From the UHGV virus genome UHGV-0020692: 51,752 nt of DNA, one strand, 5' to 3'. Source of the stretch: a virus. A program made the position numbers and the translations under genes. This document shows, piece by piece, positions 1 through 51,752 of this stretch. Positions within the stretch are counted from its first letter, which is position 1; every line of letters begins with the position of its first letter. Under the pieces are notes generated by a model. That model saw only the letters and a list, made by a program, of their open reading frames with translations. It was not told the DNA's origin and did not search any database.

Positions 1-16
1 ACATCATGGTTGCCAT
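1..16 (-). CDS. 5-prime end of the tail-fibre assembly gene (ATG at 16, RBS AAAGGAG at 23..29). It continues in frame at 51752 only if the molecule is circular.
   Basis: The reverse complement of 1..32 reads ctaAAAGGAGattgatATGGCAACCATGATGT. Joining the trailing T to the last two bases of the window gives TAC, then ATG TTC GAC..., in frame with the 51199..51750 ORF. Confidence 0.45.
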
Positions 17-56
17 ATCAATCTCCTTTTAGGGGTAGTGGTTAGAGATAGACGAA

Positions 57-77
57 AGTTTTTCCGAAATTGGGGGC
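57..77. repeat. Left arm of an exact 21-bp inverted repeat (agtttttccgaaattgggggc), candidate inversion crossover site
   Basis: Exact reverse complement of 610..630. Lies inside the FFRNWG codons of the silent cassette. Confidence 0.8.
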
Positions 78-352
78 CTGACCAATCAGAGCGCCCTTCG
101 GGAAGCTGGCAAGGGGATGCCTTGCAGGGGCACTGGCATTCCATCACGGATAGCGAGGGGCGTAAGTTTGCAGGCTATACAACTGGTGGGAATGGGCCTG
201 GTTGGGGAGCAGGATATGGAAATATCCAAGTGCAAGCTAGGGCCATAATCTCTGCTGGTGGATACGGCTTGCCCCGAGTTGCTACAGAAAACCGCCCCGT
301 GAATATTTCCCAGCCGGTCTGCTTGTACCTAGGCAGGCCTACCCAAGTATAG
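59..352 (+). CDS. Start-less alternative tail-fibre C-terminal cassette (FFRNWG...CLYLGRPTQV) in inverted orientation
   Basis: Open frame with no plausible start or RBS. Shares the FFRNWG junction and the LYLGRP C-terminus with the expressed fibre tip on the opposite strand. Confidence 0.6.
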   Translation, partial: FFRNWGPDQSERPSGSWQGDALQGHWHSITDSEGRKFAGYTTGGNGPGWGAGYGNIQVQARAIISAGGYGLPRVATENRPVNISQPVCLYLGRPTQV

Positions 353-1384
353 GATGGCGGGCTGCCATACATGGGGCGGGACAAATTCAGCGCCAGCATG
401 TTCGCCCCATACTGTTGCGGCATCAAAATTCAGCACAATTTGGTGGTGGGCTTGTCCTTCAGCAACTGCAACAGGAGGTCGCTGTGTGGTTTTCGAGAAA
501 CAACCTGAGGTGATGCCGCCGGAAGTTGTTCCCAAAAGGTAGTCAACTTGTCCAGTTAGATTGCGTCCACTGTCAGGCGACCATGCACCAGGTACTTTTC
601 CACTACCCAGCCCCCAATTTCGGAAAAACTGCCCGCTTAGGTTGGGCGTGTACAATCCTGTGGGGTTAGCGGCGTCCGGCCGCCATTTGCCCAGGTTGGC
701 CGCTTTTGTCTTGCTGTCGGCATCCCAGGGGAGCAGCATCCCCTCAAAGCCACCGGCATCATAGACCTGTTCCAGTTGTGGCCAGTCCGCGAACTCAACA
801 AAATCCCCGTTCGCCCAACAGTGGTTGGGGGGGAGCGTCGTGCTGCGCCAGTACCGGGGCACCCCGATCCATGAGGGGTCTAGCGTTGCCGCACTCAATA
901 TCCCGGAAGAGTCGATAAAAACTGTCTCCCCGTCAGGCTGGACTACCCCGGGGCTAGACGACGTGGCCAGAGGTGCGCCATACGCCAGAGTAGCCGCCAG
1001 CCAGGTGCCGGACTCGTCCCCCACGGGATTGACCGCGGGGGCGCTGGGCACGTCTGGCCCGCTGCTTTTCTGGGCGATGTATTCCTTGCCGTCACTGCCC
1101 AGGACGTGGGCCCCCACCAGATAGTCAAGAGACGCGCTCCACGGGTAGAGGCTGCCGGACTGCAGAAAGAACAGATGCTGCCCGATCAGGTTGAACACGC
1201 CGTTAAAGTCCTGGCGCGAGGGGGCTATCCCCCCTGCCGTCAGGGGGAACCCGGTAATGGCCGGGAACCCGGCCTGATACGAGAAAGCCCCGCTGCCGCT
1301 GGGCGTCGTGGCCGGTATGGAATTAAGGTCAGCCGCGTACCCCAGCACATTGGCGAGCAGGTCTGGGCTAGAGGGAATAGGCAT
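329..1384 (-). CDS. Tail fibre protein: constant N-terminal part (1384..631) plus variable receptor-binding tip (609..329)
   Basis: ATG at 1384 (MPIPSSPDLL). Gly/Ser-rich fibre-like sequence. The inverted-repeat arm sits inside the FFRNWG codons. Confidence 0.7.
   Translation of the reverse strand: MPIPSSPDLLANVLGYAADLNSIPATTPSGSGAFSYQAGFPAITGFPLTAGGIAPSRQDFNGVFNLIGQHLFFLQSGSLYPWSASLDYLVGAHVLGSDGKEYIAQKSSGPDVPSAPAVNPVGDESGTWLAATLAYGAPLATSSSPGVVQPDGETVFIDSSGILSAATLDPSWIGVPRYWRSTTLPPNHCWANGDFVEFADWPQLEQVYDAGGFEGMLLPWDADSKTKAANLGKWRPDAANPTGLYTPNLSGQFFRNWGLGSGKVPGAWSPDSGRNLTGQVDYLLGTTSGGITSGCFSKTTQRPPVAVAEGQAHHQIVLNFDAATVWGEHAGAEFVPPHVWQPAILYLGRPA
610..630. repeat. Right arm of the exact 21-bp inverted repeat
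   Basis: Reverse complement of 57..77. Confidence 0.8.
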
Positions 1385-2093
1385 CTTGCGGTCCTCCGGG
1401 GGCGAAATTGCCCTGGTCAAAGGGTTGCAGGCCAGAGCCGTCAAAGCCGAACGTCTCGGCGCGGTTGACCTCGTACAGATCGAAGCCCACGCCCGCGGGC
1501 TTGGGCGGTACGTCATCACGAGCGATCAGCGCACGCTCGAACGGCTGTAAATAGAAGCCGAAGAAAAACCGGATGCGCATGGTGCCCACATGGATCACGC
1601 AGACCGTGCCGCGGGAGCCGTACATCGTATGCATGATGCGGTTAAGGCTGGCCAGCGTCCCGTCACTGACATTGATGGCGGCCTTGAGGAAGATCAGCTG
1701 CCGGTAGGCCTCGTCCGTCAGGCGGTAGTAGGACGTGGCGTCCGAGCTCCAGAACGGCGCCTGGTCGAACGGCTCCAGACCGGAGCCGTCAAAGCCGAAC
1801 GCCGTGTTGGTGCCAGCCAGCTGGATGTCGCGGCTGATGCCCACGATCTGGCCCCAGCAGTCCAGGCCCCAGCCTGTGGCCGTGCGCGGATCGAAGACCT
1901 CCGTCAAAAATTCCTGGATGTCCCAAAAAGGATCTATCTGACCTTCCAGACCAGCCAGCAACGCGCACAGACGGGGGGAATTGTCGTACTGTGAGATGAC
2001 CGTGGACGGCCAGAGCTGCCCCCGGCGGATATCCGGCAGCTCCCGAATATCGCCTGCCGCCCGAAAATCAATGATATTCCAGCGGATAGCCAT
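1368..2093 (-). CDS. Phage tail/baseplate-associated protein (DUF2612-like)
   Basis: ATG at 2093 (MAIRWNIIDF). Lies between two fibre genes. Contains repeated FGFDGSGL(E/Q)PFDQ motifs. Confidence 0.45.
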   Translation of the reverse strand: MAIRWNIIDFRAAGDIRELPDIRRGQLWPSTVISQYDNSPRLCALLAGLEGQIDPFWDIQEFLTEVFDPRTATGWGLDCWGQIVGISRDIQLAGTNTAFGFDGSGLEPFDQAPFWSSDATSYYRLTDEAYRQLIFLKAAINVSDGTLASLNRIMHTMYGSRGTVCVIHVGTMRIRFFFGFYLQPFERALIARDDVPPKPAGVGFDLYEVNRAETFGFDGSGLQPFDQGNFAPGGPQDAYSL

Positions 2094-2103
2094 GCCGCCC
2101 CCC

Positions 2104-2733
2104 CTAGTCCTTACTGATATAGGACAAAGGGGACGCGACAAATCCGGCCAGGTCAGGAGTACCGTTACTGCCATCGCAGGCCTTGTAGCCGGACGGTGGC
2201 GTCGTTCCGTCATAGAGGGCGATCAGCCCGGCGGGCACACTGCCCCCTTGCTCCAGGGCCGTGACCTGCTCCTGCAGGCTGGTGATACTACTGCCCTGGC
2301 TGCTGGTGGTGCTCTGCAGGCCCTGCACGTCCGTTTGCAGGGTGCTGATGGAGCTCCCCTGCTGGCTGGTCAGGGTCTGGAGCGCGCCCACGGCGCTTTC
2401 CACGGTCCCCACACGGCCGGACACACTGGACAGCGTGCTGCTCAGATCACTGATCTGCTGTCCCTGCTGGCTCAACTCGGTGGTGTTGGCGGCCACAGTG
2501 GCCTCGATGGTGGCGCAACGCTGCTGCAATGCCGCAATGGCGGCCGCATTGGCCTGGGTCGTGGCGGTCAGGGCGGTCACGGACTGCTGGAGCTGGGTCA
2601 GCTGTGCGGAGACGGACGACAACTGCCCCTGAAACTCGGCCTGCAACGCCTCGAAAAAGGCCACGGTCTGGGCCTCGAAACTGGCACCGGAGAGCGGGCC
2701 GCTGGCGGGCTGATAGGAAAAAACGATCGGCAT
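2104..2733 (-). CDS. Tail fibre protein with a Ser/Thr/Gln-rich coiled-coil shaft
   Basis: RBS AGGAG then ATG at 2733. Heptad-like QLTQLQQSV... repeats. Stop/start coupling with the upstream J-like gene. Confidence 0.6.
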   Translation of the reverse strand: MPIVFSYQPASGPLSGASFEAQTVAFFEALQAEFQGQLSSVSAQLTQLQQSVTALTATTQANAAAIAALQQRCATIEATVAANTTELSQQGQQISDLSSTLSSVSGRVGTVESAVGALQTLTSQQGSSISTLQTDVQGLQSTTSSQGSSITSLQEQVTALEQGGSVPAGLIALYDGTTPPSGYKACDGSNGTPDLAGFVASPLSYISKD

Positions 2734-2736
2734 GGC

Positions 2737-3981
2737 TTACTCCTGCACGGTGACGGTGATGTTGTCCGCCGTCAGGCTGGGATACTGGGCGTTCGTCAGC
2801 TGCACCACATTGCCCAGCGGGCCGCCTTCCGGCCCGATCTGCACGCCCACCAGCTGGGTGGCCCCGGCGCTGATGGCCGGGCAGAAAAAGCGGCTGGCGT
2901 AGACCAGGGCGCCGATGGGGATCCGCGTCACCTGGGCATCGTGGGCCGTGCCGTCCCCGGCGTTGGGATAGGGCTCCCCGTAAAAATCGGCCAGGATGTT
3001 GCTTTTGACGCGGGCGGCCACGTCCGAGGGCGTGGTGGCGTTTTTCTGGAGCGTGACCTCGATGGCGAACGGATATTCCTCCGGACGCTGGAATTTTACC
3101 GTCTCCACCGCGCCGGTCACGGGGTCCATGTACTCCACACCGGTGTCGCCGTTGTAATCGCAGCCCCCGGACACACTGTTGTAGATGGCCTCGGCGATCT
3201 CGGCGTCAGCACCGCCCAGCACGGCGATATAGATGGAATGCGGGGCCAATGTGACGCCGTTGTCCTCCACGGGCGCGTCGGTGCGATTCTGCCGCGCCAG
3301 CAGGTCGATGACGCCCGGCAGGTTGCCCACACGGGCATAGACGCTGGAGAGCATGGACCGCGAGTTGAGGGCTACGGACTGGCGGCGGCGCGTCTCGAAC
3401 GCCTGACGGCCTTCCGTGCTGCGGCCCGTGACGCCCGGATCGGGGTTGTCCACGGTGTCCCATCCCGGCTGGGCCTGCACGATGGTGGTGACGGCGTGGG
3501 CCTCGATTACGACAGGGCCGGGCTCCTGGGCCGCGAACGGCAGCGTGATGGAGCCGCCGGCGGGGATGGTGCCGCCCGTTTGGCAGACCAGCACCGTGCC
3601 GTCCGCCGTCCTCACCCGTGCCGGGGCCACGCTGGTGTCCTGTCCCTCGATGACCGTCCCGGGCAGGCCCGTGCATACCACCTGTACGGTGGTGGCCTGG
3701 GCCGTCTGGCGCGTGATAAAATAGATGGCCGCAAGGGCATCCTGCCATACGCCGCTGGCCGTGGCCGGGTTGAACATGTTCGCCAGGAAAAGCATCTGGC
3801 TGTTTTTGTCCTGTACAATGGCCGCCAGGCTGGCCATGAGCTGCCCCTGCGGCGTAGCCGGGTCCGGGTTCAGCTTGTTGTCGAACGCGGCCTGCCATAT
3901 GTCCTGCTGCACCTGGAGAACGTCGGCGCTGTCGGGCGCCACAGGTCCCAGGTCGGTGTATTCGATGCTAGACTGCGACAT
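2737..3981 (-). CDS. Baseplate J-like protein (Mu gp47 / P2 gpJ family)
   Basis: 414 aa. Placed between gpW-like and fibre genes. RBS GAAGGGGAAG. Confidence 0.8.
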   Translation of the reverse strand: MSQSSIEYTDLGPVAPDSADVLQVQQDIWQAAFDNKLNPDPATPQGQLMASLAAIVQDKNSQMLFLANMFNPATASGVWQDALAAIYFITRQTAQATTVQVVCTGLPGTVIEGQDTSVAPARVRTADGTVLVCQTGGTIPAGGSITLPFAAQEPGPVVIEAHAVTTIVQAQPGWDTVDNPDPGVTGRSTEGRQAFETRRRQSVALNSRSMLSSVYARVGNLPGVIDLLARQNRTDAPVEDNGVTLAPHSIYIAVLGGADAEIAEAIYNSVSGGCDYNGDTGVEYMDPVTGAVETVKFQRPEEYPFAIEVTLQKNATTPSDVAARVKSNILADFYGEPYPNAGDGTAHDAQVTRIPIGALVYASRFFCPAISAGATQLVGVQIGPEGGPLGNVVQLTNAQYPSLTADNITVTVQE

Positions 3982-4315
3982 TGAGGTCTTCCCCTTCGTC
4001 CGTGGTCACGCGGATGCGCCCGTGCAGGGTGCGCGCGGCAAATTCCGTCAGCTCCACCGTGGCGGCGGCCACGCCAGGCACCTGCATGGCCCGGCGCACG
4101 GCCCGCTCCCGCACCAGTTCCGCGGGCGGCAGGCTGCCCAGCTCATTCACGAGGTAGGGCACGCCGTCCTCGGCGGCATACCAGGGCTCGCCGTAGAACG
4201 TCCGTTCATAACAGGCCACGTCCTGCGCGATGCGCTCCGGCCCGCTCACGACGGCCAGATTGCCGCCGGGCGTTAACATGAGGTCCCATTCCCCGGAAAG
4301 TGCCAGGCTGTCCAT
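3968..4315 (-). CDS. Baseplate protein, GPW/gp25-like
   Basis: About 115 aa. RBS AGGAGG then ATG (MDSLALSGEWD). Position between the spike and J genes. Confidence 0.7.
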   Translation of the reverse strand: MDSLALSGEWDLMLTPGGNLAVVSGPERIAQDVACYERTFYGEPWYAAEDGVPYLVNELGSLPPAELVRERAVRRAMQVPGVAAATVELTEFAARTLHGRIRVTTDEGEDLNVAV

Positions 4316-4325
4316 GATCCGCCTC

Positions 4326-5072
4326 CTACTGCGGTTGACCGGTGCTGCCGCTGCCGGGCTGCACACCGGCATGCGTGTGCTGCGTCTGGCTGATGCCGCC
4401 GGCCACCTGGTCGCCTGAACTCTCGACGCTGCCGTTGATCCGCATGTCGGCGTTCATGGTGGCCGTGGCCCCATCGCCATCCCCGAAAACGAGCGACGGG
4501 GTATGATGCACCTCGGTGGGGGACGTGCTCTCGATGCCCGCCGGGGCCGTGATGGTCAGCTTGCCGCCCTTGAGCTCCAGTTTGCCGCCCTGGCCGTCGT
4601 CCAGGGTGATGCCTGTATCGTCCACCATGACGTAGCGCTGCGGGGTCCCGTTGAGGAATCCGCCCAGGTAGAAGCCGTCGCCCTTGCTGTAGGTACGGGC
4701 GCTGCCCGGGTTGGCGGGTTTGCCGTCGCGGTTGGCTTTGATGGCCTCGGTGTCGCGCATGGCGTAGACGGCGAGGCCCATGTCGCCCGGCTTGGGGTCC
4801 ACGATAACGGCATTCTCGCCGCCCTGGATGCGCAGGTACGGCAATTGAAAAAGCTCGCTCTGTTCCATGCCGTCGCCCGCACCCGTTACCAGGTTGACCA
4901 CAGGCTGGACGCTCACCATACCCACCGGCCCCACGGCGCCGGGCTGCACGCTTACCACGCGCACGGGCTCGGCCGTGTTGATCTTGCGCAGGGTCTGCTG
5001 GATCTGGAACTCCTGGGCGTTGTAGCCGCTGGCCCCGGTGGTGAAATCCTGTTGCCCCTTGATCTCGCTCAC
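4326..5072 (-). CDS. Baseplate spike, P2 gpV / Mu gp45-like
   Basis: GTG start at 5072 overlapping the upstream stop (GTGA). Spike-like sequence in the baseplate order. Confidence 0.65.
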   Translation of the reverse strand: MSEIKGQQDFTTGASGYNAQEFQIQQTLRKINTAEPVRVVSVQPGAVGPVGMVSVQPVVNLVTGAGDGMEQSELFQLPYLRIQGGENAVIVDPKPGDMGLAVYAMRDTEAIKANRDGKPANPGSARTYSKGDGFYLGGFLNGTPQRYVMVDDTGITLDDGQGGKLELKGGKLTITAPAGIESTSPTEVHHTPSLVFGDGDGATATMNADMRINGSVESSGDQVAGGISQTQHTHAGVQPGSGSTGQPQ

Positions 5073-5980
5073 TTTTTGGCGTCCTTCTTGGCGTCGCTCT
5101 TTTGCTGGTTGGGATACGTCGCGTTGAAACTGGTCTCCCAGGCCGATGCCCCCGCGTAATTGGCTTGCAGCTTGTGACTCAGGCTCGTGACGCGCCACAG
5201 GCCGCCGGCCTTTGGGACCATGCTCTCGATACGCACCGGACCGCCCAGCATGAGGCGCGGTTCATACAGACAGCGCCCCACCACGCCCTTGGCGTCGAAT
5301 CCGGGGAAGCCGATCAGGCCCGTCCTGTCCCTGAGCACCGGCGTGCTGCCCTGGGCGTCATCCTGGCGCAGTTTGCCGCGCGGAGCGGCGATCATCTCCC
5401 CATCGTCCAGGATCAGGTCGATGCGGGCCTCGTCCGCCAGCTGTCGGGCCTGCTCCATGGGACCGCCCATCAGGGCGATGTTGCGCACCGTCACGGACAC
5501 ACCGCGATTGACGAAGGCGAACCCCATCTGCTTTGCGAGCCCCGACAGCAGCGTGGCCACGTCCTGCGCACCGGCCGCCGTCAGCGTTTTGGCCGGGGTC
5601 ACGCTGGCCACATAGCCGGTGATGGCCGTGACCTCGAACACGCTGGAAGCATCGGCATTGAACCGGGGCACCGCGCTGGTGATGTCGCCCACGAAAGCCT
5701 GCGTCATGCCGTCGGCATCGCCGGCCATGAGGACCAGACGATTTTTTTTGACCGCCAGCGGGTCGAAGGCCAGCGTGGTCAACACCTGCATGTCGTCCAG
5801 GGGCAGGTTGAAGATCTTCAGCGCACACTTGGGCTTTTCCTTGCCACCTGGTTTGCTGATCTCGGCGTCCATGCCCAGGCGCACCACCTTGGTGTTGGCG
5901 GCTTCTCCCGTTCCGGGGTTGAACCCGCCCTCGGCCAGCGTAATGCGGGCCTCCAGCATTTTTTTGGTGAAACTGCTCAC
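5069..5980 (-). CDS. Baseplate hub / late-control gpD-like tail protein
   Basis: GTG start at 5980 overlapping the upstream stop. About 300 aa. Located between the tape-measure-proximal genes and the spike. Confidence 0.55.
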   Translation of the reverse strand: MSSFTKKMLEARITLAEGGFNPGTGEAANTKVVRLGMDAEISKPGGKEKPKCALKIFNLPLDDMQVLTTLAFDPLAVKKNRLVLMAGDADGMTQAFVGDITSAVPRFNADASSVFEVTAITGYVASVTPAKTLTAAGAQDVATLLSGLAKQMGFAFVNRGVSVTVRNIALMGGPMEQARQLADEARIDLILDDGEMIAAPRGKLRQDDAQGSTPVLRDRTGLIGFPGFDAKGVVGRCLYEPRLMLGGPVRIESMVPKAGGLWRVTSLSHKLQANYAGASAWETSFNATYPNQQKSDAKKDAKK

Positions 5981-6318
5981 AGTATCGTCCCTTCGCGGTA
6001 GGCGTCGGCCTCGGCCGGGCTCATGTAGAGCAGCTTCCAGCGGTTCCCGAGCCCGGACCAGTGCGGGGCCTCGTCGCCCTCCATGTCGATGAAAACGAGC
6101 TGCCCGGTCATGCCCAGCCACGCATAGAGCGGCATGGGCAGGCCGTCGAGGCACGGGCAGCCGTAAAACACGGGCTCCTGGTCGATGCTCAGGTCACAAA
6201 ACAGCGTCTCCACGCCATCCGACAAACTGCGGGTATAGAGGCGCAAGGAACAGTTCTGGCCCTCCAGCACCACCTGGAGCGTCTGGTTGCCCGTGGCGCG
6301 CAACGGTATTTCCTGCAT
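5977..6318 (-). CDS. Hypothetical phage tail/baseplate protein (114 aa)
   Basis: G-rich RBS then ATG at 6318 (MQEIPLRATG). Confidence 0.5.
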   Translation of the reverse strand: MQEIPLRATGNQTLQVVLEGQNCSLRLYTRSLSDGVETLFCDLSIDQEPVFYGCPCLDGLPMPLYAWLGMTGQLVFIDMEGDEAPHWSGLGNRWKLLYMSPAEADAYREGTIL

Positions 6319-6328
6319 GGTGCCCCCC

Positions 6329-6895
6329 CTAGTTAAAGACCCCGGAGAGCAGGGAGTCGTGCTTTTTGCCCCACCTGCCCTGGGTGGCCGCGTCCGCCTG
6401 CTGGGCGGACTGCTTGCCCGCCTCGGTCGTTTTGCTGTCGGCGGCCTGCTTGGCTTTGGGGATCTTTTCGTTGCTGTATTCCTGGGCCACCTGCCTGATC
6501 TCCACGAGGGAGAGGGAGACCAGCAGGCGATCCACACCGCTGTCCGCGCTGCGCTGGTAGTCGTAGGACTCCAGCGTGTAGTCCAGCAGCGTTTTTTCCG
6601 GCGTCGCGATACTGACGAGGTCGGTGGAGCTTTTGAGCTTCTCCAGGGCCTCCAGGGTGCGCCCCAGCGTCTCGCTGTTGCCGGTGACGCCCAGCACCAC
6701 GCCAACGGTGCCCGGGCTGTCCACCTTGTTATAGGCAAAAAAGCCGTTGGGCTCCGTGGGATGCGACGTGACTTTGCCTTCGTCCTTGCGGGTCATGGCG
6801 AAGAACGTGTCAAACGGCACGGCCGCGGCTCCGTCCTTGTCGTAGATGGACCAGTTGCCCGCTATGCCCTGCCCCAGCACACTGAAAATGCTCAT
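6329..6895 (-). CDS. Phage tail protein (189 aa) downstream of tape measure
   Basis: ATG at 6895 immediately after the tape-measure stop (TAGcATG). Confidence 0.5.
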   Translation of the reverse strand: MSIFSVLGQGIAGNWSIYDKDGAAAVPFDTFFAMTRKDEGKVTSHPTEPNGFFAYNKVDSPGTVGVVLGVTGNSETLGRTLEALEKLKSSTDLVSIATPEKTLLDYTLESYDYQRSADSGVDRLLVSLSLVEIRQVAQEYSNEKIPKAKQAADSKTTEAGKQSAQQADAATQGRWGKKHDSLLSGVFN

Positions 6896-6896
6896 G

Positions 6897-8477
6897 CTAT
6901 ACCCCGTTGGCGCCATCCGCCTGCGCGACCTGGTTTTGCAGCGCCCCGGAAAAATCACGGGCGATGCCCGGGGCGTCGGTGGCCTGCGTATTGATCGTGA
7001 CCTGGGAAACGTTGGTTGTGACGCTGCGGTTGTTCGTCACATTGCCGCCTGCCGGTCTGGCCGCATCCCCGGCGCGATAGTTGGTAGCCGGGGGCGCGGC
7101 GGCAGCCGCCGGCGGTGCCGCCTTCCTGGCCCTGTCGCGGGCTGCCACCCTCCTGGACGCGGCCGTCGCGACGGCCATGGGATCGTCGGGGTCTTCCACG
7201 TCCCCCTCGTACCCACCCTGCGCCAGGAGTTGGGAACCTCCGGCCCCCTGGAGCCCCTTGAGCCAGCCGGGCATCTCGCCCTTGCCGGTGATGAAATCCC
7301 AGAGGTCCGCCAGTGCGTCGATCAGGTCGCGCACGGTTTGGCGCACGGCCTCGATGCTCTCATTCGTCATGCCGAAAAATCGCATGATCCGCTCCAGCGC
7401 GGAATCCCCGCCGGAAACGAACGCCCACAAATCGTCGAACGCCGCTCCCAGCGCCAGGGCTCCCAGGATGAGCGGCGCGAACGGCCACAACGCTGCGGCC
7501 GCTGCCGTCGCCATACCCCACAGGGCGGGGGTGAGTTTCACTGCTATGGCCGCGGCCAGTGCCGTGATGAGCACCAGCAGGGAGTCCTCGTTTTCCCGCA
7601 CCCAGGTGGAGACCTTCCCGGCCTTCTCCGCCAGCCAGTCGAACGCAGGCCCCAACGCCCGCAGAATGGCCCCGGAGACGGCATTGTAGACGTAGGTGAC
7701 GCCCTGCCAGGCCTCGCGCATCCTGCGGGCATTCTCGGCGTCCCGCTTGGTGTAGAGCGCCTGCTCCTTGCCTACCTTGATATATTCCTCGATGGCCTTG
7801 CGGCCTTTGAGGATCAGGGGCGTGGTTTTTTCGTCGAAGCCGATCTGCTGGAGCCACGAGGTCGCCTGCTGGCGGTCCATCTTGCCCACGGTATCGGCCA
7901 GGCGCATGAGGCCTTCCTCCATGGAGACCGTGGCGCCCTTGGCGGTCTTGAAACTGGTCTTGGTCTTCTCGGCGAAGTCTTTGAGCGGCCCGGCGTCGTT
8001 GACGTTCAGATCCGTCATCCAGTCGCCCAGATCCATGAACCGGTCGCGCACGTCCTCGGCTTCCAGTCCGGCCTGTTTGGCGGCATAGGCCCAGCCCTGC
8101 CACTCCTCCATGCTCATGCCCAGCATGTCGCTGGTCTTTTCGATCTCGGCCACGGCCTGCACATAGCCCGAGACCGTGGACTGTATGGCCGCCAGGCCGC
8201 CCAGGGTGGCGGCCACCTTGCCGAGCGTGCCCAGCAGACCATCGAACCCGCGTTCCCCGCGCTCGGCGGCCTGCTGCATGGACTTCCCGGCTTCCCGGGC
8301 CTTGCCGCCCAGGTCGTCGGCCTTGTCCGCGGCTTTGTCCATGCCCCTGGCGGCCTTGTCCGTGGCCTCCTTCGAGGTCGTGCCCAGCTTGTCCAGTTCC
8401 CCCTGGGCATCCTGGACACGCTCCCGGAATCCCAGGCTATCGAGCACGAGTTTGACGACGAGTTCACGGACGGTCAT
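6897..8477 (-). CDS. Tail tape measure protein
   Basis: RBS GGGAGA then ATG at 8477. Ala/Gly-rich with a hydrophobic middle. Sits after the G/GT chaperones. Confidence 0.7.
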   Translation of the reverse strand: MTVRELVVKLVLDSLGFRERVQDAQGELDKLGTTSKEATDKAARGMDKAADKADDLGGKAREAGKSMQQAAERGERGFDGLLGTLGKVAATLGGLAAIQSTVSGYVQAVAEIEKTSDMLGMSMEEWQGWAYAAKQAGLEAEDVRDRFMDLGDWMTDLNVNDAGPLKDFAEKTKTSFKTAKGATVSMEEGLMRLADTVGKMDRQQATSWLQQIGFDEKTTPLILKGRKAIEEYIKVGKEQALYTKRDAENARRMREAWQGVTYVYNAVSGAILRALGPAFDWLAEKAGKVSTWVRENEDSLLVLITALAAAIAVKLTPALWGMATAAAAALWPFAPLILGALALGAAFDDLWAFVSGGDSALERIMRFFGMTNESIEAVRQTVRDLIDALADLWDFITGKGEMPGWLKGLQGAGGSQLLAQGGYEGDVEDPDDPMAVATAASRRVAARDRARKAAPPAAAAAPPATNYRAGDAARPAGGNVTNNRSVTTNVSQVTINTQATDAPGIARDFSGALQNQVAQADGANGV

Positions 8478-9092
8478 GGAATTTCTCCCATTGGGCGCGG
8501 TTATGGGCATCCACGCGGGCTATCTCATAGAGATCAAGAGCATCGCCCAGGCTGTAATGGCATTGCATGTCATGGAGCGACGCCATCCCGCGTGCGATGG
8601 GCACGGCTATGCAGGCCGGGAGGGCTTCGTAGTCCCGGAGGTCAGGCGGTCTGCGGCTGTTGTCAGGCGGGAGTACAGCCCACCGTCCCTGCCGAAAAAA
8701 TCGAAACACACCTCCAGCACACCGGCACGCAGGCGCAACAGCGTGCTCATGTCCTGGATATGGGCGTCCACGTTGGCGGGGTTGAGCTGCACCCGTGCGG
8801 CGGGCGTGGACGGATCAGGGACGCGGTACACGCAGCCCAGGAGCTCGTCGTAGAGCGGCTCCACCAGCTCCCAGCTGATGCCGCCCAGGCCCGAGGCCAC
8901 GGCCTGGGCCAGGGCAACGGCGTTGCTGCCCCTGGCCTGCTCGGCAATGTCGGCGGGAAGGTTGCCGTTGAACAGGGCCAGCATGGCCCGGGCGGACCAC
9001 TTCTCCAGCTTGCTCGCGGGCATTTCCCGGACGACGAACGTTTTCCCCTGGTCTCGGCCACTCTCGATAGTGATGATTTTCTCGCTGAGCAT
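8464..9092 (-). CDS. Tail assembly chaperone G (8607..9092) and its -1 frameshift extension GT (to 8464)
   Basis: RBS TAAGGGAG then ATG at 9092. Overlapping -1 frame ORF reached at the T_TTT_TTC site. Classic placement before the tape measure. Confidence 0.6.
8694..8700 (-). other. Slippery heptamer T_TTT_TTC for a programmed -1 frameshift
   Basis: Zero frame gaT TTT TTC Ggc (DFFG). The -1 frame reads TTT TTT CGG (FFR), continuing the 8464..8709 ORF. Confidence 0.5.
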
Positions 9093-9104
9093 GACAAAAC
9101 TCCC

Positions 9105-9551
9105 TTAGATGACGGCGGGCGTCCATTTTTCAAACGTGATGGTGTAGGCCGTGGCCTGGAGCGTCTTGTTGGCGCCGGGCATGGGCGGAGCGCTGGTGAT
9201 GGCCCCGCGCATGCCGATATATTTACGGCCGATGCCGGGCAGCGCGAACTCGGCACTGCACACCATGACCTCGCGTTTCGCGTCCTGATAGGTCACCCAG
9301 TCGTCCATGATCTGACGGCTCGGGCTATCGGCCGCCAGCGTGACCGTCACGGCCTTGGATGTGGGGGTCCAGCCGAACGACAGGTGACCATCCACGCCCA
9401 TTTCCGCCACCACCGGCGTGATGGCCTCGCCGCTCACCATGGCGTCAGTGCTGTAGCCCTCGATCTTGACCGGGCTGTTGTAGAGGCCGGGCACGGTCAG
9501 GTAGAACGTGCTATTGGCCGCCGTGATGGTCTGGTTTCCCTGGTTGTCCAT
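9105..9551 (-). CDS. Tail tube protein
   Basis: RBS AGGAGG then ATG at 9551. 148 aa. Directly after the sheath gene. Confidence 0.75.
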   Translation of the reverse strand: MDNQGNQTITAANSTFYLTVPGLYNSPVKIEGYSTDAMVSGEAITPVVAEMGVDGHLSFGWTPTSKAVTVTLAADSPSRQIMDDWVTYQDAKREVMVCSAEFALPGIGRKYIGMRGAITSAPPMPGANKTLQATAYTITFEKWTPAVI

Positions 9552-9561
9552 GTCGCTCCTC

Positions 9562-11439
9562 CTACTGGATGGCCGTGGCGCTCATCACGATCTTCTGGAT
9601 GCTGCCGCCATCCATGTAATAAAACGCGCAGTTGGGGGACTGGCGCTCCCCGCGGATGACAGCGCCGGGGTCCGTGATCTGCATAAACCAGCCGGAGCTC
9701 TCCAGCGTCTGGCTCACGTCCTTGCCGATCTCCTGCAACAGCTGCACTTTCTGCGTCTGGCTCAGACTGATTCCCGTCCGGATGGCCCCGAAGTTGATGA
9801 ACCGGTTGATGGTATCCAGGCAGGCGGTGCGGACGCTGGCGTAGCCGTCCTCGTTGTAGGGCAGGCTGCGCACGGCGGCGAACAGATCCAGGATGTTGAG
9901 CTGGAGCGCGTCTTTCAAGGCAATGGCGTTGCAGTAGGTGTCCAGCCAGTCGAACTTGCCGGACACCTGGCCGTTCTGGAAAAATTTGAACTGGGCCGAG
10001 GCTGTGGCGAAATCCGCGTAGCAGTTGTAGCCGTTGGCGATCAGGGCGTCGTAGTCCCCGTCATCGTCGCAGGTGACGGCCACGCCCTCGAACTGGCGGA
10101 ATGCCAACGTCGTGCGGCCCTCGCGCTGGTCGAAGTTGAGGCAGGCAATGGCGCCCATGACGCCCGCGGCCACGTCCAGCGTGTTCCAGACGCAGCAGGT
10201 GCCGTCCAGTTCCAGCGTGTGGGTGATGGCGTAGCCGGCGCTGGCGGTGCTGCCCTGGACGCGGGCCGTGTTGTCGGTGTCCCACATGGCATAGACGAAG
10301 CGGGTGTCATGCCCGGAGCACCAGGTCGCCAGCTCCAGCTTTTCGGCGCGCTCCGGCTCCCAGATGGTGGAGAACGAGACCCAGTCCCGGGCGGACTTGA
10401 GCACGCCTGTCAGGCAGTCCGTGAGGCTCTGGCCGTCCGTGCCCTCGCTCTGCACGGCCCCCAGCTGCTCGGTCAGGTTGAGCACCCGGGAAAGATCCGT
10501 GCCGCTGCCCGCGCTCTGGCCGTAGGCCACGGCGGACGCGCTGCCCGTCTCCCCGGACGTGATCTGAAATGCCTGCGTCTGGGAGCTGTAGGTCACGACG
10601 GGAGCCTTGGGCTGATAGGCGGCCGTGCCCGCTATGCTGACGGCGCCGCTATCCTGCGTGAGGCCCAGGGCTTCCGCGAGATCGGCCACGCCGCCGGTGG
10701 GCTCGGGGTCCGAGGCATAGGAGACGGTGGAGCTCGCGCCCGTGGTGACGGACGTGATGACCAGAGAGCTGCCGGAGACCGTGACCGTGGCCTTGCCGCT
10801 CAGGGCCGTGGTGAGCACCCCGGCCACGTCCGTCAGGCTGGCGACACTGGAGAAATTGAGATCGACCAAATGTTGCTCGGCGCCGTCCACACTGAGGTCC
10901 AGCTTGCCCGCACTGACGGCTTTAAGGGGCTCCACGTTCGTCACGGGGCCGCCGGTCAGTTTGCCCGCCGTGGCCTCGATCTCCGCCGTTTGGGAGAGGG
11001 CCGTCTGCAAACGCTGGGCGCAGTCGCTCGGGCTGGTGGCCGTGTAGAAGTCCACGCCGTTGGCCGTGCGCTCGATGCCGTCGATGGTGATTTTCAGGGT
11101 GCCGTCGCGCACCAGCTTGAGATCGGCCAGCGTGCCCTCATAGGCCGCACCGCGCAGCCACGCGGCGGCCGCCGTCGCCCGGTACGGGGCGAACAGCAGG
11201 AAGCCGGGGAGATACTGCGTGTTGGTGTAGCCCTGGAAATAGATCCGCGCGGCCCGGGCCTCGTCGGTCTCGGAGCCGAAATAGTCCGCCACGGCCTGGG
11301 CGCCGGCGAACTGGAGCACGCGCCCGGTGGGCGGCAGCTCGCTTTGTGTCAGGATCAGGCCGGAGAAAGTGAGGCCGGACGTGCCCGCGTCGATGACGCG
11401 CGGGACGATCTGCACCAGTTTGTCGGCATTGACGCTCAT
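9562..11439 (-). CDS. Contractile tail sheath protein (extended, 625 aa)
   Basis: RBS AGGAGG then ATG. Conserved sheath-like N- and C-terminal regions with a Thr/Ser/Gly-rich insert. Confidence 0.8.
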   Translation of the reverse strand: MSVNADKLVQIVPRVIDAGTSGLTFSGLILTQSELPPTGRVLQFAGAQAVADYFGSETDEARAARIYFQGYTNTQYLPGFLLFAPYRATAAAAWLRGAAYEGTLADLKLVRDGTLKITIDGIERTANGVDFYTATSPSDCAQRLQTALSQTAEIEATAGKLTGGPVTNVEPLKAVSAGKLDLSVDGAEQHLVDLNFSSVASLTDVAGVLTTALSGKATVTVSGSSLVITSVTTGASSTVSYASDPEPTGGVADLAEALGLTQDSGAVSIAGTAAYQPKAPVVTYSSQTQAFQITSGETGSASAVAYGQSAGSGTDLSRVLNLTEQLGAVQSEGTDGQSLTDCLTGVLKSARDWVSFSTIWEPERAEKLELATWCSGHDTRFVYAMWDTDNTARVQGSTASAGYAITHTLELDGTCCVWNTLDVAAGVMGAIACLNFDQREGRTTLAFRQFEGVAVTCDDDGDYDALIANGYNCYADFATASAQFKFFQNGQVSGKFDWLDTYCNAIALKDALQLNILDLFAAVRSLPYNEDGYASVRTACLDTINRFINFGAIRTGISLSQTQKVQLLQEIGKDVSQTLESSGWFMQITDPGAVIRGERQSPNCAFYYMDGGSIQKIVMSATAIQ

Positions 11440-11448
11440 GTGCGCCTC

Positions 11449-11994
11449 CTACGCCTGCGGATGCAGGCCCAAGTTGACGTTGTCGAAAAAATCCAGTTCC
11501 ACGGTCACGCCCGAGAACTCCGGTCCCGGCTGGAGCTCCAGCTCCAACATCCAGCGCGGCTCCGCCTGCTCGTTGCCCGCCATGCCGGTGAGCTCCTGCG
11601 GATCCGTGACCGTGAGGGGCGTCAGGCCGTAGGGTTTGAAAAAATCGCACCCCGTCATGTCCTGCGCCAGCGTCGCCACGGCCTGGGCCTGCGCCTGGGC
11701 ATCCGGCCCGTAAAAATCCACCTGCACACGGCGGCTCATGGAGCGTGCCACCGTGACCCGGCCCCGGCCGTCCTCTCCGGGGCTGTAGCTCCGGGACGTG
11801 GTGGCGTGCCAGGTGGCGGAGAACGGCGTCACCACGATATGGGCGGACGGCGGGCGGCTGACGGCGTTGGTCCAGCCCCGCACGATGGGCAGACCGGCCC
11901 CCACGCACCAGCGGCAAAAATCCCCCACGGCCTTGACCAGCGCGGCGTCCAGCGGCGTGACGACGGGCTGCGTGCCCGTATCTAGCCCGGCCAT
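11449..11994 (-). CDS. Phage tail-completion / virion protein (Mu gp38, DUF1834-like?)
   Basis: RBS GGAGAGG then ATG at 11994. Position just before the sheath. Confidence 0.4.
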   Translation of the reverse strand: MAGLDTGTQPVVTPLDAALVKAVGDFCRWCVGAGLPIVRGWTNAVSRPPSAHIVVTPFSATWHATTSRSYSPGEDGRGRVTVARSMSRRVQVDFYGPDAQAQAQAVATLAQDMTGCDFFKPYGLTPLTVTDPQELTGMAGNEQAEPRWMLELELQPGPEFSGVTVELDFFDNVNLGLHPQA

Positions 11995-12419
11995 GCGGGC
12001 ACCTCTCCGGGGCGCTCCGTGGCCCCGGTCTCCGGCGGGGTGGTGGCCCGGACCTGGATGCAGCGGACCTTCGTCCAGCCCGCCGTGGCGTTCCATGCCT
12101 CCAGCACCTGGTCCACCTGCCACTCGAAGCCCTCGAAATAGAGCATGTCGCCGCCCTGTGCCGTGGCGCGCTCCAGGCCCGTCACGGGGCCGTAGAGGTA
12201 ACAGTCGCGCCAGATGCCGTTACGGCGGGCCTGGAGCAGCCATTGCAGGACCTTGTCCGGCACGGGCTGCACCTGGGCCGGGACGGACACCGCCGGATGC
12301 CACAGGGGGCGCTGCGTGTAATCCTCTCCCTGGGCCTGCCCGGCGCTCGCCAGCAGGATGACCGCCTGATCGGGATTGACCGTGGTAACGGCGTTGCGAA
12401 CGATGGCGTGCAGATTCAT
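11982..12419 (-). CDS. Hypothetical phage head-tail protein (145 aa)
   Basis: TAATG overlap with the upstream gene. Position in the head-tail joining block. Confidence 0.45.
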   Translation of the reverse strand: MNLHAIVRNAVTTVNPDQAVILLASAGQAQGEDYTQRPLWHPAVSVPAQVQPVPDKVLQWLLQARRNGIWRDCYLYGPVTGLERATAQGGDMLYFEGFEWQVDQVLEAWNATAGWTKVRCIQVRATTPPETGATERPGEVPAWPG

Positions 12420-12883
12420 TACCTGCGGACCTCATAGTCGATGGAGCTCAACAGGGAGCCGGTATCAATGAGAGTGCCGGGAACCATGCTTTCCCCCTTG
12501 GCTCCGCCATCCACTTTTTTGCTTTTCTGCTCGATTGTGGCCTCGGAATTTTTTGGGGGCATATTGCTCTTGATAGTGGCCTGAATGTCTTCAGCCATGC
12601 GGGTCCCCACAAGCTGGAAGGCCCCGGCGGGGGAATATCCGGCCTCAACAGCCTTTCCCAAATTGTCGGCCCATTCCCCCGCTTTTTCGTCGAAGGTCTG
12701 GCGTAAAAAGGGACGTGAGGGGATTCTGTTGGTGCCGAACTCGTTGTGCGCCGCATATTCCGCGACGGACTCCCCTGTTTCGCGGTTGGTTGCGCCTTCC
12801 AAGACCCCGGCAATGACGCTTTCTTCGCCGTGACAGTATTCCTCCAGTCCCAGCTCCTCCCACAGGTCAATGCCGTCCTCCAT
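12419..12883 (-). CDS. Head-tail joining protein, HK97 gp10-like family
   Basis: RBS GGGGGTAA then ATG at 12883. Motifs AHNEFGTNRIPSRPFLR. Confidence 0.55.
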   Translation of the reverse strand: MEDGIDLWEELGLEEYCHGEESVIAGVLEGATNRETGESVAEYAAHNEFGTNRIPSRPFLRQTFDEKAGEWADNLGKAVEAGYSPAGAFQLVGTRMAEDIQATIKSNMPPKNSEATIEQKSKKVDGGAKGESMVPGTLIDTGSLLSSIDYEVRR

Positions 12884-12885
12884 GA

Positions 12886-13302
12886 TTACCCCCAAGGGTG
12901 ATAGTAACGGGCCGGGAAATAACGTCCGCCGGACAGGTAACGCTGGATTGCTTGCCAGAAGGTCTGTCCGCAGGGCGTATTCTGGAAATATTGGCCGTTA
13001 AGATGCGCCGGGATGGAAAATCCCACGGACACACTGCCCTGTGTTGCATTGCTCATGGGGCCGGATTGCCCGGCTGGCCACAGGGCCATAGTCGCCAAGT
13101 GGCAAACCAACAGATAGAGGAGCGTACGCCGGACAAAAACATCCTTGTCCGGGTCGTAGGGGACAGGGCTGGCGTTGGTGTTATCCAGAATGAGGCAAGC
13201 CACATCAAATGCCTGCCGCAATTCGGCGTCCGAGATGATACCCTGCGTAAAGCGCGGATACATGGCCCGGAACTGCTGCGGATCGAACACCACAACAGCC
13301 AT
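12886..13302 (-). CDS. Hypothetical phage protein (DUF4054-like?)
   Basis: ATG at 13302 (MAVVVFDPQQF) with RBS GGGGAA. Confidence 0.45.
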   Translation of the reverse strand: MAVVVFDPQQFRAMYPRFTQGIISDAELRQAFDVACLILDNTNASPVPYDPDKDVFVRRTLLYLLVCHLATMALWPAGQSGPMSNATQGSVSVGFSIPAHLNGQYFQNTPCGQTFWQAIQRYLSGGRYFPARYYHPWG

Positions 13303-13304
13303 AG

Positions 13305-13745
13305 CTATTCCCCGGCGGCCTTGGCGGCTTCGGTGTGGGCTCCCCTGAACGGCTCCAGCCCGTGACGGGTGTCGGCATGATCCCGGGTCTGGGCCAGTAC
13401 GTTGGAACGGGAAGATTGGGCGAAAATCCGCCCGGAAGCAAAAAGCTTCGTATCGCCGTATCGGCGCACGATTTCTTCCCAATCTTCTGCGGGGATGGTG
13501 GTCAGACCAAAAGCTCCGCCGGTGGGCAGCTCTCCCATTTCCTTGCCACGCAGGTGAACGGCGTTGCCAAAGATTTCCACCCTGCGCCCGTCACCCAGGA
13601 TAAACTTGATTCCTTGGGCGCGGTTGAGGGCTACGGTCACCGTGCCCTTCCCGGTCGCGGCAGGAGCCATGTCCTCAGCCGCCGTGGACGTGGGCGCATT
13701 GGCGGCCTTGTCGATTTTGCGATTGTTTTTCTTGCTCTGTGCCAT
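13305..13745 (-). CDS. Hypothetical phage protein; first gene of the tail/joining operon
   Basis: 146 aa ORF with a ~180 bp upstream intergenic region that carries the conserved 15-mer. Confidence 0.5.
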   Translation of the reverse strand: MAQSKKNNRKIDKAANAPTSTAAEDMAPAATGKGTVTVALNRAQGIKFILGDGRRVEIFGNAVHLRGKEMGELPTGGAFGLTTIPAEDWEEIVRRYGDTKLFASGRIFAQSSRSNVLAQTRDHADTRHGLEPFRGAHTEAAKAAGE

Positions 13746-13860
13746 GGAGCCCCCATGTCTGGATATGTCAGACGGGCATGGATGCCGTCTGCAATTTTGG
13801 GGCTAGTATAGCACATCACGCGGTAACGGCAACCATATGAAAAGTTTGTCAAAACTTGTT

Positions 13861-13875
13861 AAAGTTCGTAAAGCG
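13861..13875 (+). promoter_or_regulatory. Conserved 15-mer AAAGTTCGTAAAGCG (copy 1) within a ~45-bp element that also has TTTGTC
   Basis: 14 of 15 identical to 27808..27822. Both sit at divergent junctions at the head of minus-strand late operons. Confidence 0.4.
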
Positions 13876-13929
13876 TTGCGAAGGGAGGTGAAAGTTGCTT
13901 AAATGAGGGAAAAATAGGGAGGCAATACT

Positions 13930-15024
13930 ATGGATTTTTCTGAAAAAATCGCAGAGCTGACTAAAAAAGTACGGAATATCGGGGACATACTGGGGACGGA
14001 AGAGGCCACGAAAAACGCACTGGTGATGCCGTTCATTGCAGCCCTTGGTTACGACGTATTCAATCCCGACGAAGTGGTGCCGGAATTTTCGGCCCCTATC
14101 GGTGAGTACAAAGACGCTCGTGTTGATTACGCCATCCTCGCTGACGGGAAGCCGATCCTGTTGATTGAGTGCAAGGCTTTCGGCACCGCACTGGACACCA
14201 AGCAATGCAACCAGCTTCAGTTGTATTTCCACGGTACGGAAGCCCCCATTGCCATCCTGACGGACGGGAACCGCTACCGCTTCTACTCCGACCTCGAAGA
14301 CACCAACCGCATGGACAGCAAGCCCTATATGGAATTTTGCCTGTCCGATATGGACGAAACGCTCATCCCCGAGCTGCGCAAGCTGGCCAAGGGCAAGTTT
14401 GACCGCGATGCCTGCCTGAGCGCGGCCAACGAGCTGAAATACAACCGCGAGTTCAAGCGCATCATGGCCGAACAGATGGACAGTCCTCACGAGGATTTTG
14501 CCCGTTTCTTCATCAGCCAGTCCTATGACGGCATGATCACCCAGAAAGTCCGCGAACGGTTTACGCCGATCCTCGTGGCCGCGCTGGATCAGTTCATCAA
14601 TGACCGCATCAATGAACGCCTCAAAAGTGCCATGACCCAGCGGCCGGAAGCCCCTGAAAGCCTGCCTGCGGATCTTCCTGAAGAGGCTCAAGAAAAACCG
14701 GTCGCCTCCAATATCGTGACCACGGAGGAAGAGCTGGAAGCCTTCTACCTGGTCAAATCGCTGCTTATGGGCATAGTGGACGCCGAACGCATCAAGCTCC
14801 AGGACTGGCAGGCATACTGCAATATCGTCCTCGACGGCCGGTTCAAGCCCCTGCTGCGCCTGCACTTTAACAAACGGCCCTGGTTCGTCGGTCTGTTCGA
14901 CGGGGAGAACAAGGACGCCAAGGTGCAAATCGACAAGCTGGACGACATTCTGCCCCTGGGCGACCGTATCCGCGCCACGGCCGTGCAGTATGACGCCGCG
15001 AAAAAAGTAAAGGAGGGAGAATAG
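13930..15024 (+). CDS. HsdR_N-like / PD-(D/E)XK nuclease-fold protein (type I restriction R N-terminal domain family), stand-alone
   Basis: RBS GGGAGG then ATG. Motif VDYAIL...ILLIECK. Lower GC than the flanks. Confidence 0.6.
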   Translation: MDFSEKIAELTKKVRNIGDILGTEEATKNALVMPFIAALGYDVFNPDEVVPEFSAPIGEYKDARVDYAILADGKPILLIECKAFGTALDTKQCNQLQLYFHGTEAPIAILTDGNRYRFYSDLEDTNRMDSKPYMEFCLSDMDETLIPELRKLAKGKFDRDACLSAANELKYNREFKRIMAEQMDSPHEDFARFFISQSYDGMITQKVRERFTPILVAALDQFINDRINERLKSAMTQRPEAPESLPADLPEEAQEKPVASNIVTTEEELEAFYLVKSLLMGIVDAERIKLQDWQAYCNIVLDGRFKPLLRLHFNKRPWFVGLFDGENKDAKVQIDKLDDILPLGDRIRATAVQYDAAKKVKEGE

Positions 15025-15026
15025 AG

Positions 15027-15725
15027 ATGGCGTCATATCTTCGTTTGTTTTTTCTGCCTGCAATCCTCGCCGTGCTATTGGCGGCGTCAGTATCCCATGC
15101 CGGAAGGCTTGACGGGGCGGCTACGGCCATCTCCATCCCGGAGCGCTACACGTTACTGATCGCAGTCATCCCCAAGGGAGAGCAGCTTTCCCAAAACGAG
15201 GAAGCGGCTATCAAGACGGAAATGGAAGCTCAACGGGAAAAGCTGAATGTGGCCCAGCTGCAGGTAGCTTTTTATGCGGAAGGCACCACATACGGCGACG
15301 GGGTCGTCGCTTTCGCAGTCTCGGCAACAGACCTTAATCCTGAATGGGGAATCGTCTTTCCCGAAGATGATGCTCAAGCCAAAAAAATAGAACGCATGTT
15401 GGGGTATGACTGCCAACCAAAAGATCTGTGGCAAGCCTTTGAAGATAATGAGGTAGTGGCCGAGGAGGATTTCAAGGGCAAGCCTGTTGTGATCTACGGG
15501 AAGTGCAAAGGTGTGGCAAAAGACGCATTCGGCAAGATTTATGTCCATATCCCTGTGGATAAAACAGGCCTGTTCGGTATCCAGGTTTACCTGAAAAAGG
15601 ATGACCCGATGTTGCGCCAGCTCAAGAAGGGGGACGCCGTGGGCCTGCGCATACTTCCCCAGCGCTATGTAGCAAAATCCGTACTAGCCGATGGAGAAAT
15701 TTTGACTATCAAACCCAACAAGTAA
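15027..15725 (+). CDS. Secreted protein with a signal peptide, possibly an OB-fold C-terminal domain
   Basis: N-terminal hydrophobic signal (LFFLPAILAVLLAASVSHA). RBS AAGGAGGGAG. Confidence 0.55.
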   Translation: MASYLRLFFLPAILAVLLAASVSHAGRLDGAATAISIPERYTLLIAVIPKGEQLSQNEEAAIKTEMEAQREKLNVAQLQVAFYAEGTTYGDGVVAFAVSATDLNPEWGIVFPEDDAQAKKIERMLGYDCQPKDLWQAFEDNEVVAEEDFKGKPVVIYGKCKGVAKDAFGKIYVHIPVDKTGLFGIQVYLKKDDPMLRQLKKGDAVGLRILPQRYVAKSVLADGEILTIKPNK

Positions 15726-15830
15726 GAAGCATAGGGATGGCACTGTGACTATACAGAGCCTTCCCAGGCATAGGCTCGTCTGACTATTTCCTACGCCCCC
15801 GCTCCGGCGGGGGCTTTTTGCGAGAAGATA

Positions 15831-16580
15831 ATGCAAAAAATCAAGGCACTTTTTATTGCTGCTACCCTGCTTTTTAGTGTAGCCAGCCTAGCCACCGCCG
15901 CCGGTAACGAGACAAACGACAGCTTCTCAAAGGCTAAAAAGATGCTGGAGCAACAGGTCTACTTTGACCACCGGGTCACGGTCTATTGTTGGGCCCCGTT
16001 CGATGAAAAGAAAAACATCGACTTGCCTGTAGGGTTCGCGACGGACAAACACCAAAAACGTGCTCGCAAGGTCGAATGGGAGCACGCTGTCCCCGCTGAA
16101 AACTTCGGTCGTGCCTTCGTGGAATGGCGGGAGGGACATCCTCAGTGCGTGAGCAAGGGGAGGGCGTTCAAAGGGCGTAAGTGCGCTGAGAAGGTGAACA
16201 TGGAGTACCGCCACATGCAGGCGGATATGTACAACCTGTTCCCGGCTATCGGTGCTGTGAATGCTCTCCGCAGCAACAGGCAATATTCGGAGCTTCCCGG
16301 CTCTGTCTCGGCCTTTGGCTCCTGTGAGGCCAAGGTGGACGGGAACAGGTTCGAGCCTCCCGCCCGTTCAAAGGGGCAGGTAGCTCGCGCGGCCCTCTAC
16401 ATGGCGGACAGCTATAACAAGTACCGCCTCAGCCGACAGCAGGAGCAGCTCTTCCGTGCCTGGGACAAGATGTATCCTGTGGATCAGTGGGAGTGTACCC
16501 GCGCCAAACGGATAGAACGGCTCCAGGGCAATGAAAATCGATTCGTCAAGGAACCCTGCCAGCAAGCGGGGTTATGGTAA
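15831..16580 (+). CDS. endA: Secreted endonuclease I (EndA/NucM family periplasmic or extracellular DNase)
   Basis: Signal peptide. Motifs FSKAK, VEWEH(A/V)VPA, EPPAR..G..AR, LSRQQ..LF.AW.KMYPV..WEC.R..RI...QGN, as in E. coli endonuclease-1. Confidence 0.85.
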   Translation: MQKIKALFIAATLLFSVASLATAAGNETNDSFSKAKKMLEQQVYFDHRVTVYCWAPFDEKKNIDLPVGFATDKHQKRARKVEWEHAVPAENFGRAFVEWREGHPQCVSKGRAFKGRKCAEKVNMEYRHMQADMYNLFPAIGAVNALRSNRQYSELPGSVSAFGSCEAKVDGNRFEPPARSKGQVARAALYMADSYNKYRLSRQQEQLFRAWDKMYPVDQWECTRAKRIERLQGNENRFVKEPCQQAGLW

Positions 16581-16592
16581 AATCGCAGTAGG

Positions 16593-16619
16593 GGCGGCCT
16601 CCTGGCCGCCCTTCCCCTT
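16593..16619 (+). terminator. Hairpin GGCGGCC-tcct-GGCCGCC after endA (weak U-tract)
   Basis: 7-bp GC stem immediately after the endA stop. Confidence 0.35.
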
Positions 16620-16858
16620 GACATTTACCGCGTTTTGTGGCGTTGTCTTCACATGGAGCCTCAGAAACTCCGTAGCGACGGTCGCCATTCCGCTTGTCAA
16701 TGGCTTTTTTCGTGCCAGAAGTATGGTATTATTGCCATATTCAATATTGGCCGGGAGTAGGGTAGCAGTAATGCCCCTGCCGCACGCTACGCGGTTCTGA
16801 GCTCCCGGCCTTTTTTACGTCCTGCCAACGCCAATCAGAAACCGTAGCGAGGTTCATC

Positions 16859-17743
16859 ATGACACAGGCTTTGATTTTCAACGAAATCATCCTGTCCCCT
16901 GTCACCTATCAAAATAGCCTTTGGATTCGGGCTACCGAACTCGCCCGCGCTTTGGGATATTCCGATACTCGGAAGATTACCCACCTGTATGAGCGCAATG
17001 CTGACGAGTTCACACCGGAGATGACGCAAGTCATTGAAATAGCCGACGTGCCCGAAATGGGCACCTTGGAAAACCTCAGGCGCAAGGCCCGTATCTTCTC
17101 CCTTCGCGGCTGCCACCTCGTGGCGATGTTCGCCCGCACGCCTGTAGCCAAGACTTTCCGCCGCTGGGTGCTGGACGTGCTGGACAAGCTCGACGCCGAA
17201 CAGCGCGCCGCCTCTCCCTCCCCCACCCCCGACAACTTCACCGGCACCCTGTCCATCACGCCGTCCAGCACCGAAGACCGCAAGCCCCTGAGGGCGCTGG
17301 TAGGCTCGTGGGCGCAGGTCTCCGGCCTGCCCTTCGCCGCCTGCTGGAACCAGCTCAAGGCCGCCTTCAACCTCGCCAATATCAAGGAGCTGCCGCAGGA
17401 GTGGATACCGGACGCCATTGATTGGGTGCAAAAGCGTATCGACGCGCTGCCCGCTCCGGCCCCGGCCACGGCCCTGCCCTCCTCCACCGCATCCCCCGAT
17501 GACGTGGAAGGCCACCTTGCCGCCATCCGGGAGCATATCCGCCACATCCACCGCCACGAGGAAGCCCTGTTCCTGCTGGCCCGACGCTCCCTGCCGCCCG
17601 TCCGCAAGCCCGGCGACATGTTCAGCCCGGCCCGCCGCACAGGCCTGACCGCCTTCCAGAGCATGGAAGACTGCGCCGGTGCGCTGGATTACTCCCTGCG
17701 GGCCCTGGAATCCTCAGCCCGTACCATGCTGGCTATGAGATAA
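16859..17743 (+). CDS. Antirepressor-like protein with a BRO-N domain
   Basis: N-terminal IRATELARALGY Bro-N signature. Shares IFSLRGCHL.AMFARTPVAKAFR.WVLDVLD with 46057..46908. Confidence 0.6.
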   Translation: MTQALIFNEIILSPVTYQNSLWIRATELARALGYSDTRKITHLYERNADEFTPEMTQVIEIADVPEMGTLENLRRKARIFSLRGCHLVAMFARTPVAKTFRRWVLDVLDKLDAEQRAASPSPTPDNFTGTLSITPSSTEDRKPLRALVGSWAQVSGLPFAACWNQLKAAFNLANIKELPQEWIPDAIDWVQKRIDALPAPAPATALPSSTASPDDVEGHLAAIREHIRHIHRHEEALFLLARRSLPPVRKPGDMFSPARRTGLTAFQSMEDCAGALDYSLRALESSARTMLAMR

Positions 17744-17777
17744 GGCAGGACAATCGCCTGCCCCACCTGGGACAAAA

Positions 17778-17811
17778 AGCGCCCCGCCTTCACGATGGAG
17801 GACGGGGCGCT
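17778..17811. terminator. Bidirectional hairpin terminator between convergent antirepressor and capsid genes
   Basis: AGCGCCCCG ... CGGGGCGCT 9-bp stem with an A-run on the left flank. Confidence 0.5.
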
Positions 17812-17838
17812 CATGTAAGAGGGGGAGGGAGCTTCTGC

Positions 17839-18855
17839 CTAGACCACGCCGGTCATGCTGGCGAAGGCGAAGGGCATGTAGACGATGCCGCCGTAGGTGG
17901 TGCCCACGAACTTCTGGCGGAAACTGGACAGATCGGGGATGACGCGGCCGGAGCGCATTTTTTCGCCAAAGGCCAGCGTGGCGGACTTTTGGCCGCCCAC
18001 CACCGGAGCGATCAGGAAAACGGTCTGGTCGCCGTCCAGGCTCGCCAGCTCGGGAACGATAACGATTTCCAGGCTGGTGAAGTAGCTGTCCAGCATCTTT
18101 TTGACGTTGACGTTGAAGTCCGTCGCGGAGCCCAGATAAGCGTTCATCGCCGGACTCAGACAGAGCTTGAGCGGCGTGGTCTGGTCAATCAGGCCATTGG
18201 ACTGCCCGGCCAGTTCCGCGAACAGAGCCAGGATATCGTCATAGATGGCCTTGGTGGTCTTGTCGGCCCATTTGGTGGAATCCCCCGTACCCGTGGCTCC
18301 TGCCGTGATGGCACTAGGCAGGTTGGGGTCGTTGAAGATGCCGTAAATGGGTTCACCGGCGACACCCAGCAGATAGAATTTGTTGGCATCGATTTCCAGA
18401 CGGGTAGCGGCAGCCCGCTGTTTATCCGATGCCAGATTCAATTTTGCGGCAGAGGCCAGAGCCACTTCCAGATCACCATAGGTAATGGTGGTCTGGAAAC
18501 GATACTGTGCGCGGCTCATCCATTCGTTGTTCACGTCGGACGTGACGCCGTTGGCATAGTCGCTGTATTCCTCGGTGCCGCCCACCATTTCGGAGATGCG
18601 GAACTTGGCATAAGGGGTCGTCCAGTCCCCCTTTTTCTCCTCACGGAACAGGCGACGCGCGTTACGCGGGGCCGTCAGGATTTCAATGACGATGGGGTCG
18701 ATATACGCCGCGAACTCGACGGGCACGGCCGTATTGGGCTGGGTCGCCAGCGCGGCGTCCTGGACGATACGAGCGCGGTTCTCGGGCGTGTTCCAGTCGC
18801 GGGCCCCTTCGAAAACGAAGCCGTACTGTTTGGCCTGGGAAATGGTCAGAGACAT
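17839..18855 (-). CDS. Major capsid protein
   Basis: 338 aa. RBS GAGGAGGTGG. Follows the decoration and scaffold genes. Confidence 0.7.
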   Translation of the reverse strand: MSLTISQAKQYGFVFEGARDWNTPENRARIVQDAALATQPNTAVPVEFAAYIDPIVIEILTAPRNARRLFREEKKGDWTTPYAKFRISEMVGGTEEYSDYANGVTSDVNNEWMSRAQYRFQTTITYGDLEVALASAAKLNLASDKQRAAATRLEIDANKFYLLGVAGEPIYGIFNDPNLPSAITAGATGTGDSTKWADKTTKAIYDDILALFAELAGQSNGLIDQTTPLKLCLSPAMNAYLGSATDFNVNVKKMLDSYFTSLEIVIVPELASLDGDQTVFLIAPVVGGQKSATLAFGEKMRSGRVIPDLSSFRQKFVGTTYGGIVYMPFAFASMTGVV

Positions 18856-18872
18856 TTTTCCACCTCCTCTGA

Positions 18873-19571
18873 CTAAGAAATTTCAAGGTTGGTCTTGGCC
18901 CCTGCGGCATTGGTCGCACCGGTGCCACCGTTAGCCACAGGCAGCGGGCTGTTCTGGGTAGCAAGCGTTCCCAGCCCAAGGTTGGTGCGCGCGCCGTCAG
19001 CCGCCGTCGCACCGGTACCGCCATTGGCAACGGCCAGGGTGCCGGTCACATTGGACAGGTCAACGGTTCCGCCACCACCAGAACCGCCGCTGGACGCCGG
19101 GACGCTCCAGTTGCTGATGATGACCATATCGCCGGCCGCACCGGCGGTCTTAAAGACCCAGCCGGGGCAGGCGATGCCGTTGGAACCCGCAGCGGCAAGG
19201 ATCTTGCCATTGGTCTTGTCCACATAGACCTGGCCGCCCGCAGTGACCGTTTCAGAGGCTTCGACATAGTAGTCACCGCGCACGGCGATGGTGAGCCCCT
19301 GGCCTTCGGGAATGGTCATAGTTGCGCCGTCAAGGACGTTGTAGATGTAGGTGCTGATAACGCGCTCAACGAAGCCCAGGGGGGCAGCGGCTCCGGCAGT
19401 GGTAGCAGTGGCCACACCTGCGGTCGCAGCCGCCCAGCAGAACGTGCCCACCTGCACACCGGCTTCGTCGGCCACATAGTTGATGGGAGTGTAGATGCTC
19501 TGGTCAGGAGTCGCCTTCTGGCCGGGAACAGCCAGAGCGAGATCGGTATCAACTTTCGTCTGAAGCGGCAT
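18873..19571 (-). CDS. Head decoration protein fused to C-terminal Gly-rich fibre repeats (LPVANGGTGAT.A.GA.TNLG)
   Basis: RBS TAGGAGGAG. The N-terminal ~140 aa is decoration-like. The C-terminus carries three tail-fibre-type repeats. Confidence 0.5.
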   Translation of the reverse strand: MPLQTKVDTDLALAVPGQKATPDQSIYTPINYVADEAGVQVGTFCWAAATAGVATATTAGAAAPLGFVERVISTYIYNVLDGATMTIPEGQGLTIAVRGDYYVEASETVTAGGQVYVDKTNGKILAAAGSNGIACPGWVFKTAGAAGDMVIISNWSVPASSGGSGGGGTVDLSNVTGTLAVANGGTGATAADGARTNLGLGTLATQNSPLPVANGGTGATNAAGAKTNLEIS

Positions 19572-19583
19572 AGTGTGCTCCTC

Positions 19584-20987
19584 CTAGGAAATGTCGATGT
19601 TCTTGAGGTTCTGGAAAGCCCCGTCGAATTTGACGGGAGCGGAGTCCTCAGCCAGCGGTTTGAAACCGGACACCTGCTGCCGCAGCAGGATGTCCACCAT
19701 ACCGCGCCAGGCGCTCTTGTCGTACTTACTGGGGTCAATCCCCTTGGTCTTGAGGGTGTGCCCATAGACGGCGGTGGCGCTGTCAAAGCTCATGGGCTCC
19801 AGACTGCCCACCAGGGGACGCACCGCATTCACCGCAGAAAACAGCTCCTGCATATGCTGGCGCGTCTCCTTCACGGCCTGCGCTTTGATGGCGGCGGCAT
19901 CCATCCCCATCGGCTGCTTGCGGCTGCCCTTCGGCTTGGCGTCACCAGCAAACTGATCTTCGCCGTGGTGTTCTTCAAATTTCTGCATCCCTTCCGATTC
20001 ATGCTCACGGTCAAGCTTGCCGGGCTCTTCTTTTTCTTTGCGCTCGCCGAATTTCACCCCCTCAGCGAAGGCCTTCTGGAACTCTTCGTTTTCGGCATCG
20101 ATACCGCACTTGTCCATGGCGTCCTTGTAGGGATTATCGGCAACGGGCGTCTTGTCGCCAGTCGCCTTGGAATACGCGAGGTCCGTCAGGGCATCATTGA
20201 GGCGTTTGAGCTGCTCGGGCTCAAGCTTTCCGGCCAGTTCGCCCACGATTTCGCGGACAGCCTTGGCCTTGTCCTCGTCTTCCATAATGTCCACGACCTC
20301 ACCGGTGTTGGGATCGACCTTGTGCAGGTCGATAATCGCCTGCGCCAGATCCACCTCCTTCTGCTCGATTTCGGGGTCGCCGTCTTTGACGTGCTGCTTG
20401 TTCTCGGCCATAGGTGTCCCTCCTTCTGGCTGTTTGATGTTCTTGTCCGCGACAATCACGTCCGGGCCTGCCCGCCCTTCTTCCACCAGGGCGACGTGAT
20501 TGCCGCGTATGTTCCGCATGACAAAGTCGTAGCTGATCCCTTCGTGGACACCGGGCGTCCAGTCGGGATCATAACGGTACGCGCAGGAGAGCTCCCGATA
20601 TGCGCCGCTCTCCACCGCATCAATGGCTTTTTTGTCCCAGATGGTCAGCGGCGCATCCACATAAGGCGCATTCCAGGCCACTTCCGTGCCGACACTCCCT
20701 ACACGGGTCAGCTTTTGAGGATCGTCCGCGCTATCCACATGGTGCTCGATATGCAGCGGCAGTCCTGCCCATGTCGTCAGGCTTTTTTGCAGTTCGTCCG
20801 GGTCACGGAAGCCGTAGTAGATTTTTTCCGGGTCAAGCCCCCGTTGCTGCCAACCGGGAATTTCGCGTCCATAATAGGGGTTGACTACGGCCTTTGTGAT
20901 ATGACTTGCCCCCACATGCATGTAACCGTTTTCATCCACACTGCGGACGCTCGGCTGGGCGTCGAAGGTCATGTTTTTTTCACGCAT
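19584..20987 (-). CDS. Prohead protease / scaffold protein (DUF2213-like N-terminus, acidic coiled-coil C-terminus)
   Basis: RBS GGAGAG. N-terminal 180 aa conserved, followed by a Glu/Lys-rich scaffold-like region. Confidence 0.55.
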
Positions 20988-20991
20988 GTTT

Positions 20992-22809
20992 TCACTCTCC
21001 GAAAATGGGTATAATTGATCTATAGGTGCAATTGCAGTTGCAACTTACGGTTTTTTCTGCTATATACCATCCTAAAGCCGTTTGGAGGTTATATACATGT
21101 CCCGTAAAATCGACAGCGCGGTTATCGACTACGCGTGCGATGCGGTACGTAGAGGCGTCTTGCTGAAAACGCTTGCGCAAGAGCTCCACGTCAGCACCGA
21201 TGCGTTGAGCCGTCACATTCGGCAAAGAGGTGTCGAAATCCCCAAAACGGGCAAAAAGCCGTTCAAATATTCCCTCCCGAAAAAGGAAATCGTAGCCATG
21301 TACCAAGCTGGCGCAAGTGAAAAGGCTATTGCCGAAAAATTTGGATGTAGCCGTACCATCATTCGCCCCATCCTTGTGCATGCCGGGATTCCCTTGCGCA
21401 GCAAGAGCGAGGCTAGCAAACTCCGCTACCGAAATACGACCAAAGAATACCGGCAAGCGCTCACGGCAGCGGCGCATGAAGCCGTGAAAGGCAGTATCAC
21501 TCGCAAACAAGCCCTTGCGAGAGCCATTTCCAGAGAGCAGAGCGGAAATGAATCCCACCTCGGAGACGGAGAAGCCGAGATCGCACAGCGACTTGATGAG
21601 CTTGGCATTGTCTATGTTCGGCAAAAGGCTGTTGACATCTATAATGTCGATTTTGCCGTCGGTTCCGTCGCCGTGGAAGTCACTTGTGGAACCGTCAAAT
21701 ACCGTGGGGGCAACACCAAGGAGAACAAGCGCATTAAAAAGCTCCTCGAATGTGGGTACAACCCCGTTTGCATCGAGTTCAGTCAAAAAGAGGCTATCCT
21801 GCGCTGTCTTGACGATGTTGTCTCCCACATTCAGGAGGCCCGCCGCTGTCCACCCTTTGGTCGTGAGTATTGGGTGATTCGGTGTCAACGTAAGGATTCC
21901 ACCGTCATCCGTAACGATTTGGGCCAATTTTCCAGCATACCAACGCCTGTACAATTTTTCTGCAAACGGAATGCCGTGCAGCTTTGACCCTCCGGGGAAG
22001 CAGTTCACCAGCTCCCCGGGCAGCACTTTTTTGCCTGCGGCGCTGTCGTACAGCCCCTCGTCCAGCTTGAACCGCTTGCCGTTCATCTGCATATGCGCTT
22101 TGCGGCTGCTCTTGGTTCCCGGCACATGCACCCAGATGCCTTCCGTGATGCCCAACTGTTTGTTCTCTGTGCGCTTGATAGCTTCACATGCTTTGTTGTT
22201 TTGATCCCGGGCTATGGTTTTGGCGCGGTTTCTGGTTATTTCGTACCGTCGGGCCAGCTCCTCTTCCAAAAACGCCACATCCCGCCCCATGCTGACGGAT
22301 CGTTGCACCAGCCCCGTCACCTCATCGAAATATTGCTGCGGGATGGATTTTATCAGGGAGACGTTTTCCGCTATCAACGCTTGGACTGTGTCGTTCATCA
22401 CTCGCCCGGGATCCATTTTGACCGTCATCCCGGCAGCCTTGAACGCCGCACCGTAGGCACTGAGCGTGTGGCGCTGCGCACTGCCCACAAAGTCCCGCGC
22501 GATACGTTCCGCCGACTTTCGCCACCGCCGCTGCCAGTATGCTTGCAGCCGGCGCAATGCCCAAGCCAACCAGTTGGATGGAGTTTCAGAAGGTGTTTCC
22601 GTCGTTCCGCCACCGGTTCCGGGCATGGCGTCTTGTGTGATTCTGGTCTCATTCTTCCGGTAGACGGCACGCAACCACCAGACAGTGGAGCGTTGCATCT
22701 CGTCGATCAGACGCTCAAGTTTTTTCCGGTATGCCGCTTCCACACCGGCATTGGCGTAAACCGGCCACAGGAGCTTATCCATAGACGGCGCCTGCCTTGT
22801 CCATGTCAT
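20992..22809 (-). CDS. Mu F-like / SPP1 gp7-like head morphogenesis protein interrupted by an intein
   Basis: RBS AGGAGGGA then ATG at 22809. Phage_Mu_F-like region ...PGELVN | intein | [14 protein letters not shown]. Confidence 0.7.
21038..21066 (+). promoter_or_regulatory. Sigma70-like promoter TTGCAA-17-TATATA for the antisense nested gene
   Basis: -35 at 21038..21043 and -10 at 21061..21066. An RBS GGAGG lies 8 nt before the ATG at 21097. Confidence 0.5.
21097..21987 (+). CDS. HTH plus DUF559/Vsr-like (PD-(D/E)XK) endonuclease-domain protein, encoded antisense inside the intein
   Basis: Strong RBS. HTH segment [21 protein letters not shown]-terminus [35 protein letters not shown]...Y......[19 protein letters not shown] fits the DUF559 pattern. 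Confidence 0.6.
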   Translation: MSRKIDSAVIDYACDAVRRGVLLKTLAQELHVSTDALSRHIRQRGVEIPKTGKKPFKYSLPKKEIVAMYQAGASEKAIAEKFGCSRTIIRPILVHAGIPLRSKSEASKLRYRNTTKEYRQALTAAAHEAVKGSITRKQALARAISREQSGNESHLGDGEAEIAQRLDELGIVYVRQKAVDIYNVDFAVGSVAVEVTCGTVKYRGGNTKENKRIKKLLECGYNPVCIEFSQKEAILRCLDDVVSHIQEARRCPPFGREYWVIRCQRKDSTVIRNDLGQFSSIPTPVQFFCKRNAVQL

Positions 22810-24322
22810 CCAGAGGCGCTCCCTCCTGGCGCACCAAAGCATCCGGCATGGGGGGGAGCTCTCCAACATCAATATGGCTGTACCCGCTATGCTGATCATC
22901 AGCCAGGGATTGGCGCACCTCCTCTACGGAGAGCGTCCCCCTGTCCATGTAGACCGCAGCCGTATCCGCCTTAACCTTCTGAATCTCAGCCTGGAGTTTT
23001 TTGTCCTCCTCCCCGAGTTTGTTGAAGGTGAAAGAAATTGTTGGGTCAATGCGCCCCGTCAAATGAAGTTGCAGGCAGTCCAACACCGTTTTGAGGGGGG
23101 CGAGCATCATTTTCTGCTGCCGTGTCGCGATATGGTCGTAGTAGTTCCTAATGTCGCTTTCCCCCGTAGCATTGAAACCGGATGGGGAAATGCCCAGCAA
23201 CTTGACCGCAGGGGTCCGGTTGACAGCCGCCAAAAACTCCAAGGCCTGACGCACAATGTCTGTCACCCCTGAAAGCGGTGTCTCCAGCTTCACAACATCC
23301 TCGGCTTCTTTGTCCACAACGAGCACTCCGTCATTGCTCATGTTCTGGATCATGTACTTGATACGGCAATCCAGGTTCGATGCCTCTTGGGGGCCCAGCT
23401 TGCCGAGGCTGTCAAACATGTTCGTTTTGAAAACGGTCATGGAAAATTTTTTCAACAGCCGGTTTTCAGCCGCACGGCACTCCTGGAAGTGCAGGACGTA
23501 ATCCCAAAGGATCTGGGCTTGCGGGATGCCCAGGAAGTTGTAGGCAGGTTTGAGCAGGATAGGGACCTCATTGCCGACGACGCGCAGCAGGCGCGAGGCA
23601 TGGACCCGCTGCCCCAGCACCCACCATTCCGTAGGTGCGTAGTAGTTCGGCTGGAGAGGATTCAGCGAGTTGTAATTCCCGGGGAAGCAGTTGACCGGAT
23701 CAATGACGACAAAACGTAAATTCTTTTCCTGCCCCAGCTCGCCAGAGTTCGGGGAAATATCCAAGGGGTCCCGCAAAGTGTCGCCAGTGGCCCCGGTATC
23801 GATAAAGAGGAACGCGCCCCCCTCGTAGCCCGCCAGCTCAACGGCCTCCGCGAAATGTTCCTTTACCCGCATCCTGGACATAAGCCCCGTCAATTCCGCC
23901 AGCAGGTTGTTATCAGCCCCCTGCACAGCGTCTCCTTCACGTTGCAGCGTGATCCATTCACGGGTCATGTCATCGGCCACCGTGGAAATGCAGGCGCGCA
24001 CAAGCCCATTCTGGGCGATGTTCTGCAATGCCCCGTAGCCCATGAACTGCGGGAAGACCCCCATCCCCATTTGCAGCGTATGCTGCAACAGGGAATAGAC
24101 GCCGGTGTCGGCTAGTGCGCTATCCAAGGCAAGCCGGACCTCCTCTTTGCATCCCAGCGTCCGGGGTGGTGCGTACCGCTGCCGCACGTCCTCGATCGTC
24201 AGAGAGGCGGAAGGCGTGGCCGCCGCAATGGCAGGGAAATGCGTCATTTCAGCCAGCAGCTCTGGAGAAACAACGGCCCCCCGGTTGGTGCCCCGAAGCC
24301 GCGATTTGCTTTTTTTGCTCAC
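22775..24322 (-). CDS. Portal protein (DUF935 / Mu gp29-like)
   Basis: 515 aa. GTG start overlapping the terminase stop. Follows the large terminase. Confidence 0.8.
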   Translation of the reverse strand: MSKKSKSRLRGTNRGAVVSPELLAEMTHFPAIAAATPSASLTIEDVRQRYAPPRTLGCKEEVRLALDSALADTGVYSLLQHTLQMGMGVFPQFMGYGALQNIAQNGLVRACISTVADDMTREWITLQREGDAVQGADNNLLAELTGLMSRMRVKEHFAEAVELAGYEGGAFLFIDTGATGDTLRDPLDISPNSGELGQEKNLRFVVIDPVNCFPGNYNSLNPLQPNYYAPTEWWVLGQRVHASRLLRVVGNEVPILLKPAYNFLGIPQAQILWDYVLHFQECRAAENRLLKKFSMTVFKTNMFDSLGKLGPQEASNLDCRIKYMIQNMSNDGVLVVDKEAEDVVKLETPLSGVTDIVRQALEFLAAVNRTPAVKLLGISPSGFNATGESDIRNYYDHIATRQQKMMLAPLKTVLDCLQLHLTGRIDPTISFTFNKLGEEDKKLQAEIQKVKADTAAVYMDRGTLSVEEVRQSLADDQHSGYSHIDVGELPPMPDALVRQEGAPLDDMDKAGAVYG

Positions 24323-25788
24323 ATCATCCTCCCGAACATGGCGCCGCGCCGCAGGATACTGGGATCCACAGTCAGGGTTTTGGCCGTCTGCATGTCACGC
24401 AGAGCCTGAGTTGTCGCATCCACCTGGTCATCATGGGCAGCGGCCGGGAACTGGGTCAGCTCGGCCACATACTCAGAGACCCAACCACATACGGATGGAT
24501 GCGGGATGTGGACGTTACCGGCCTCAAAGTACGTTGTGACCGCATGAGCCCGCGCAACCTTGCTGCCATCGGGCTCGACAGGGATGATTCCCGGCACTGT
24601 ATTCCGCAGGCAATCGATGACCGCCGGGCCATTGGCCTTGTCTTCCACGAGCTTGCGCTGGGCCTGCGGCCATTTTCGGGCCAAAGCCTGGAATGCTGCC
24701 AATGTCGCTGTAAAACCCATACGTCCGCGCACCTGGTCGAGAAGATAAAAATTCGCTCCGGCTTTCCCCCACACTTGTCCCACGACGAAGTCGGAATCAT
24801 CCCCGTCCTTGAAGGTCATGTCCCAACTGATGAGCATCCGCTCGAAGTTCTGCGGCAAATCTTTCGGCAGCCAGAAGCGCAACCACTCGGCTTTGAAGAT
24901 GCCCCCACCATCGGGGGTGGGATGCTGCTGATAGAGCGCCTCCCAGTCCCGGGAACCGATGGCCGCCCGGATGGCGTGCAGCTGCTCCAGCGGGTAGCGT
25001 TCTGGGTGCAGGGCTTCGCCCGCCTTGCGGTGCGTCTCGTCCTGCTCGGCGATGGCCGGGAAATTCACCACGCGCCATTGATCCCCCTCTCCCATGCGCG
25101 CTGCCTCCAGGAGCCTCCCGGCCAGGTCATCCATATGCCAGCGCGTCTGGATGACGATGATGCCGCCCCCCGGCGCCAGCCGCGTGTAAAGCGTGGAGGT
25201 GTACCAGTCCCACACCCGGTTGCGGATGGTAGGAGAATCCGCCTCGGCCCGGTCTTTGATGGGGTCGTCGATAAGGATGACGTCCCCTCCCATACCGGTG
25301 ATGCCGCCGCCCACGCCCGCCGAGCGGTAGACGCCCCGATGTCCGACGACCTCAAAAAGATCAGAGTTGCGCATGTAGGCCCCTGATGCCACGGTGCGGA
25401 TATTTTTCCCGTAAAGGCGCGTCCCGGGAAAAATCTCAATGTAGGCCTCATCATCGATGACACGCTGCACGTCGCGGTTCATCCTGCTCGCAAGATCAGC
25501 GCTGTAGCTGGTGGCGATGATGGACAAGTCAGGATAGCGCCCCAGGGCATAGGCCGGAAAACGGCGGGAGGCTATCTCGCTTTTGCCGTGACGGGGAGGC
25601 ATGGTCAGCAGCAGACGTGGCGACGCTTTACGCTGCACAGCAGCCAAAAATGCATCCAGTTCGGCACAAACCTCTTCGTGGACCCATCCCATCAAATAAC
25701 CGGGGCATGTCGCATAGACGAACCCCACGAGAGACTGCCGGGCGAGCTCTATTTGCAACGCATGGAGCTGGCTCTGTGTCAGTTGCAT
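24319..25788 (-). CDS. Terminase large subunit
   Basis: 489 aa. Walker-like GKS and a nuclease C-terminal region. RBS GGGGGGGA. Confidence 0.85.
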   Translation of the reverse strand: MQLTQSQLHALQIELARQSLVGFVYATCPGYLMGWVHEEVCAELDAFLAAVQRKASPRLLLTMPPRHGKSEIASRRFPAYALGRYPDLSIIATSYSADLASRMNRDVQRVIDDEAYIEIFPGTRLYGKNIRTVASGAYMRNSDLFEVVGHRGVYRSAGVGGGITGMGGDVILIDDPIKDRAEADSPTIRNRVWDWYTSTLYTRLAPGGGIIVIQTRWHMDDLAGRLLEAARMGEGDQWRVVNFPAIAEQDETHRKAGEALHPERYPLEQLHAIRAAIGSRDWEALYQQHPTPDGGGIFKAEWLRFWLPKDLPQNFERMLISWDMTFKDGDDSDFVVGQVWGKAGANFYLLDQVRGRMGFTATLAAFQALARKWPQAQRKLVEDKANGPAVIDCLRNTVPGIIPVEPDGSKVARAHAVTTYFEAGNVHIPHPSVCGWVSEYVAELTQFPAAAHDDQVDATTQALRDMQTAKTLTVDPSILRRGAMFGRMM

Positions 25789-26295
25789 CTATCCCCCCCG
25801 GAAAGCGCTGCGTGCCAGCTCTGCGATTTCAGCGGGCCCCATGCCGCTGATGTCCAAGGTCATGGACGATTGCACCGGCCCACCATCCGGGCCGGAGATT
25901 TCAGCCCTCACCTTGTCCGTGAAGAGGCCCAGATGCTTGCCCAGCAGTTCCAGCGCGCGGTTTGCCCCCTTGGCGTCGAACGTCCACACGGCCCGGCCCT
26001 CTTCATCCGAGACCTGCTGGCCCTTGCGGTCCAGGACCGGCGCGCGCTGCATGGTGCGCTCCACGACCTCCACGAGATTCGAGAGGACATAATCCTGCGT
26101 CACCTCGACGCGCCGGGCACGTTGGGCCTGCGCCGCAGCCACGGCTCTCTGGATTTCAACATTTTTCAACAACCGCTGACCAACGGAATAGGCCGTCCGC
26201 TCGCTGTAGCCTGCACGGATAGCAGCCTGCGTGGCGTTTAAATCCACCAGGTATTCCCGCACGAACGCGGTCTGCTTATCCGTCAGTTTTGGCAT
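25789..26295 (-). CDS. Terminase small subunit
   Basis: 168 aa. N-terminal HTH-like KQTAFVREYLVDLNATQAAIRAGYS. RBS GAGGAGG. Confidence 0.7.
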   Translation of the reverse strand: MPKLTDKQTAFVREYLVDLNATQAAIRAGYSERTAYSVGQRLLKNVEIQRAVAAAQAQRARRVEVTQDYVLSNLVEVVERTMQRAPVLDRKGQQVSDEEGRAVWTFDAKGANRALELLGKHLGLFTDKVRAEISGPDGGPVQSSMTLDISGMGPAEIAELARSAFRGG

Positions 26296-26437
26296 CCTTG
26301 GCCTCCTCAGCCTTGATTTTTCCGGTCATCACCGGGCATTCGATTTCCTCATTTCCGCAGGCCACCCGGCAGCCATTCCGGCCCAGGTACGGGCAGCCCG
26401 TGGGGCAGCAGCTCACATGGTCACACGCTGGACGCAT
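26276..26437 (-). CDS. Small Cys-rich protein (53 aa) upstream of the terminase genes
   Basis: RBS GGGGGAGA then ATG (MRPACDHVSCCPTGCPYLGRNGCRVAC...). Confidence 0.25.
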   Translation of the reverse strand: MRPACDHVSCCPTGCPYLGRNGCRVACGNEEIECPVMTGKIKAEEAKDAKTDG

Positions 26438-26645
26438 TTCTCCCCCCGAAAAATCCCACAGTACGCCACGCGATACGTCGGCCCTGCCCTGCTGCTCCGC
26501 CCGGCTCCCCGCTAGGGGCGACCACGCTCCGGCGTCGATTGCGTGGCCCATTCAAAAAGGCGACCGTTTTCCCGTTACCCCGCTGCGTGCGGGCGATCGG
26601 CGGCCGGGGGGCGTGCCGCCGCGTGGCTCTCTACAAAAAAATCCC

Positions 26646-26903
26646 CTACCCCTTCCTTTCCCGTTCCGCTTCCAGGCGGGTCAGACGGCGCTCATGGTCA
26701 TCGGTACGGCGAAAGAACTCCCGGTGGTCGCGGGCGTTACCGTCACGGTTGGCAAAGGCCATGATGCATCCCTCACGATGCACCTCCAGGGCGTCCAGCT
26801 TGTCGCTGATGCGCTTGAAGCAATAGCCGCCCACCCCCAGCAGCAACCCCCAGAGCCCGGCGACCACGCCCAGCAGGACGGTGATGAAATCCCCGTTGTC
26901 CAT
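26646..26903 (-). CDS. Lysis-cassette membrane protein (holin or spanin-like, one TM helix)
   Basis: RBS AGGAGGGGG. N-terminal TM FITVLLGVVAGLWGLLLGVGGY then a charged C-terminus. Confidence 0.45.
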   Translation of the reverse strand: MDNGDFITVLLGVVAGLWGLLLGVGGYCFKRISDKLDALEVHREGCIMAFANRDGNARDHREFFRRTDDHERRLTRLEAERERKG

Positions 26904-26911
26904 GCCCCCTC

Positions 26912-27217
26912 CTAAAAATCCATGACCGACGCGAGCCAGTCGGCGCCAGCCGCCGAGAAATCACGCATAGCCGCCAGAGGATTGCCGGGGATGAGCCCCG
27001 GCACTATGGCGTCCACCAGAACGGCCAGCCCAAAGAGGGACAGCAGGATGACCCCCACATAGCCTGCGACATAACGGGGGGCGACGCGGCCACGGGAGAA
27101 AGCGCGGGCCTCTTCGAGCTCCGCCTCGGCCCGCAGTTCATCGGCGCGTGTGGACGGCCAGAGCTTGTCCAGCAGCGGAGCCAGGAACGGCAGGAGTTTG
27201 GTCAGGAAGGCCCACAT
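26912..27217 (-). CDS. Lysis-cassette membrane protein (holin or spanin-like)
   Basis: TAATG coupling to the endolysin. Two hydrophobic segments flank a coiled-coil. Confidence 0.45.
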   Translation of the reverse strand: MWAFLTKLLPFLAPLLDKLWPSTRADELRAEAELEEARAFSRGRVAPRYVAGYVGVILLSLFGLAVLVDAIVPGLIPGNPLAAMRDFSAAGADWLASVMDF

Positions 27218-27744
27218 TACCGCACCCCCCTGTCGAGGCCACGTAGGCACATTTCACTCTCGTTTTTACGACGCTTGACCAAGCCGGGTTGTTCCTTGCC
27301 ACCGGCAGTCCTGTAGATTTCGGCGATACGTTCACAGGCCCCGCGCCAGTCCCCGGCGTTGGCCTTGCGGGCCACGGAGCTTTTGCAAAAACCGTTGGTG
27401 CCGATGTTGTAGGCCATGCTGACGAACGCCGCCTTGACCAGATCGTCCTGATGTTCGAGTTCCGGGACGCATTCCATGACGGGCTTGGCATGGGCCAACA
27501 CCTGTCGGTTCAGGGAGCGCACGCACTGGTCGAAGGTGTAGGTGGCGCCGGGCGTCACGTCCGTGGTATCGCCCCAGCACTTCGTCCAGATGCCCACGGG
27601 GTCCTGATAGGCCTGAGGCACATAGCCCTCGAACTCGGCCACCTGCTCGACAGTCAGGGTAGCGGCACGAGCCCCCAGCAGGGCCACGAGAGCCGCGCCG
27701 GCCACGATCTTACCGGGGACTTTGCGGTAGGGGATTCTGGGCAT
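27217..27744 (-). CDS. SAR-endolysin, GH24 lambda-R-like lysozyme with an N-terminal signal-anchor
   Basis: RBS CAGGAGACC. N-terminal hydrophobic AGAALVALLGA. Catalytic EG..P.AY.D..G.WT.CWGDT motif. Confidence 0.8.
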   Translation of the reverse strand: MPRIPYRKVPGKIVAGAALVALLGARAATLTVEQVAEFEGYVPQAYQDPVGIWTKCWGDTTDVTPGATYTFDQCVRSLNRQVLAHAKPVMECVPELEHQDDLVKAAFVSMAYNIGTNGFCKSSVARKANAGDWRGACERIAEIYRTAGGKEQPGLVKRRKNESEMCLRGLDRGVR

Positions 27745-27807
27745 GGGTGGTCTCCTGAAAAATTTGAGACCATCGTAGCACACTTGGAAGGTTTTGTCTT
27801 AATTGGA

Positions 27808-27822
27808 AAAGTTCGTGAAGCG
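27808..27822 (+). promoter_or_regulatory. Conserved 15-mer AAAGTTCGTGAAGCG (copy 2), followed by a polypurine tract
   Basis: Matches 13861..13875. Lies upstream, in the minus sense, of the lysis/late operon start. Confidence 0.4.
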
Positions 27823-27875
27823 AAGGAAAGGGAAGGGAAGCGAGGGGAAAGGAAGAGAAAAAATATGGTCTTTTT

Positions 27876-27917
27876 TTGAAAAAAATAGTTGATATTTTTC
27901 AAATCGGTAGATATATT
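27876..27917 (+). promoter_or_regulatory. Strong sigma70-like promoter TTGATA-17-TATATT with an overlapping palindrome TTGAAAAAAATA/TATTTTTCAA
   Basis: -35 at 27889..27894 and -10 at 27912..27917. The inverted repeat spans the -35. Confidence 0.5.
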
Positions 27918-27943
27918 GTATTTAACGAAAGGGAGGAAAGACC

Positions 27944-28378
27944 ATGAAGACCACCATCACCCGCCGAGTTATGATGCTTGCCCACGCCTTCCGCCGCGAA
28001 GCCGCCGCCCGCTACAACTGCAAGGCCTCCGAAATCATCTTCGGCGAATGCCTCAAGATGGCCTGGAACGCCGTGAAGACCCGCCCTGAAATGGTTGAAC
28101 AGTACATCAACAAGCTGGAAGAAAAGAAGGTGGAAAAGAAGGCCGCCAGCAACGAGGTCAACGGTCACAAGGTGAACGAGAAGGGCTTCGTGGTCTTCGA
28201 AAGTCGTAACTGGAACTACAACGGCGACAAGAACACCTGGGCTCGCGTCGATGGCGACAAGCTGACTGTCAACATCGGCAAGGGCTATATGTCCTCCGAA
28301 TACATCGAGGAAATGGAAACCTTCCTCGCCCCCTATAACCTGCGCATCACCACCGGCCGCGTGACCGTGGCCCTGTAA
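27944..28378 (+). CDS. Hypothetical protein (144 aa), lower GC
   Basis: RBS GGGAGG then ATG. Confidence 0.5.
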   Translation: MKTTITRRVMMLAHAFRREAAARYNCKASEIIFGECLKMAWNAVKTRPEMVEQYINKLEEKKVEKKAASNEVNGHKVNEKGFVVFESRNWNYNGDKNTWARVDGDKLTVNIGKGYMSSEYIEEMETFLAPYNLRITTGRVTVAL

Positions 28379-28394
28379 AGACAAGGAGAAAAAA

Positions 28395-28649
28395 ATGCTG
28401 CTCACCTTCGACTTCAACGGAACCAGTTTTCGGGCCAAGGATACCGCTCAGTACAACAACTGCGACGAACGCATTGCCGTCGTCTCCACGAGAGTTTTTC
28501 GCCGCGTCATCGACGCCCCCAGCATCGAAAGCCATACCGCCCTGGAAGATGTGATGCGCCAAGGCTTCCTGACCACTGATCGCAACGGGCAGAGCTTCCG
28601 CGTCATGACGGTTGATGCTGCCCATGCTTGGGGCTTCAGCCTCGAATAA
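28395..28649 (+). CDS. Hypothetical protein (84 aa)
   Basis: RBS AAGGAG then ATG. Confidence 0.45.
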   Translation: MLLTFDFNGTSFRAKDTAQYNNCDERIAVVSTRVFRRVIDAPSIESHTALEDVMRQGFLTTDRNGQSFRVMTVDAAHAWGFSLE

Positions 28650-28653
28650 TGTC

Positions 28654-29367
28654 ATGAAGAACAGCCCGTTGAAGCAACGCACCTGCCGCGCATGTGGCCG
28701 CTCATTTCTGGGCGGCCCACGCGCATGGTATTGCCCCCAGTGCCGCATGGAGAGGCGGAAAAAGCAGTCGGCAGCGTACAAAGCCCGCAAAAGGGCTGGG
28801 GATGTGAGAGAGCTTGGCAGCACGGATAGCTGTGCCATCTGTGGCGCGCCATACACTGTCACCGGGCCAAACCAACGGTACTGCCTGGCATGTGCCCCGG
28901 ATGCCGTCAAAGCCGTCGATAGCGCACAAGGAAGGGCCTACTACATCGAGCATAAGGATGCGATAAATCCCTTGCGCAATGCAAAGCGGCGCAAAGGAGA
29001 GCGCGTCTGCCCCATTTGCGGGGCAGCCTACCAGGCCTACGGGAAAAACAGTTATTGCTCTGAGGCGTGCAGACGCGAGGGGAGGCGCTTGTCTCTTGTC
29101 AAATCTGAGGCCAGGAGGAAGGAGCGGAGAATGCAGGATAAGGCTAAAAAAGATCCCCGGGGAGGGGCGCGCCCCGGAGCTGGACGAAAAAAAGGTGGAG
29201 AGAATAGCACCCGAGAGGACGCCATCAACCGTAGCGTCACTTTGGCCGCAGCCGAATGGGAGGAGCTTGGAAAAGAAGCCCAAAGTTATGGGATCAGTGC
29301 GAACAAACTTGCGGCCCGCATTATCCGGGCACACCTTGCCGCTCAACCTTCTCCCGACACCGAGTGA
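28654..29367 (+). CDS. Triple zinc-ribbon plus C-terminal ribbon-helix-helix DNA-binding protein (candidate transcription regulator)
   Basis: Three C..C-x12-16-C..C repeats. Basic GRKKGG stretch, then RSVTLAAAEWEELGKEAQSYGISANKLAARIIRAHL, an RHH pattern. Confidence 0.5.
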   Translation: MKNSPLKQRTCRACGRSFLGGPRAWYCPQCRMERRKKQSAAYKARKRAGDVRELGSTDSCAICGAPYTVTGPNQRYCLACAPDAVKAVDSAQGRAYYIEHKDAINPLRNAKRRKGERVCPICGAAYQAYGKNSYCSEACRREGRRLSLVKSEARRKERRMQDKAKKDPRGGARPGAGRKKGGENSTREDAINRSVTLAAAEWEELGKEAQSYGISANKLAARIIRAHLAAQPSPDTE

Positions 29368-29527
29368 ACAGCCGGGCCGTGTGGGCGTCCAATTCTTCCG
29401 GGACAGCCCACACCAGCCTGGATTCCGGCATATGGTAGACCGGATAGCACTGGCGCCGGATACGGTAGGCGGACTGGCCCAGATAGTCACAAATGGCCTT
29501 CCAGCCCTGGATACGATTATCAGGCAT
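29321..29527 (-). CDS. HTH DNA-binding protein, excisionase/MerR-like fold
   Basis: RBS GGGGGAG then ATG at 29527 (MPDNRIQGWKAICDYLGQSAYRIRR...). Confidence 0.5.
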   Translation of the reverse strand: MPDNRIQGWKAICDYLGQSAYRIRRQCYPVYHMPESRLVWAVPEELDAHTARLFTRCREKVERQGVPG

Positions 29528-29537
29528 GATCTCCCCC

Positions 29538-29786
29538 CTACTTCGCCCACAGGATGCGTTGCGGCTTTTTGGCAGTATCCATAGTGTCCCCATCCGGCAT
29601 GACGTGATACCGCAGCCAGACAGTGCGCTGGCCCTTGTTGGTGACGAGTATCCCGGCATGATGCACGGCCAGTTCTTCCCGGGAGAGGCCTTTGAACAAC
29701 GGGAAGGCCTTGGCCAGCCCTTCCTTGGTTTTCTCCAGGGTCTTCAAAAGACCGCCCCTCATTTTGACCCGCACTTCCACCAGCAT
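29538..29786 (-). CDS. Hypothetical protein (82 aa)
   Basis: RBS GGAGGTGA then ATG at 29786. Confidence 0.45.
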   Translation of the reverse strand: MLVEVRVKMRGGLLKTLEKTKEGLAKAFPLFKGLSREELAVHHAGILVTNKGQRTVWLRYHVMPDGDTMDTAKKPQRILWAK

Positions 29787-29788
29787 CT

Positions 29789-30397
29789 CTACTCACCTCC
29801 TTGCCCGTAGGCATCCAGCAACGCCACCTGATCCGGAGCCGGAGCGATGCGCACGCGGCACGCCCCGCCCCTCACGATCCCGCCTTCCTCCAGGTGGATG
29901 ATTTTCACATGACGGTCGTCTTCCCACACCATGGCTTCGGTCAGGCTGTCCAGGACGGCCTTGAGCCGGTTGTCCAGGTCATAGCGGCGCCTGTCGGGCG
30001 GGAAGAGCGTCACCGCGATGGCGAGACGCCCGGACAGGGGCGCGGACGGTCCCCGCCGCTGCTGCAGGACAGCCCCCACAGCGGCCTGCTTGAACTCCCT
30101 GCCCTCTTTCGAGAGCAGCGTCCTGGGCTTGCCGCCGATGAGTACGTGGCGCCAGTAGTGATTCACCGAGGGCGGCCACGGCAATGTGTACGTCAGGCTT
30201 TTCAAGTTGCTCACCTCCTTCACAGTTTCCCCGCTCCCCAGCACATGGCCAGCACAGTTGCCAGCCAGCAGAGCCAGAGCGTCATCCAGAATCCTTTCCC
30301 GGGCATATCTCCCCTCCCTCTCGCAAACGATACAGGCCAGCGGGCCGCCTATGGCCTCATCCGCACACTGGCCGCAGTGACTACAAGGCTTAAACAT
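29789..30397 (-). CDS. rusA: RusA Holliday-junction resolvase with an N-terminal Cys4 zinc-finger extension
   Basis: RusA core LPWPPSVNHYW...YDLDNRLKAVLDSL...DDRHV. N-terminus CSHCGQC..-..CIVC. Confidence 0.7.
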   Translation of the reverse strand: MFKPCSHCGQCADEAIGGPLACIVCEREGRYARERILDDALALLAGNCAGHVLGSGETVKEVSNLKSLTYTLPWPPSVNHYWRHVLIGGKPRTLLSKEGREFKQAAVGAVLQQRRGPSAPLSGRLAIAVTLFPPDRRRYDLDNRLKAVLDSLTEAMVWEDDRHVKIIHLEEGGIVRGGACRVRIAPAPDQVALLDAYGQGGE

Positions 30398-30493
30398 TGA
30401 CCAATCCCAATCGACGCAGCAGATACGAAGCCATCCGTTCCGACAACCAGCCACGACACCCTGCGGAAACGATCATGATTTTCAGGATGCTCT

Positions 30494-32188
30494 TCATTTT
30501 TTCTCGTGATAGGTTGACGTCCCGACGTGGAAGGAGAACCTCAGCATCGCCCCGGCTGTCCCATTACGGCGGAACCGGATCTTCTGGACAAAGACCTGCG
30601 TCTCGCTGGTCTTCATGTCCGGCCGGTAGACGCACAGGATATTGTCCGCTTTGTTGCGCCACATGGCGCCACCGGCGATGTCGTAGGCAGTGGGCGGCGG
30701 GTAGCCGCCTGTCTTGTCCTTGTCCAGCTTCGACGGGTGCGCGATCAGGAAGATGTGAACAGAATTCACGCGGGCGAACCTGCGGATCTTCGCAAGCTGG
30801 ATGCTCAGGTACTGGTCTTCACGCTGACCGGCCGGCATGTCGTGCTCAATCTCGTTCCAGGGGTCGATGACAAGCACCTTGATGCCGTACTGGTAGACGA
30901 GAGCTTTTGCCCGCTTGAGGATGGCATCCACGGTCATCATGTCTTCGTCTCGCTCCGGCTGGATGAAGAAAAAGCCGGAGAGGGTGCTGTCCATGACGGA
31001 ATACAGCTCGTCTTCGGTCATCTCGTGGAAATTCCGGCCCGCGTACATTTCCGCCAGGACTGCCATGTGGCGCTGGGCAGGCCAGTTTTCCGGGGAGAAC
31101 ACGGCGGACGGCCAGCCATGCCGCTTGAACAGATTGACGCGCACGGCGTCAATGAAGGTCGATTTCCCGTGGCTGGGCACGCCTGTGACGACGGTCATCT
31201 GGCCGGGCTCGACGTTGAAGACCCCGACGGCTGAAGGCCAGCCGATGTCCGCACCGGGCTGCTCAGGCTGTCCATGCAGGGAGAAAACGTCGCTCCACAG
31301 GTCGCCGACGGTCTTCACCCCGTCCACGGGAAAGAAAGCCGCAGCGTGGATGCACTTGTTGAGATCCTCAGGCCCGTAATTGACCAGCACGTCGTTGGCG
31401 TCCTTGCAACCGTTCGGCCAGAACACGCGCAAGCACTTGTCCAGGCCGATACGCCGCGACAGCTCTTCCTCCAGCTTCTTCCCCGGCGCGTCGTTGTCTA
31501 CGGCCAGCACGACCCAGCGGAACTTTTCGAACAGCTCTTCCATGCCGTGCAGGAAGTCAAATTTGCTGGCGTAGGTCTTTGCATCGGGCGACGGGGCCCC
31601 GTCGGGCACACTGACAACGGCGCGGAATCCGGCCTCGTACAGCGCCAGGCAATCCATCTCGCCCTCGGTGATGATGAGCCTGTCACCACCGGCCTTCATC
31701 GCCATGTCCACGTTGTAGAGGCACTTCCGCGCCCCCTTCTCCTGCCGGAAGCGCTTGTCCGACGAGCGGTACTTGACGTTGACCACCTGCCCGTCGAGAT
31801 AGAACGGGAACTGAATCGTCTGGCATTCCCCCCCGCCGTTGGGGCCATGCATCCATGCGCGACCGCTCTTGATGCGGAACGCCGCCAGTGTCGGCTGGTG
31901 GATGCCGCGCTTTGCGAACCAGGCGATGACGTTCCTGTCCGTGACCTCGCTCTCGACGAAATGCGGCTTGCTGAACGTCTTCCGGGCATGCTCCTGTTCT
32001 TCCCGTGTGCCGCCCAGGCCTCCGCACCAGCCGCAGTGATGGCAGAACCACACGCCTTTCTCCTGATCCACGGACAGGCACTTCTCGTACTTCTTCGTCC
32101 GGTCGGGGGAGCAATGCGGGCACTGTGTCCGCGTTTCCCCAGGGCGGATGCTGATGCCGTAATCGGCAAGGCTTTTCCCGTGCTGCAT
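30494..32188 (-). CDS. Bifunctional primase-helicase (zinc-binding N-terminus, TOPRIM, SF4/RecA-like helicase)
   Basis: CPHCSP...FCHHCGW zinc ribbon. TOPRIM motifs ITEGEMDCLA...AVDNDAPG. Walker A GVPSHGKST and Walker B VLVIDPWNE. Confidence 0.8.
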   Translation of the reverse strand: MQHGKSLADYGISIRPGETRTQCPHCSPDRTKKYEKCLSVDQEKGVWFCHHCGWCGGLGGTREEQEHARKTFSKPHFVESEVTDRNVIAWFAKRGIHQPTLAAFRIKSGRAWMHGPNGGGECQTIQFPFYLDGQVVNVKYRSSDKRFRQEKGARKCLYNVDMAMKAGGDRLIITEGEMDCLALYEAGFRAVVSVPDGAPSPDAKTYASKFDFLHGMEELFEKFRWVVLAVDNDAPGKKLEEELSRRIGLDKCLRVFWPNGCKDANDVLVNYGPEDLNKCIHAAAFFPVDGVKTVGDLWSDVFSLHGQPEQPGADIGWPSAVGVFNVEPGQMTVVTGVPSHGKSTFIDAVRVNLFKRHGWPSAVFSPENWPAQRHMAVLAEMYAGRNFHEMTEDELYSVMDSTLSGFFFIQPERDEDMMTVDAILKRAKALVYQYGIKVLVIDPWNEIEHDMPAGQREDQYLSIQLAKIRRFARVNSVHIFLIAHPSKLDKDKTGGYPPPTAYDIAGGAMWRNKADNILCVYRPDMKTSETQVFVQKIRFRRNGTAGAMLRFSFHVGTSTYHEKK

Positions 32189-32198
32189 CGTCCGCCCC

Positions 32199-32984
32199 CT
32201 AGTTTATCGGCATCTGGTACGCCGGTCGTGACTGGCTTCGCCTTTCGTGCTCCCATGTTCGCACTGCTGCCCGCCAGTCTTTCATCGGCGACTTGCCCAC
32301 AAGCCAGCCCTTGCCCGTGTAGAAATCCACGAACGCCTCAGGATCGATCCCGTTCTGCCGTTCGAGGCAGTAGGCTGCGACTTCTTCCACGGTGGGGGGG
32401 ACGAACCTCTTCCGCTGCGCCCTGGGCTTTCCGCCATCGGGACTGCCCGTCTGTCCTGCGAGGGGAGAATCACCGGCATCGCCGAAGGCGTCCCCCCCGT
32501 GGGGGGTAAGGGGGGTATTATCTCTCGGAGAGAGTGAAGAGGGAGTCAGAGAAGAGGGAGTCAGCGGGATTTGTCCCGAAATTACGGGAGCAGTTCCCTC
32601 CTTTTCGGGAGTTGTTCTATCCTTGGCCTGTTCCTGCACCGGGCATGTCGCGGAAAGGTCGTCAGGATGTGCGGCCAACTCGCTGTTTTTCTCGTTTTTG
32701 TGGGGACTTTGGTGACGCTTGAACTGAGGAATCCAGATAAGGGCCGTTCCGTTCGCCTCGTAGGTGCGGATCAGCCCTGCATTTTCCAGTTCCACCAGCA
32801 GCGGAGCCACGTCCACGTCATCGAAGGGGAAAATCTCGGCCTTGATCTTCCTGGGGCGATTTTCGAGACGCCCTTCCCTGTCGGCCAGCATCCAGAGACC
32901 GGGGAACAGCAGGCGGGCAGTCATGCTGCATTCGGCAAGCTGATCGCTTTTGTAGAATCCTGGCTTGATATCGCGTGCTCTCAT
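32199..32984 (-). CDS. Replication protein, YdaU/DUF1376 N-terminal domain plus DnaT-like C-terminal domain
   Basis: RBS GGGGGGTGAGG then ATG at 32984. Motifs ARLLFPGLWMLADREGRLE and C-terminal F.DFY..KGW......MKDWRAAVRTWE. Confidence 0.6.
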   Translation of the reverse strand: MRARDIKPGFYKSDQLAECSMTARLLFPGLWMLADREGRLENRPRKIKAEIFPFDDVDVAPLLVELENAGLIRTYEANGTALIWIPQFKRHQSPHKNEKNSELAAHPDDLSATCPVQEQAKDRTTPEKEGTAPVISGQIPLTPSSLTPSSLSPRDNTPLTPHGGDAFGDAGDSPLAGQTGSPDGGKPRAQRKRFVPPTVEEVAAYCLERQNGIDPEAFVDFYTGKGWLVGKSPMKDWRAAVRTWEHERRSQSRPAYQMPIN

Positions 32985-33111
32985 CGCCTCACCCCCCTGG
33001 CCTTTTCCAGCCCAAAAACCTTGCGTTCCACTGTTTTTTCGTGCATGATTCACTCATCCCTTGTTGGATAGCGTTTCTGCTTGGCCCCTCTGTCCGCCCA
33101 GAGGGGCTTTT

Positions 33112-33315
33112 CTATTTCCTGCGACCTGTGCGGCTTCCCTCTGTCCGCATCTCGTCCATGATCTCCCGCTCGTGCCCCCGTATCCATGCCACCACATCCC
33201 GGCGGCAGGCAGGGTCACGGATGACGAGCTTCCCCTCCCATCCCGGGCTGCTGTCGTAGTCGATGCGCAGCTCAACGCTGGGCCAGAAGGTGCGGACGAT
33301 CTGGAGCGGGGTCAC
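33112..33315 (-). CDS. Small hypothetical protein (GTG start)
   Basis: Protein-like composition. Weak RBS. Confidence 0.25.
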   Translation of the reverse strand: MTPLQIVRTFWPSVELRIDYDSSPGWEGKLVIRDPACRRDVVAWIRGHEREIMDEMRTEGSRTGRRK

Positions 33316-33318
33316 ACG

Positions 33319-33744
33319 TCACCAAAATCTTTTGCTGCTGGAGATGCCCCGCGCACTCAGGGCCGTGGCGTCTTCCAGTTCCTTGCGGGGGATGCCCAGC
33401 TTGCGCTCGTACTGGCGCAGCATGTAGGGGCTGATCCGCATATCTCCGCGCATGTGCTGGCCCACGGTATTCTCGCAAAGGCCGTGGGCCCGGCAGAACG
33501 CCTTGAGCGTCAGACCGCTGTCCACGACCGCCTTGCGCAGTACGGCGGCCCCGCGGGAAGGCGCATCCTCCGGCTTGGGCAGAGCGGGCTCCTCTCCCGC
33601 GATGACAGGGCACCGGCTCCCGGCCACGCACTCCTCACGCTCACCGCACGGCAGGCGGAGAGCCGTCAGGTGCATCCGGGGGCAGTGCCGGAGCTGGCGG
33701 GCATGGGCCGCCAGAAACATGTCCGTATCCCGTTTTGCTTCCAT
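33319..33744 (-). CDS. HTH transcriptional regulator with an N-terminal Cys-rich region
   Basis: RBS CAGGAGTGG. HTH segment LTLKAFCRAHGLCENTVGQHMRG. Confidence 0.5.
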   Translation of the reverse strand: MEAKRDTDMFLAAHARQLRHCPRMHLTALRLPCGEREECVAGSRCPVIAGEEPALPKPEDAPSRGAAVLRKAVVDSGLTLKAFCRAHGLCENTVGQHMRGDMRISPYMLRQYERKLGIPRKELEDATALSARGISSSKRFW

Positions 33745-33767
33745 GTATCCCACTCCTGCCGCTCCCA

Positions 33768-33989
33768 TCACGAGCGGCGTTTTTTCGTGACTGACCTGTC
33801 CTGCGAGCTGTCGTAGCCTTCAAGCATGGACGGATTCCGCTCCAGGATGGCTAGGTAGGTTTCCACAGCCCGCACCACAAGACCGCTGGACGTGATCTCG
33901 TTACCGGTGGCGCCGATGACATCCAGCATCCGCCGCCGCAGGGCGCGGGGCATCCTGACGGAGAACTGCTCAGTCGCGGGGCTGGTCAT
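33768..33989 (-). CDS. Ribbon-helix-helix (Arc/CopG-like) DNA-binding protein
   Basis: FSVRMPRALRRRMLDVIGATGNEITSSGLVVRAVETYLAILE pattern. Confidence 0.5.
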   Translation of the reverse strand: MTSPATEQFSVRMPRALRRRMLDVIGATGNEITSSGLVVRAVETYLAILERNPSMLEGYDSSQDRSVTKKRRS

Positions 33990-34030
33990 AAAGCGCTTCT
34001 CCGAAACTCAGGAGGGTATCAGCCATGACG

Positions 34031-34822
34031 CTACGCCGCCTTCATTTCACGGAACAGGTTCACGAAGTAGATCTGGCCCTTGCCCGTCACCTTGGGCGTG
34101 CGGGTGATGTGGCATTCACCGCTGGAGCCGATGCGCGTCCCTTCCTTGATCTCCATCCAGCCCGCGTCGATACAGCGCTGCGTGGGCATGTTCCGGGCGC
34201 TGCCGCCCTTGTGCAGGTAGCCGTTGGCACGCAGCCACTCGAAGAAGCGGTTCTGGCCCATGTCGCAACCCGTGGCCTGCTTGATGAGCTTCGCCATCTC
34301 CCCCACGAGGATGGAGGTCTTCGCTACCTCGATGGATTCCGCGAACACCACCTTGGGTCTGTCGGCCGCTGCCTGCGCTTCAAGGGTCTGCCGCTTTTCC
34401 CGCTCCGCCTTGAGGGTGGTAGCCAGCCGGATGATGGTGTCAGGATCGGTCAGGGCCTCCTCCAGCTTGGCCGGGGTCAGGTAGCCGCCGTGCTTGCGGA
34501 TGGCGGGCAGGACTTCCTCGACCACCCAGGTCTGGAAGCGTTCCACATCTTCGTTCTTCAGATTGCTCCGCATGATGAGGCGGTAAACATCGCTTTCGGG
34601 GATGATCAGGATGTTACGCGGCGGGGTATGAACCGAAAACGTCTCAGAGACTTGTTGGGTGATTTTATTGACTTTTTTACAGTTATCCCGGACAGCTTGC
34701 GCCGGATCAACATACCCAAGCGCCTTGGCAATATCCGAAGCCACGAACCAGGGTTCACCGTTCACATCCACGACGCGCACGGCGCCGAACTCGGAGTTCT
34801 CGAAAATCTTCATGTCGTTCAT
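34031..34822 (-). CDS. Antirepressor, BRO-N plus KilA-C domains
   Basis: RBS AAGGAGGG. N-terminal FGAVRVVDVNGEPWFVASDIAKALGY. C-terminal KilAC-like region. Confidence 0.7.
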   Translation of the reverse strand: MNDMKIFENSEFGAVRVVDVNGEPWFVASDIAKALGYVDPAQAVRDNCKKVNKITQQVSETFSVHTPPRNILIIPESDVYRLIMRSNLKNEDVERFQTWVVEEVLPAIRKHGGYLTPAKLEEALTDPDTIIRLATTLKAEREKRQTLEAQAAADRPKVVFAESIEVAKTSILVGEMAKLIKQATGCDMGQNRFFEWLRANGYLHKGGSARNMPTQRCIDAGWMEIKEGTRIGSSGECHITRTPKVTGKGQIYFVNLFREMKAA

Positions 34823-34848
34823 AGGCGGCCCTCCTTTGGAGCCCGGTT

Positions 34849-34926
34849 AGAGGTATTTGCAGAGAATGTAGAGCGTAGCGACGTAGCCAGCGACCAGGAT
34901 GCCGATGATAAGGACGTCTTCCATGC
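34849..34926 (-). CDS. 25-aa hydrophobic peptide MEDVLIIGILVAGYVATLYILCKYL
   Basis: RBS GGAGGTAG 7 nt upstream. A single TM-length segment. Confidence 0.3.
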
Positions 34927-34927
34927 G

Positions 34928-35080
34928 CTACCTCCTTCCAATCATGCCCACGACCCATGCCGCCCCAGCCACCGTCCAGAATCCGAACAGCATGGCGGCG
35001 AACAGGGCCAGCAGGTCAAAGGGGAAGAGCCCGCGCGGCCAGTAGACCGCCGGGGCAAGGTCGAAGAAGAACTCACGCAT
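34928..35080 (-). CDS. 50-aa two-helix membrane protein (MREFFFDLAPAVYWPRGLFPFDLLALFAAMLFGFWTVAGAAWVVGMIGRR)
   Basis: RBS GAAGGAGG then ATG at 35080. Stop adjacent to the next start. Confidence 0.35.
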   Translation of the reverse strand: MREFFFDLAPAVYWPRGLFPFDLLALFAAMLFGFWTVAGAAWVVGMIGRR

Positions 35081-35285
35081 GGGGCGCCTCCTTCTCCGGG
35101 GGTGTGGGGGGCACCAGTCTTTTTTCACCGTAAACAAACGGGACAAGGCGCTCGGCAATAGAGCACCCCTCACGGTTTAGGAACCGGCTCAGAGCTGCCG
35201 AATTCACCCCGGCCATTTTCGCGAGCTCTTGTTGGGAAATTCCAGTTTCAGACAACAACTTGCGGATATCGGATTGGATACTCAT
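35073..35285 (-). CDS. Cro-like XRE-family HTH repressor (near-leaderless)
   Basis: HTH LSETGISQQELAKMAGVNSAALSRFL. ATG 11 nt from the operator palindrome. Divergent from cI. Confidence 0.6.
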   Translation of the reverse strand: MSIQSDIRKLLSETGISQQELAKMAGVNSAALSRFLNREGCSIAERLVPFVYGEKRLVPPTPPEKEAPHA

Positions 35286-35296
35286 GTATGAATTAT

Positions 35297-35310
35297 TTGC
35301 TATATAGCAA
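35297..35310. promoter_or_regulatory. Operator: perfect 14-bp palindrome TTGCTATATAGCAA
   Basis: Perfect dyad with an embedded TATATA in the cro/cI intergenic region. Confidence 0.5.
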
Positions 35311-35354
35311 CTAAAGTAAAGAAAAAAATAGCCATCAAGATAAATGACAGCAAA

Positions 35355-35369
35355 TTGCTTATATGGCAA
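35355..35369. promoter_or_regulatory. Operator: TTGCTTATATGGCAA (imperfect copy)
   Basis: Same half-sites as 35297..35310. Sits 10 nt before the cI ATG. Confidence 0.45.
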
Positions 35370-35378
35370 AGGGTAGGC

Positions 35379-36122
35379 ATGGGAAATTTTGAAAAATACT
35401 TGCGGTTCGCCAACGATCTGACGAATGGAACCAACTCAAAATTCAGGACAAAGGCTGAGCTGGCTGAGTTCGCCGGTATTGCTCCATCCCAGGTGAAGAA
35501 ATACCAAACAGCCAGCGACATGAAGAACATCGAGAAGTTCTTTGCCTTTCTCGACAAGCTAGGCGTTAATCTGGACTTCGAGCTCAATCCTGAACCAGAT
35601 CGAGACGTGTGCTTCGTGAATGCCAGGATCATGCCCGCCGGCGAGCATGTGACTCCACCCGTGGCCGAGGACTATCTGGCCGCGCCCCTGGTTGGCGAGG
35701 TGGGTGCCGGGCCCGGCTACCTGCCGCAGGAAAGCGTCGAAAGCTGGTTCCTGGTCTACAAGCATGTGCCCGCCATCATGGGCCGCCGCAACCTGATCGC
35801 CGTGGAGATCGGGAAGACCTCCACTTCCATGCTGCCCCTGCTCTCCCCCGGTGACATCGTGCTGGTAGACAGAGACGACATTGACGTCAGCCACGCCGGG
35901 CACATCATGCTGGTGCGGGATCCTGAAGGCGCGGGCATGGTCAAGCGCGTCAGCGTCCAGCCCACGCCCGGAAGCCGGGACTTTTCCATCCAGTTTTACA
36001 GCGACAACGCCGCCACCAACCCGCCGATGCTCTACAGTCTACGCGAGGACTACGGCGGCGAGATCAGCAACGCCATCGTGGGCCGCGTGATCTGGGCATG
36101 GAGCGACGTGAGGGGAAAGTAG
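35379..36122 (+). CDS. CI-like repressor with a LexA/S24 peptidase C-terminal domain
   Basis: N-terminal HTH region. C-terminal S24 motifs LLSPGDIVLVD...HIMLVRDPEGAGMVKRV. Confidence 0.8.
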   Translation: MGNFEKYLRFANDLTNGTNSKFRTKAELAEFAGIAPSQVKKYQTASDMKNIEKFFAFLDKLGVNLDFELNPEPDRDVCFVNARIMPAGEHVTPPVAEDYLAAPLVGEVGAGPGYLPQESVESWFLVYKHVPAIMGRRNLIAVEIGKTSTSMLPLLSPGDIVLVDRDDIDVSHAGHIMLVRDPEGAGMVKRVSVQPTPGSRDFSIQFYSDNAATNPPMLYSLREDYGGEISNAIVGRVIWAWSDVRGK

Positions 36123-36533
36123 ATGGAGCTGAAAGACTTTGTATCTCAAGTTATCACTGAGATTTGCCAGGGGATAGATGACGCCAAGAAAAAGACGGCT
36201 GGAAGCGGGGCCCTTGTCTGCCCGCCCATCTCATCAGTTAAAGACAACATTGCCTACATCACTTACAAAAATGCAGACCACTCCACAGCAGCACTTGTCT
36301 ATTTCGATGTTGCCCTGACCGTCTCCTCCAGCGAAACCTCTGGACAAGAGGGACAAACAAAAGGTAAATTATCTGTTATGTCGCTTTTTAGTGCCAATCT
36401 CGGCATGAATGACACACAGAAAAACGAGCAGACAGAGCAAACTGTCTCACATATTCGTTTTACGATACCTGTTAGATTTCCTTCTTCTCCTTCTGATGTT
36501 CAGGGGATTTCCCCTGGGAAGGCGCGTTGTTAG
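36123..36533 (+). CDS. Hypothetical protein in the rex position (co-transcribed after cI), low GC
   Basis: ATG immediately after the cI stop (TAGATG) with RBS GAGGGG. AT-rich codon usage, suggesting acquisition. Confidence 0.5.
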   Translation: MELKDFVSQVITEICQGIDDAKKKTAGSGALVCPPISSVKDNIAYITYKNADHSTAALVYFDVALTVSSSETSGQEGQTKGKLSVMSLFSANLGMNDTQKNEQTEQTVSHIRFTIPVRFPSSPSDVQGISPGKARC

Positions 36534-36717
36534 CCAACACGGTAAAAGAAATATCATTTTTATCACTAACAAAAGAGCAAACTACTGGCACCCACCCAAC
36601 TTCTGTAATACATTCCACACCAACTTTTAGGTGAAAGCTGACCGGGGTTCCTTCTTCCAAAAAAGGGCCAAGCTCAGTCATGACAGTTTCAACAAAATCG
36701 CCAAGCGACATAGGCAT
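36472..36717 (-). CDS. Small acidic protein (81 aa) downstream of the HNH gene
   Basis: Strong RBS CAGGAGGTG then ATG at 36717. Its 3-prime end overlaps 36123..36533 convergently. Confidence 0.45.
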   Translation of the reverse strand: MPMSLGDFVETVMTELGPFLEEGTPVSFHLKVGVECITEVGWVPVVCSFVSDKNDISFTVLANNAPSQGKSPEHQKEKKEI

Positions 36718-36730
36718 ACCCGCACCTCCT

Positions 36731-36754
36731 GCCCCTCATCACGAGGGGCTTTTG
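36731..36754 (+). terminator. Hairpin GCCCCTC-atcac-GAGGGGC plus TTTTG (plus-strand terminator after the cI operon)
   Basis: 7-bp GC stem followed by a T-run. Confidence 0.35.
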
Positions 36755-36755
36755 A

Positions 36756-37214
36756 TTATGAATGAATCCACCTATGATGTTCAGCACATAGCCAAATCAC
36801 ATCCAATGGTTTTTTATAATTGTCATGGTGGGCATGAATATTGATGGTTGTCCCACATATTTCGCATGGGCACCGTTTTATTTTTCCAGAAGATATAGCA
36901 CGAGCTACTTTTTTATGAGCAGAAGCTTTTTCAGCATTCTTAATTTTCCATCGGTGTAAATACTTGGATTGCTGCTCTGGATGCGCTTGTTTATATGCTT
37001 TACGCTCTTGCTTATGCTCTCTGTTGTAAACTTTTTTCCGAGCTAGACGTCTTGCTCTAAACCTTTCCCTGTTGATTTTATCTATTTTTTTAAGACAATC
37101 TTTACATCGGGACGTTACCCCATACTTACCACCAGCTTGTTTATAGAACTCGCCTATTATTTTTTCTTCTCCGCAAATCGAACACACTTTGAAAAGACCT
37201 TCATAAGTATCCAT
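36756..37214 (-). CDS. HNH endonuclease with an N-terminal zinc ribbon and a basic linker
   Basis: HNH motif CEICGTTINIHAHHDNYKKPLDVIWLCAEHHRWIH. N-terminal CSICGEEK...CKDC. AT-rich. Confidence 0.75.
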   Translation of the reverse strand: MDTYEGLFKVCSICGEEKIIGEFYKQAGGKYGVTSRCKDCLKKIDKINRERFRARRLARKKVYNREHKQERKAYKQAHPEQQSKYLHRWKIKNAEKASAHKKVARAISSGKIKRCPCEICGTTINIHAHHDNYKKPLDVIWLCAEHHRWIHS

Positions 37215-37333
37215 ATATTCCTCTTGCCTTTCCTGAGATTCGGATGGTGAGCCTTTGAGCGAACGGCGCAAGACTCCCCTTGGTGAAGATCACCTCCACC
37301 GGGGTCTGCGCCGTCACGACTTTTTGATTCGGC

Positions 37334-37386
37334 ATGGAGCCGCCCCGTCGCTTTCGGCCCTGCGGACTGTATGCGCCTGCCGCAGG
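37334..37386 (+). repeat. Composite motif copy 1: box ATGGAGCCGCCC(C)GTCGCTTTCGGCCC plus hairpin CTGCGG-loop-CCGCAG
   Basis: Near-identical box at 38383..38408. Stem sequence differs but remains complementary, indicating covariation. Confidence 0.45.
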
Positions 37387-37620
37387 TAGGGAGGTTTAGA
37401 ACCGCGCACGGTTCCCTTGCCGGGCCTTCTCCCTTCAGACTCTACCCGTTGAGCTTGGCACCTGGTTCTCGTTACAGGCCTGCCGCCAGTGGGTTATCCC
37501 TCCCCAGCAGACCGTGCGGGTTAAGCCCGCCACTCTCTCCCCCCGTCTTCGCTTCTCCGCCGGGCCGGGGGCGCCCTGTATCGCGCCACGAGGTGTGGCG
37601 TGATTTTTTTATAGGCCATT

Positions 37621-37672
37621 TTTAGCTAATTGGCAAATACTGCTTGACTGTGTTTTAGCTATTTGGCAATAT
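37621..37672 (+). repeat. AT-rich direct repeats TTTAGCTAATTGGCAAATA / TTTAGCTATTTGGCAATAT (33-bp period), with an embedded TTGACT -35-like hexamer
   Basis: 17 of 19 identity. The only AT-rich patch in a GC-rich, ORF-free stretch. Confidence 0.4.
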
Positions 37673-38382
37673 ATACCCATGGACGACGGGGAAGGCCGGG
37701 AACACGGCCCCACGGGGCCAAGTACCAACGCCACCCCGCCGGACATACCGCCTGAGCGGCAGGGAGGCCCTGAGCAATCGGGGTGTGGGTGCAAAAGAGG
37801 CCCCACCGCAAGCGCGAACGAGGCTCACAAGGGCGGGTGGTTCAGACACAGCGGGCAGACCGCACGGGGCGCAAGTGTGAGCCGTAGAGCCGGACAGCAT
37901 GACGACGCCGAAAAAGCCGGGACAACTCCCGGATATGCGAAGGTGTGGTGAGCACTGGGCCGATACCGTTTTCCGGCTCCAGACGGGCATCCAGTGATGG
38001 ATGGCTGAAATGGAGGCGGAAAGTGGAAAAGGTTTCGCGCCCTGGTCCAAACGCCGTCCAAGCGCGACCGCATCCCGTGCGGCATCCCTCCCCCTGATCC
38101 GGCCACGGACGGCAGGAGCTGCCTGCACGGGCATGGTCGGCGGGTTCGTCGGGGCTGGTTGTCAAAGAGCGAAGCGGTGAGGGATTGTCACCGGTTGAGG
38201 TTCGGTTCCTGGGCCCCAACCGGTTACGCCCTGTACCCAGTTGAATCCCAACTCTTTCCAAATCCTCAACAGTTCCCTCAGATGCCCCAGTGGCTCCCGG
38301 GTGGTGAGCTCTGAGCGAAAGGCCCAAGCTGCCCCTTACCCATTGAGGGGCCGCTGTGACCTTCCGGCGAAGTGGTCCCGGT

Positions 38383-38434
38383 ATGGAGCCGCCCGTCGCT
38401 TTCGGCCCCTGCCCTCACTGCATCATGGGGCAGG
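38383..38434 (+). repeat. Composite motif copy 2: same box plus hairpin CTGCCC-loop-GGGCAG
   Basis: Lies 1049 bp downstream of copy 1 in the same orientation. Confidence 0.45.
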
Positions 38435-38676
38435 TCAGGAGCTTTCCGGCTGATGCGCCGCCTTCCCCGCGTCTTCTCCTGTCTCGCTGCTGCGCTTCGG
38501 GCATGGGGTCGTGGTTCCCGGTAGGATGCGGACGCCACCGTATCGAGCCGTCCATCCGCAAACGCGGCCTACTTCGCAAGGCCGCTCGCGCCTCCGGTAC
38601 ATCGGGGGAGGAAGCCGCTAGCGTGGGGCAGTTTGGTGATGCCCTCTTGCAAAGAAAATCACTTAAAAAAAGTTTA

Positions 38677-38705
38677 TTGTCAATAACTAATTTTAAGTTT
38701 ATATC
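38677..38705 (+). promoter_or_regulatory. Promoter TTGTCA-17-TATATC preceded by the A-tract CTTAAAAAAAGTTT
   Basis: Hexamers and spacing fit sigma70. UP-like A-tract upstream. Confidence 0.45.
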
Positions 38706-38755
38706 CTTAAGCACAAAATCCGTGCTACAAGAGGAGGAAAAAAGGAGTGCTTCAA

Positions 38756-39043
38756 ATGCTCACAAAGGACGATATGACAGCCCTTGAGGCAGCCATACGG
38801 TCTTCCCTCTTGGCTCGGAAAAAAGAACTGTCCATGTCTGATGATGCGCTGGGGAAAATGGCCTTCGCATTTATGGCGAACCCAGCCGGGAAGGTTCAGG
38901 CTTTACTTGTCGGTCAGGGGGCAGGAGAAAAACGGAAGCCTCAGACACTTCGCATCGGGGACGCCATGAACCTGTGTGAAGCTCTTGGGCTGCAATGGGC
39001 AGACGTAATGAGGCAGGCTGTGAAGGATCTCAAGGGCAGATAA
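38756..39043 (+). CDS. Hypothetical protein (95 aa)
   Basis: RBS AAAAGGAG then ATG at 38756. Followed by a terminator. Confidence 0.5.
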   Translation: MLTKDDMTALEAAIRSSLLARKKELSMSDDALGKMAFAFMANPAGKVQALLVGQGAGEKRKPQTLRIGDAMNLCEALGLQWADVMRQAVKDLKGR

Positions 39044-39070
39044 AAGGAATCCCGCAAGACGTGATTCAAA

Positions 39071-39096
39071 GGGGAGGTTTTCGCCTCCCCTTTTTT
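39071..39096 (+). terminator. Rho-independent terminator GGGGAGG-ttttcg-CCTCCCC-TTTTTT
   Basis: Perfect 7-bp stem plus T6. Confidence 0.6.
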
Positions 39097-39153
39097 GTTG
39101 GAATAAAAAACTTAAAAAAAGTTTCTGCTACCCTTGACTTTACACTTAAAATA

Positions 39154-39182
39154 AGTGATACTGTTTTTAACGAAAGGGGGAA
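39154..39182 (+). promoter_or_regulatory. Promoter TTGACT-17-GATACT preceded by CTTAAAAAAAGTTT
   Basis: Same A-tract as at 38655. Confidence 0.45.
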
Positions 39183-39204
39183 ACACCCCGAAGGAGAAAA
39201 CAGC

Positions 39205-39492
39205 ATGATCGTTATGAAGAGCATGAGCCACCATGAGGCCGTTGAGGAGCTGATTAAGCAGCATGATGCGACAACTCCTTTTGCTCCTGAGAATGGGGAA
39301 TCGTTGAAATTCAACGTTGGCGACAAAGTGACTTATGTGAATGACTACGGATGCGAATTTCATGACCGGAAAATTACCGGGATTATGAACAGAAAAGATG
39401 ACGAAAGCCTCTACTGCTCAGGGCGCAGGTACTACATAGACAGCGACTGCCCTTGGATGCCCGTCAAAGAATCCAATTTGCGCCTAGCCTGA
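39205..39492 (+). CDS. Hypothetical small protein (95 aa)
   Basis: RBS GAAGGAGAA then ATG at 39205. Confidence 0.5.
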   Translation: MIVMKSMSHHEAVEELIKQHDATTPFAPENGESLKFNVGDKVTYVNDYGCEFHDRKITGIMNRKDDESLYCSGRRYYIDSDCPWMPVKESNLRLA

Positions 39493-39530
39493 CCCCGCAC
39501 CAGCCCGGAGCCATCCGGGTTGGGAACGGG

Positions 39531-39556
39531 GCCGGGACACCGGCCAGAGCTTTTTG
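39531..39556 (+). terminator. Hairpin GGCCGG-gaca-CCGGCC plus a T-run
   Basis: Follows the 39205..39492 gene. Confidence 0.4.
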
Positions 39557-39764
39557 ACAATCGACGCGACGAAGGCCCCACCGGGCAGTGAGAGGATTGC
39601 TACCTACGCTGTTCGGGCAAGCTGGAGCAGACACGGACGGGGGTTGAGGTGCCGCCCGTGAAACAAGGATCAGGATGATTTCAGATTTCACACCGCCGCG
39701 CAGCGATGGGCGGCGGGGATGGAGGCTGAAACTCCAAGCGAAATTTCAAAAAAAGGACAGAGCC

Positions 39765-39950
39765 ATGACTGCCAATGAAGCCATCAACGAACGTATCGAA
39801 GTCCTGAACGAAGAACTGAGCGCCATCCACCAGGCGCAAAACATTTCCCGCTGCTGGGCCGGGAACGACACAGCCCTGCTCAACCTTGACCGCCGCGAGA
39901 CGGAGGTTTGCCGGGCCATCAACTTCTTGTCCCTGCACCGCTTCGACTAA
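39765..39950 (+). CDS. Small coiled-coil protein (61 aa)
   Basis: RBS AAAGGA then ATG (MTANEAINERIEVLNEELSAIHQAQ...). Confidence 0.35.
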   Translation: MTANEAINERIEVLNEELSAIHQAQNISRCWAGNDTALLNLDRRETEVCRAINFLSLHRFD

Positions 39951-40146
39951 CCCCTCACCCTCCCCTGACCGGCAGCGACCACGCCCTACCTCTGGTCGTT
40001 GCCGGGACTGGGGCCCGGAGAATTGTCTGTGCTGCACCAGACAAGCTGTTTTTACTTGAAATGGGCCGGGGCCGTCGGCATCGGGCTGGCGGCCCTAAGA
40101 TTTCCGGCAGGTTACTTTCTTGCTGTGCTTCCCCTGCCGGGGGGCC

Positions 40147-40246
40147 GGCGGCCCTTGTCGCTCCACAGGGCCCGCGAACTTCGTAGGCTCACCTGGAGCA
40201 GCAGGCCAGACACCCCTTCCCCTCACTGCGTATGCCTGGGGGGTGT
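40147..40246 (+). repeat. Composite motif copy 3 (diverged): box GGCGGCCCTTGTCGCTCCACAGGGCCC ... hairpin GACACCCC-TTCCCCTCACTGCGTATGCCTG-GGGGGTGTC
   Basis: Loop sequence CACTGCGTATGCCTG matches copy 1 (ACTGTATGCGCCTG) and copy 2 (TCACTGCATCATG). The stem differs again. Confidence 0.35.
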
Positions 40247-40256
40247 CTGTCACGCT

Positions 40257-40292
40257 GCGGGCCGCTTCCATCGGGGAGGCGGCCTTTGTTTT
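40257..40292 (+). terminator. Hairpin GCCGC-ttccatcggggag-GCGGC plus TTTGTTTTT
   Basis: Immediately after motif copy 3. Confidence 0.4.
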
Positions 40293-40403
40293 TCCCACTG
40301 CTCCCGCTCCCCGTGGAGAGCAGGCAAAAGCCGCTGATAGCCGGGATAGCGTGCAACGGGGCGGCGATTCATTCCGTCGTCAACCCCGAACAACAACGGC
40401 AAG

Positions 40404-40442
40404 CGCCCGGCGGCCTACCTTCCCGCCGGGCGTCATTTTTTC
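40404..40442 (+). terminator. Rho-independent terminator CGCCCGGCGG-cctaccttc-CCGCCGGGCG plus T-run
   Basis: Perfect 10-bp stem plus TCATTTTTTC. Directly upstream of the RBS of the next gene. Confidence 0.55.
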
Positions 40443-40455
40443 AAGGAGTATCCCC

Positions 40456-40629
40456 ATGCGCGAAGATGAAAAATCCTTCTGGCAAGAGGTGCGGGAGGAG
40501 CTCTCCCCCCGCCGCAATCCCATCGGCTGGGCCTGCGTCCTGGTCATCCTCGGCATGTTCTGCCTGGTCGGCTATTTCGACCATCCCGCCGGGCCGGTCA
40601 TGCGCCCGGCCATCATCGTCAGCAAGTAG
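40456..40629 (+). CDS. Small membrane protein (57 aa, one TM)
   Basis: RBS AAGGAG then ATG. TM segment IGWACVLVILGMFCLVGYF. Confidence 0.45.
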   Translation: MREDEKSFWQEVREELSPRRNPIGWACVLVILGMFCLVGYFDHPAGPVMRPAIIVSK

Positions 40630-40638
40630 GAGGCCATC

Positions 40639-40974
40639 ATGGAACTGTACGAATATGACAGCCTGTGCGACCGGTTCGGAGAGAATCAGGTGAAGTGTCA
40701 GAACTGCCGCAACTTCAACCCTGTCGAGTTTCAGAACACCCCCCAAGGTTCTATAGGCTTCTGCGCCGCCCAGTGCTTTGAGATCGACGCGGCCAACGGT
40801 ACCTCTTCCATCATCCTTCTGAACAACCGCAGCAACTGCTTCACCCCGGATGCTGTGAAGCAGGACTTTTGGCCAACGCAAGACCTGCTGGACATGGAAA
40901 AGGGGCATGTGGACTACAAGGCCACCCTGCGCAGCCTGGACGCCGAACTCCGCCGCGAAGCCGCGGCCTGGTAG
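40639..40974 (+). CDS. Cys-rich hypothetical protein (111 aa)
   Basis: RBS TAGGAGG then ATG. Confidence 0.5.
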   Translation: MELYEYDSLCDRFGENQVKCQNCRNFNPVEFQNTPQGSIGFCAAQCFEIDAANGTSSIILLNNRSNCFTPDAVKQDFWPTQDLLDMEKGHVDYKATLRSLDAELRREAAAW

Positions 40975-41109
40975 CCGCCATGTGCCGGCACGCAACCGAA
41001 TGCCCCGACGCGACCCCACGTTGCGCCGGGGCTTTGTTCTGTCCTCTGATAGAGGACCTTGAATACAGCTATGTGGGGCCGTTCGGCGGCCCCGAAGGAG
41101 AATTGACCC

Positions 41110-41973
41110 ATGACACAAGCAGCGACGCTTTTGGAGCAGGCCGGCGATTCTGCGATGAAGCAGAAGGTCAAGGATGTTGAAGAGGCTTTCGGCTTCAATC
41201 CTGCCCCTTTTTCCCTGGAAGCCATCGTGAGCAGCAAACAATTTCCCCCGCAAAAGGTCGTGGTCTACGGCGTGCCGGGCGTCGGCAAAACATCCTTCGC
41301 CGCCACCTGGCCTGCCCCCATCCTGCTCCGCACCGAAGACGGCGCCGGGGCGCTCGACGTTCCTACGTTTCCGCAGATCGCCAGATCCATGAAGGACATA
41401 CGGGACGCCCTGAATGCCCTCATCAATGGCAAGCACAACTTCAAGACGCTGATCCTTGATTCTCTTGACTGGGCCGAGCCCTTCGTCTGGAAAGAGGTCT
41501 GCCGCGAAGGCGGGAAGGCAAATATCGAGGACTTCGGCTTCGGCAAGGGCTACATCAAGGTGGACGATAAATGGAAGGCCATCCAGACCGGTCTCGATAT
41601 GCTGCGCGAGAAGCGCGGTATGCATATCGTCTGCATCGCTCACGCCGTGCCCGTCACCTTCGACCCGCCGGATGCCGACCCCTACCAGAAGTACAACATC
41701 AAGCTCCACAAGCGAGCCGCAGCTCTCTGGACGGAATGGGCCGAGATGCTGCTGTTCCTCAACTACAAGGCCAAGGTCATCAGCGGGGAAGGCGGCAGCA
41801 AGGGCAAGGCCATCGGCAAAGGAGAGCGCGTCATCTACACGCAGGAGCGCCCGGCGTACCTTGCCAAGAGTCGGTGGCCGCTGCCTGAATCCATCACCAT
41901 TGGACACGACAAGACGTGGCAGGCATTCCACGATGCCCTCAACGAAGCAAGCGAAGGAGAATACCGCAAATGA
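41110..41973 (+). CDS. Sak4-like RecA-fold ATPase (AAA_24 family, recombination/annealing)
   Basis: Walker A VVVYGVPGVGKTSFA. Walker B ILDSLDWAE. RBS GAAGGAGAA. Confidence 0.7.
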   Translation: MTQAATLLEQAGDSAMKQKVKDVEEAFGFNPAPFSLEAIVSSKQFPPQKVVVYGVPGVGKTSFAATWPAPILLRTEDGAGALDVPTFPQIARSMKDIRDALNALINGKHNFKTLILDSLDWAEPFVWKEVCREGGKANIEDFGFGKGYIKVDDKWKAIQTGLDMLREKRGMHIVCIAHAVPVTFDPPDADPYQKYNIKLHKRAAALWTEWAEMLLFLNYKAKVISGEGGSKGKAIGKGERVIYTQERPAYLAKSRWPLPESITIGHDKTWQAFHDALNEASEGEYRK

Positions 41974-42647
41974 TCGACCTCAGCCAGGAACAGGAACAGA
42001 AAAGCGCCTACGGCCCCGTCCCGAGCGGAAGCCGTGTGCTGGTGCGCCTCACCATCGAGAAGCCCAAATACGCCAGCCGTGACGACGAACTGGTGGCTAT
42101 GGCTAAAACCGGCCTGCTCCAGCTTTTCTGCAGGCTGGAAGTGGCAGCAGGGAGCTACGAGGGCGTTGCTTGGTATGAAAACATCACCCTGCCCAGCAGA
42201 GCCCAGAACATCCGCCTGACCGAAGGCCAGCAGAAAGCCTGCGGCAGCGGCGGACGTACCCTGCGGGCCATCGTGGAAGCTGTCCGTGCCGTTGACCCCA
42301 AGGACAAGAGCCCGGAGGCAGACCGCAAGCGCGTCCTGAATAGCTGGAGCGACTTGGACGGCATGGAGTTCCCGGCCCGTCTGGGTATCAGCAAGGAGCC
42401 TTACGAGGGCAGGGACGGGCGCATGTATTGGTCTAATACCCTGGGCCGCATCCTTCCCTGCACGGACAAGGAATATCAGGAGGTCATGAACGGCGGCGAG
42501 GTCATCACCGACGGCCCCGTGGTGGGCGACCAACAGCAGCAACGGCAGGCCCCCAGACAGACCGGCGGCTATGCGGACACCGGCTATCCCTCCGGCGGCT
42601 ATGCCGACTGTGCGCCTGATTACGGAACGGACGGTGTGCCTTTTTAG
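41970..42647 (+). CDS. Putative SSB-like protein with a Gly/Tyr-rich tail ending ...DYGTDGVPF
   Basis: Downstream of Sak4 with ATGA coupling. The C-terminal acidic tip resembles the SSB DDDIPF tip. Confidence 0.35.
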   Translation: MIDLSQEQEQKSAYGPVPSGSRVLVRLTIEKPKYASRDDELVAMAKTGLLQLFCRLEVAAGSYEGVAWYENITLPSRAQNIRLTEGQQKACGSGGRTLRAIVEAVRAVDPKDKSPEADRKRVLNSWSDLDGMEFPARLGISKEPYEGRDGRMYWSNTLGRILPCTDKEYQEVMNGGEVITDGPVVGDQQQQRQAPRQTGGYADTGYPSGGYADCAPDYGTDGVPF

Positions 42648-42764
42648 CTTTCAGCTATCCCCCCTCCCAAAGCGCCCCGCCGGGGGCGCTCGTACCCGGC
42701 AGCCATCCAACAAATACAGGCTGCTCTCATCTTGAGGACGGCCTTTTTTATCAAGGAGACATGC

Positions 42765-43151
42765 ATGATCCCTCTGAAAATCGAAACCCTGTACGGCGGC
42801 GGAGCCGTTGAACGGCTCCAGGAAGAGATCCAGCGCGTCATCGCCAACATCTGCGACCCCAACACCCCGGCCAAGAAGGCTCGCAAGATCAAGCTGGAGC
42901 TCGTGGTCAAGCCCAACGAGCAGCGCAATATGGCTGAAGTCGTCGTCAACACCTCGTCCACCCTCTGCCCGCCGGAACCGCTGGAAACCAGCATCTACAT
43001 CGGAAACGATCCCCGGACAGGCGAAGTCGCCGCGTCGGAGATCACCAGCGGCGAGGATCCCAACCAGAATCTCCTGCCTGATGTGGAAGTCCACATGAAC
43101 GGGAAAATCACCCGTTTCCCTGATGCCAAAACCGCCAGTGCCGGCAACTAA
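42765..43151 (+). CDS. Hypothetical phage protein (128 aa)
   Basis: RBS AAGGAGA then ATG at 42765. Confidence 0.45.
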   Translation: MIPLKIETLYGGGAVERLQEEIQRVIANICDPNTPAKKARKIKLELVVKPNEQRNMAEVVVNTSSTLCPPEPLETSIYIGNDPRTGEVAASEITSGEDPNQNLLPDVEVHMNGKITRFPDAKTASAGN

Positions 43152-43168
43152 CCCAAGGAGGAAAAACT

Positions 43169-43885
43169 ATGCTCGAAGCCCTGTATAACGCCATCCGCAA
43201 GGACGCCAAGCCCGTCGTTGTCGATGTTAACGGCAAAAAATATTCCACCAGCGACCTGAAACCCGTCCGTGAACCCAAGCCCGAAGCGATCACGGTGAAG
43301 AACCTGTCGTCTCTGGTGGACTTCCTGATCCGCAATGTGGACGGCCTTCCCCTGGACAAGCTCATCTGCCACGTCGAATCCCCTGATACCGTGAGCATCA
43401 AGTCCGCCCTTATGGGCGACCACGAAGACCGCAAGACCTACATCATCGCCAAGCTCGACCAGATCGAGCTCCCGTTCAACAAATGGGTTCCTGCTGAATC
43501 GTTCTGCATCGCCCTTCAGGCTTGCTTCACTGATGAAGCCCCCACGCCCACGGATCGCGGCCTCGTCCTGAAATTCGCCGCGAACGTCAAGACTACGTTG
43601 GAAAACACGCTGTCCGATGATGGCGTGGCCCAGGGCGTCACCGTCCGCAAGAACCTCGTCAGCGTGGAGAATACCATGATGCCCAACCCCGTAACCCTGC
43701 GTCCCTTCCGCACCTTTACGGAAGTGGAGCAGCCAGCAAGCAGCTTCGTCTTCCGCGCCCAGGACAAGGACGGGATGCACTTCATGCTGGTGGAATCCGA
43801 CGGCGGCGCGTGGCGCAGCGAGGCTATGGCCAACATCAAGCAGTTCATGGAGGGCTCCGTGGACGGACTGAACGTTATCGCCTAG
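43169..43885 (+). CDS. Hypothetical phage protein (238 aa)
   Basis: RBS AAGGAGG then ATG. Confidence 0.5.
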   Translation: MLEALYNAIRKDAKPVVVDVNGKKYSTSDLKPVREPKPEAITVKNLSSLVDFLIRNVDGLPLDKLICHVESPDTVSIKSALMGDHEDRKTYIIAKLDQIELPFNKWVPAESFCIALQACFTDEAPTPTDRGLVLKFAANVKTTLENTLSDDGVAQGVTVRKNLVSVENTMMPNPVTLRPFRTFTEVEQPASSFVFRAQDKDGMHFMLVESDGGAWRSEAMANIKQFMEGSVDGLNVIA

Positions 43886-43895
43886 CCCTCCGTTG

Positions 43896-43929
43896 AACGG
43901 GCCTTGTGTCAACTCAAAGCCCGTTTTTT
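43896..43929 (+). terminator. Rho-independent terminator AACGGGC...GCCCGTT-TTTT
   Basis: 7-bp stem plus T-run after 43169..43885. Confidence 0.45.
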
Positions 43930-43979
43930 GAGCAACAAAAGGGATTGCTGCAAATCTAATAGCAACAAATGAGGGAATC

Positions 43980-44411
43980 ATGCCCGAAGATCAGAAGAAA
44001 ACCTACATCGGCGTGAAGCGCATCGAAGCCTACCCAGAAGACCGTGACGGTAAGCCCGGCTATGCCGTTATCTACCCCGACGGCTACAAAAGCTGGAGCC
44101 CGAAGGATGTTTTTGAGGCGGCCTACTTCCCCATCGACCGGGCCGACAAGCTGACCGAAAACGACATCGACAGATTCCTGGACGCCGGTGGCTCGACCAC
44201 CTACACGCGAGGCCAGAAGACCACGGTCATGTTCGTGACGCTCCCCACTGGCTTTGAAGAATTTGAGGCATCCTCCTGCGTCGATCCCAAGAACTACGAC
44301 GAGAACCTGGGCGCTGAAATCTGTCGCAACCACATCAAGACCCGCCTGTGGAAGTACCTCGGTTTCCTCCTGCAATGGGCCACGCACGGCCTGAAAGCCA
44401 AGGAAGAATAG
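43980..44411 (+). CDS. Hypothetical protein (143 aa), lower GC
   Basis: ORF preceded by AGGGAATC and ATG. Confidence 0.45.
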   Translation: MPEDQKKTYIGVKRIEAYPEDRDGKPGYAVIYPDGYKSWSPKDVFEAAYFPIDRADKLTENDIDRFLDAGGSTTYTRGQKTTVMFVTLPTGFEEFEASSCVDPKNYDENLGAEICRNHIKTRLWKYLGFLLQWATHGLKAKEE

Positions 44412-44415
44412 CCCC

Positions 44416-44745
44416 ATGAAGAAGAAAGCCATGCTCTCCCTGCCGATGGCCGGGAGAACGTCGGAAGAAATCATCGCCGCCCGCAACAAGGCAATCCACG
44501 TCCTTGAAGGCATGGGCTACGAAGTGGTGAACACTTTGTTCTCCGACGGGTGGTACAGCCCTGATGCCATGAAGCTGCGCGGCGTCGTCAACATCCCGCT
44601 GTGCTTCCTCGCGAAGTCCCTGGAGAACATGTCCAAATGCCACTGCGCCTACTTCTGCAAGGGGTGGAATGCAGAGAACGTGCGCGGCTGCAAGATCGAG
44701 CATGACGCGGCCAAGGCCTACGGCCTGGAGATTATTTACGAGTAA
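44416..44745 (+). CDS. DUF4406-like small protein (nucleoside deoxyribosyltransferase-like fold?)
   Basis: Pattern MLSLPMAGRT...GYEVVN. Confidence 0.4.
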   Translation: MKKKAMLSLPMAGRTSEEIIAARNKAIHVLEGMGYEVVNTLFSDGWYSPDAMKLRGVVNIPLCFLAKSLENMSKCHCAYFCKGWNAENVRGCKIEHDAAKAYGLEIIYE

Positions 44746-44822
44746 CCAAAGCGAAACGCCCCGTCCTGGGGCGTCGTCGTGGCGTGGCGGCCACGGCCTG
44801 ATGAGCAGCCAAGAAGTAGATA

Positions 44823-45299
44823 ATGAAAAACTTTAACACAAACACGAACAATCACGACGAGTGGCTAACACCTCCTGAGATTATCCGTGCCCTTGGTGGT
44901 TTTGACCTTGATCCTTGCGCACCAGTGAATCGGCCTTGGGATATGGCATCACAACACTATACGGTCATGGACAACGGCCTTCAAAAGCCGTGGTTCGGCC
45001 GTGTGTGGTGCAATCCTCCCTATGGCCGTGAGACGTTCAAGTGGATGGAAAAACTTGCCTCTCATGGCAGCGGAATCGCCTTGATTTTCGCAAGGACTGA
45101 GACACGAGGCTTCCACGCTCAGATATGGGGGAAGGCGCACAGCGTCTTTTTTTTCAAAGGCAGATTGTCCTTCTACCGTGTCGATGGGGGGAGGGGAAAT
45201 ACGGCTAATGCCCCATCTTGTCTCGTGTCCTACAGCCCCTACGATACAAAAAAAATTGAGTGTAGTGGTCTGCTTGGGAAACTGGTGCATTTGTCATGA
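44823..45299 (+). CDS. Phage-type DNA N6-adenine methyltransferase (Dam-like)
   Basis: Motifs EWLTPPEIIRALGGFDLDPCA and WCNPPYG (DPPY-like). Confidence 0.75.
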   Translation: MKNFNTNTNNHDEWLTPPEIIRALGGFDLDPCAPVNRPWDMASQHYTVMDNGLQKPWFGRVWCNPPYGRETFKWMEKLASHGSGIALIFARTETRGFHAQIWGKAHSVFFFKGRLSFYRVDGGRGNTANAPSCLVSYSPYDTKKIECSGLLGKLVHLS

Positions 45300-45483
45300 C
45301 CAACACAAACCACAACTACCGCCGCGCCCGCAAGACGGAGACGCCCTGCCGCTGGTGCATCTACGGCCTCATGCGGGCCGGGGCCGGACGGGTGCAATGC
45401 CTCCTGTGGGGGGTGGCCGCGAAGAAAGGCCACACCTGCGATGCGGCCCGGGCGGTGATGCCCATGACACAGGAGGTTTCCGC

Positions 45484-45828
45484 ATGGCGCTGAGTGAACA
45501 AGAACGCGAATGGCTGGAGAGGCGGAAAATCCTCTGCAACCGCTGCGTAAAAGCTGCTTGGTGTCGCACCGGGGAGAAGCATGGATACAATACTGAACGC
45601 TGTCGTTTTTGGGAGTTAAAAGTCCCCAACCAGAGCATACTCCTTGGGAGCCTCGAAGAAGATTTCCGCGACGCCGCCGAGTTCGAGGCCCGCGTGGCCG
45701 TCCTGCTGACCGATCTCGACGCCCCCTATGTGCCGCCCTGCCATATTGTCTGCAACCACAGGCACAAATGCCGCGCATGCCGGTTGATGTACGCCCGCCT
45801 CGCCGTCGAGGCTGAGATGGACGCTTGA
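45484..45828 (+). CDS. Cys-rich hypothetical protein (114 aa)
   Basis: RBS CAGGAGG then ATG at 45484. Confidence 0.4.
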   Translation: MALSEQEREWLERRKILCNRCVKAAWCRTGEKHGYNTERCRFWELKVPNQSILLGSLEEDFRDAAEFEARVAVLLTDLDAPYVPPCHIVCNHRHKCRACRLMYARLAVEAEMDA

Positions 45829-46056
45829 CACCGGCCCCGGCCTGCGGCATGGTGGGGGCGTCAACAATCACTAGGGCGCTCCTCCTGCCTAACTGGAGGT
45901 TTTCGTTTTTTGAGCCGTTCGGAAAGCGTGGTCTTTCTGCACATATTGGCTCCAGACTCCTCATGTCGTGAGGCATGGGGGCGGCCTAGTGACCGTTGAC
46001 AAGTCTGGGGCCTTTTTTGTTGCTCAAAAATCGTCAACCTCACTAGGAGCAATCAC

Positions 46057-46908
46057 ATGGAACTCACCTTCAACGACGTCCAGTTTGATGTCATCGACCG
46101 CAACAATCAGCCGTGGGTAAGGTCTCCCCAAATCGGGGAAGCCTTGGGCTACACAAAAGGGAGCATCTCAATTGCGAAGCTTTATGAATCCCACGCCGAC
46201 GAATTCAACGACGCCATGACGGCGGTGATTACCCTGCCCACGGAAGGCGGCCCGCAGGACACCCGCATTTTCTCGCTGAGGGGCTGCCACCTGCTGGCGA
46301 TGTTTGCCCGCACACCCGTGGCAAAGGCGTTCAGAAAGTGGGTTCTGGATGTTCTGGACATGCTGGCCGCTTCCGATCATCCCGCCCCCCAACCCCAGCC
46401 CACCACCGACGGCCCCCTCACCCCCGCCCTGCGCGCCGAGCTCAAGGCTATCGTGGACGCCAAGCTCTCCACCGCCCCGGCGGATGTTCAAGGCAAGGCG
46501 CGGGCCGAGATATGGACGCGCTTCAACCGGCACTTCAAAATCGCCGAATACGCCCAACTCCCCGCCTGCCGCATGCCGGAGGCGCGGGACTACCTCATCG
46601 AGATGCAGATGAAAAGCTACCCCACCAAGACCGCAGCCGCCGTACCGGCCAATGCGGAACAGGAAATAGAGACCCACTGCGCCGCCATGCGCGGCCTTGT
46701 CCGCCAGCTCAATGTGCATATGGACGAGATCTTCAATATTTCCCGCAGCGCCCGCAAGGGAAAGATAGACCTGCGGATGCCTGGCGAGCGCAGCGAGCTG
46801 GTCATCTCCTCCATCTACACAATGGAGGACGCCGCCGGGGCCATCGGCCACAACATCGCCGTTCTCGAACGCTCCGCAAAAACAACGCTGCTGGCCGCCC
46901 GAATGTAG
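46057..46908 (+). CDS. Antirepressor-like BRO-N domain protein (paralogue of 16859..17743)
   Basis: RBS TAGGAG. N-terminal VRSPQIGEALGY. Shared IFSLRGCHLLAMFARTPVAKAFRKWVLDVLDML block. Confidence 0.6.
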   Translation: MELTFNDVQFDVIDRNNQPWVRSPQIGEALGYTKGSISIAKLYESHADEFNDAMTAVITLPTEGGPQDTRIFSLRGCHLLAMFARTPVAKAFRKWVLDVLDMLAASDHPAPQPQPTTDGPLTPALRAELKAIVDAKLSTAPADVQGKARAEIWTRFNRHFKIAEYAQLPACRMPEARDYLIEMQMKSYPTKTAAAVPANAEQEIETHCAAMRGLVRQLNVHMDEIFNISRSARKGKIDLRMPGERSELVISSIYTMEDAAGAIGHNIAVLERSAKTTLLAARM

Positions 46909-46946
46909 CCCGCAGCTTTCCGTACACCCACCACCCCAACCCAACA

Positions 46947-46968
46947 GGCCGCCCCGTGCGGCCTTTTT
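46947..46968 (+). terminator. Hairpin GGCCGC-cccgt-GCGGCC plus TTTTT
   Basis: After the antirepressor gene. Confidence 0.45.
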
Positions 46969-46986
46969 GTTGCCCAAGGAGGGCCT

Positions 46987-47526
46987 ATGCAAATCAAATT
47001 CCTGAAAACCCATCCCGACGCCGTCATCCCCACCCGTGGCAGCGCCGGGGCCGCAGGTTTCGACTTGACCGCCGTTTCCCTCAAGCGCGCAGCCGACCTC
47101 TACATCTACGACACGGGGCTGGCCTTGGAAATCCCGGAAGGCTACTGGGGAGGAATCTACGCCCGCTCCAGCCTCTTTTTCACAGGGCTTGAGAAGTGCG
47201 GGGGCGTGTGCGTCATCGACAGCGACTACCGGGGCAGCATCCTTGTCATGTTCCGCGAAGTTCCCGGAGACCAACACGCCCGCCGTCTGGCCCTGCACCC
47301 CCTGTTCCCCGGAAAAACGGGGCTCATGCACCCCTACAAGCCCGGCGACAGAATCGCCCAGCTCATCATCCAGCCGTGCGTGGTGCCTGTCCAGGGGAGC
47401 GTCACTCTGGCCGAAATGGGCAGCATCCCGCCCTACTGCGATCTTGAGAAAGTCGAGTTCGTGGAAGTTGACCGCCTGTCCACGACCGCCCGCGGCACCG
47501 GCGGCTATGGCAGCACAGGGAGGTAG
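46987..47526 (+). CDS. dut: dUTP diphosphatase
   Basis: Five dUTPase motifs: GSAGAAGFDL, ARSS, VIDSDYRG, PGDRIAQL, RG.GG(Y/F)GSTG. Confidence 0.85.
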   Translation: MQIKFLKTHPDAVIPTRGSAGAAGFDLTAVSLKRAADLYIYDTGLALEIPEGYWGGIYARSSLFFTGLEKCGGVCVIDSDYRGSILVMFREVPGDQHARRLALHPLFPGKTGLMHPYKPGDRIAQLIIQPCVVPVQGSVTLAEMGSIPPYCDLEKVEFVEVDRLSTTARGTGGYGSTGR

Positions 47527-47528
47527 CC

Positions 47529-47909
47529 ATGATTATCAAGCTCCAAAACGTCATCGGATGCGTGCCCTTTTCCATCCACAAAGCCCCACCTCCTGGATGG
47601 AAGTATCTGGGAAGGATGCCCATAGGGGAAGCCTATCAGCACAAGGCGACATCCCTGACCGTCATTTCCAGCATCGACACCATAGAAAACGAAAATGGCA
47701 CCTCGAAGGTCTTGCACGTCTCCGTTTCAGGAAAATCACGCCTTCCCTCCTGGGATGATCTGAAAAGGGCAAAGAACACCTTCATGGGCCTTGACGTTGA
47801 TGCCTACCACGTCATCCCCAAAGCTGACGACCATGTGAACCTGCACAACTACTGCATGCATTTGTGGTCTGAATGGAATGAAAAAATGGGAGGAATCCAT
47901 GCCCGCTAG
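47529..47909 (+). CDS. Hypothetical protein (126 aa)
   Basis: RBS GGGAGG then ATG. ATGA coupling with the dUTPase. Confidence 0.45.
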   Translation: MIIKLQNVIGCVPFSIHKAPPPGWKYLGRMPIGEAYQHKATSLTVISSIDTIENENGTSKVLHVSVSGKSRLPSWDDLKRAKNTFMGLDVDAYHVIPKADDHVNLHNYCMHLWSEWNEKMGGIHAR

Positions 47910-48816
47910 ATCATGCCAGTGCCCGGAACGCCGGGCGCCCATCACCTCCCGCCGCTGGGAGATATGCAGCAAGCCCGGCGACGGAACCGCAGTCATCCGC
48001 TGCAAGGCCTGCGGCGCCATCTGGACGACCCGTGCCAAGTTCGCGGAGGCCCTGCCCTACGACATCGGGCCGGTGACGCTGCCGCGAGATGCTTTCCAGC
48101 ATACGCGCGCCATCGTGGCCCTGACCATGCTGGATGCTCTGCTCTACCAGTTCCGGCCCCTGGTAGAAGATCAGCCCAAAGCCCTGCGCCACCTCGACGA
48201 AATGCGGGAAATCATCGAAACCTGCGGGAACCCCATCCGCAAACGCAGGACTTCAGCAGGCGCACAACGAGACCTCCATGCAGCCTGCGATGCCATGTAC
48301 GAGAGCTACCGCTTCCCTTCCGCCCCCTCGGAGAAGGGAGACCGCTGGGCCGCCCTGTTCTGTGCCGCCGACTTGATGATCTGCGGCGCCGCAGCCATGT
48401 GCGAGCGTCTGGAGCTGGCCGAGAAGGCGACACCGAAGGGAGAAAGCACACTGTGGATGGTTGACCCTGCTGTCCCTCGTGACCTCTGCATCCGTGACGC
48501 CTTCAACGAACGGATTTTGACGATGGAAGACTGCACGGCGACGGCGACAGCGCACCACATTGCCGCCAGCTCCCCCGACGTGGTGCGGGAAGACATCGAA
48601 GAGATCTTGCAGCTACGGAAAGAACGTGACTGGCTGCTGCGGGAGATTGTGAATACCAGTGACAGGCAGTTTTGCCCTATGCCTGACAGGTATGAGTGCC
48701 TGTATCATGTTGGGCATGAATGCAAATCAAGAGAAGTGGAAATGCGCGTGGGCTGCTGGCGAACGGCAGTTGAGTGCGCTGTTAAATACGAGGAGGAAAA
48801 AAACAATGCCGAATAA
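47899..48816 (+). CDS. Hypothetical protein with an N-terminal zinc ribbon (305 aa)
   Basis: RBS GGGAGG then ATG at 47899. CQCPE...CKACG motif. Confidence 0.5.
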   Translation: MPARSCQCPERRAPITSRRWEICSKPGDGTAVIRCKACGAIWTTRAKFAEALPYDIGPVTLPRDAFQHTRAIVALTMLDALLYQFRPLVEDQPKALRHLDEMREIIETCGNPIRKRRTSAGAQRDLHAACDAMYESYRFPSAPSEKGDRWAALFCAADLMICGAAAMCERLELAEKATPKGESTLWMVDPAVPRDLCIRDAFNERILTMEDCTATATAHHIAASSPDVVREDIEEILQLRKERDWLLREIVNTSDRQFCPMPDRYECLYHVGHECKSREVEMRVGCWRTAVECAVKYEEEKNNAE

Positions 48817-49156
48817 TCCCCTTGCCCGCTATCATTTCGTAGACGACCACGGCCACCCGCTGGAAAACTGCGTTGAATATCGGGAACTGCTGGCCGAGAA
48901 TGAGAGGCTGCGCAGTGAGGTGACGCGGCTGGACAAGGAAGCCGACTGGCTGGTGAAGATGCTGTCGCACTACACTGAAGACTGCCCGCTCAAGTTTTCG
49001 TGGGTGTATGAAGAAAAGTTTCCTATCCCCAAAATTGACGGCTGCGATGGCGCATGGCCTGATGATGACTATTTCGACTGCTCGAACTCAACACCGGAAA
49101 AATGTTGGCGTGAGGCCGCCAGAAAGGCTGTGGAGGAGGAAGGACGTCATGGATAG
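48806..49156 (+). CDS. Hypothetical protein (116 aa)
   Basis: RBS GAGGAGG then ATG at 48806. Confidence 0.45.
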   Translation: MPNNPLARYHFVDDHGHPLENCVEYRELLAENERLRSEVTRLDKEADWLVKMLSHYTEDCPLKFSWVYEEKFPIPKIDGCDGAWPDDDYFDCSNSTPEKCWREAARKAVEEEGRHG

Positions 49157-49397
49157 CCCCAAGCTCAAGCCCTGCCCACACTGCGGCAGCACTGACCTGC
49201 AAGTATGCTGGAACAGCGTCTACGAGGATCACTATGTGCGCTGCTACAACTGCCGGATGCAGGGGCCTGAGATCTACGGAAGAGAGGCCGCATCCGAAGC
49301 TTGGAACTCCCTCTCCCGCCGCCACGAGATCACGCCCAACGACGTTGATTGCGCAGGCTGCCCGGAGCGGCGCCACAGGAGCCACGCCCATGACTGA
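49149..49397 (+). CDS. Lar-family restriction-alleviation-like small zinc-ribbon protein
   Basis: RBS GGAGGAGG. N-terminal LKPCPHCGS... and a second CxxC, the Lar-family pattern. Confidence 0.5.
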   Translation: MDSPKLKPCPHCGSTDLQVCWNSVYEDHYVRCYNCRMQGPEIYGREAASEAWNSLSRRHEITPNDVDCAGCPERRHRSHAHD

Positions 49398-49686
49398 CCG
49401 TCTCATCGGCAAGCGAGACATTGCGGCCATGCTGGGGACTTCCCCCGGTGTGGCCGCTGCCATTCTGGCAGGCAGGGGAATCCACCCTATCGACCTCGGA
49501 GCCGGGCGCAGCCGTGGCCTGCGCTGGCTGGAATCAGCCGTGCAGCAGGCTGTGCGCGACATGTACAACGAAGCCCAGCCCAAACCGAAGACAACCCGTC
49601 GCCCACGTCCGAAGCCTGTCTGCGGTCTGGCAGGCATGAGCACGGACGACATCTACCGATTGACCACAGGCCAATGTGTCCAGTAG
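49390..49686 (+). CDS. xis: Excisionase / AlpA-like HTH protein
   Basis: IGKRDIAAMLGTSPGVAAAI...LRWLESAV motif. Immediately upstream of the integrase. Confidence 0.55.
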   Translation: MTDRLIGKRDIAAMLGTSPGVAAAILAGRGIHPIDLGAGRSRGLRWLESAVQQAVRDMYNEAQPKPKTTRRPRPKPVCGLAGMSTDDIYRLTTGQCVQ

Positions 49687-49725
49687 CCTACCTCCGGGCA
49701 CATTTGGCGCGTGATGGAGGACATC

Positions 49726-50856
49726 ATGGCCATACGTGAACGGAAACGCGCCTCACCGTGGCAGTGCTACTGGAACAATCCCATCACCGGGAAGCGGGAG
49801 TGCGCGAATTTTCTGACGAAGCGAGAAGCTGAAAAGCACGATTCCCTGATCAAACACCGTATCAGGTTTGACAGGGAATCGTTCGAAAGGGAGAAAGGAG
49901 AAAGCGAAGAGCAGGAAGAAGCTCCCCAGGAACTCACACTGGAGACATGCTACCTTGCCTACCTGAAGCAGAAGCAGTTTACCAAAGCTGGCCTGCAATG
50001 GCAAATGAAGTGCATGCGTACACCCCTTGAGCTCCTAGGAGCCACACCGATAACCCAGATCACCACAAGGGACATCGAAGCCGTGGTAGAAAAGCTCCGG
50101 CAAAGACCGATCAAGGCCGTCACCGTCAGGGACTACATCAAGGTCCTGAAAAGCGTTTTGCGCTGGTGTCACACCAACGGCTTCTGTGATGCCGTGGTCT
50201 TCCCCAAGCTGCCGCCGGCTCACTATGAGAAGTTCATGCCGCCGACACCGGAAGAGCTGCACGCCATCCTAGCCCATGCCTCTCCGCATATCATCAGGGT
50301 CATCATCCTTGGGGCCCAGCTTGGCGTGCGTGTAGGGCGCTCGGAGCTCCTTTTCCTGACATGGGAGGACGTTGACCTGGAGCGCCGCGTCTTGCGCGTC
50401 CACGGGGCCAAGAAGAACCTGGAAGCGCCGTGGCGTGAGGTGCCTATCCGGGAAAGCCTGCTGCCCGTATTCCAGGCATGGCGCGATCGGGACAGGCAAG
50501 AAGGTGTTGACTACCTTGTCAGCTACAACGGCAAGCCTCTGGACAGGATATGCAGGGCATGGGCGAACACCCTGCGCCGGGCCGGGATAACCCGCCGTAT
50601 CCGCCCCTATGATTTGCGCCATGCCTTCGGCACGGAGATGGTCGCGGCCGGTGTGGACGTGGGCACTGTGGCAAGCCTCATGGGGCACAGCAACCCCACG
50701 ATGCTCCTGACCCATTATCAGTATGTGATGGACAAGCAGAAGAGGGCCGCGGTCGAGGCGCTCCCCAGCATATCAGATGTGCCCAAGCTGCATGTGCCCA
50801 AAACGTGGCAAAGAGATGACACAGCGCAACATGCTGAAAATAATGAACAAAAATAA
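49726..50856 (+). CDS. int: Tyrosine recombinase / phage integrase
   Basis: C-terminal catalytic motifs RPYDLRHAF...GHS....LL.HY. RBS GGAGGA. Confidence 0.85.
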   Translation: MAIRERKRASPWQCYWNNPITGKRECANFLTKREAEKHDSLIKHRIRFDRESFEREKGESEEQEEAPQELTLETCYLAYLKQKQFTKAGLQWQMKCMRTPLELLGATPITQITTRDIEAVVEKLRQRPIKAVTVRDYIKVLKSVLRWCHTNGFCDAVVFPKLPPAHYEKFMPPTPEELHAILAHASPHIIRVIILGAQLGVRVGRSELLFLTWEDVDLERRVLRVHGAKKNLEAPWREVPIRESLLPVFQAWRDRDRQEGVDYLVSYNGKPLDRICRAWANTLRRAGITRRIRPYDLRHAFGTEMVAAGVDVGTVASLMGHSNPTMLLTHYQYVMDKQKRAAVEALPSISDVPKLHVPKTWQRDDTAQHAENNEQK

Positions 50857-50941
50857 CTTCATCTTGTAAAGCCGCTGGGCCAGCATGGACCTGTTTCTGC
50901 ATATTAACATATTGAAATAATATACCTTTTTAAATCAAAAA

Positions 50942-51002
50942 ATGTGCCAAATGTGCCCAATTTGGCCTAATCCCCTCCCCAACTATGTGCCCAAGGGCAC
51001 AT
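50942..51002. other. Candidate attP core/arm region: repeats of ATGTGCC(C)AA and palindrome ATGTGCCC-aag-GGGCACAT
   Basis: AT-rich non-coding stretch between int and the convergent tail-fibre-assembly gene. Confidence 0.3.
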
Positions 51003-51092
51003 CCTGCCGCCGTTTCCACCCTCTCTCTTTTCCGCTGATTCGACTATTAAGCCAAACGACATAGTTGCAACCTGCCGAAACCAAAAAGGAAA

Positions 51093-51124
51093 GGCCCCAT
51101 CCTGTCGTGAATGGGGCCTTTTTT
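51093..51124. terminator. Bidirectional rho-independent terminator GGCCCCA-16nt-TGGGGCC flanked by A- and T-runs
   Basis: 7-bp stem. TTTTTT on the right, AAAAAGGAAA on the left. Confidence 0.55.
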
Positions 51125-51198
51125 GATGGCATCATTGGCGACATTTACCCAGCGCGCCGTGCTTCACGAGGGCATGCTGCATCCTCATGCCCTGCTAC

Positions 51199-51752
51199 CT
51201 ATGCCTTGAGATCGGCAGGCAGCTCCGGCCACGGCGTGGCCTCGCCGCCGCCATCCCAGGGCGCGCCTTCCTGAGAAGGCAGGTCACGCAGGGACTGGCG
51301 GTAAAGCCGCACGGCCTCTTTACGGGTATCATCCAGCGGGTAGTCCTGCATGAGCAGGTAGTCCGTGGCGGCGATACGCCGGTCACGCTCGGCGCGGAGC
51401 TGTTGGAAAAGCTCGGCCTCCGTCGGAGCCGGTTTTTCCGGGCGTACCGTAACGGCTCCGGCAGGGAGCGGCCCCAGGTCTCCCATATATTTGGCCGGGG
51501 ACTGCCAATTATCGCCCTGGTCAGGCAGCCAGTACGGTGTGCCGCCCTGCTTCGTCCCCTTGCCGTCCAAATGCTGGCGGTGATCCTCCACCAGCTCCCA
51601 TTCGCTCCCCGTCCAGCGGGCGACGTGGCCATCCGGGATATTTTCAGGCGGCGGAGTAGGAGTAGCGAAGGCGCTTTTGGTCAGAGGCTTGCCATTGAGC
51701 TCCTGTGCCGGGCGAGCCCCCGTATACTCGCGGGTCTTCACGTCGAACATGT
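51199..51752 (-). CDS. Tail fibre assembly protein (Tfa/Mu U family); 5-prime end runs off the window
   Basis: C-terminal motifs RDRRIAATDYLLMQDYPL....AVRLYRQSLRDLP....W....WPELP typical of tail-fibre assembly chaperones. Confidence 0.7.
   Translation of the reverse strand, partial: MFDVKTREYTGARPAQELNGKPLTKSAFATPTPPPENIPDGHVARWTGSEWELVEDHRQHLDGKGTKQGGTPYWLPDQGDNWQSPAKYMGDLGPLPAGAVTVRPEKPAPTEAELFQQLRAERDRRIAATDYLLMQDYPLDDTRKEAVRLYRQSLRDLPSQEGAPWDGGGEATPWPELPADLKA

Follow-up and report, generated by a model that had tools for sequence, protein, structure and literature searches.

A tail-fibre tip of a gut Desulfovibrionaceae phage is exchanged by an active inversion switch, probably through a recombinase supplied in trans

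The stretch of DNA analysed here, hereafter the window (51,752 nt), is the complete, circularly permuted 51.7-kb genome of a temperate myovirus that integrates in comM. It is a Desulfovibrio-type phage whose host clade is the gut Desulfovibrionaceae; four related loci were obtained from IMG/VR, and the eight from the species-representative genome collection sufficed to name this clade. No match was obtained by blastn of positions 1-2300 against phage GenBank records or among the PLSDB plasmids. The tail-fibre gene follows the Baseplate_J, coiled-coil and DUF2612/wedge genes and precedes tfa, encoding the tail-fibre assembly chaperone, which crosses the window ends on the minus strand (24 to 1, then 51752 to 51199), a join confirmed by L001. 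The N-terminal part of the fibre showed weak similarity to annotated tail-fibre proteins of Acinetobacter myoviruses (tblastn, phage GenBank records). Neither the fibre nor its alternative tip (tip 2) matched a family in Pfam or NCBIfam, and the AlphaFold2 model of the fibre, built with 25 homologues, was poor (mean pLDDT 46.3, pTM 0.29). Among homologues with shafts about 90% identical the tips are hypervariable, and tip 2 was also found fused to the shafts of relatives, with 89% identity in P0020 and 84% in P0053, its 5' end being identical in the L075/L090 phage.

The fibre gene contains one of two arms of 21 bp that are exact reverse complements of each other with 532 nt in between, as the original prediction had stated, and the identity between them ends abruptly at 21 bp. 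The arm pattern occurs in just these two places of the window, even with three mismatches allowed, and was matched in 0 of 100 dinucleotide-preserving shuffles. Two tiny palindromes aside, this is the sole inverted repeat of at least 14 bp with arms no more than 2 kb apart in the whole window, and it lies far beyond chance. Both arms consist of in-frame FFRNWG codons, one in the fibre gene and the other in a plus-strand cassette ORF without a start codon (59..352), again as predicted. The codons are spelled TTT TTC CGA AAT, where CGA makes up 1.9% of the Arg codons of this phage, and the joint probability of such a rare-codon spelling is about 0.001. Counted after FFRNWG, tip 1 has 93 aa and tip 2 has 91, where 96 and 92 had initially been given. 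Their cassettes run tail to tail and share the palindrome AGGCCT, which encodes Arg-Pro of the common ...LYLGRP... end on both strands. With its start codon 32 nt beyond the distal arm, tfa lies outside the invertible segment and directly downstream of it; one tfa of fixed orientation serves both tips. The coordinates of all features are listed in Table 1.

Table 1. Features of the tail-fibre locus and of the recombination genes, in window coordinates
Feature	Position	Strand	Details
tfa (tail-fibre assembly chaperone), 5' end	1..24	-	PF16778, E=4.7e-21
tfa, remaining part	51199..51752	-	tfa is 189 aa in all
Distal (chaperone-proximal) recombination arm	57..77	+	AGTTTTTCCGAAATTGGGGGC; exact reverse complement of 610-630; core 61-73
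Invertible segment	78..609		532 bp, two convergent tip cassettes; public contigs show both orientations, 100% identical
Tip 2 cassette, silent in the window, without own start codon	78..352	+	91 aa, PDQSERPSGSW...CLYLGRPTQV
Tail-to-tail overlap of both cassettes	329..352		24 bp, centred on palindrome AGGCCT
Tip 1 cassette, expressed in the window's orientation	329..609	-	93 aa, LGSGKVPGAW...ILYLGRPA
Tail-fibre gene, currently expressed form	329..1384	-	351 aa (P0001); residues 1-258 form the constant shaft, followed by tip 1
Shaft-proximal recombination arm	610..630	-	minus-strand reading AGTTTTTCCGAAATTGGGGGC; encodes (Q)FFRNWG of the expressed fibre; core 614-626
RusA	29789..30454		
Sak4-like AAA_24 protein	41110..41973		
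Tyrosine integrase, lambda-type	49711..50856	+	PF00589, PHROG integrase; in no NCBIfam invertase family
attP core	50873..50888		CGCTGGGCCAGCATGG; phage-to-comM transition in integrated copies (L002, L003, L005, L007-L009 compared with the window)

Inversion of the segment had been predicted to place the second tip on the same shaft, and this product was found in public data: the exact 349-aa fusion of shaft and tip 2 (P0121) is encoded on 6 public gut-metagenome contigs and the window form of the fibre on 12. We observed the inversion and its exact end points directly in the DNA as well. In L001-L006 the segment has the orientation of the window, whereas in L007, L009 and L011 the same 532 bp are 100% identical, reverse-complemented and enclosed by identical 500-bp flanks; apart from the inversion, L002 and L007 agree throughout 6754 bp upstream and differ at one position of 920 bp downstream. 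The question of whether both orientations exist, which the original prediction had proposed to settle with reads, is therefore answered from public contigs. Moreover, the shaft flank reappears, reverse-complemented, at the end of L011, which places both junctions in one assembly of this phage and thus shows that the two forms coexist in one sample. Both junctions were also present in the related loci L062 and L124, contig ends fall within 60 bp of an arm in 14 of 68 related contigs, and in the isolate Bilophila wadsworthia ATCC 49260 one contig ends inside the arm.

An alternative raised from the outset was that the locus is a frozen relic; together with an assembly artefact, it would mean that nothing flips today. 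The missing invertase in cis and the single orientation seen in the window alone would fit such a reading. However, both orientations were assembled independently, with different assemblers, from several samples and with k-mers (127, 141) far exceeding the 21-bp repeat, both junctions occur in one contig, and the silent cassettes are intact. Frameshifts or stop codons in the cassettes of relatives had been named as evidence against a switch; instead, the cassettes are open, with a tail-to-tail overlap of 18, 24 or 30 bp, in 40 of the 42 segments of related loci, and the silent tip-1 allele of L008 carries 7 synonymous and 6 non-synonymous codon differences and no stop. Loss of the second arm in related phages had been named as well; the distal arm of relatives is in the same place, 20-35 nt from the tfa start. 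We consequently give the relic or artefact practically no credence and are all but certain that the inversion switch is real and active. Its predicted role, exchanging the receptor-binding tip of the tail fibre and thereby acting as a host-range switch, is supported.

The 18-bp site (A/G)GT(T/C)TTTCCGAAATTGG(G), with TTTCCGAAATTGG as its invariant 13-bp core, recurred in approximately 68 fibre/tfa loci of Desulfovibrionaceae phages whose shafts are just 40-88% identical, although the apparent conservation is inflated for one arm per locus because the metagenome loci were fetched by the exact 18-mer. The arms outside this selection retain the 13-bp core, and their flanking sequence diverges at once on either side; in around 50 related loci a conserved shaft flank is followed by the same arm. 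While only two sites, bounding one segment, are present in the window, four sites were present in L028, L045, L050, L053, L062, L073, L086, L121, and L124, and at least five in L123. In these multi-site relatives the sites alternate in orientation, each segment has its own site pair, spacers of 51 bp separate the segments, and at least 4-6 cassettes are available. A variant at arm position 18 moves with the cassette in L075/L090, and a variant at position 4 (AGTC) is not strictly linked to the outer flank (L037 compared to L069), so that the mapping of the crossover is approximate. Matches of the 18-mer outside fibre loci were considered as possible targets beside a recombinase; each of the roughly 29 found in metagenomes is a single copy in DNA of a different GC content, and chance alone predicts about this number. 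A diversity-generating retroelement (DGR) was likewise considered as a source of tip variation and discarded, as no RVT domain occurs among the called genes of this phage. A DGR does lie beside the related fibre in L127.

No invertase of the Gin/Hin type was found, in agreement with the original prediction. The best tblastn match of Hin/Gin to the window had E=0.018 over 50 aa, the Pfam and PHROGs maps of all called window genes contain no Resolvase domain or other serine recombinase, and tblastn of 127 related loci returned nothing at E<=0.5. In about 0.8 Mb of related loci no serine recombinase was found. A scan of the downstream flanks of L028, L111, L127, and L023 for invertases found none. 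The broader claim that the window lacks any invertase stands for serine recombinases, but had overlooked the lambda-type tyrosine integrase; according to the same maps, the phage has no other site-specific recombinase. By exclusion, and since the att core is unlike the arms and the arms are common to phages with unrelated integrases, we consider it probable that the recombinase is supplied in trans, from the host chromosome or a co-resident element; the need for such a supply, already voiced in the original prediction, is upheld as the most likely reading. The same arrangement, in which a fibre gene and tfa accompany a short ORF on the opposite strand, is present in isolates of D. piger, where it occurs in prophages as well as on a megaplasmid that also encodes a Pin-like serine recombinase about 22 kb away (PMC12724379).

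The integrase itself could double as the invertase and use the arms as secondary sites. It is the only candidate encoded by the phage. Circularisation brings it to approximately 1 kb from the segment, and the ATGTGCCCAA arm-type repeats on either side of the attP core to about 800 bp from the distal arm, and many arm-bearing loci have a related integrase 0.2-1.6 kb past tfa. This adjacency, in the phage as in its relatives, is compatible with the integrase acting as invertase, and a precedent is provided by Rin, a phage-encoded tyrosine invertase acting on a receptor-binding protein (PMC6109161). Against this, the att core CGCTGGGCCAGCATGG bears no resemblance to TTTCCGAAATTGG or the rest of the arms, identical arms are shared by phages whose integrases fall into four types, 23-53% identical to each other, and integrases do not co-vary with the arms among related loci. 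In L028 the integrase is 11 kb away and in L127 none is present within 10 kb downstream of tfa. Furthermore, the enzyme belongs to no NCBIfam invertase family and occupies the normal position of an integrase, at the prophage end (attL) adjoining the 5' part of comM (L126), and we regard this role for it as improbable. Only slightly less doubtful is that no dedicated enzyme is involved and that homologous recombination or template switching takes place at the short inverted repeats, via host RecA or the Sak4-like protein of the phage together with RusA. Phage recombinases tolerate short homology, this phage encodes both an AAA_24/Sak4-like protein and RusA, and no invertase was found. However, in over 30 independent elements the identity stays within 18-21 bp and stops sharply, without any spread by gene conversion, and the core is kept in rare codons. 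Homologous recombination would also delete direct repeats, yet the arrays keep them, and both orientations were found within single samples of otherwise identical phages, implying a rate above that expected for 21 bp of homology.

As a special case of supply in trans, a serine invertase of the Gin/Pin type (Din family) could be delivered by a co-resident prophage or plasmid. The megaplasmid of D. piger FI11455 encodes such a Pin-like enzyme in addition to its fibre/cassette/tfa module (PMC12724379); this 'Recombinase family protein' (K14060, UniRef90_A0A848CGD4) is 35% identical to Mu Gin. In addition, Din sites have a right half-site, reading GGTTTTTGATAA in hix and GGTTTTCGAGAG in pix (PMC3241671, Table 3), to which the left part of the arm, (A/G)GTTTTTCCGAA, is similar. 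A Din site comprises 26 bp, with the inverted half-sites TTC---AAAC- and -GTTT---GAA around an identical 2-bp core (PMC3241671), and the comparison that had been suggested for the arm, made base by base, showed no fit to this consensus. The match to -GTTT---GAA is shifted by one base, the arm has no inverted left half-site, and the two arms of the window have different bases (GC and AA) at the would-be core, which would block religation. Polymorphisms moreover map the crossover inside the arm and not to its outer edge, and no serine recombinase was present in any of the 127 loci. Taken together, we consider a Din-type enzyme unlikely.

In the reading that we favour, recombination between the two 21-bp arms flips the 532-bp segment reversibly, with the crossover falling within arm positions 1-17 and most likely in the invariant core. 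The constant shaft of 258 aa is thereby fused in frame either to tip 1, giving the fibre of 351 aa, or to tip 2, giving that of 349 aa, and both tips, which finish in the same ...LYLGRP... motif, use the single tfa outside the segment. The stacking of two or more segments in relatives suggests a shufflon-like behaviour, and the catalyst, provided in trans, would be a site-specific recombinase absent from the phage genome. The site is short and asymmetric, its conserved core lying between variable flanks, and direct-repeat arrays persist undeleted. These two features accord better with a tyrosine recombinase that, like Rci, performs inversion only than with a Gin/Hin-type serine invertase, which makes the former a candidate class.

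More tentatively, many unrelated Desulfovibrionaceae phages may use one 18-bp 'socket' for tip cassettes that is flipped by a recombinase none of them encodes, an idea we find possible without favouring it; the enzyme could then be a host-chromosomal invertase or an invertase of an unrecognised kind. The set of phages with this socket comprises E217-like myoviruses and a siphovirus with a DGR and, judged by annotated gene layout alone, Mu-like prophages and the megaplasmid of D. piger.

Invertible tail-fibre segments are textbook biology and, to our knowledge, the phage always supplies its own invertase in the well-studied cases. In contrast, the complete 51.7-kb phage described here appears to exchange its receptor-binding tip within the human gut with no invertase of its own, and its short site is common to dozens of phages that are otherwise unrelated and have gut bacteria reducing sulfate or sulfite (Desulfovibrio, Bilophila) as hosts. 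This pattern points to a recombinase serving many phages together in trans, which would set host range community-wide. Should the shared socket prove true, the host cell or a shared helper element would control host-range switching of phages in this clade. The switch also breaks metagenome assemblies at fibre genes, and a single prophage sequence under-reports host range. Phage engineering against Desulfovibrio and Bilophila could make use of the compact tip cassettes, about 92 aa in length, together with a minimal site of 13-21 bp.

The original prediction had likened the locus to the G segment of Mu and the C segment of P1, and in its working the likeness is sound. As in Mu G/Gin, P1 C/Cin and e14 P/Pin, a segment bounded by inverted repeats lies within a tail-fibre gene, its inversion gives an unchanging N-terminal part a different C-terminal receptor-binding end, and the assembly of the fibre involves a chaperone. 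However, it does not belong to that family, as no serine invertase is encoded in cis or elsewhere in the phage and the site departs from the Din consensus. With the invertase gene, the usual carrier of the Fis-dependent recombinational enhancer that acts in cis in Din switches is absent as well. The segment is also shorter (532 bp compared to about 3 kb) and holds just two tips of about 92 aa each in cassettes that overlap tail to tail, and a single chaperone gene is placed outside it, whereas the known systems have one per orientation inside. The multi-site arrays of relatives are more shufflon-like in comparison. These arrays resemble p15B Min, where several crossover sites likewise lead to many alternative fibre ends; Min, on the other hand, is a serine invertase encoded beside its sites, while none is adjacent here and each segment has its own site pair, with 51-bp spacers between segments.

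A closer parallel for the site is offered by the R64/IncI shufflon, in which Rci acts on sfx sites. These have a conserved block of approximately 19 bp (a 7-bp core and one 12-bp arm) with a longest invariant run of 13 nt, adjoining a variable left arm, and they alternate in orientation and support inversion only (PMC11852207, PMC4176322). Asymmetric sites and an invariant 13-nt run are shared with the phages studied here, alternating orientation being seen in the arrays of relatives, and in both cases the C-terminal end of a surface-recognition protein is targeted, although this is a tail fibre here and the PilV pilus adhesin in R64. The site sequence differs, sfx being GTGCCAATCCGGTACGTGG. 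A relationship to sfx (GTGCCAA followed by TCCGGTACGTGG, PMC4176322) was considered and rejected, as only CCAAT..CGG is in common and requires a 1-nt gap. In contrast to R64, no Rci-type gene lies next to the array, the sole tyrosine recombinase being the lambda-type integrase with its own att site.

In a survey of predicted programmed inversions, tail-fibre, DUF2612 and tail-fibre-assembly genes were enriched (Milman et al. 2023, PMC9881135), which is exactly the gene neighbourhood found here; that study makes no mention of Desulfovibrio, Bilophila, the present site or a missing recombinase. The locus has the hallmarks of a gene-altering programmed inversion, with repeats inside a coding sequence, a start-less inverted partial paralogue and both orientations in otherwise identical genomes. 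Among gut temperate phages, the Rin shufflon of Bifidobacterium prophages uses its own tyrosine invertase to rearrange the cassettes that encode the C-terminus of the receptor-binding protein (Mavrich et al. 2018, PMC6109161). [quoted passage not shown] That locus has an 8-bp site, concerns genes of unknown function and is represented by two genomes only, whereas the present one affects a clear tail fibre with both exact products on record and has an 18-21-bp site common to dozens of unrelated Desulfovibrionaceae phages.

The 21-bp arms at 57-77 (AGTTTTTCCGAAATTGGGGGC) and 610-630 lie 532 nt apart and are exact reverse complements, as the original prediction held, and their identity breaks off sharply at 21 bp on either side. 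A search of the window for the arm pattern with up to three mismatches returned no places beyond the two arms, the pattern was absent from 100 dinucleotide-preserving shuffles, and no other inverted repeats of at least 14 bp within 2 kb were found over the entire 51.7 kb. Also as predicted, FFRNWG codons are in frame in both arms, one within the fibre gene and the other within a second cassette; counted after FFRNWG, the tips comprise 93 and 91 aa, and the earlier figures of 96 and 92 aa were therefore slightly off.

Coordinates of the phage features discussed in the text
Feature	Position	Strand	Remark
Tail-fibre assembly chaperone gene (tfa)	24 to left edge, then 51752 to 51199	-	In frame; good ribosome-binding site; 189 aa joined
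Second cassette	59..352	+	Contains one arm in frame; without plausible start codon of its own
Fibre gene	329..1384	-	351 aa; contains the other arm in frame
Opposite-strand gene block	13849-17700	-/+	Between capsid and tail modules
Small ORF	~28690-28900		From contig L012 1-168; adjoins lysis genes
Low-GC stretch	~36200-39400		Patchy, down to 38% versus ~62% GC for the phage
Sak4-like protein	41110..41973		Candidate homologous-recombination gene of the phage
Nucleoside 2-deoxyribosyltransferase-like ORF	44416-44745
Type II hammerhead ribozyme	44749-44814	+	RF02276; 76 bits versus gathering score 37; full-length model
Dam methylase gene	44823-45299
Tyrosine integrase	49711..50856	+	Followed by AT-rich attP region with ATGTGCCCAA repeats
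attP region	50775-51005		Five ATGTGCCCAA arm-type repeats surround the core
att core	~50873-50888		Approximately CGCTGGGCCAGCATGG

The segment 78..609 inverts, and both of its orientations, which the original prediction had proposed to look for, are present among public metagenome contigs. In L001-L006 the 532-bp segment is exactly as in the window, whereas in L007, L009 and L011 it is 100% identical but reverse-complemented; in both sets the 500 bp upstream of the proximal arm equal the window, as do the 500 bp downstream where the contig reaches. Inversion aside, L002 and L007 show no differences in 6754 bp upstream and a single base in 920 bp downstream. The predicted 349-aa fusion of shaft and tip 2 was built in silico and sought by exact match, and it is on record as protein P0121 on six contigs, the window-form fibre P0001 being present on 12. 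Misassembly as the source of the two orientations was ruled out, since several samples and different assemblers yielded these contigs, at k-mers (127-141) that far exceed the repeat in length. L011, which belongs to this very phage, ends just beyond the distal arm in 23 nt of reverse-complemented shaft flank, and reads linking the shaft to either segment end therefore coexisted in one sample; two contigs of related phages (L062 and L124) carry the same both-junction signature. Contigs break off within 60 bp of an arm in 14 of 68 related cases, and contig L025 of the isolate Bilophila wadsworthia ATCC 49260 ends within the arm.

An exact search of metagenomes with the 18-mer AGTTTTTCCGAAATTGGG returned 97 loci, about 68 of which are fibre/tfa loci with shafts just 40-88% identical to that of the window; the remaining matches are single, of unrelated base composition and about as numerous as expected by chance. 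With mismatches allowed, two sites were found in 19 of the 68 loci, three in two and four in nine, the last alternating as +,-,+,- around a 51-bp spacer. Five occur on one truncated contig. The site consensus is (A/G)GT(T/C)TTTCCGAAATTGG(G/A/T), and positions 5-17 are essentially invariant, also in arms outside the search selection, the conservation statistics being partly biased as the loci were picked by exact match. Outside the site, the sequence falls into flank classes (shaft, spacer and tfa side), and inside it is cassette-specific. The arm codons TTT TTC CGA AAT, of which CGA accounts for 1.9% of the Arg codons of this phage, have a joint probability of about 0.001, and fibre homologues at loci with no detected inverted-repeat pair read QFLRCW or QFMRCW in other codons. 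In L075 and L090, two orientations of another phage that carries the tip-2 start of the window, a variant at arm position 18 travels with the cassette, which would put the crossover within positions 1-17. A second contig of B. wadsworthia ATCC 49260 (L023, 1-3570; arm variant TTTTTCCGAG...) has a long fibre (>643 aa). Of the three start-less tip cassettes that separate this fibre from tfa, one is direct and two are inverted. On the siphovirus-type contig L127 (8948-11480), a diversity-generating retroelement (mtd-like gene and RVT_1 reverse transcriptase) lies immediately 5' of a fibre. This fibre bears the same proximal arm, and its silent cassette is inverted, with an arm that has decayed (three core mismatches); two tip-diversifying systems adjoin each other here.

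Fibre homologues have shafts about 90% identical and tips just 25-45% identical, and tip 2 is joined to shafts in other genomes (P0020, 89% identity; P0053, 84%). Both cassettes were open in 40 of 42 segments of related loci (83-137 codons, with a ...LYLGRP... end), and the silent tip-1 allele of contig L008, differing from the window in seven synonymous and six non-synonymous codons, likewise keeps its frame. In 40 of the 42 segments the convergent cassettes have a tail-to-tail overlap of 18, 24 or 30 bp, which lies on a palindrome (AGGCCT in the window, where the overlap spans 329-352), so that G-R-P of the common end is encoded on both strands. The conserved core, the rare codons, the open cassettes and the orientations of L075 and L090 argue for a recombination site that is maintained and cassettes that are in use. 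Together with both orientations on record, these features led us to reject the suggestion of a frozen relic. Structure prediction of the fibre was of low confidence (pLDDT 46). By analogy with known switches, the exchange of tips would affect host range.

The window holds an entire temperate phage genome in circularly permuted form, and the window ends cut through the tfa gene; the join is backed by contig L001 (4 kb, 0 mismatches), and once joined the gene encodes a tail-fibre assembly chaperone (PF16778, E=4.7e-21). Upstream neighbours of the fibre gene encode DUF2612/wedge, a coiled-coil protein, Baseplate_J and E217-like tail proteins, with capsid, portal and terminase farther along, and the N-terminal part of the fibre is weakly similar to annotated Acinetobacter myovirus tail fibres. 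Reference genomes with fibre relatives are those of Desulfovibrio, B. wadsworthia and Mailhella, and the same gene layout occurs in published D. piger prophage tables (PMC12724379 supplement). Integrated copies, among them L002 and L126, are inserted in comM (Mg-chelatase-like). In L004 and L006 a different host sequence begins 2 bp earlier, pointing to a second site of integration or to a different host. Several other features were observed. The opposite-strand block encodes Bro-N, Endonuclease_1, zinc-ribbon and HSDR_N-like proteins, a gene content that suggests cargo instead of a structural role. The small ORF has a precomputed match to the anti-CRISPR family AcrIC5 (PF22147), and the hammerhead ribozyme lies within the 77-nt gap between the nucleoside 2-deoxyribosyltransferase-like ORF and the Dam methylase gene. 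The low-GC stretch lacks gene calls over ~36717-38756 in two public phage copies; it may not be coding, or it may be foreign DNA whose coding signal differs.

The statement that the window holds no serine invertase was borne out, as tblastn with Hin and Gin gave nothing better than E=0.018. Mapping all called genes of the phage to Pfam and PHROGs gave only the integrase and RusA as recombination-type matches, and no serine recombinases were found in about 0.8 Mb of related loci. The integrase could double as invertase, but this is improbable: it is a generic lambda-type enzyme placed at the prophage end beside comM, its att core differs from the inversion arms, and identical arms occur with four integrase types that are mutually 23-53% identical. 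One integrase is 11 kb away (L028), and in L127 the 10 kb downstream of tfa hold none. Homologous recombination on 21 bp, through RecA or the phage's Sak4-like protein and RusA, also appears unlikely, as it poorly fits an identity confined sharply to 18-21 bp, a core spelled in rare codons, arrays in which direct repeats persist, and the fact that phages identical in all other respects are present in both forms. The reading that is left, best supported and probable, is a site-specific recombinase supplied in trans, which was one of the original alternatives. A lead to such a trans-acting enzyme is the Pin-like serine recombinase located about 22 kb from a fibre/cassette/tfa module on the D. 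piger FI11455 megaplasmid (PMC12724379 supplement).

New in this system are the proof of switching in a complete phage without an invertase, a single short site that recurs in many unrelated phages from the same host clade, minimal cassettes that hold only the tip and share one external chaperone, and the palindrome on which the cassettes overlap tail to tail. At predicted programmed-inversion loci, one survey saw enrichment of tail-fibre, DUF2612 and Tfa genes (PMC9881135). The closest precedent comes from gut bifidophages, which have the Rin shufflon with its own tyrosine invertase and, apart from it, an inverted locus of about 500 bp without flanking recombinase, for which a trans invertase was proposed (Mavrich 2018, PMC6109161). 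Neither study covered Desulfovibrionaceae, and inversion goes undiscussed in a paper on D. piger prophages. The likeness to Mu G and P1 C put forward originally holds for the mode of action, which is also that of p15B Min, and the multi-site arrays of related phages behave like a shufflon. However, by their defining tests the switch falls outside both the Din-type and shufflon families: no recombinase lies beside it, and its site sequence matches neither of them. Compared with published Din-family sites (PMC3241671), the arm resembles the right half-site shifted by one base, but the left half-site is missing and the core dinucleotides would differ between the arms. The R64 sfx sites (PMC11852207, PMC4176322) differ in sequence, but share with this site an architecture of short conserved core and variable flanks and, in the arrays of related phages, alternating orientation and inversion-only behaviour.

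Follow-up and report, generated by a model that had tools for sequence, protein, structure and literature searches.

A putative class-1 intein and a predicted antisense homing-endonuclease gene in the MuF gene of an uncultured phage

The MuF gene and its in-frame insertion

The window analysed here is a stretch of 51,752 nucleotides (UHGV virus genome UHGV-0020692) from an uncultured phage whose head module resembles that of Aaphi23. Its minus strand carries a gene for a head-morphogenesis precursor of the MuF (SPP1 gp7) type (20992..22809; 605 codons and a stop), whose true start is likely the ATG at 22782 (Met10), as judged from the 98% identical, 596-aa protein P0001. The gene order is TerL-portal-MuF-DUF2213, with the portal gene (PF06381) directly upstream of MuF. 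As proposed in a first-pass annotation made from the sequence alone, the N-terminal 269 aa are of the Phage_Mu_F type: they match PF04233 (E 1.1e-8; 36.3 bits against a gathering cut-off of 29.6) and, together with the location after the portal gene, this places the product in the Phage_Mu_F/SPP1 gp7 family. A megablast search of positions 20900..22900 against collections of phage and E. coli genomes gave no match, and the phage thus has no close cultured relative there.

The MuF reading frame is interrupted by exactly 322 codons (21037..22002, minus strand), which begin with CFPGG, end with TVSCN and are followed by CNCTYRS. On one side is an N-extein ending in ...VLPGELVN (22003..22809, minus; 269 aa from the start at 22809), which aligns with the intein-less proteins P0015 and P0024 and is modelled by AF2 with pLDDT values of 80–94 over aa 10–230. 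On the other is a C-extein with the stop codon (20992..21036, minus), which matches the P0015 sequence CNCTYRSVIPAF. This short C-extein is unusually AT-rich, with about 38% GC by our own count against 60% for the window.

The limits of the insertion are given by alleles that are devoid of it. P0015, 81% identical to the N-extein at the amino acid level, reads ...VLPGELCN|CNCTYRSVIPAF and P0024 reads ...PGECIN|CCCTYRPIVPGFGE; both follow the pattern ...N|C(N/C)CTYR..., which sets the junction at PGELVN|CNCTYRS. The empty-allele site in L018 reads ctgccgggggaactgtgcaat|tgcaattgcacgtaccgg, and every insertion in the intein family lies at (PGExx/HP)N|C(R)C. The first-pass description of an intein of about 322 aa lying just before the Cys of an F-family C-terminal NC(R)C motif therefore holds, as does the junction it had drawn.

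The Hint blocks and the +1 Cys that had been recognized by eye are also upheld by conservation. In an alignment of 26 homologues (residues are numbered on the MuF precursor, with Cys1 = C270), the invariant residues are Cys1, the T, N, H and P of block B (TPNHP), the terminal Asn, the +1 Cys and the next Cys. Cys1, the putative N-terminal splicing nucleophile (block A), is encoded at 22000..22002 (minus). Block B, with its T..H pair, lies at 21850..21891 (minus), where T309, N311, H312, P313, G319 and W320 show little or no variation; block F (GHVYNLQT; 21079..21102, minus) is aligned by profile with block F of the Mja KlbA intein (GHIYDL). Block G and the splice junction, V-S-C-N / C, occupy 21034..21048 (minus) and include the invariant terminal Asn (N591; 21037..21039) and +1 Cys (C592; 21034..21036). 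All 51 distinct family members have Cys at the +1 position. The penultimate residue, already noted as non-canonical, is indeed Cys in the window instead of the block G His. Among the same 51 members, this position is Ser in 23, His in 21, Cys in three, Arg in two, and Lys and Gln in one each; Cys is, by this count, a minor variant in a family in which most members have Ser or His. Inteins without a penultimate His are known to splice, and this residue is better regarded as a frequent than as a strictly defining feature.

In intein profile searches, the assignment is carried by the family and not by the single sequence, whose matches to PF14890 (E 0.012–0.036; 14–16 bits against a curated 35.8) and TIGR01445 (E 0.0038; 18.2 bits against 24.5) are below the cut-offs. 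Relatives match PF14890 at E-values of 1e-7 to 6e-5, and a family profile compared with PDB retrieves 18 chains, all of them inteins or BIL domains, with a best E-value of 1.7e-6 and with block F included. The best Foldseek matches are also inteins, with the RecA and RadA mini-inteins at probabilities of 0.99–1.0, while the corresponding E-values are weak (1.3e-3 or worse). The intein-less alleles, the invariant residues, the family-profile matches and the Foldseek mini-intein matches together support the view that the insert is a class-1 (Hint) intein: an in-frame insertion in MuF, before the Cys of the C-terminal NC(R)C motif, with Cys1 and TxxH at one end and Asn and the +1 Cys at the other. 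The parts which look like a splicing domain are approximately the first 62 and the last 35 residues.

Other types of insertion were also considered. A fractured gene with a split intein was rejected since the host is a single stop-free ORF, as it is in 80 of 80 relatives, and a group I or II intron or other RNA family was likewise rejected, as Rfam covariance models gave no match at E<=1 over 20800..22300. That the insert is not spliced at the protein level, and is instead an intron-like RNA element or a tolerated insertion which is kept in the mature MuF or merely cleaved off, appears very improbable to us. The low single-sequence scores and the absence of the penultimate His would be compatible with it, and the insertion is located just 14 aa from the C-terminus, so that C-terminal cleavage alone might be tolerated. 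There is also a precedent in the out-of-frame HNH element of ShiLan, which has been proposed to be a tolerated insertion (PMC11855218). Against this, no relative examined has a stop in the intein frame anywhere in the insert, the family profile matches solved inteins, and the invariance of Cys1, TxxH, the terminal Asn and the +1 Cys in highly diverged members is hard to explain without splicing chemistry.

A plus-strand gene for a predicted Vsr-like endonuclease

The middle part of the intein frame, about 215 aa, is predicted to be unstructured (AF2 pLDDT below 50 for most of aa 338–554) and matches no LAGLIDADG or other in-frame domain in Pfam or NCBIfam at E<=1. The degenerate LAGLIDADG-like motifs suspected in this region have consequently not been retained: the stretch concerned is the antisense translation of a plus-strand gene. 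The intein-frame motifs 'DFHGD' and 'IDIIDV' are the antisense of VAVEV and DIYNVD in the product of that gene. This gene, which the first-pass annotation had missed, is the main feature of the locus.

The gene (21097..21987, plus strand; 296 aa and a stop), hereafter HEG for homing-endonuclease gene, is codon-aligned with the intein frame in such a way that intein residue i is opposite HEG residue 303-i. It therefore spans intein residues 7–302 of 322, a range that contains blocks B and F, and the antisense of block B is the conserved 'WVIRC' of its product. A called protein, P0042, is 100% identical to the product. Two predicted helix-turn-helix DNA-binding modules (21115..21381, plus; aa 7–43 and 62–95) are matched by the Pfam families HTH_11, HTH_23, HTH_7 and HTH_58 and are modelled as three-helix units (helices 7–18/23–30/34–43 and 62–70/75–82/86–95); the PDB profile matches also include HTH structures. 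They are followed by a Vsr-like/DUF559 nuclease domain (21559..21846, plus; aa about 155–250) in which N183, D185 and E194 are invariant (YNVDF...VAVEV). DUF559 (PF04480) is matched at 21.2 bits against a cut-off of 20.6, and the family profile matches PDB 3r3p, the homing endonuclease I-Bth0305I, with an E-value of 3.2e-6. The AF2 model has a mean pLDDT of 86, whereas the middle of the intein frame, modelled from an alignment of equal depth, is mostly below 50. Its sole Foldseek match at E<=1e-3 is 3r3p_B (E 8.3e-5; probability 1.0; TM normalized to target 0.69). By both sequence and predicted fold, I-Bth0305I is the closest solved relative of the HEG nuclease.

The relationship to the EDxHD enzymes is nevertheless partial. 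The predicted protein has the Vsr-like fold and separate N-terminal DNA-binding modules, with two HTH units replacing the NUMODs, but the EDxHD motif is incomplete: the Glu (E159/E194) and D185 are conserved, whereas H213 of I-Bth0305I corresponds to R203 and D222 falls in an insertion. Full EDxHD membership was rejected on account of this His and the final Asp. The homologue from Gordonia phage Malisha retains W-H at the R203 position. His213, whose counterpart here is Arg203, acts as the general base of I-Bth0305I and, with D222 also having no aligned equivalent, nuclease activity of the HEG product is not assured.

Potential translation signals for the HEG lie within the intein itself. A Shine-Dalgarno sequence, GGAGG (21085..21089, plus), precedes the ATG at 21097 by 7 nt, and TTGGAGGTTATAnACATG or a close variant is found at this place in 13 of 13 loci. 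The Shine-Dalgarno sequence and the ATG are the reverse complement of the block F Asn-Leu-Gln and His codons. In 50 distinct relatives, the His codon of block F is CAT in 46 and the Leu codon CTC in 40, while adjacent synonymous sites are saturated. A conserved promoter for the HEG inside the cassette was found neither by promoter search nor by the analysis of synonymous sites in the 50 relatives, in which those of intein codons 7–20 downstream of the block F His, and thus upstream of the HEG ATG, are unconstrained. A sigma-70-like candidate picked by eye (TTGCAA, 21038..21043; 17 nt; TATATA, 21061..21066) was not reported by the promoter search and was discarded.

Distribution of the cassette and evidence for dual coding

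The same codon-aligned antisense register occurs in 13 of 13 loci. Codon position 2 is opposite position 2 and position 1 opposite position 3, and a stop on one strand therefore corresponds to TTA, CTA or TCA on the other; avoidance of these three codons is sufficient to keep both frames open. AT-rich phages strongly avoid them in the cassette. Using local codon usage, the probability that the antisense frame is open by chance is 3e-6 in Aaphi23, 1e-7 in Vibrio PvVp04, 9e-5 in Klebsiella KpTDp1 and 1e-4 in L010, and the summed log10 probability over the 13 loci is -28.6. For the window alone it is about 0.4: the three codons are rare at 60% GC, so that its dual frame is not in itself statistically surprising, and we attach no significance to the window by itself, the signal coming from its AT-rich relatives. 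Among the 80 IMG/VR loci covered by our counts (of 329), the aligned antisense frame is given as having no stops in 80 of 80, compared to 3–46 in the other two antisense frames; a separate count records a stop within the endonuclease match in 11 of the 80, with the intein frame still open.

Conservation is distributed unequally between the two frames. Over intein residues 63–287, identity is higher in the HEG frame than in the intein frame (for example, 0.55 against 0.27), whereas over residues 18–62, which include block B, it is higher in the intein frame (0.63 against 0.44). Substitutions between the window and L004, which are the closest pair, are few, are spread evenly across both frames and are too few for a test of frame asymmetry. 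At the sequence level, these data suggest that both frames are under selection.

This bears on the possibility that the insert is an ordinary intein whose in-frame LAGLIDADG endonuclease has degenerated, the plus-strand ORF being a chance frame of GC-rich DNA. Long antisense ORFs are common in this window of 60% GC, and the chance of this one staying open is the value of about 0.4 given above. We nevertheless regard this possibility as scarcely credible and, at the level of sequence analysis, as already refuted: the intein frame has no middle domain and its middle is predicted to be unstructured, while the plus-strand product matches HTH modules, DUF559 and I-Bth0305I by sequence and fold, is more conserved than the intein frame, has a free-standing homologue and, in AT-rich phages, retains an open frame for which the odds are 1e-5 to 1e-7. 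The free-standing homologue is found in Acinetobacter phage IME285, where it is convergent with, and adjoins, an empty MuF gene.

Full-length HEG homologues are present antisense within the MuF genes of many phages. The same cassette occurs in phages of Haemophilus/Aggregatibacter, Salmonella (Jerseyvirus), Klebsiella, Vibrio, Edwardsiella, Pseudomonas and E. coli, and the tblastn matches include the Gordonia phages Vivi2, Malisha, Affeca and others. In the records which we inspected, among them Aaphi23, Klebsiella KpTDp1, Edwardsiella MSW-3, Vibrio PvVp04 and Gordonia Vivi2, the only CDS annotated over the HEG is that of the head protein. By tblastn, many Salmonella Jerseyvirus records also contain this ORF, again unannotated, where a head protein is annotated. 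Its absence from the records is explained by gene callers, which retain only the longer MuF ORF.

The cassette also appears to have moved. It has 52% GC against 60% for the window, and its nucleotide identity with the intein of L004 is 96.6% while the N-exteins are only 62% identical, the identity profile breaking sharply at the intein edges. The closest extein relative, P0015 (78% nucleotide and 81% amino acid identity), has no intein. A cassette so similar in such divergent N-exteins points to recent homing.

An alternative is that the element in the window lineage is a relic, in which the intein still splices, since MuF depends on it, and the HEG is inactive, and which persists by vertical descent and ordinary recombination during co-infection. 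The replacement of the general-base His by Arg203 and the unaligned last Asp of EDxHD would fit with this, as would the lack of a conserved HEG promoter in our searches and the stops in 11 of the 80 IMG/VR relatives, which indicate that decay does occur in the family. We consider it unlikely, however, given that the window HEG is an intact ORF with a Shine-Dalgarno sequence and an ATG, that D185 and E194 are invariant and the model confident, and that the contrast in identity between cassette and N-extein, the sharp boundaries and the empty nearest extein relative are those described above.

Proposed mechanism and comparison with known systems

We propose, with a probability of about 0.75, that the MuF insertion is a composite selfish element formed by a class-1 intein and an antisense homing endonuclease. 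Alongside the observed architecture of the locus, the conservation of both frames, the codon constraints, the homologies and the signature of horizontal transfer, we infer protein splicing, antisense transcription and translation, and site-specific cleavage. The 322-aa intein would be translated within the MuF precursor and would remove itself by canonical protein splicing, that is, an N-S acyl shift at Cys1, trans-thioesterification to the +1 Cys, cyclisation of the terminal Asn and an S-N shift. This would restore the conserved C-terminal motif in a MuF product of about 274–283 aa. Roughly 215 intein residues would be a read-through linker without a predicted fold, which exists because the plus strand encodes the 296-aa endonuclease. 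The latter would consist of the two HTH modules, a helical linker, the Vsr/I-Bth0305I-like nuclease domain and a C-terminal beta-hairpin. It would presumably cleave intein-less MuF genes at (PGExx/HP)N|C(R)C during co-infection, and repair from the intein-bearing allele would then copy the whole cassette (homing).

A more tentative suggestion, to which we give somewhat less than even odds, is that intein and HEG constitute a single, obligately interlocked sense/antisense unit, that phages of Actinobacteria and of Proteobacteria alike have conserved this lock, that block F doubles as the HEG ribosome-binding site and start, and that some 60–100 codons function in both proteins. If this were so, the dual codons would be those in which the Hint N-subdomain is opposite the nuclease C-terminus and beta-hairpin; neither partner could be lost or recoded without damage, and this would explain the near-constant register of the endonuclease clade.

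The cassette would be a clear example from nature of a bacteriophage in which both strands code over a long stretch, here about 890 nt. It also links empty MuF alleles, a convergent, free-standing endonuclease gene beside an empty MuF and the fused intein-endonuclease cassette, three states which make the invasion of a mini-intein by a free-standing HEG directly testable. In addition, it supplies a compact intein in which a linker of about 215 aa is tolerated and, in the HEG product, a candidate site-specific nuclease directed against a conserved head gene of phages.

MuF inteins as such have been annotated previously. The Aaphi23 MupF intein is an InBase entry, and the E. coli phage fEg-Eco06 protein is annotated as 'minor head protein with inserted intein'. 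Jerseyviruses are annotated with an 'intein-containing capsid morphogenesis protein' (PMC8425127). These inteins share the host protein family and the insertion site with that described here, but the antisense endonuclease gene is absent from their annotations.

For the cyanobacterial DnaX intein, an endonuclease encoded in a reading frame of its own was reportedly described by Gorbalenya in 1998. The endonuclease of this intein is of the LAGLIDADG type and is described as lying in the +2 frame of the same strand (Phillips et al., bioRxiv 10.64898/2026.09.14.751524). As in our case, splicing domain and endonuclease occupy overlapping but different frames and the endonuclease frame is the more constrained in the overlap; the DnaX intein differs by its LAGLIDADG enzyme, its location in a bacterial replication gene and its same-strand frame.

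I-Bth0305I is an EDxHD homing endonuclease from Bacillus phage 0305phi8-36 (Taylor et al., 2011; PMC3239194; PDB 3R3P). In addition to being the best sequence and fold match, it has the same layout of N-terminal DNA-binding modules and a C-terminal Vsr-like domain, and its Mg-binding D196 and its E206 correspond to D185 and E194 of the HEG product. In contrast, its gene is on the sense strand of a group I intron, its modules are of the NUMOD type where the HEG has two HTH, its His213 aligns with Arg203 and its Asp222 is not aligned.

Members of the same endonuclease superfamily were found in 'fractured genes', in which a free-standing Vsr-like endonuclease gene lies between the two halves of a split intein (Dassa et al., 2009; PMC2677866). 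There too the enzyme gene occupies the endonuclease position of a phage intein, and the same origin has been proposed, namely the invasion of a mini-intein by a free-standing HEG. Fractured genes, however, comprise two ORFs joined by trans splicing whereas the MuF ORF is continuous, because the HEG is in the sole antisense register that can stay stop-free. The antisense arrangement is mentioned neither by Dassa et al. (PMC2677866) nor by Taylor et al. (PMC3239194).

This arrangement has so far been described solely in a 2025 preprint, in which Gosselin, Arsenault and Gogarten report contiguous inteins with an antisense VSR-like HEN in actinobacteriophages, including in minor capsid genes (bioRxiv 10.1101/2025.01.02.630785). 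The resemblance is close: in both cases an unsplit, continuous intein ORF contains an opposite-strand Vsr-like ORF that matches PDB 3R3P, the in-frame middle is structureless and only the antisense product is predicted to fold, minor capsid (SPP1 gp7/MuF) genes are among the hosts, and near-identical inteins are found in divergent exteins. The host here differs in being an uncultured phage of 60% GC with an Aaphi23-like head module; further points of difference are the reach of the HEG over blocks B and F and the derivation of its Shine-Dalgarno sequence and ATG from block F codons. The cassette extends this kind of intein to phages of Gram-negative hosts.

The intein and its host gene

The minus-strand ORF 20992..22809 translates exactly as stated in the first-pass annotation, and the Mu F-type N-terminal region proposed there is borne out: Phage_Mu_F (PF04233) matches residues 1–269 of the product with an E-value of 1.1e-8, above the curated cut-off, and the SPP1 gp7 model gives a weaker match to the same first 269 residues. 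The true start is likely to be Met10 (22782), because P0001, a database protein 98% identical to this product, is 596 residues long. The genes are arranged in the order large terminase, portal (PF06381), MuF and DUF2213/Pa193_gp24, an ordinary head module. Elsewhere in the window, the plus strand carries at 44749..44814 a type II hammerhead ribozyme of full length (Rfam RF02276; 76.4 bits, gathering score 37, E 2.7e-14), which is the sole Rfam match, while a search of the window for tRNA and tmRNA genes found none.

Positions 21037..22002 (minus strand) comprise exactly 322 codons, ending in TVSCN and followed by CNCTYRS. Two homologues lack this insert: P0015, which is 81% identical over the N-extein, has the junction VLPGELCN↓CNCTYRSVIPAF (the arrow marks the insertion site), and P0024 the uninterrupted junction PGECIN↓CCCTYRPIVPGFGE. 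Among 26 aligned insert-bearing homologues there is no variation at the initial Cys, at T, N, H and P of the block B motif TPNHP, at the terminal Asn, or at the +1 Cys and the Cys after it. In the comparison with intein models, the check which had been proposed, single-sequence models scored under their cut-offs, and a profile of the family matched 18 PDB sequences, all of them inteins or bacterial intein-like domains. The best of these is Mja KlbA (E 1.7e-6), with an alignment reaching block F (GHIYDL vs GHVYNLQT). In Foldseek searches with an AlphaFold model the best matches were likewise inteins (PhoVMA, the RecA and RadA mini-inteins, DnaB, gp41-1 and DnaX), with probabilities of 0.99–1.0 for RecA and RadA; E-values were weak because the query was the whole 605-residue model. 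An RNA family search of the region gave no match even at E<=1. The junctions, the invariant splice residues and the profile and structural matches support the intein interpretation.

The penultimate Cys, which had been remarked upon as replacing the canonical His, is real and unexceptional within the family: among 51 distinct C-termini this residue is Ser in 23, His in 21, Cys in three, Arg in two, Lys in one and Gln in one, and the +1 residue is Cys in all 51. A subgroup (contig L012, encoding P0027, from position 2112; P0026, P0029 and P0030) carries the block F sequence HVYTM(E/Q)T and a penultimate Lys (..AKN↓CRC). In the phage contig encoding P0005 (L008), the neighbouring 843-residue large terminase (1..432) has a faint match to Hom_end (PF05204), which suggests a second, canonical intein in its TerL gene.

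A predicted Vsr-like endonuclease on the opposite strand

A plus-strand ORF of 301 codons (21082..21987), overlooked in the first-pass annotation, lies almost exactly within the intein. Family searches with its product gave two helix-turn-helix matches and, above the gathering score, one to DUF559 (Vsr-like endonuclease), and its homologue profile matches the catalytic domain of the homing endonuclease I-Bth0305I (PDB 3r3p; E 3.2e-6). The AlphaFold model, built from only 24 sequences, reaches a mean pLDDT of 86 and shows two three-helix units and a helical linker together with a nuclease domain of alpha/beta type and a beta-hairpin at the C-terminus; at E<=1e-3 Foldseek gave a single match, 3r3p_B (probability 1.0, target TM 0.69). 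Residues 338–554 of the intein frame, modelled from 26 sequences, mostly have pLDDT values below 50, and neither LAGLIDADG nor any other family matched there. An in-frame LAGLIDADG endonuclease is thus rejected; the LAGLIDADG-like stretch that had been flagged is the antisense of the plus-strand endonuclease sequence. The best explanation, with a probability of about 0.75, is a class-1 MuF intein whose predicted homing endonuclease is encoded antisense to it.

Codon boundaries coincide in the two frames (a codon-aligned overlap): position 1 of a plus-strand codon faces position 3 on the minus strand, the middle positions face each other, and intein residue i is paired with endonuclease residue 303-i. 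A stop on one strand corresponds to a TTA, CTA or TCA codon on the other. This register recurs unchanged in each of the 13 loci that were analysed first. Read in the intein frame, the nuclease motifs DIYNVD and VAVEV become IDIIDV and DFHGD; read in the endonuclease frame, the block B TPNHP becomes WVIRC. In a comparison of 11 highly diverged loci, conservation is higher in the intein frame over intein residues 18–62 (0.63 vs 0.44) and in the endonuclease frame opposite residues 63–287 (e.g. 0.55 vs 0.27).

The conserved endonuclease start, ATG 21097, is preceded by GGAGG at 21085..21089. The sequence TTGGAGGTTATAnACATG, the reverse complement of the block F codons for His-Val-Tyr-Asn-Leu-Gln, or a close variant of it, was found in 13/13 loci. 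In 50 distinct relatives the block F His codon is CAT in 46 and CAC, giving a GTG start, in four; the Leu codon is CTC in 40, while at the adjacent Val, Tyr, Thr and Gly codons the synonymous sites are almost saturated. Constraint of this kind at synonymous sites is what would be expected if an antisense ribosome-binding site and start codon were under selection. The HVYTM(E/Q)T subgroup keeps the antisense ORF and ATG and has no GGAGG upstream. No conserved promoter for the antisense gene was found.

Evidence for selection on both frames

An open antisense frame has a chance of about 0.4 in the window, because TTA, CTA and TCA are rare at 60% GC, and is by itself no evidence of selection. Other long plus-strand ORFs (293–479 aa), typical of DNA of 60% GC, lie antisense to the DUF2213 (19575..21014), MuF N-extein/portal (22093..22974) and terminase (24115..25386) genes, and show why the openness of an antisense frame carries no weight on its own here. 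In AT-rich relatives the chance falls to 3e-6 (Aaphi23), 1e-7 (Vibrio PvVp04), 9e-5 (Klebsiella KpTDp1) and 1e-4 (locus L010), and the log10 values summed over 13 loci reach -28.6. A scan of IMG/VR for endonuclease relatives yielded 329 coding stretches. In the best 80 of these, the aligned antisense frame is without a stop in 80/80, the other two antisense frames contain 3–46 stops, and the antisense ORF matches the N- and C-terminal Hint parts of the window intein in 78, the other two being cut by contig ends.

Eleven of these 80 loci (L046, L054, L067, L068, L071, L083, L084, L086, L087, L089 and L098) carry one stop within the endonuclease match and a fully open intein frame. These are apparently endonucleases decaying inside still-intact inteins, as expected late in the homing cycle. 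The main rival reading of the window element is a relic in which splicing has been kept and the endonuclease is inactive. N183, D185 and E194 of the nuclease motifs are invariant; the general-base His of the EDxHD family aligns with Arg203 and the last Asp is unaligned, which places the protein outside that family in the strict sense. We regard a relic as unlikely and retain the intein with a predicted homing endonuclease on its antisense strand.

Mobility, distribution and known systems

Compared with L004, the contig encoding P0002, the window is identical at 57–60 of every 60 nt from 22008 down to 21049, falling to 30–48/60 on either side; the intein is 96.6% identical and the N-extein 62%. 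The nearest extein relative, L018 (78% nucleotide identity), has no intein. Slow evolution under double constraint is ruled out as the cause of the near identity with L004, since in more distant pairs the cassette diverges at about two-thirds of the extein rate (hand tally of substitution counts). The cassette has 52% GC against 60% for the window, and the 45-nt C-extein (20992..21036) about 38% (counted by hand). The low GC of the C-extein suggests a short co-conversion tract, and the composition of both would fit a foreign origin of the cassette, with a short flank acquired by co-conversion.

Full-length endonuclease homologues lie antisense to a single head-protein/MuF CDS in Aaphi23, Aggregatibacter S1249, Vibrio PvVp04 and 1.113.A, Klebsiella Jedunavirus phages, Edwardsiella MSW-3, and Gordonia Vivi2 and Malisha. 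Shorter matches were obtained from 62 Salmonella records, most of them Jerseyvirus, from 15 Pseudomonas phages, from E. coli phage fEg-Eco06, where the annotation reads "minor head protein with inserted intein", and from Mycobacterium phage Sejanus. Of ten host ORFs sampled from the IMG/VR relatives, six match MuF (one fused to an ADP-ribosyltransferase domain), one VG15, one an alpha/beta hydrolase and two the intein model only; the intein-splicing model matches eight (E 1e-7 to 6e-5), and every insertion falls at (PGExx/HP)N↓C(R)C. MuF fused to a C-terminal ADP-ribosyltransferase toxin domain (PF03496) carries the intein and antisense endonuclease in L083 (1661..4147, minus strand) and in the Salmonella phage records H42 and H48, and in some Jerseyvirus records the gene is labelled NAD+--asparagine ADP-ribosyltransferase.

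Acinetobacter phage vB_AbaM_IME285 (L015, MH853786.1) encodes a free-standing homologue (CDS 455..1348, 35% identity), all three antisense frames of which are full of stops. It lies tail-to-tail with an intein-less MuF CDS (1342..2055, ending ...PMCKCRAKLII...), their 3′ ends overlapping by a few bases. Together with the empty alleles and the cassettes, this arrangement means that the site exists in nature in three states: empty, empty with an adjoining convergent free-standing endonuclease, and occupied by the fused cassette.

MuF inteins have previously been annotated in some phages (PMC8425127; E. coli phage fEg-Eco06). The Vsr-like endonuclease family was defined in the "fractured genes" of split inteins (PMC2677866), and I-Bth0305I has been characterized biochemically and structurally (PMC3239194). 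A DnaX intein has its endonuclease in another reading frame (bioRxiv 10.64898/2026.09.14.751524), and an out-of-frame HNH enzyme is known from a non-intein insert (PMC11855218). The most pertinent work is a 2025 preprint on actinobacteriophage inteins (bioRxiv 10.1101/2025.01.02.630785), which describes full inteins with anti-sense VSR-like endonucleases, minor capsid genes being among the hosts. It reports that HHpred matched 3R3P, that the in-frame middle is unstructured and that there are signs of transfer. The window element shares this architecture and is therefore a further case of one already described. What is added here is the occurrence of the cassette in phages that infect many Gram-negative hosts, a codon-aligned register that is fixed and has a three-codon rule, the near-complete overlap, blocks B and F included, the start signals made from block F, and the free-standing convergent relative.

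What the first reader, a model, noticed from the sequence alone, without database searches (positions are those of the whole stretch)
37290..38740. A 1.45-kb ORF-free GC-rich block carrying repeated box-plus-hairpin elements with compensatory stem changes: candidate structured RNA family
No credible ORF exists between the HNH gene and 38756, which is unusual for a gene-dense phage. Two same-orientation copies, 1049 bp apart, share the box ATGGAGCCGCCC(C)GTCGCTTTCGGCCC. Each is followed by a hairpin whose loop is similar but whose stems differ while staying complementary (CTGCGG/CCGCAG versus CTGCCC/GGGCAG). The single-base indel in the box rules out shared coding. A sigma70-like promoter and AT-rich direct repeats at 37621..37672 point rightward into the block, and many further GC hairpins follow. 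This may be a large or multi-copy phage ncRNA (compare the GOLLD, ROOL and HEARO classes), a set of protein-binding DNA sites, or the ends of a small inserted element.
Basis: seen in the sequence. Interest (0 to 1): 0.7.

Follow-up and report, generated by a model that had tools for sequence, protein, structure and literature searches.

The report
New structured RNA family in phages
The ORF-free block holds two diverged copies of a roughly 350-base, strongly structured non-coding element that also occurs in more than a hundred other phage and prophage sequences, matches no catalogued RNA family, and has no known function.

Summary

They belong to two paralogous copies, A at 37232-37612 and B at 38289-38657, about 75% identical. 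The element is about 330-380 nt long. Seventeen human-gut metagenome contigs carry close relatives with many compensatory changes: 99% of cells pair, against 44-52% in slid controls.

A covariance model built only from nine distant relatives finds both window copies (48 and 41 bits) and about 85 further phage or prophage loci. Cultured examples are Paracoccus phage Shpa and an Agrobacterium plasmid. In 90 sequences, 15 of 16 pairs of the main hairpin show compensatory changes.

Rfam 15 has no match, so this is an undescribed family.

Every member carries two identical 7-11-nt segments 84-98 nt apart. They differ between members and have no detectable complementary partner. This is unexplained.

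The block as a whole is a mosaic:
- copy A
- an operator-controlled early promoter
- a structured 5' leader
- a recombinant insert that carries copy B

The HNH gene is a lineage-specific insertion.

The transcribed strand and the function remain unsettled. Family-wide wobble statistics and gene context lean towards the window's minus strand.

The parts
37232..37612 (.). Copy A of the structured element. Coordinates are read 5'->3' on the + strand; the transcribed strand is unresolved.
   Evidence: nhmmer gives 37234-37613. The independent covariance model R1 hits 37232-37363 at 47.9 bits, E 1.8e-9. Conserved at about 90-97% identity in 14 relatives.
37237..37243 (.). X1 of copy A (GATTCGG), the first copy of the internal direct repeat. 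It is followed by the invariant UGGUGAG at 37245-37251.
37256..37263 (.). Conserved UGAGCGAA. In the gut subfamily it is predicted to pair with the box GUCGCUU. That pairing is invariant and therefore unproven, and a subclass with GUUGUGAC does not fit it.
37264..37313 (.). P3, the long hairpin CGGCGCAAGAC...GUCUGCGCCG. It is the best-supported helix of the family.
   Evidence: 15 of 16 pairs with compensatory changes in 90 sequences
37326..37353 (.). X2 (GATTCGG 37326-32), the invariant GGAGCCG (37336-42) and the box CGTCGCTT (37346-53).
37358..37387 (.).
37477..37513 (.). Hairpin GGCCUGC[23-nt loop CGCCAGUGGGUUAUCCC...]GCAGACC. Relatives have CCUGAC/GUCAGG, which is four compensatory pairs.
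37583..37610 (+). Hairpin GCGCCAC-GAGG-GUGGCGU followed by T7. On the + strand it is an intrinsic terminator. On the - strand it is a stem-loop just downstream of a possible promoter, TTGCCA (37636-31), 17 bp, TATAAA (37613-08).
   Evidence: the TTTATA is conserved in all A-type relatives. The promoter is my reading of the sequence and lacks the usual T at position 6 of the -10 hexamer.
37620..37675 (+). Early rightward promoter (TTGACT 37644-49, 17 bp, CAATAT 37667-72) flanked by two 17-nt operator-like direct repeats. This segment differs completely between relatives.
37679..37864 (+). Structured 5' leader ('Y') of the early transcript. It is present in 13 relatives. The apparent ATG is lost in L008 and L009.
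37865..38029 (.). Stretch found only in this window, at the left junction of the recombinant insert.
38030..38292 (.). 'preB' non-coding segment. It precedes copy B in 6 of the held B-type loci that extend far enough (L008, L009, L015, L025, L150 and, cut off, L023) and contains hairpins that are swapped between relatives.
38289..38657 (.). Copy B of the structured element. Landmarks: X1 at about 38293-38300, UGGUGAG 38302-08, UGAGCGAA 38312-19, GGAGCCG 38385-91, box to 38401, hairpin 38408-38434, loop hairpin 38524-38557.
   Evidence: nhmmer gives 38291-38657. R1 hits 38289-38411 at 40.8 bits, E 1e-7.
38656..38712 (+). Second operator and promoter region (ACTTAAAAAAAGT repeats; TTGTCA, 17 bp, TATATC) driving the 98-aa gene at 38747-39043.
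36756..37214 (-). HNH / endonuclease VII-like ORF abutting copy A. It is a lineage-specific insertion, not part of the element.
   Evidence: phrog_2340, E 4e-31. Absent in L003, and only a 5' remnant remains in L002.

Best explanation
**What is shown.** The block is a mosaic of non-coding structured modules. Its core is two paralogous copies of one undescribed, self-contained structured element of about 330-380 nt. The element is widespread in phages and prophages: gut Desulfovibrio-like phages, Paracoccus phage Shpa, an Agrobacterium plasmid, and more than 100 IMG/VR contigs.

Its anatomy, written on the + strand, is:
- X1, then UGGUGAG, then UGAGCGAA
- a long covarying hairpin P3
- CACGAUC, then X2, then GGAGCCG and CGUCGCUU
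- hairpin P4 and further covarying hairpins

X1 and X2 are identical 7-11-nt segments that differ from member to member.

**What I infer.** I think the element works as RNA. It looks like a portable module carried inside phage transcripts rather than a partner of any particular protein gene.

The most likely reading strand is the window's minus strand. On that reading, copy A is the roughly 370-nt 5' leader of a leftward transcript that begins at the operator region and continues into the HNH gene and the 81-aa ORF. The element would then act in cis on that transcript, in stability, processing or resistance to termination. X1 and X2 would be two equivalent sites for a phage-specific trans factor.

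**Status of each step.** Existence, homology, conserved base-pairing, absence from Rfam and the X1=X2 rule are shown. Strand, transcript ends and function are inferred.
For: **Family and structure**
- Two copies are 75% identical over about 400 columns.
- 17 close relatives were found.
- RNAalifold predicts 66 pairs, 17 of them compensatory.
- Those pairs are 99.1% paired, against 90.9% in shuffles and 44-52% in slid controls; the covariation score is 0.296 against 0.05-0.10.
- Distant relatives came from pattern scans.
- Covariance model R1, built from nine non-gut members, finds 90 sites including both window copies.
- P3 in those 90 sequences is 82% paired, against 35-53% when slid. 15 of 16 pairs show changes on both sides, and 179 cells show a double change against 53 in shuffles.
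- No Rfam family matches.
- No PHROG match for ORFs in the block, and relatives differ by frameshifting indels.

**Portable module**
- Neighbouring genes differ between members: TerS/TerL, replication initiator, HNH and unknowns.

**X1 = X2**
- Each X occurs exactly twice per locus, against 0.00-0.36 expected by chance for X of 8 nt or more.
- About 20 X types occur among 95 distinct cores.
- Mutual information between X1 and X2 positions reaches 1.24 bits, close to the entropy of those positions. No other aligned column exceeds about 0.55 bits apart from the columns that hold X2.

**Minus strand**
- The family-wide alifold energy is -91.3 on the minus strand and -79.1 on the plus strand.
- In helices shared by both folds, A.C cells outnumber G.U cells on the + strand, 278 to 185. 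Four of six informative helices show this.
- P3 alone folds more stably on the minus strand in 15 of 18 members.
- 48 of 98 members have a minus-strand ORF of at least 80 codons with a Shine-Dalgarno motif starting 10-130 nt (most within 100) beyond X1. Left-flank ORFs are 41 on minus and 21 on plus.
- In Shpa the element lies between primase and the next gene of a single operon, co-oriented on that strand.
- In the window there is no room for a promoter between the element (from 37232) and the HNH ribosome-binding site and ATG at 37214.
Against: **Evidence favouring the + strand**
- A textbook intrinsic terminator (hairpin plus T7) ends copy A and all A-type relatives on the + strand. Terminators also end L135 and L046.
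- The UGAGCGA/UCGCUU pairing has an invariant G.U on the + strand, and it becomes A-U in the Agrobacterium member.
- The X2 hairpin has more G.U than A.C cells on the + strand.
- Within the gut subfamily alone, the wobble counts are neutral, 56 against 44.

**Context that does not fit a minus-strand leader**
- Copy B, and L008, lie in + orientation among + strand genes, downstream of a + strand promoter, with no minus-strand gene after them.
- About one third of left neighbours are on the + strand.

**Weak points of the model**
- The candidate minus-strand promoter has TATAAA, which lacks the usual T at position 6.
- No trans factor for X is identified.
- The overall A.C : G.U ratio of 1.5 is far weaker than in well-established RNAs.
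Confidence: 0.45

Rival explanations
1. A stand-alone, moron-like non-coding RNA gene on the + strand. It would be transcribed from its own, unrecognised promoter or by read-through from the repressor operon, and would end at its own intrinsic terminator just before the early promoter. It would act in trans, for example as a protein-binding scaffold, an anti-defence RNA or a host-directed RNA, with X1 and X2 as exposed specificity segments.
For: - + strand hairpin-plus-U terminators end copy A, L053, L135 and L046.
- The element has no conserved protein neighbour, and its orientation relative to flanking genes is not fixed.
- In Shpa it would be an antisense-embedded unit, as morons often are.
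- G.U pairs on the + strand occur in the box pairing and in the X2 hairpin.
- Copy B is certainly transcribed on the + strand if the promoter at 37644 fires.
Against: - No promoter-like sequence is conserved upstream of X1.
- Family-wide wobble statistics and fold energies favour the other strand.
- Only 23 of 93 members have a T5 run near the + strand 3' end.
- In Shpa it would require head-on transcription inside an essential replication operon.
Confidence: 0.3
2. A DNA-level element, such as a replication, packaging or recombination site that forms hairpins in single-stranded DNA or cruciforms. X1 and X2 would be direct-repeat binding sites for a phage-specific DNA-binding protein.
For: - G.U and A.C cells are both only modestly above the mismatch background, so strand asymmetry is weak.
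- X1 and X2 covary as identical rather than complementary sequences, as iterons or arm-type sites do.
- Members sit next to TerS/TerL, a replication initiator or primase.
Against: - There are many long-range and nested helices with compensatory changes over about 350 nt, including wobble-containing pairs.
- No single protein family accompanies the element.
- The spacing of the repeats, 84-98 bp, is not constant.
Confidence: 0.1
3. A + strand cis-acting attenuator or insulator. In this model a sensor domain plus terminator decides whether transcription from the repressor operon reads into the early lytic promoter region.
For: In the gut phages, every copy ends within about 10 nt of an operator-bearing promoter, and A-type copies end in a strong terminator.
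Against: In Shpa, the Agrobacterium plasmid, L135 and many others, the gene after the + strand 3' end is convergent or absent, so there is nothing downstream to regulate. B-type copies lack a good terminator.
Confidence: 0.07
4. Decayed or unrecognised protein-coding sequence.
For: Long ORFs of 90-161 aa can be drawn on both strands of the block.
Against: - None of these ORFs has a PHROG match.
- They cross mosaic junctions that relatives lack.
- Close relatives differ by 1- and 2-nt indels.
- The conserved changes are compensatory base-pair changes, not synonymous ones.
- The apparent ATG at 37679 is lost in relatives.
Confidence: 0.02

Closest known systems
ROOL and GOLLD RNAs (large ornate RNAs carried by phages and prophages)
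   Same: Several hundred nucleotides long, multi-helix, strongly covarying, carried by phage genomes without a dedicated protein partner, sometimes near tRNA genes (relative L002 has three tRNAs nearby), and of unknown function.
   Different: There is no sequence or structure match to the Rfam models. This element is smaller, at about 350 nt. Its hosts are Desulfovibrio-like bacteria and Alphaproteobacteria rather than Lactobacillales or rumen Firmicutes. It has a member-specific internal direct repeat, which is not described for those RNAs (my knowledge).
HEARO RNA (the omega RNA of IscB)
   Same: In this window, a structured RNA lies next to an HNH-type endonuclease gene.
   Different: The HNH ORF here is a 152-aa free-standing endonuclease that is absent from close relatives. 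There is no IscB-sized protein and no Rfam HEARO hit. The association is incidental.
Immunity RNAs of P4 (CI RNA with seqA/seqC) and P1/P7 (C4 RNA)
   Same: In the gut phages the element sits in the immunity region. It contains two direct-repeat segments whose sequence differs between related phages, as seqA and seqC do (my knowledge of P4).
   Different: In P4 the repeats are complementary to a third segment, seqB. Here no complementary partner exists in the element or within 3 kb either side. X also does not change with operator or immunity type: at least six operator types share the same X.
Cis-acting antitermination RNAs (HK022 put, lambda nut boxA/boxB, rrn boxA)
   Same: Structured RNA at the very start of early transcripts on both sides of an operator region. 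Many members have X = CUGCUC(A/U)..., which resembles the boxA core UGCUCUUUA (the consensus is from my knowledge). boxA also occurs twice per operon.
   Different: put RNAs are about 70 nt and nut sites are shorter still. The gut members have an X unlike boxA (GAUUCGG, GCUCCCGG). The resemblance to boxA holds only if the + strand is the RNA. It was not testable here.
Attenuator and riboswitch leaders
   Same: A long structured leader directly upstream of a gene start in about half of the members. Direct repeats are typical where two segments compete for one partner.
   Different: No third covarying segment is found. The downstream genes are unrelated to one another. No Rfam riboswitch matches.

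Membership tests
GOLLD / ROOL / HEARO / any Rfam 15 family | A match to the family covariance model at or near its gathering score. | tested here: not met
   At gathering threshold on the window, only Hammerhead_II at 44749 matches. An E-value scan of 37100-40700 up to E = 10 gave only chance-level hits. Gathering scans of 22 loci with other family members found only tRNAs.
The new family itself (defined here) | The core order X1, UGGUGAG, N2-5, UGAGCGAA-like, P3 hairpin, X2, GGAGCCG, N, CGUCGCUU, scored by an independent covariance model. | tested here: met
   Model R1 was built from nine non-gut members. Window copy A scores 47.9 bits (E 1.8e-9) and copy B 40.8 bits (E 1e-7), both over the full model length.
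The new family itself (defined here) | X1 and X2 are identical within a member and differ between members. | tested here: met
   Copy A has GATTCGG twice. Copy B has TCCCGG, or GG(C)TCCCGG with one indel, twice. Relatives change both copies in parallel, for example TTCCGG.
P4 CI / P1 C4-type immunity RNA | The direct repeats are complementary to a third segment of the same transcript. | tested here: not met
   No reverse complement of 8 nt or more occurs consistently within 3 kb either side. Duplex energies of a member's own X are no better than those of foreign X. No covarying third column is found. There is no enrichment of anti-X in the flanks.
P4 CI / P1 C4-type immunity RNA | The specificity segments change together with immunity type. 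| tested here: not met
   A-type copies with identical X are followed by at least six unrelated operator and promoter sequences.
Riboswitch or attenuator controlling a downstream gene | A fixed orientation upstream of the regulated gene or genes, which belong to a coherent functional set. | tested here: not met
   Right-flank genes are 21 on plus, 22 on minus and 48 undetermined. Left-flank genes are 41 on minus and 21 on plus. The neighbours are TerS, a replication initiator, HNH and unknowns.
nut/put/boxA-type antitermination element | A boxA consensus able to bind NusB-S10, or put-type modification of RNA polymerase. | not testable with these tools
   Many members show only a sequence resemblance of X to UGCUCUUUA. 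The gut copies lack it.
tRNA / tmRNA-like element | A cloverleaf or tmRNA detected by ARAGORN or Rfam. | tested here: not met
   ARAGORN finds none in the window, and Rfam finds none at the element. The D-arm-like GCUCAAUGGUGAG in some members is a resemblance only.
Protein-coding gene | A conserved open frame, family matches, and indels in multiples of three. | tested here: not met

The most novel reading that the evidence does not exclude
The element may be a new class of programmable RNA. In this reading a conserved scaffold displays two identical, rapidly diversifying 7-11-nt segments. These would act as specificity (guide-like) determinants for a trans partner encoded elsewhere, which could be a nucleic acid or a dimeric protein. 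The phage would use this to control its own transcripts or to interfere with competitors or host defence. Parallel covariation of two non-complementary segments has, to my knowledge, no described counterpart in bacterial structured RNAs.
Probability: 0.15. Interest if true: 0.9.

Novelty: new member of a known kind. Interest (0 to 1): 0.72.

Why it matters
Large structured RNAs with conserved folds are rare, and each new class has eventually revealed new biochemistry. This one has several features that make it worth following up:
- It is backed by strong covariation.
- It occurs in more than 100 phage and prophage sequences from the human gut and from environmental Alphaproteobacteria.
- It is present in a cultured phage, Paracoccus phage Shpa, where two of its annotated hypothetical proteins are probably artefacts of this element. 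That makes it directly testable.
- In the gut phages it sits against the lysis-lysogeny operator region.
- It carries an unusual signature, two identical variable segments, that points to a recognition function.

It also gives annotation pipelines a model for a region that is now either left blank or filled with spurious ORFs.

Tried and rejected
**Searches that found nothing useful**
- Rfam at gathering and E-value thresholds found no match.
- BLASTN of the block against 50,697 phage records found no match. With distant members as query, only Shpa matched. Against 72,556 plasmids, only one Agrobacterium plasmid matched.
- An exact-box scan of 185k reference genomes gave three chance hits inside coding DNA, so no host genome was identified that way. 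TerL homologues named Desulfovibrio sp. at 70-74% identity suggest the host.
- Literature searches found no description. One preprint could not be opened.

**Attempts to find a partner for X, all negative**
- Exact reverse complements.
- Best duplex positions.
- Own-X versus foreign-X duplex energies next to the candidate pseudoknot strand.
- Mutual information against all aligned columns.
- Enrichment of X or anti-X in about 10 kb of flank.
- A pseudoknot between X1 and a hairpin loop is convincing only in B-type copies (GGCUC/GAGCC) and is not family-wide.

**Ideas discarded**
- Never-ending ORF or template-jump repeats: the repeat spacing is not constant modulo 3.
- Target-site duplication of a small insert: the flanks beyond X2 are homologous in all members.
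- Translational bypass or an intron: there is no exon ORF.

**Conclusions I had to revise**
- My first call that the + strand is the RNA rested on helices predicted only on that strand. It did not survive the 98-sequence analysis (then 100-103).
- The predicted pairing of UGAGCGAA with the box never varies in the gut set, and a subclass with GUUGUGAC ... GCCGCUU contradicts it.
- RNAalifold on MAFFT alignments of distant members fails to recover even P3. Only the model-based alignment did.
Full report
**1. The observation**

- The box occurs at 37334-37360 and 38383-38408, 1049 bp apart on the same strand, with a one-base indel.
- The stems CTGCGG/CCGCAG and CCTGCCC/GGGCAGG follow it.
- The AT-rich direct repeats (37620, 37653) and TTGACT (37644) are there.
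- ORFs that can be drawn in the block match no phage protein family.

Two details need correcting. The block is not unusually GC-rich, because the whole window is about 60% GC and the AT-rich islands are the odd parts. And the two box-plus-hairpin units are only the most conserved part of two much longer paralogous copies, which align over about 400 columns at 75% identity.

**2. Close relatives and the mosaic**

An exact scan with the box found 2 viral and 17 true metagenomic relatives, all from human gut. Hits in reference genomes were chance matches in coding DNA.

The relatives fall into two types:
- A-type: like window 37232-37612.
- B-type: like window 38289-38657.

Comparison with them dissects the block:
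- **HNH ORF, 36756-37214.** This is phrog_2340. It is an insertion, absent from L003 and reduced to a remnant in L002.
- **Promoter and operator segment.** Every copy is followed within about 10 nt by an AT-rich promoter and operator segment that is completely different in different phages.
- **Leader 'Y', 37679-37864.** This conserved 185-nt leader starts 6 nt after the -10 hexamer in three phages with unrelated promoters. Its ATG is lost in L008 and L009, and its hairpins show compensatory changes.
- **Recombinant insert, 37865-39553.** This stretch carries preB, copy B and two small gene cassettes. It is absent from L003, so the window is a recombinant that acquired a second, L008-like module.
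- **Loss of copy A in L025.** A minus-strand ORF has replaced most of copy A in L025, while its B copy is intact.

**3. Structure in the gut subfamily**

I aligned 18 sequences (17 distinct).
- RNAalifold predicts 66 pairs, 17 of them with changes on both sides.
- Counted independently, 99.1% of cells pair. Shuffled partners give 90.9% and partners slid by 1-3 columns give 44-52%.
- The covariation score is 0.296, against 0.05-0.10 in the slid controls.
L025 adds a further double change, CCCGUCC/GGACGGG.
- Relatives differ by 1- and 2-nt indels, which excludes coding.

**4. The family is large**

Degenerate scans of IMG/VR gave progressively more distant members.
- The first scans found L031, L053, L059, L122, L135, L144, L046-L047 and L147-L150.
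- Among cultured records, only Paracoccus phage Shpa (33.0-33.3 kb) and Agrobacterium pusense plasmid pC carry the element.
- A covariance model built from nine of these non-gut members finds 90 sites in 89 sources. These include window copy A (47.9 bits, E 1.8e-9) and copy B (40.8 bits, E 1e-7). This is independent proof that the window copies belong to the family.
- On the model-based alignment, the long hairpin P3 is 82% paired, against 35-53% when slid. 15 of 16 pairs show changes on both sides, and 179 cells show a double change against 53 in shuffles.
- Rfam 15 has no family for any member.
- TerL relatives named Desulfovibrio sp. point to a Desulfovibrionaceae host for the window phage. 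The other cultured members come from Alphaproteobacteria.

**5. Anatomy**

Written on the + strand, the core reads in this order:
- X1
- UGGUGAG
- 2-5 nt
- UGAGCGAA, with variants
- P3 (GGGCAUAGGACGAC...GUC-CCUAUGCCC)
- (U)CACGAU or CGCG
- X2
- (C/U)GGAGCCG
- 1-3 nt
- CGUCGCUU

After the core come P4, further hairpins with conserved GCUACUU, CUUUCGGACUG and UGGUAGG, and then CGCCACCG.

In the gut copies, the CGCCA strand lies in the loop of a hairpin that itself covaries: GGCCUGC/GCAGACC against CCUGAC/GUCAGG.

The predicted pairing of UGAGCGA with the box never varies in the gut set, and a subclass (GUUGUGAC ... GCCGCUU) does not fit it. I therefore treat it as unproven.

**6. The unexplained signature: X1 = X2**

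In every member, the 7-11 nt before UGGUGAG are repeated before GGAGCCG, 84-98 nt away.
- Each such X occurs exactly twice in its locus, where 0.00-0.36 occurrences are expected for X of 8 nt or more.
- About 20 X types occur among 95 distinct cores.
- Mutual information between corresponding X1 and X2 positions reaches 1.24 bits, close to the positional entropy. Apart from the columns that hold X2, no other column exceeds about 0.55 bits.
- B-type relatives change C to U in both copies in parallel.

The two segments are identical, not complementary, so they do not form a helix with each other. I found no partner for them:
- no reverse complements
- no conserved duplex position
- no advantage of a member's own X over foreign X next to the candidate pseudoknot strand
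- no enrichment of X or anti-X in about 10 kb of flank

X does not change with the operator type of the downstream promoter. The 3' half of X2 can pair with the invariant GAGCCG in two registers. Many X sequences resemble boxA (UGCUC...). Neither observation explains the identity of the two copies. The remaining reading is that they are two equivalent sites for a variable trans partner.

**7. Strand**

I first favoured the + strand, for three reasons: terminators at the + strand 3' end of A-type copies, L135 and L046; many G.U pairs in the + strand fold; and an invariant G.U in the box pairing that becomes A-U in Agrobacterium.

That count was biased by helices predicted only on the + strand. 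The less biased evidence is as follows.
- Restricted to helices predicted on both strands, the gut set is neutral, with 56 G.U and 44 A.C.
- In the 98-sequence set, the same restriction leans to the minus strand, with 278 A.C against 185 G.U on the + strand. Each class is expected at about 130 from misalignment alone. Four of six informative helices show this lean.
- The alifold energy is -91.3 on the minus strand and -79.1 on the plus strand.
- P3 folds better on the minus strand in 15 of 18 members.
- The frequent polymorphism CCCUAUGCCC / CCCCAUGCCC opposite an invariant A is a U-A / U.G change only on the minus strand.

Context points the same way.
- 48 of 98 members have a minus-strand ORF with a Shine-Dalgarno motif starting 10-130 nt (most within 100) beyond X1.
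- Left neighbours are 41 on minus and 21 on plus.
- In Shpa the element sits between primase and the next gene of one operon, on that strand.
- In the window there is no space for a promoter between the element and the HNH ribosome-binding site.

Against the minus strand: copy B and L008 lie in + orientation among + strand genes with nothing after them on the minus strand, and one third of left neighbours are on the + strand.

I put the minus strand at about 60%.

**8. Most likely mechanism**

The element is a portable, self-contained structured RNA module carried inside phage transcripts. No protein family accompanies it.

In this phage, copy A is most likely the roughly 370-nt 5' leader of a leftward transcript. 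That transcript would start beside the operators and run into the HNH gene and the 81-aa ORF, converging on the repressor operon. The candidate promoter is TTGCCA 37636-31, 17 bp, TATAAA 37613-08. Its -10 hexamer is conserved in all A-type relatives but is non-canonical. The Y leader occupies the mirror position on the rightward early transcript.

The likely roles are cis effects on transcript stability, processing or termination resistance, with X1 and X2 as recognition sites. All of this paragraph is inference.

The main rival is a stand-alone + strand RNA with its own terminator. A DNA-level site, a + strand attenuator and coding sequence are less likely, for the reasons given under each rival.

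**9. Novelty**

No Rfam family and no paper in the searchable library describes this element. It is a new family of the known kind 'orphan large structured RNAs of phages'. The parallel-covarying direct repeat is, to my knowledge, unprecedented, and it is the feature most worth following up. Phage Shpa offers an immediate experimental system.

Noticed in passing
window 44749-44814 (+): A type II hammerhead ribozyme (Rfam RF02276, 76.4 bits, full length) lies in the early and replication gene region. It is conserved in relatives L003 and L018.
   Followed up: partly
window 36756-37214 (-): A free-standing HNH / endonuclease VII-like gene is inserted exactly at the edge of RNA copy A. It is absent from L003, and only its first codons remain in L002. 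It behaves like a homing endonuclease that uses the conserved RNA gene as a landing site.
   Followed up: partly
window 37679-37864 (+): A 185-nt conserved structured leader starts at the transcription start of the early promoter in phages with unrelated promoters. It is non-coding (the ATG is lost in L008 and L009) and has compensatory hairpin changes.
   Followed up: partly
window 39500-40445 (+); L002 4887-5203: A second ORF-poor, GC-rich stretch carries three + strand terminator-like hairpins (39530, 40023, 40259). Relative L002 has three tRNA genes inserted at the point that corresponds to window 40098-40155. A small 61-aa cassette (39765-39950) is window-specific.
   Followed up: no
window 38661-38673, 39110-39122, 39144-39156: The same operator-like motif, ACTTAAAANAAGT, occurs at two successive promoters. 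These drive the 98-aa and 95-aa genes, each of which is an AT-rich cassette with its own promoter and terminator.
   Followed up: no
L025 3205-4090: In this relative, RNA copy A is replaced, from inside X1 onward, by a minus-strand ORF of about 235 aa. Only the last 80 nt survive, and the B copy is intact. This suggests that one copy is enough.
   Followed up: no
window 24319-25788 (-) and its homologues: The large terminase has close relatives named Desulfovibrio sp. at 70-74% identity. Several relatives are 740-850 aa long and carry intein or LAGLIDADG domains (PF14528, PF13403, PF07591, PF14890).
   Followed up: no
L151 3349-3744 (Paracoccus phage Shpa NC_041868, 33048-33443): The annotated hypothetical proteins gp47 and gp48 overlap the structured element. 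gp47 lies entirely inside it and the annotated start of gp48 lies inside it. gp47 is probably spurious and gp48 probably starts later.
   Followed up: partly
IMG/VR loci L159, L160, L162, L164, L185, L186, L196, L197 and others: Many family members are in 10-14-kb viral regions cut from isolate genomes, with the element 1-2 kb from one end. In L135 it sits next to TerS-TerL-portal genes. These may be small HK97-like prophages or gene-transfer-agent-like clusters. This was not examined.
   Followed up: no
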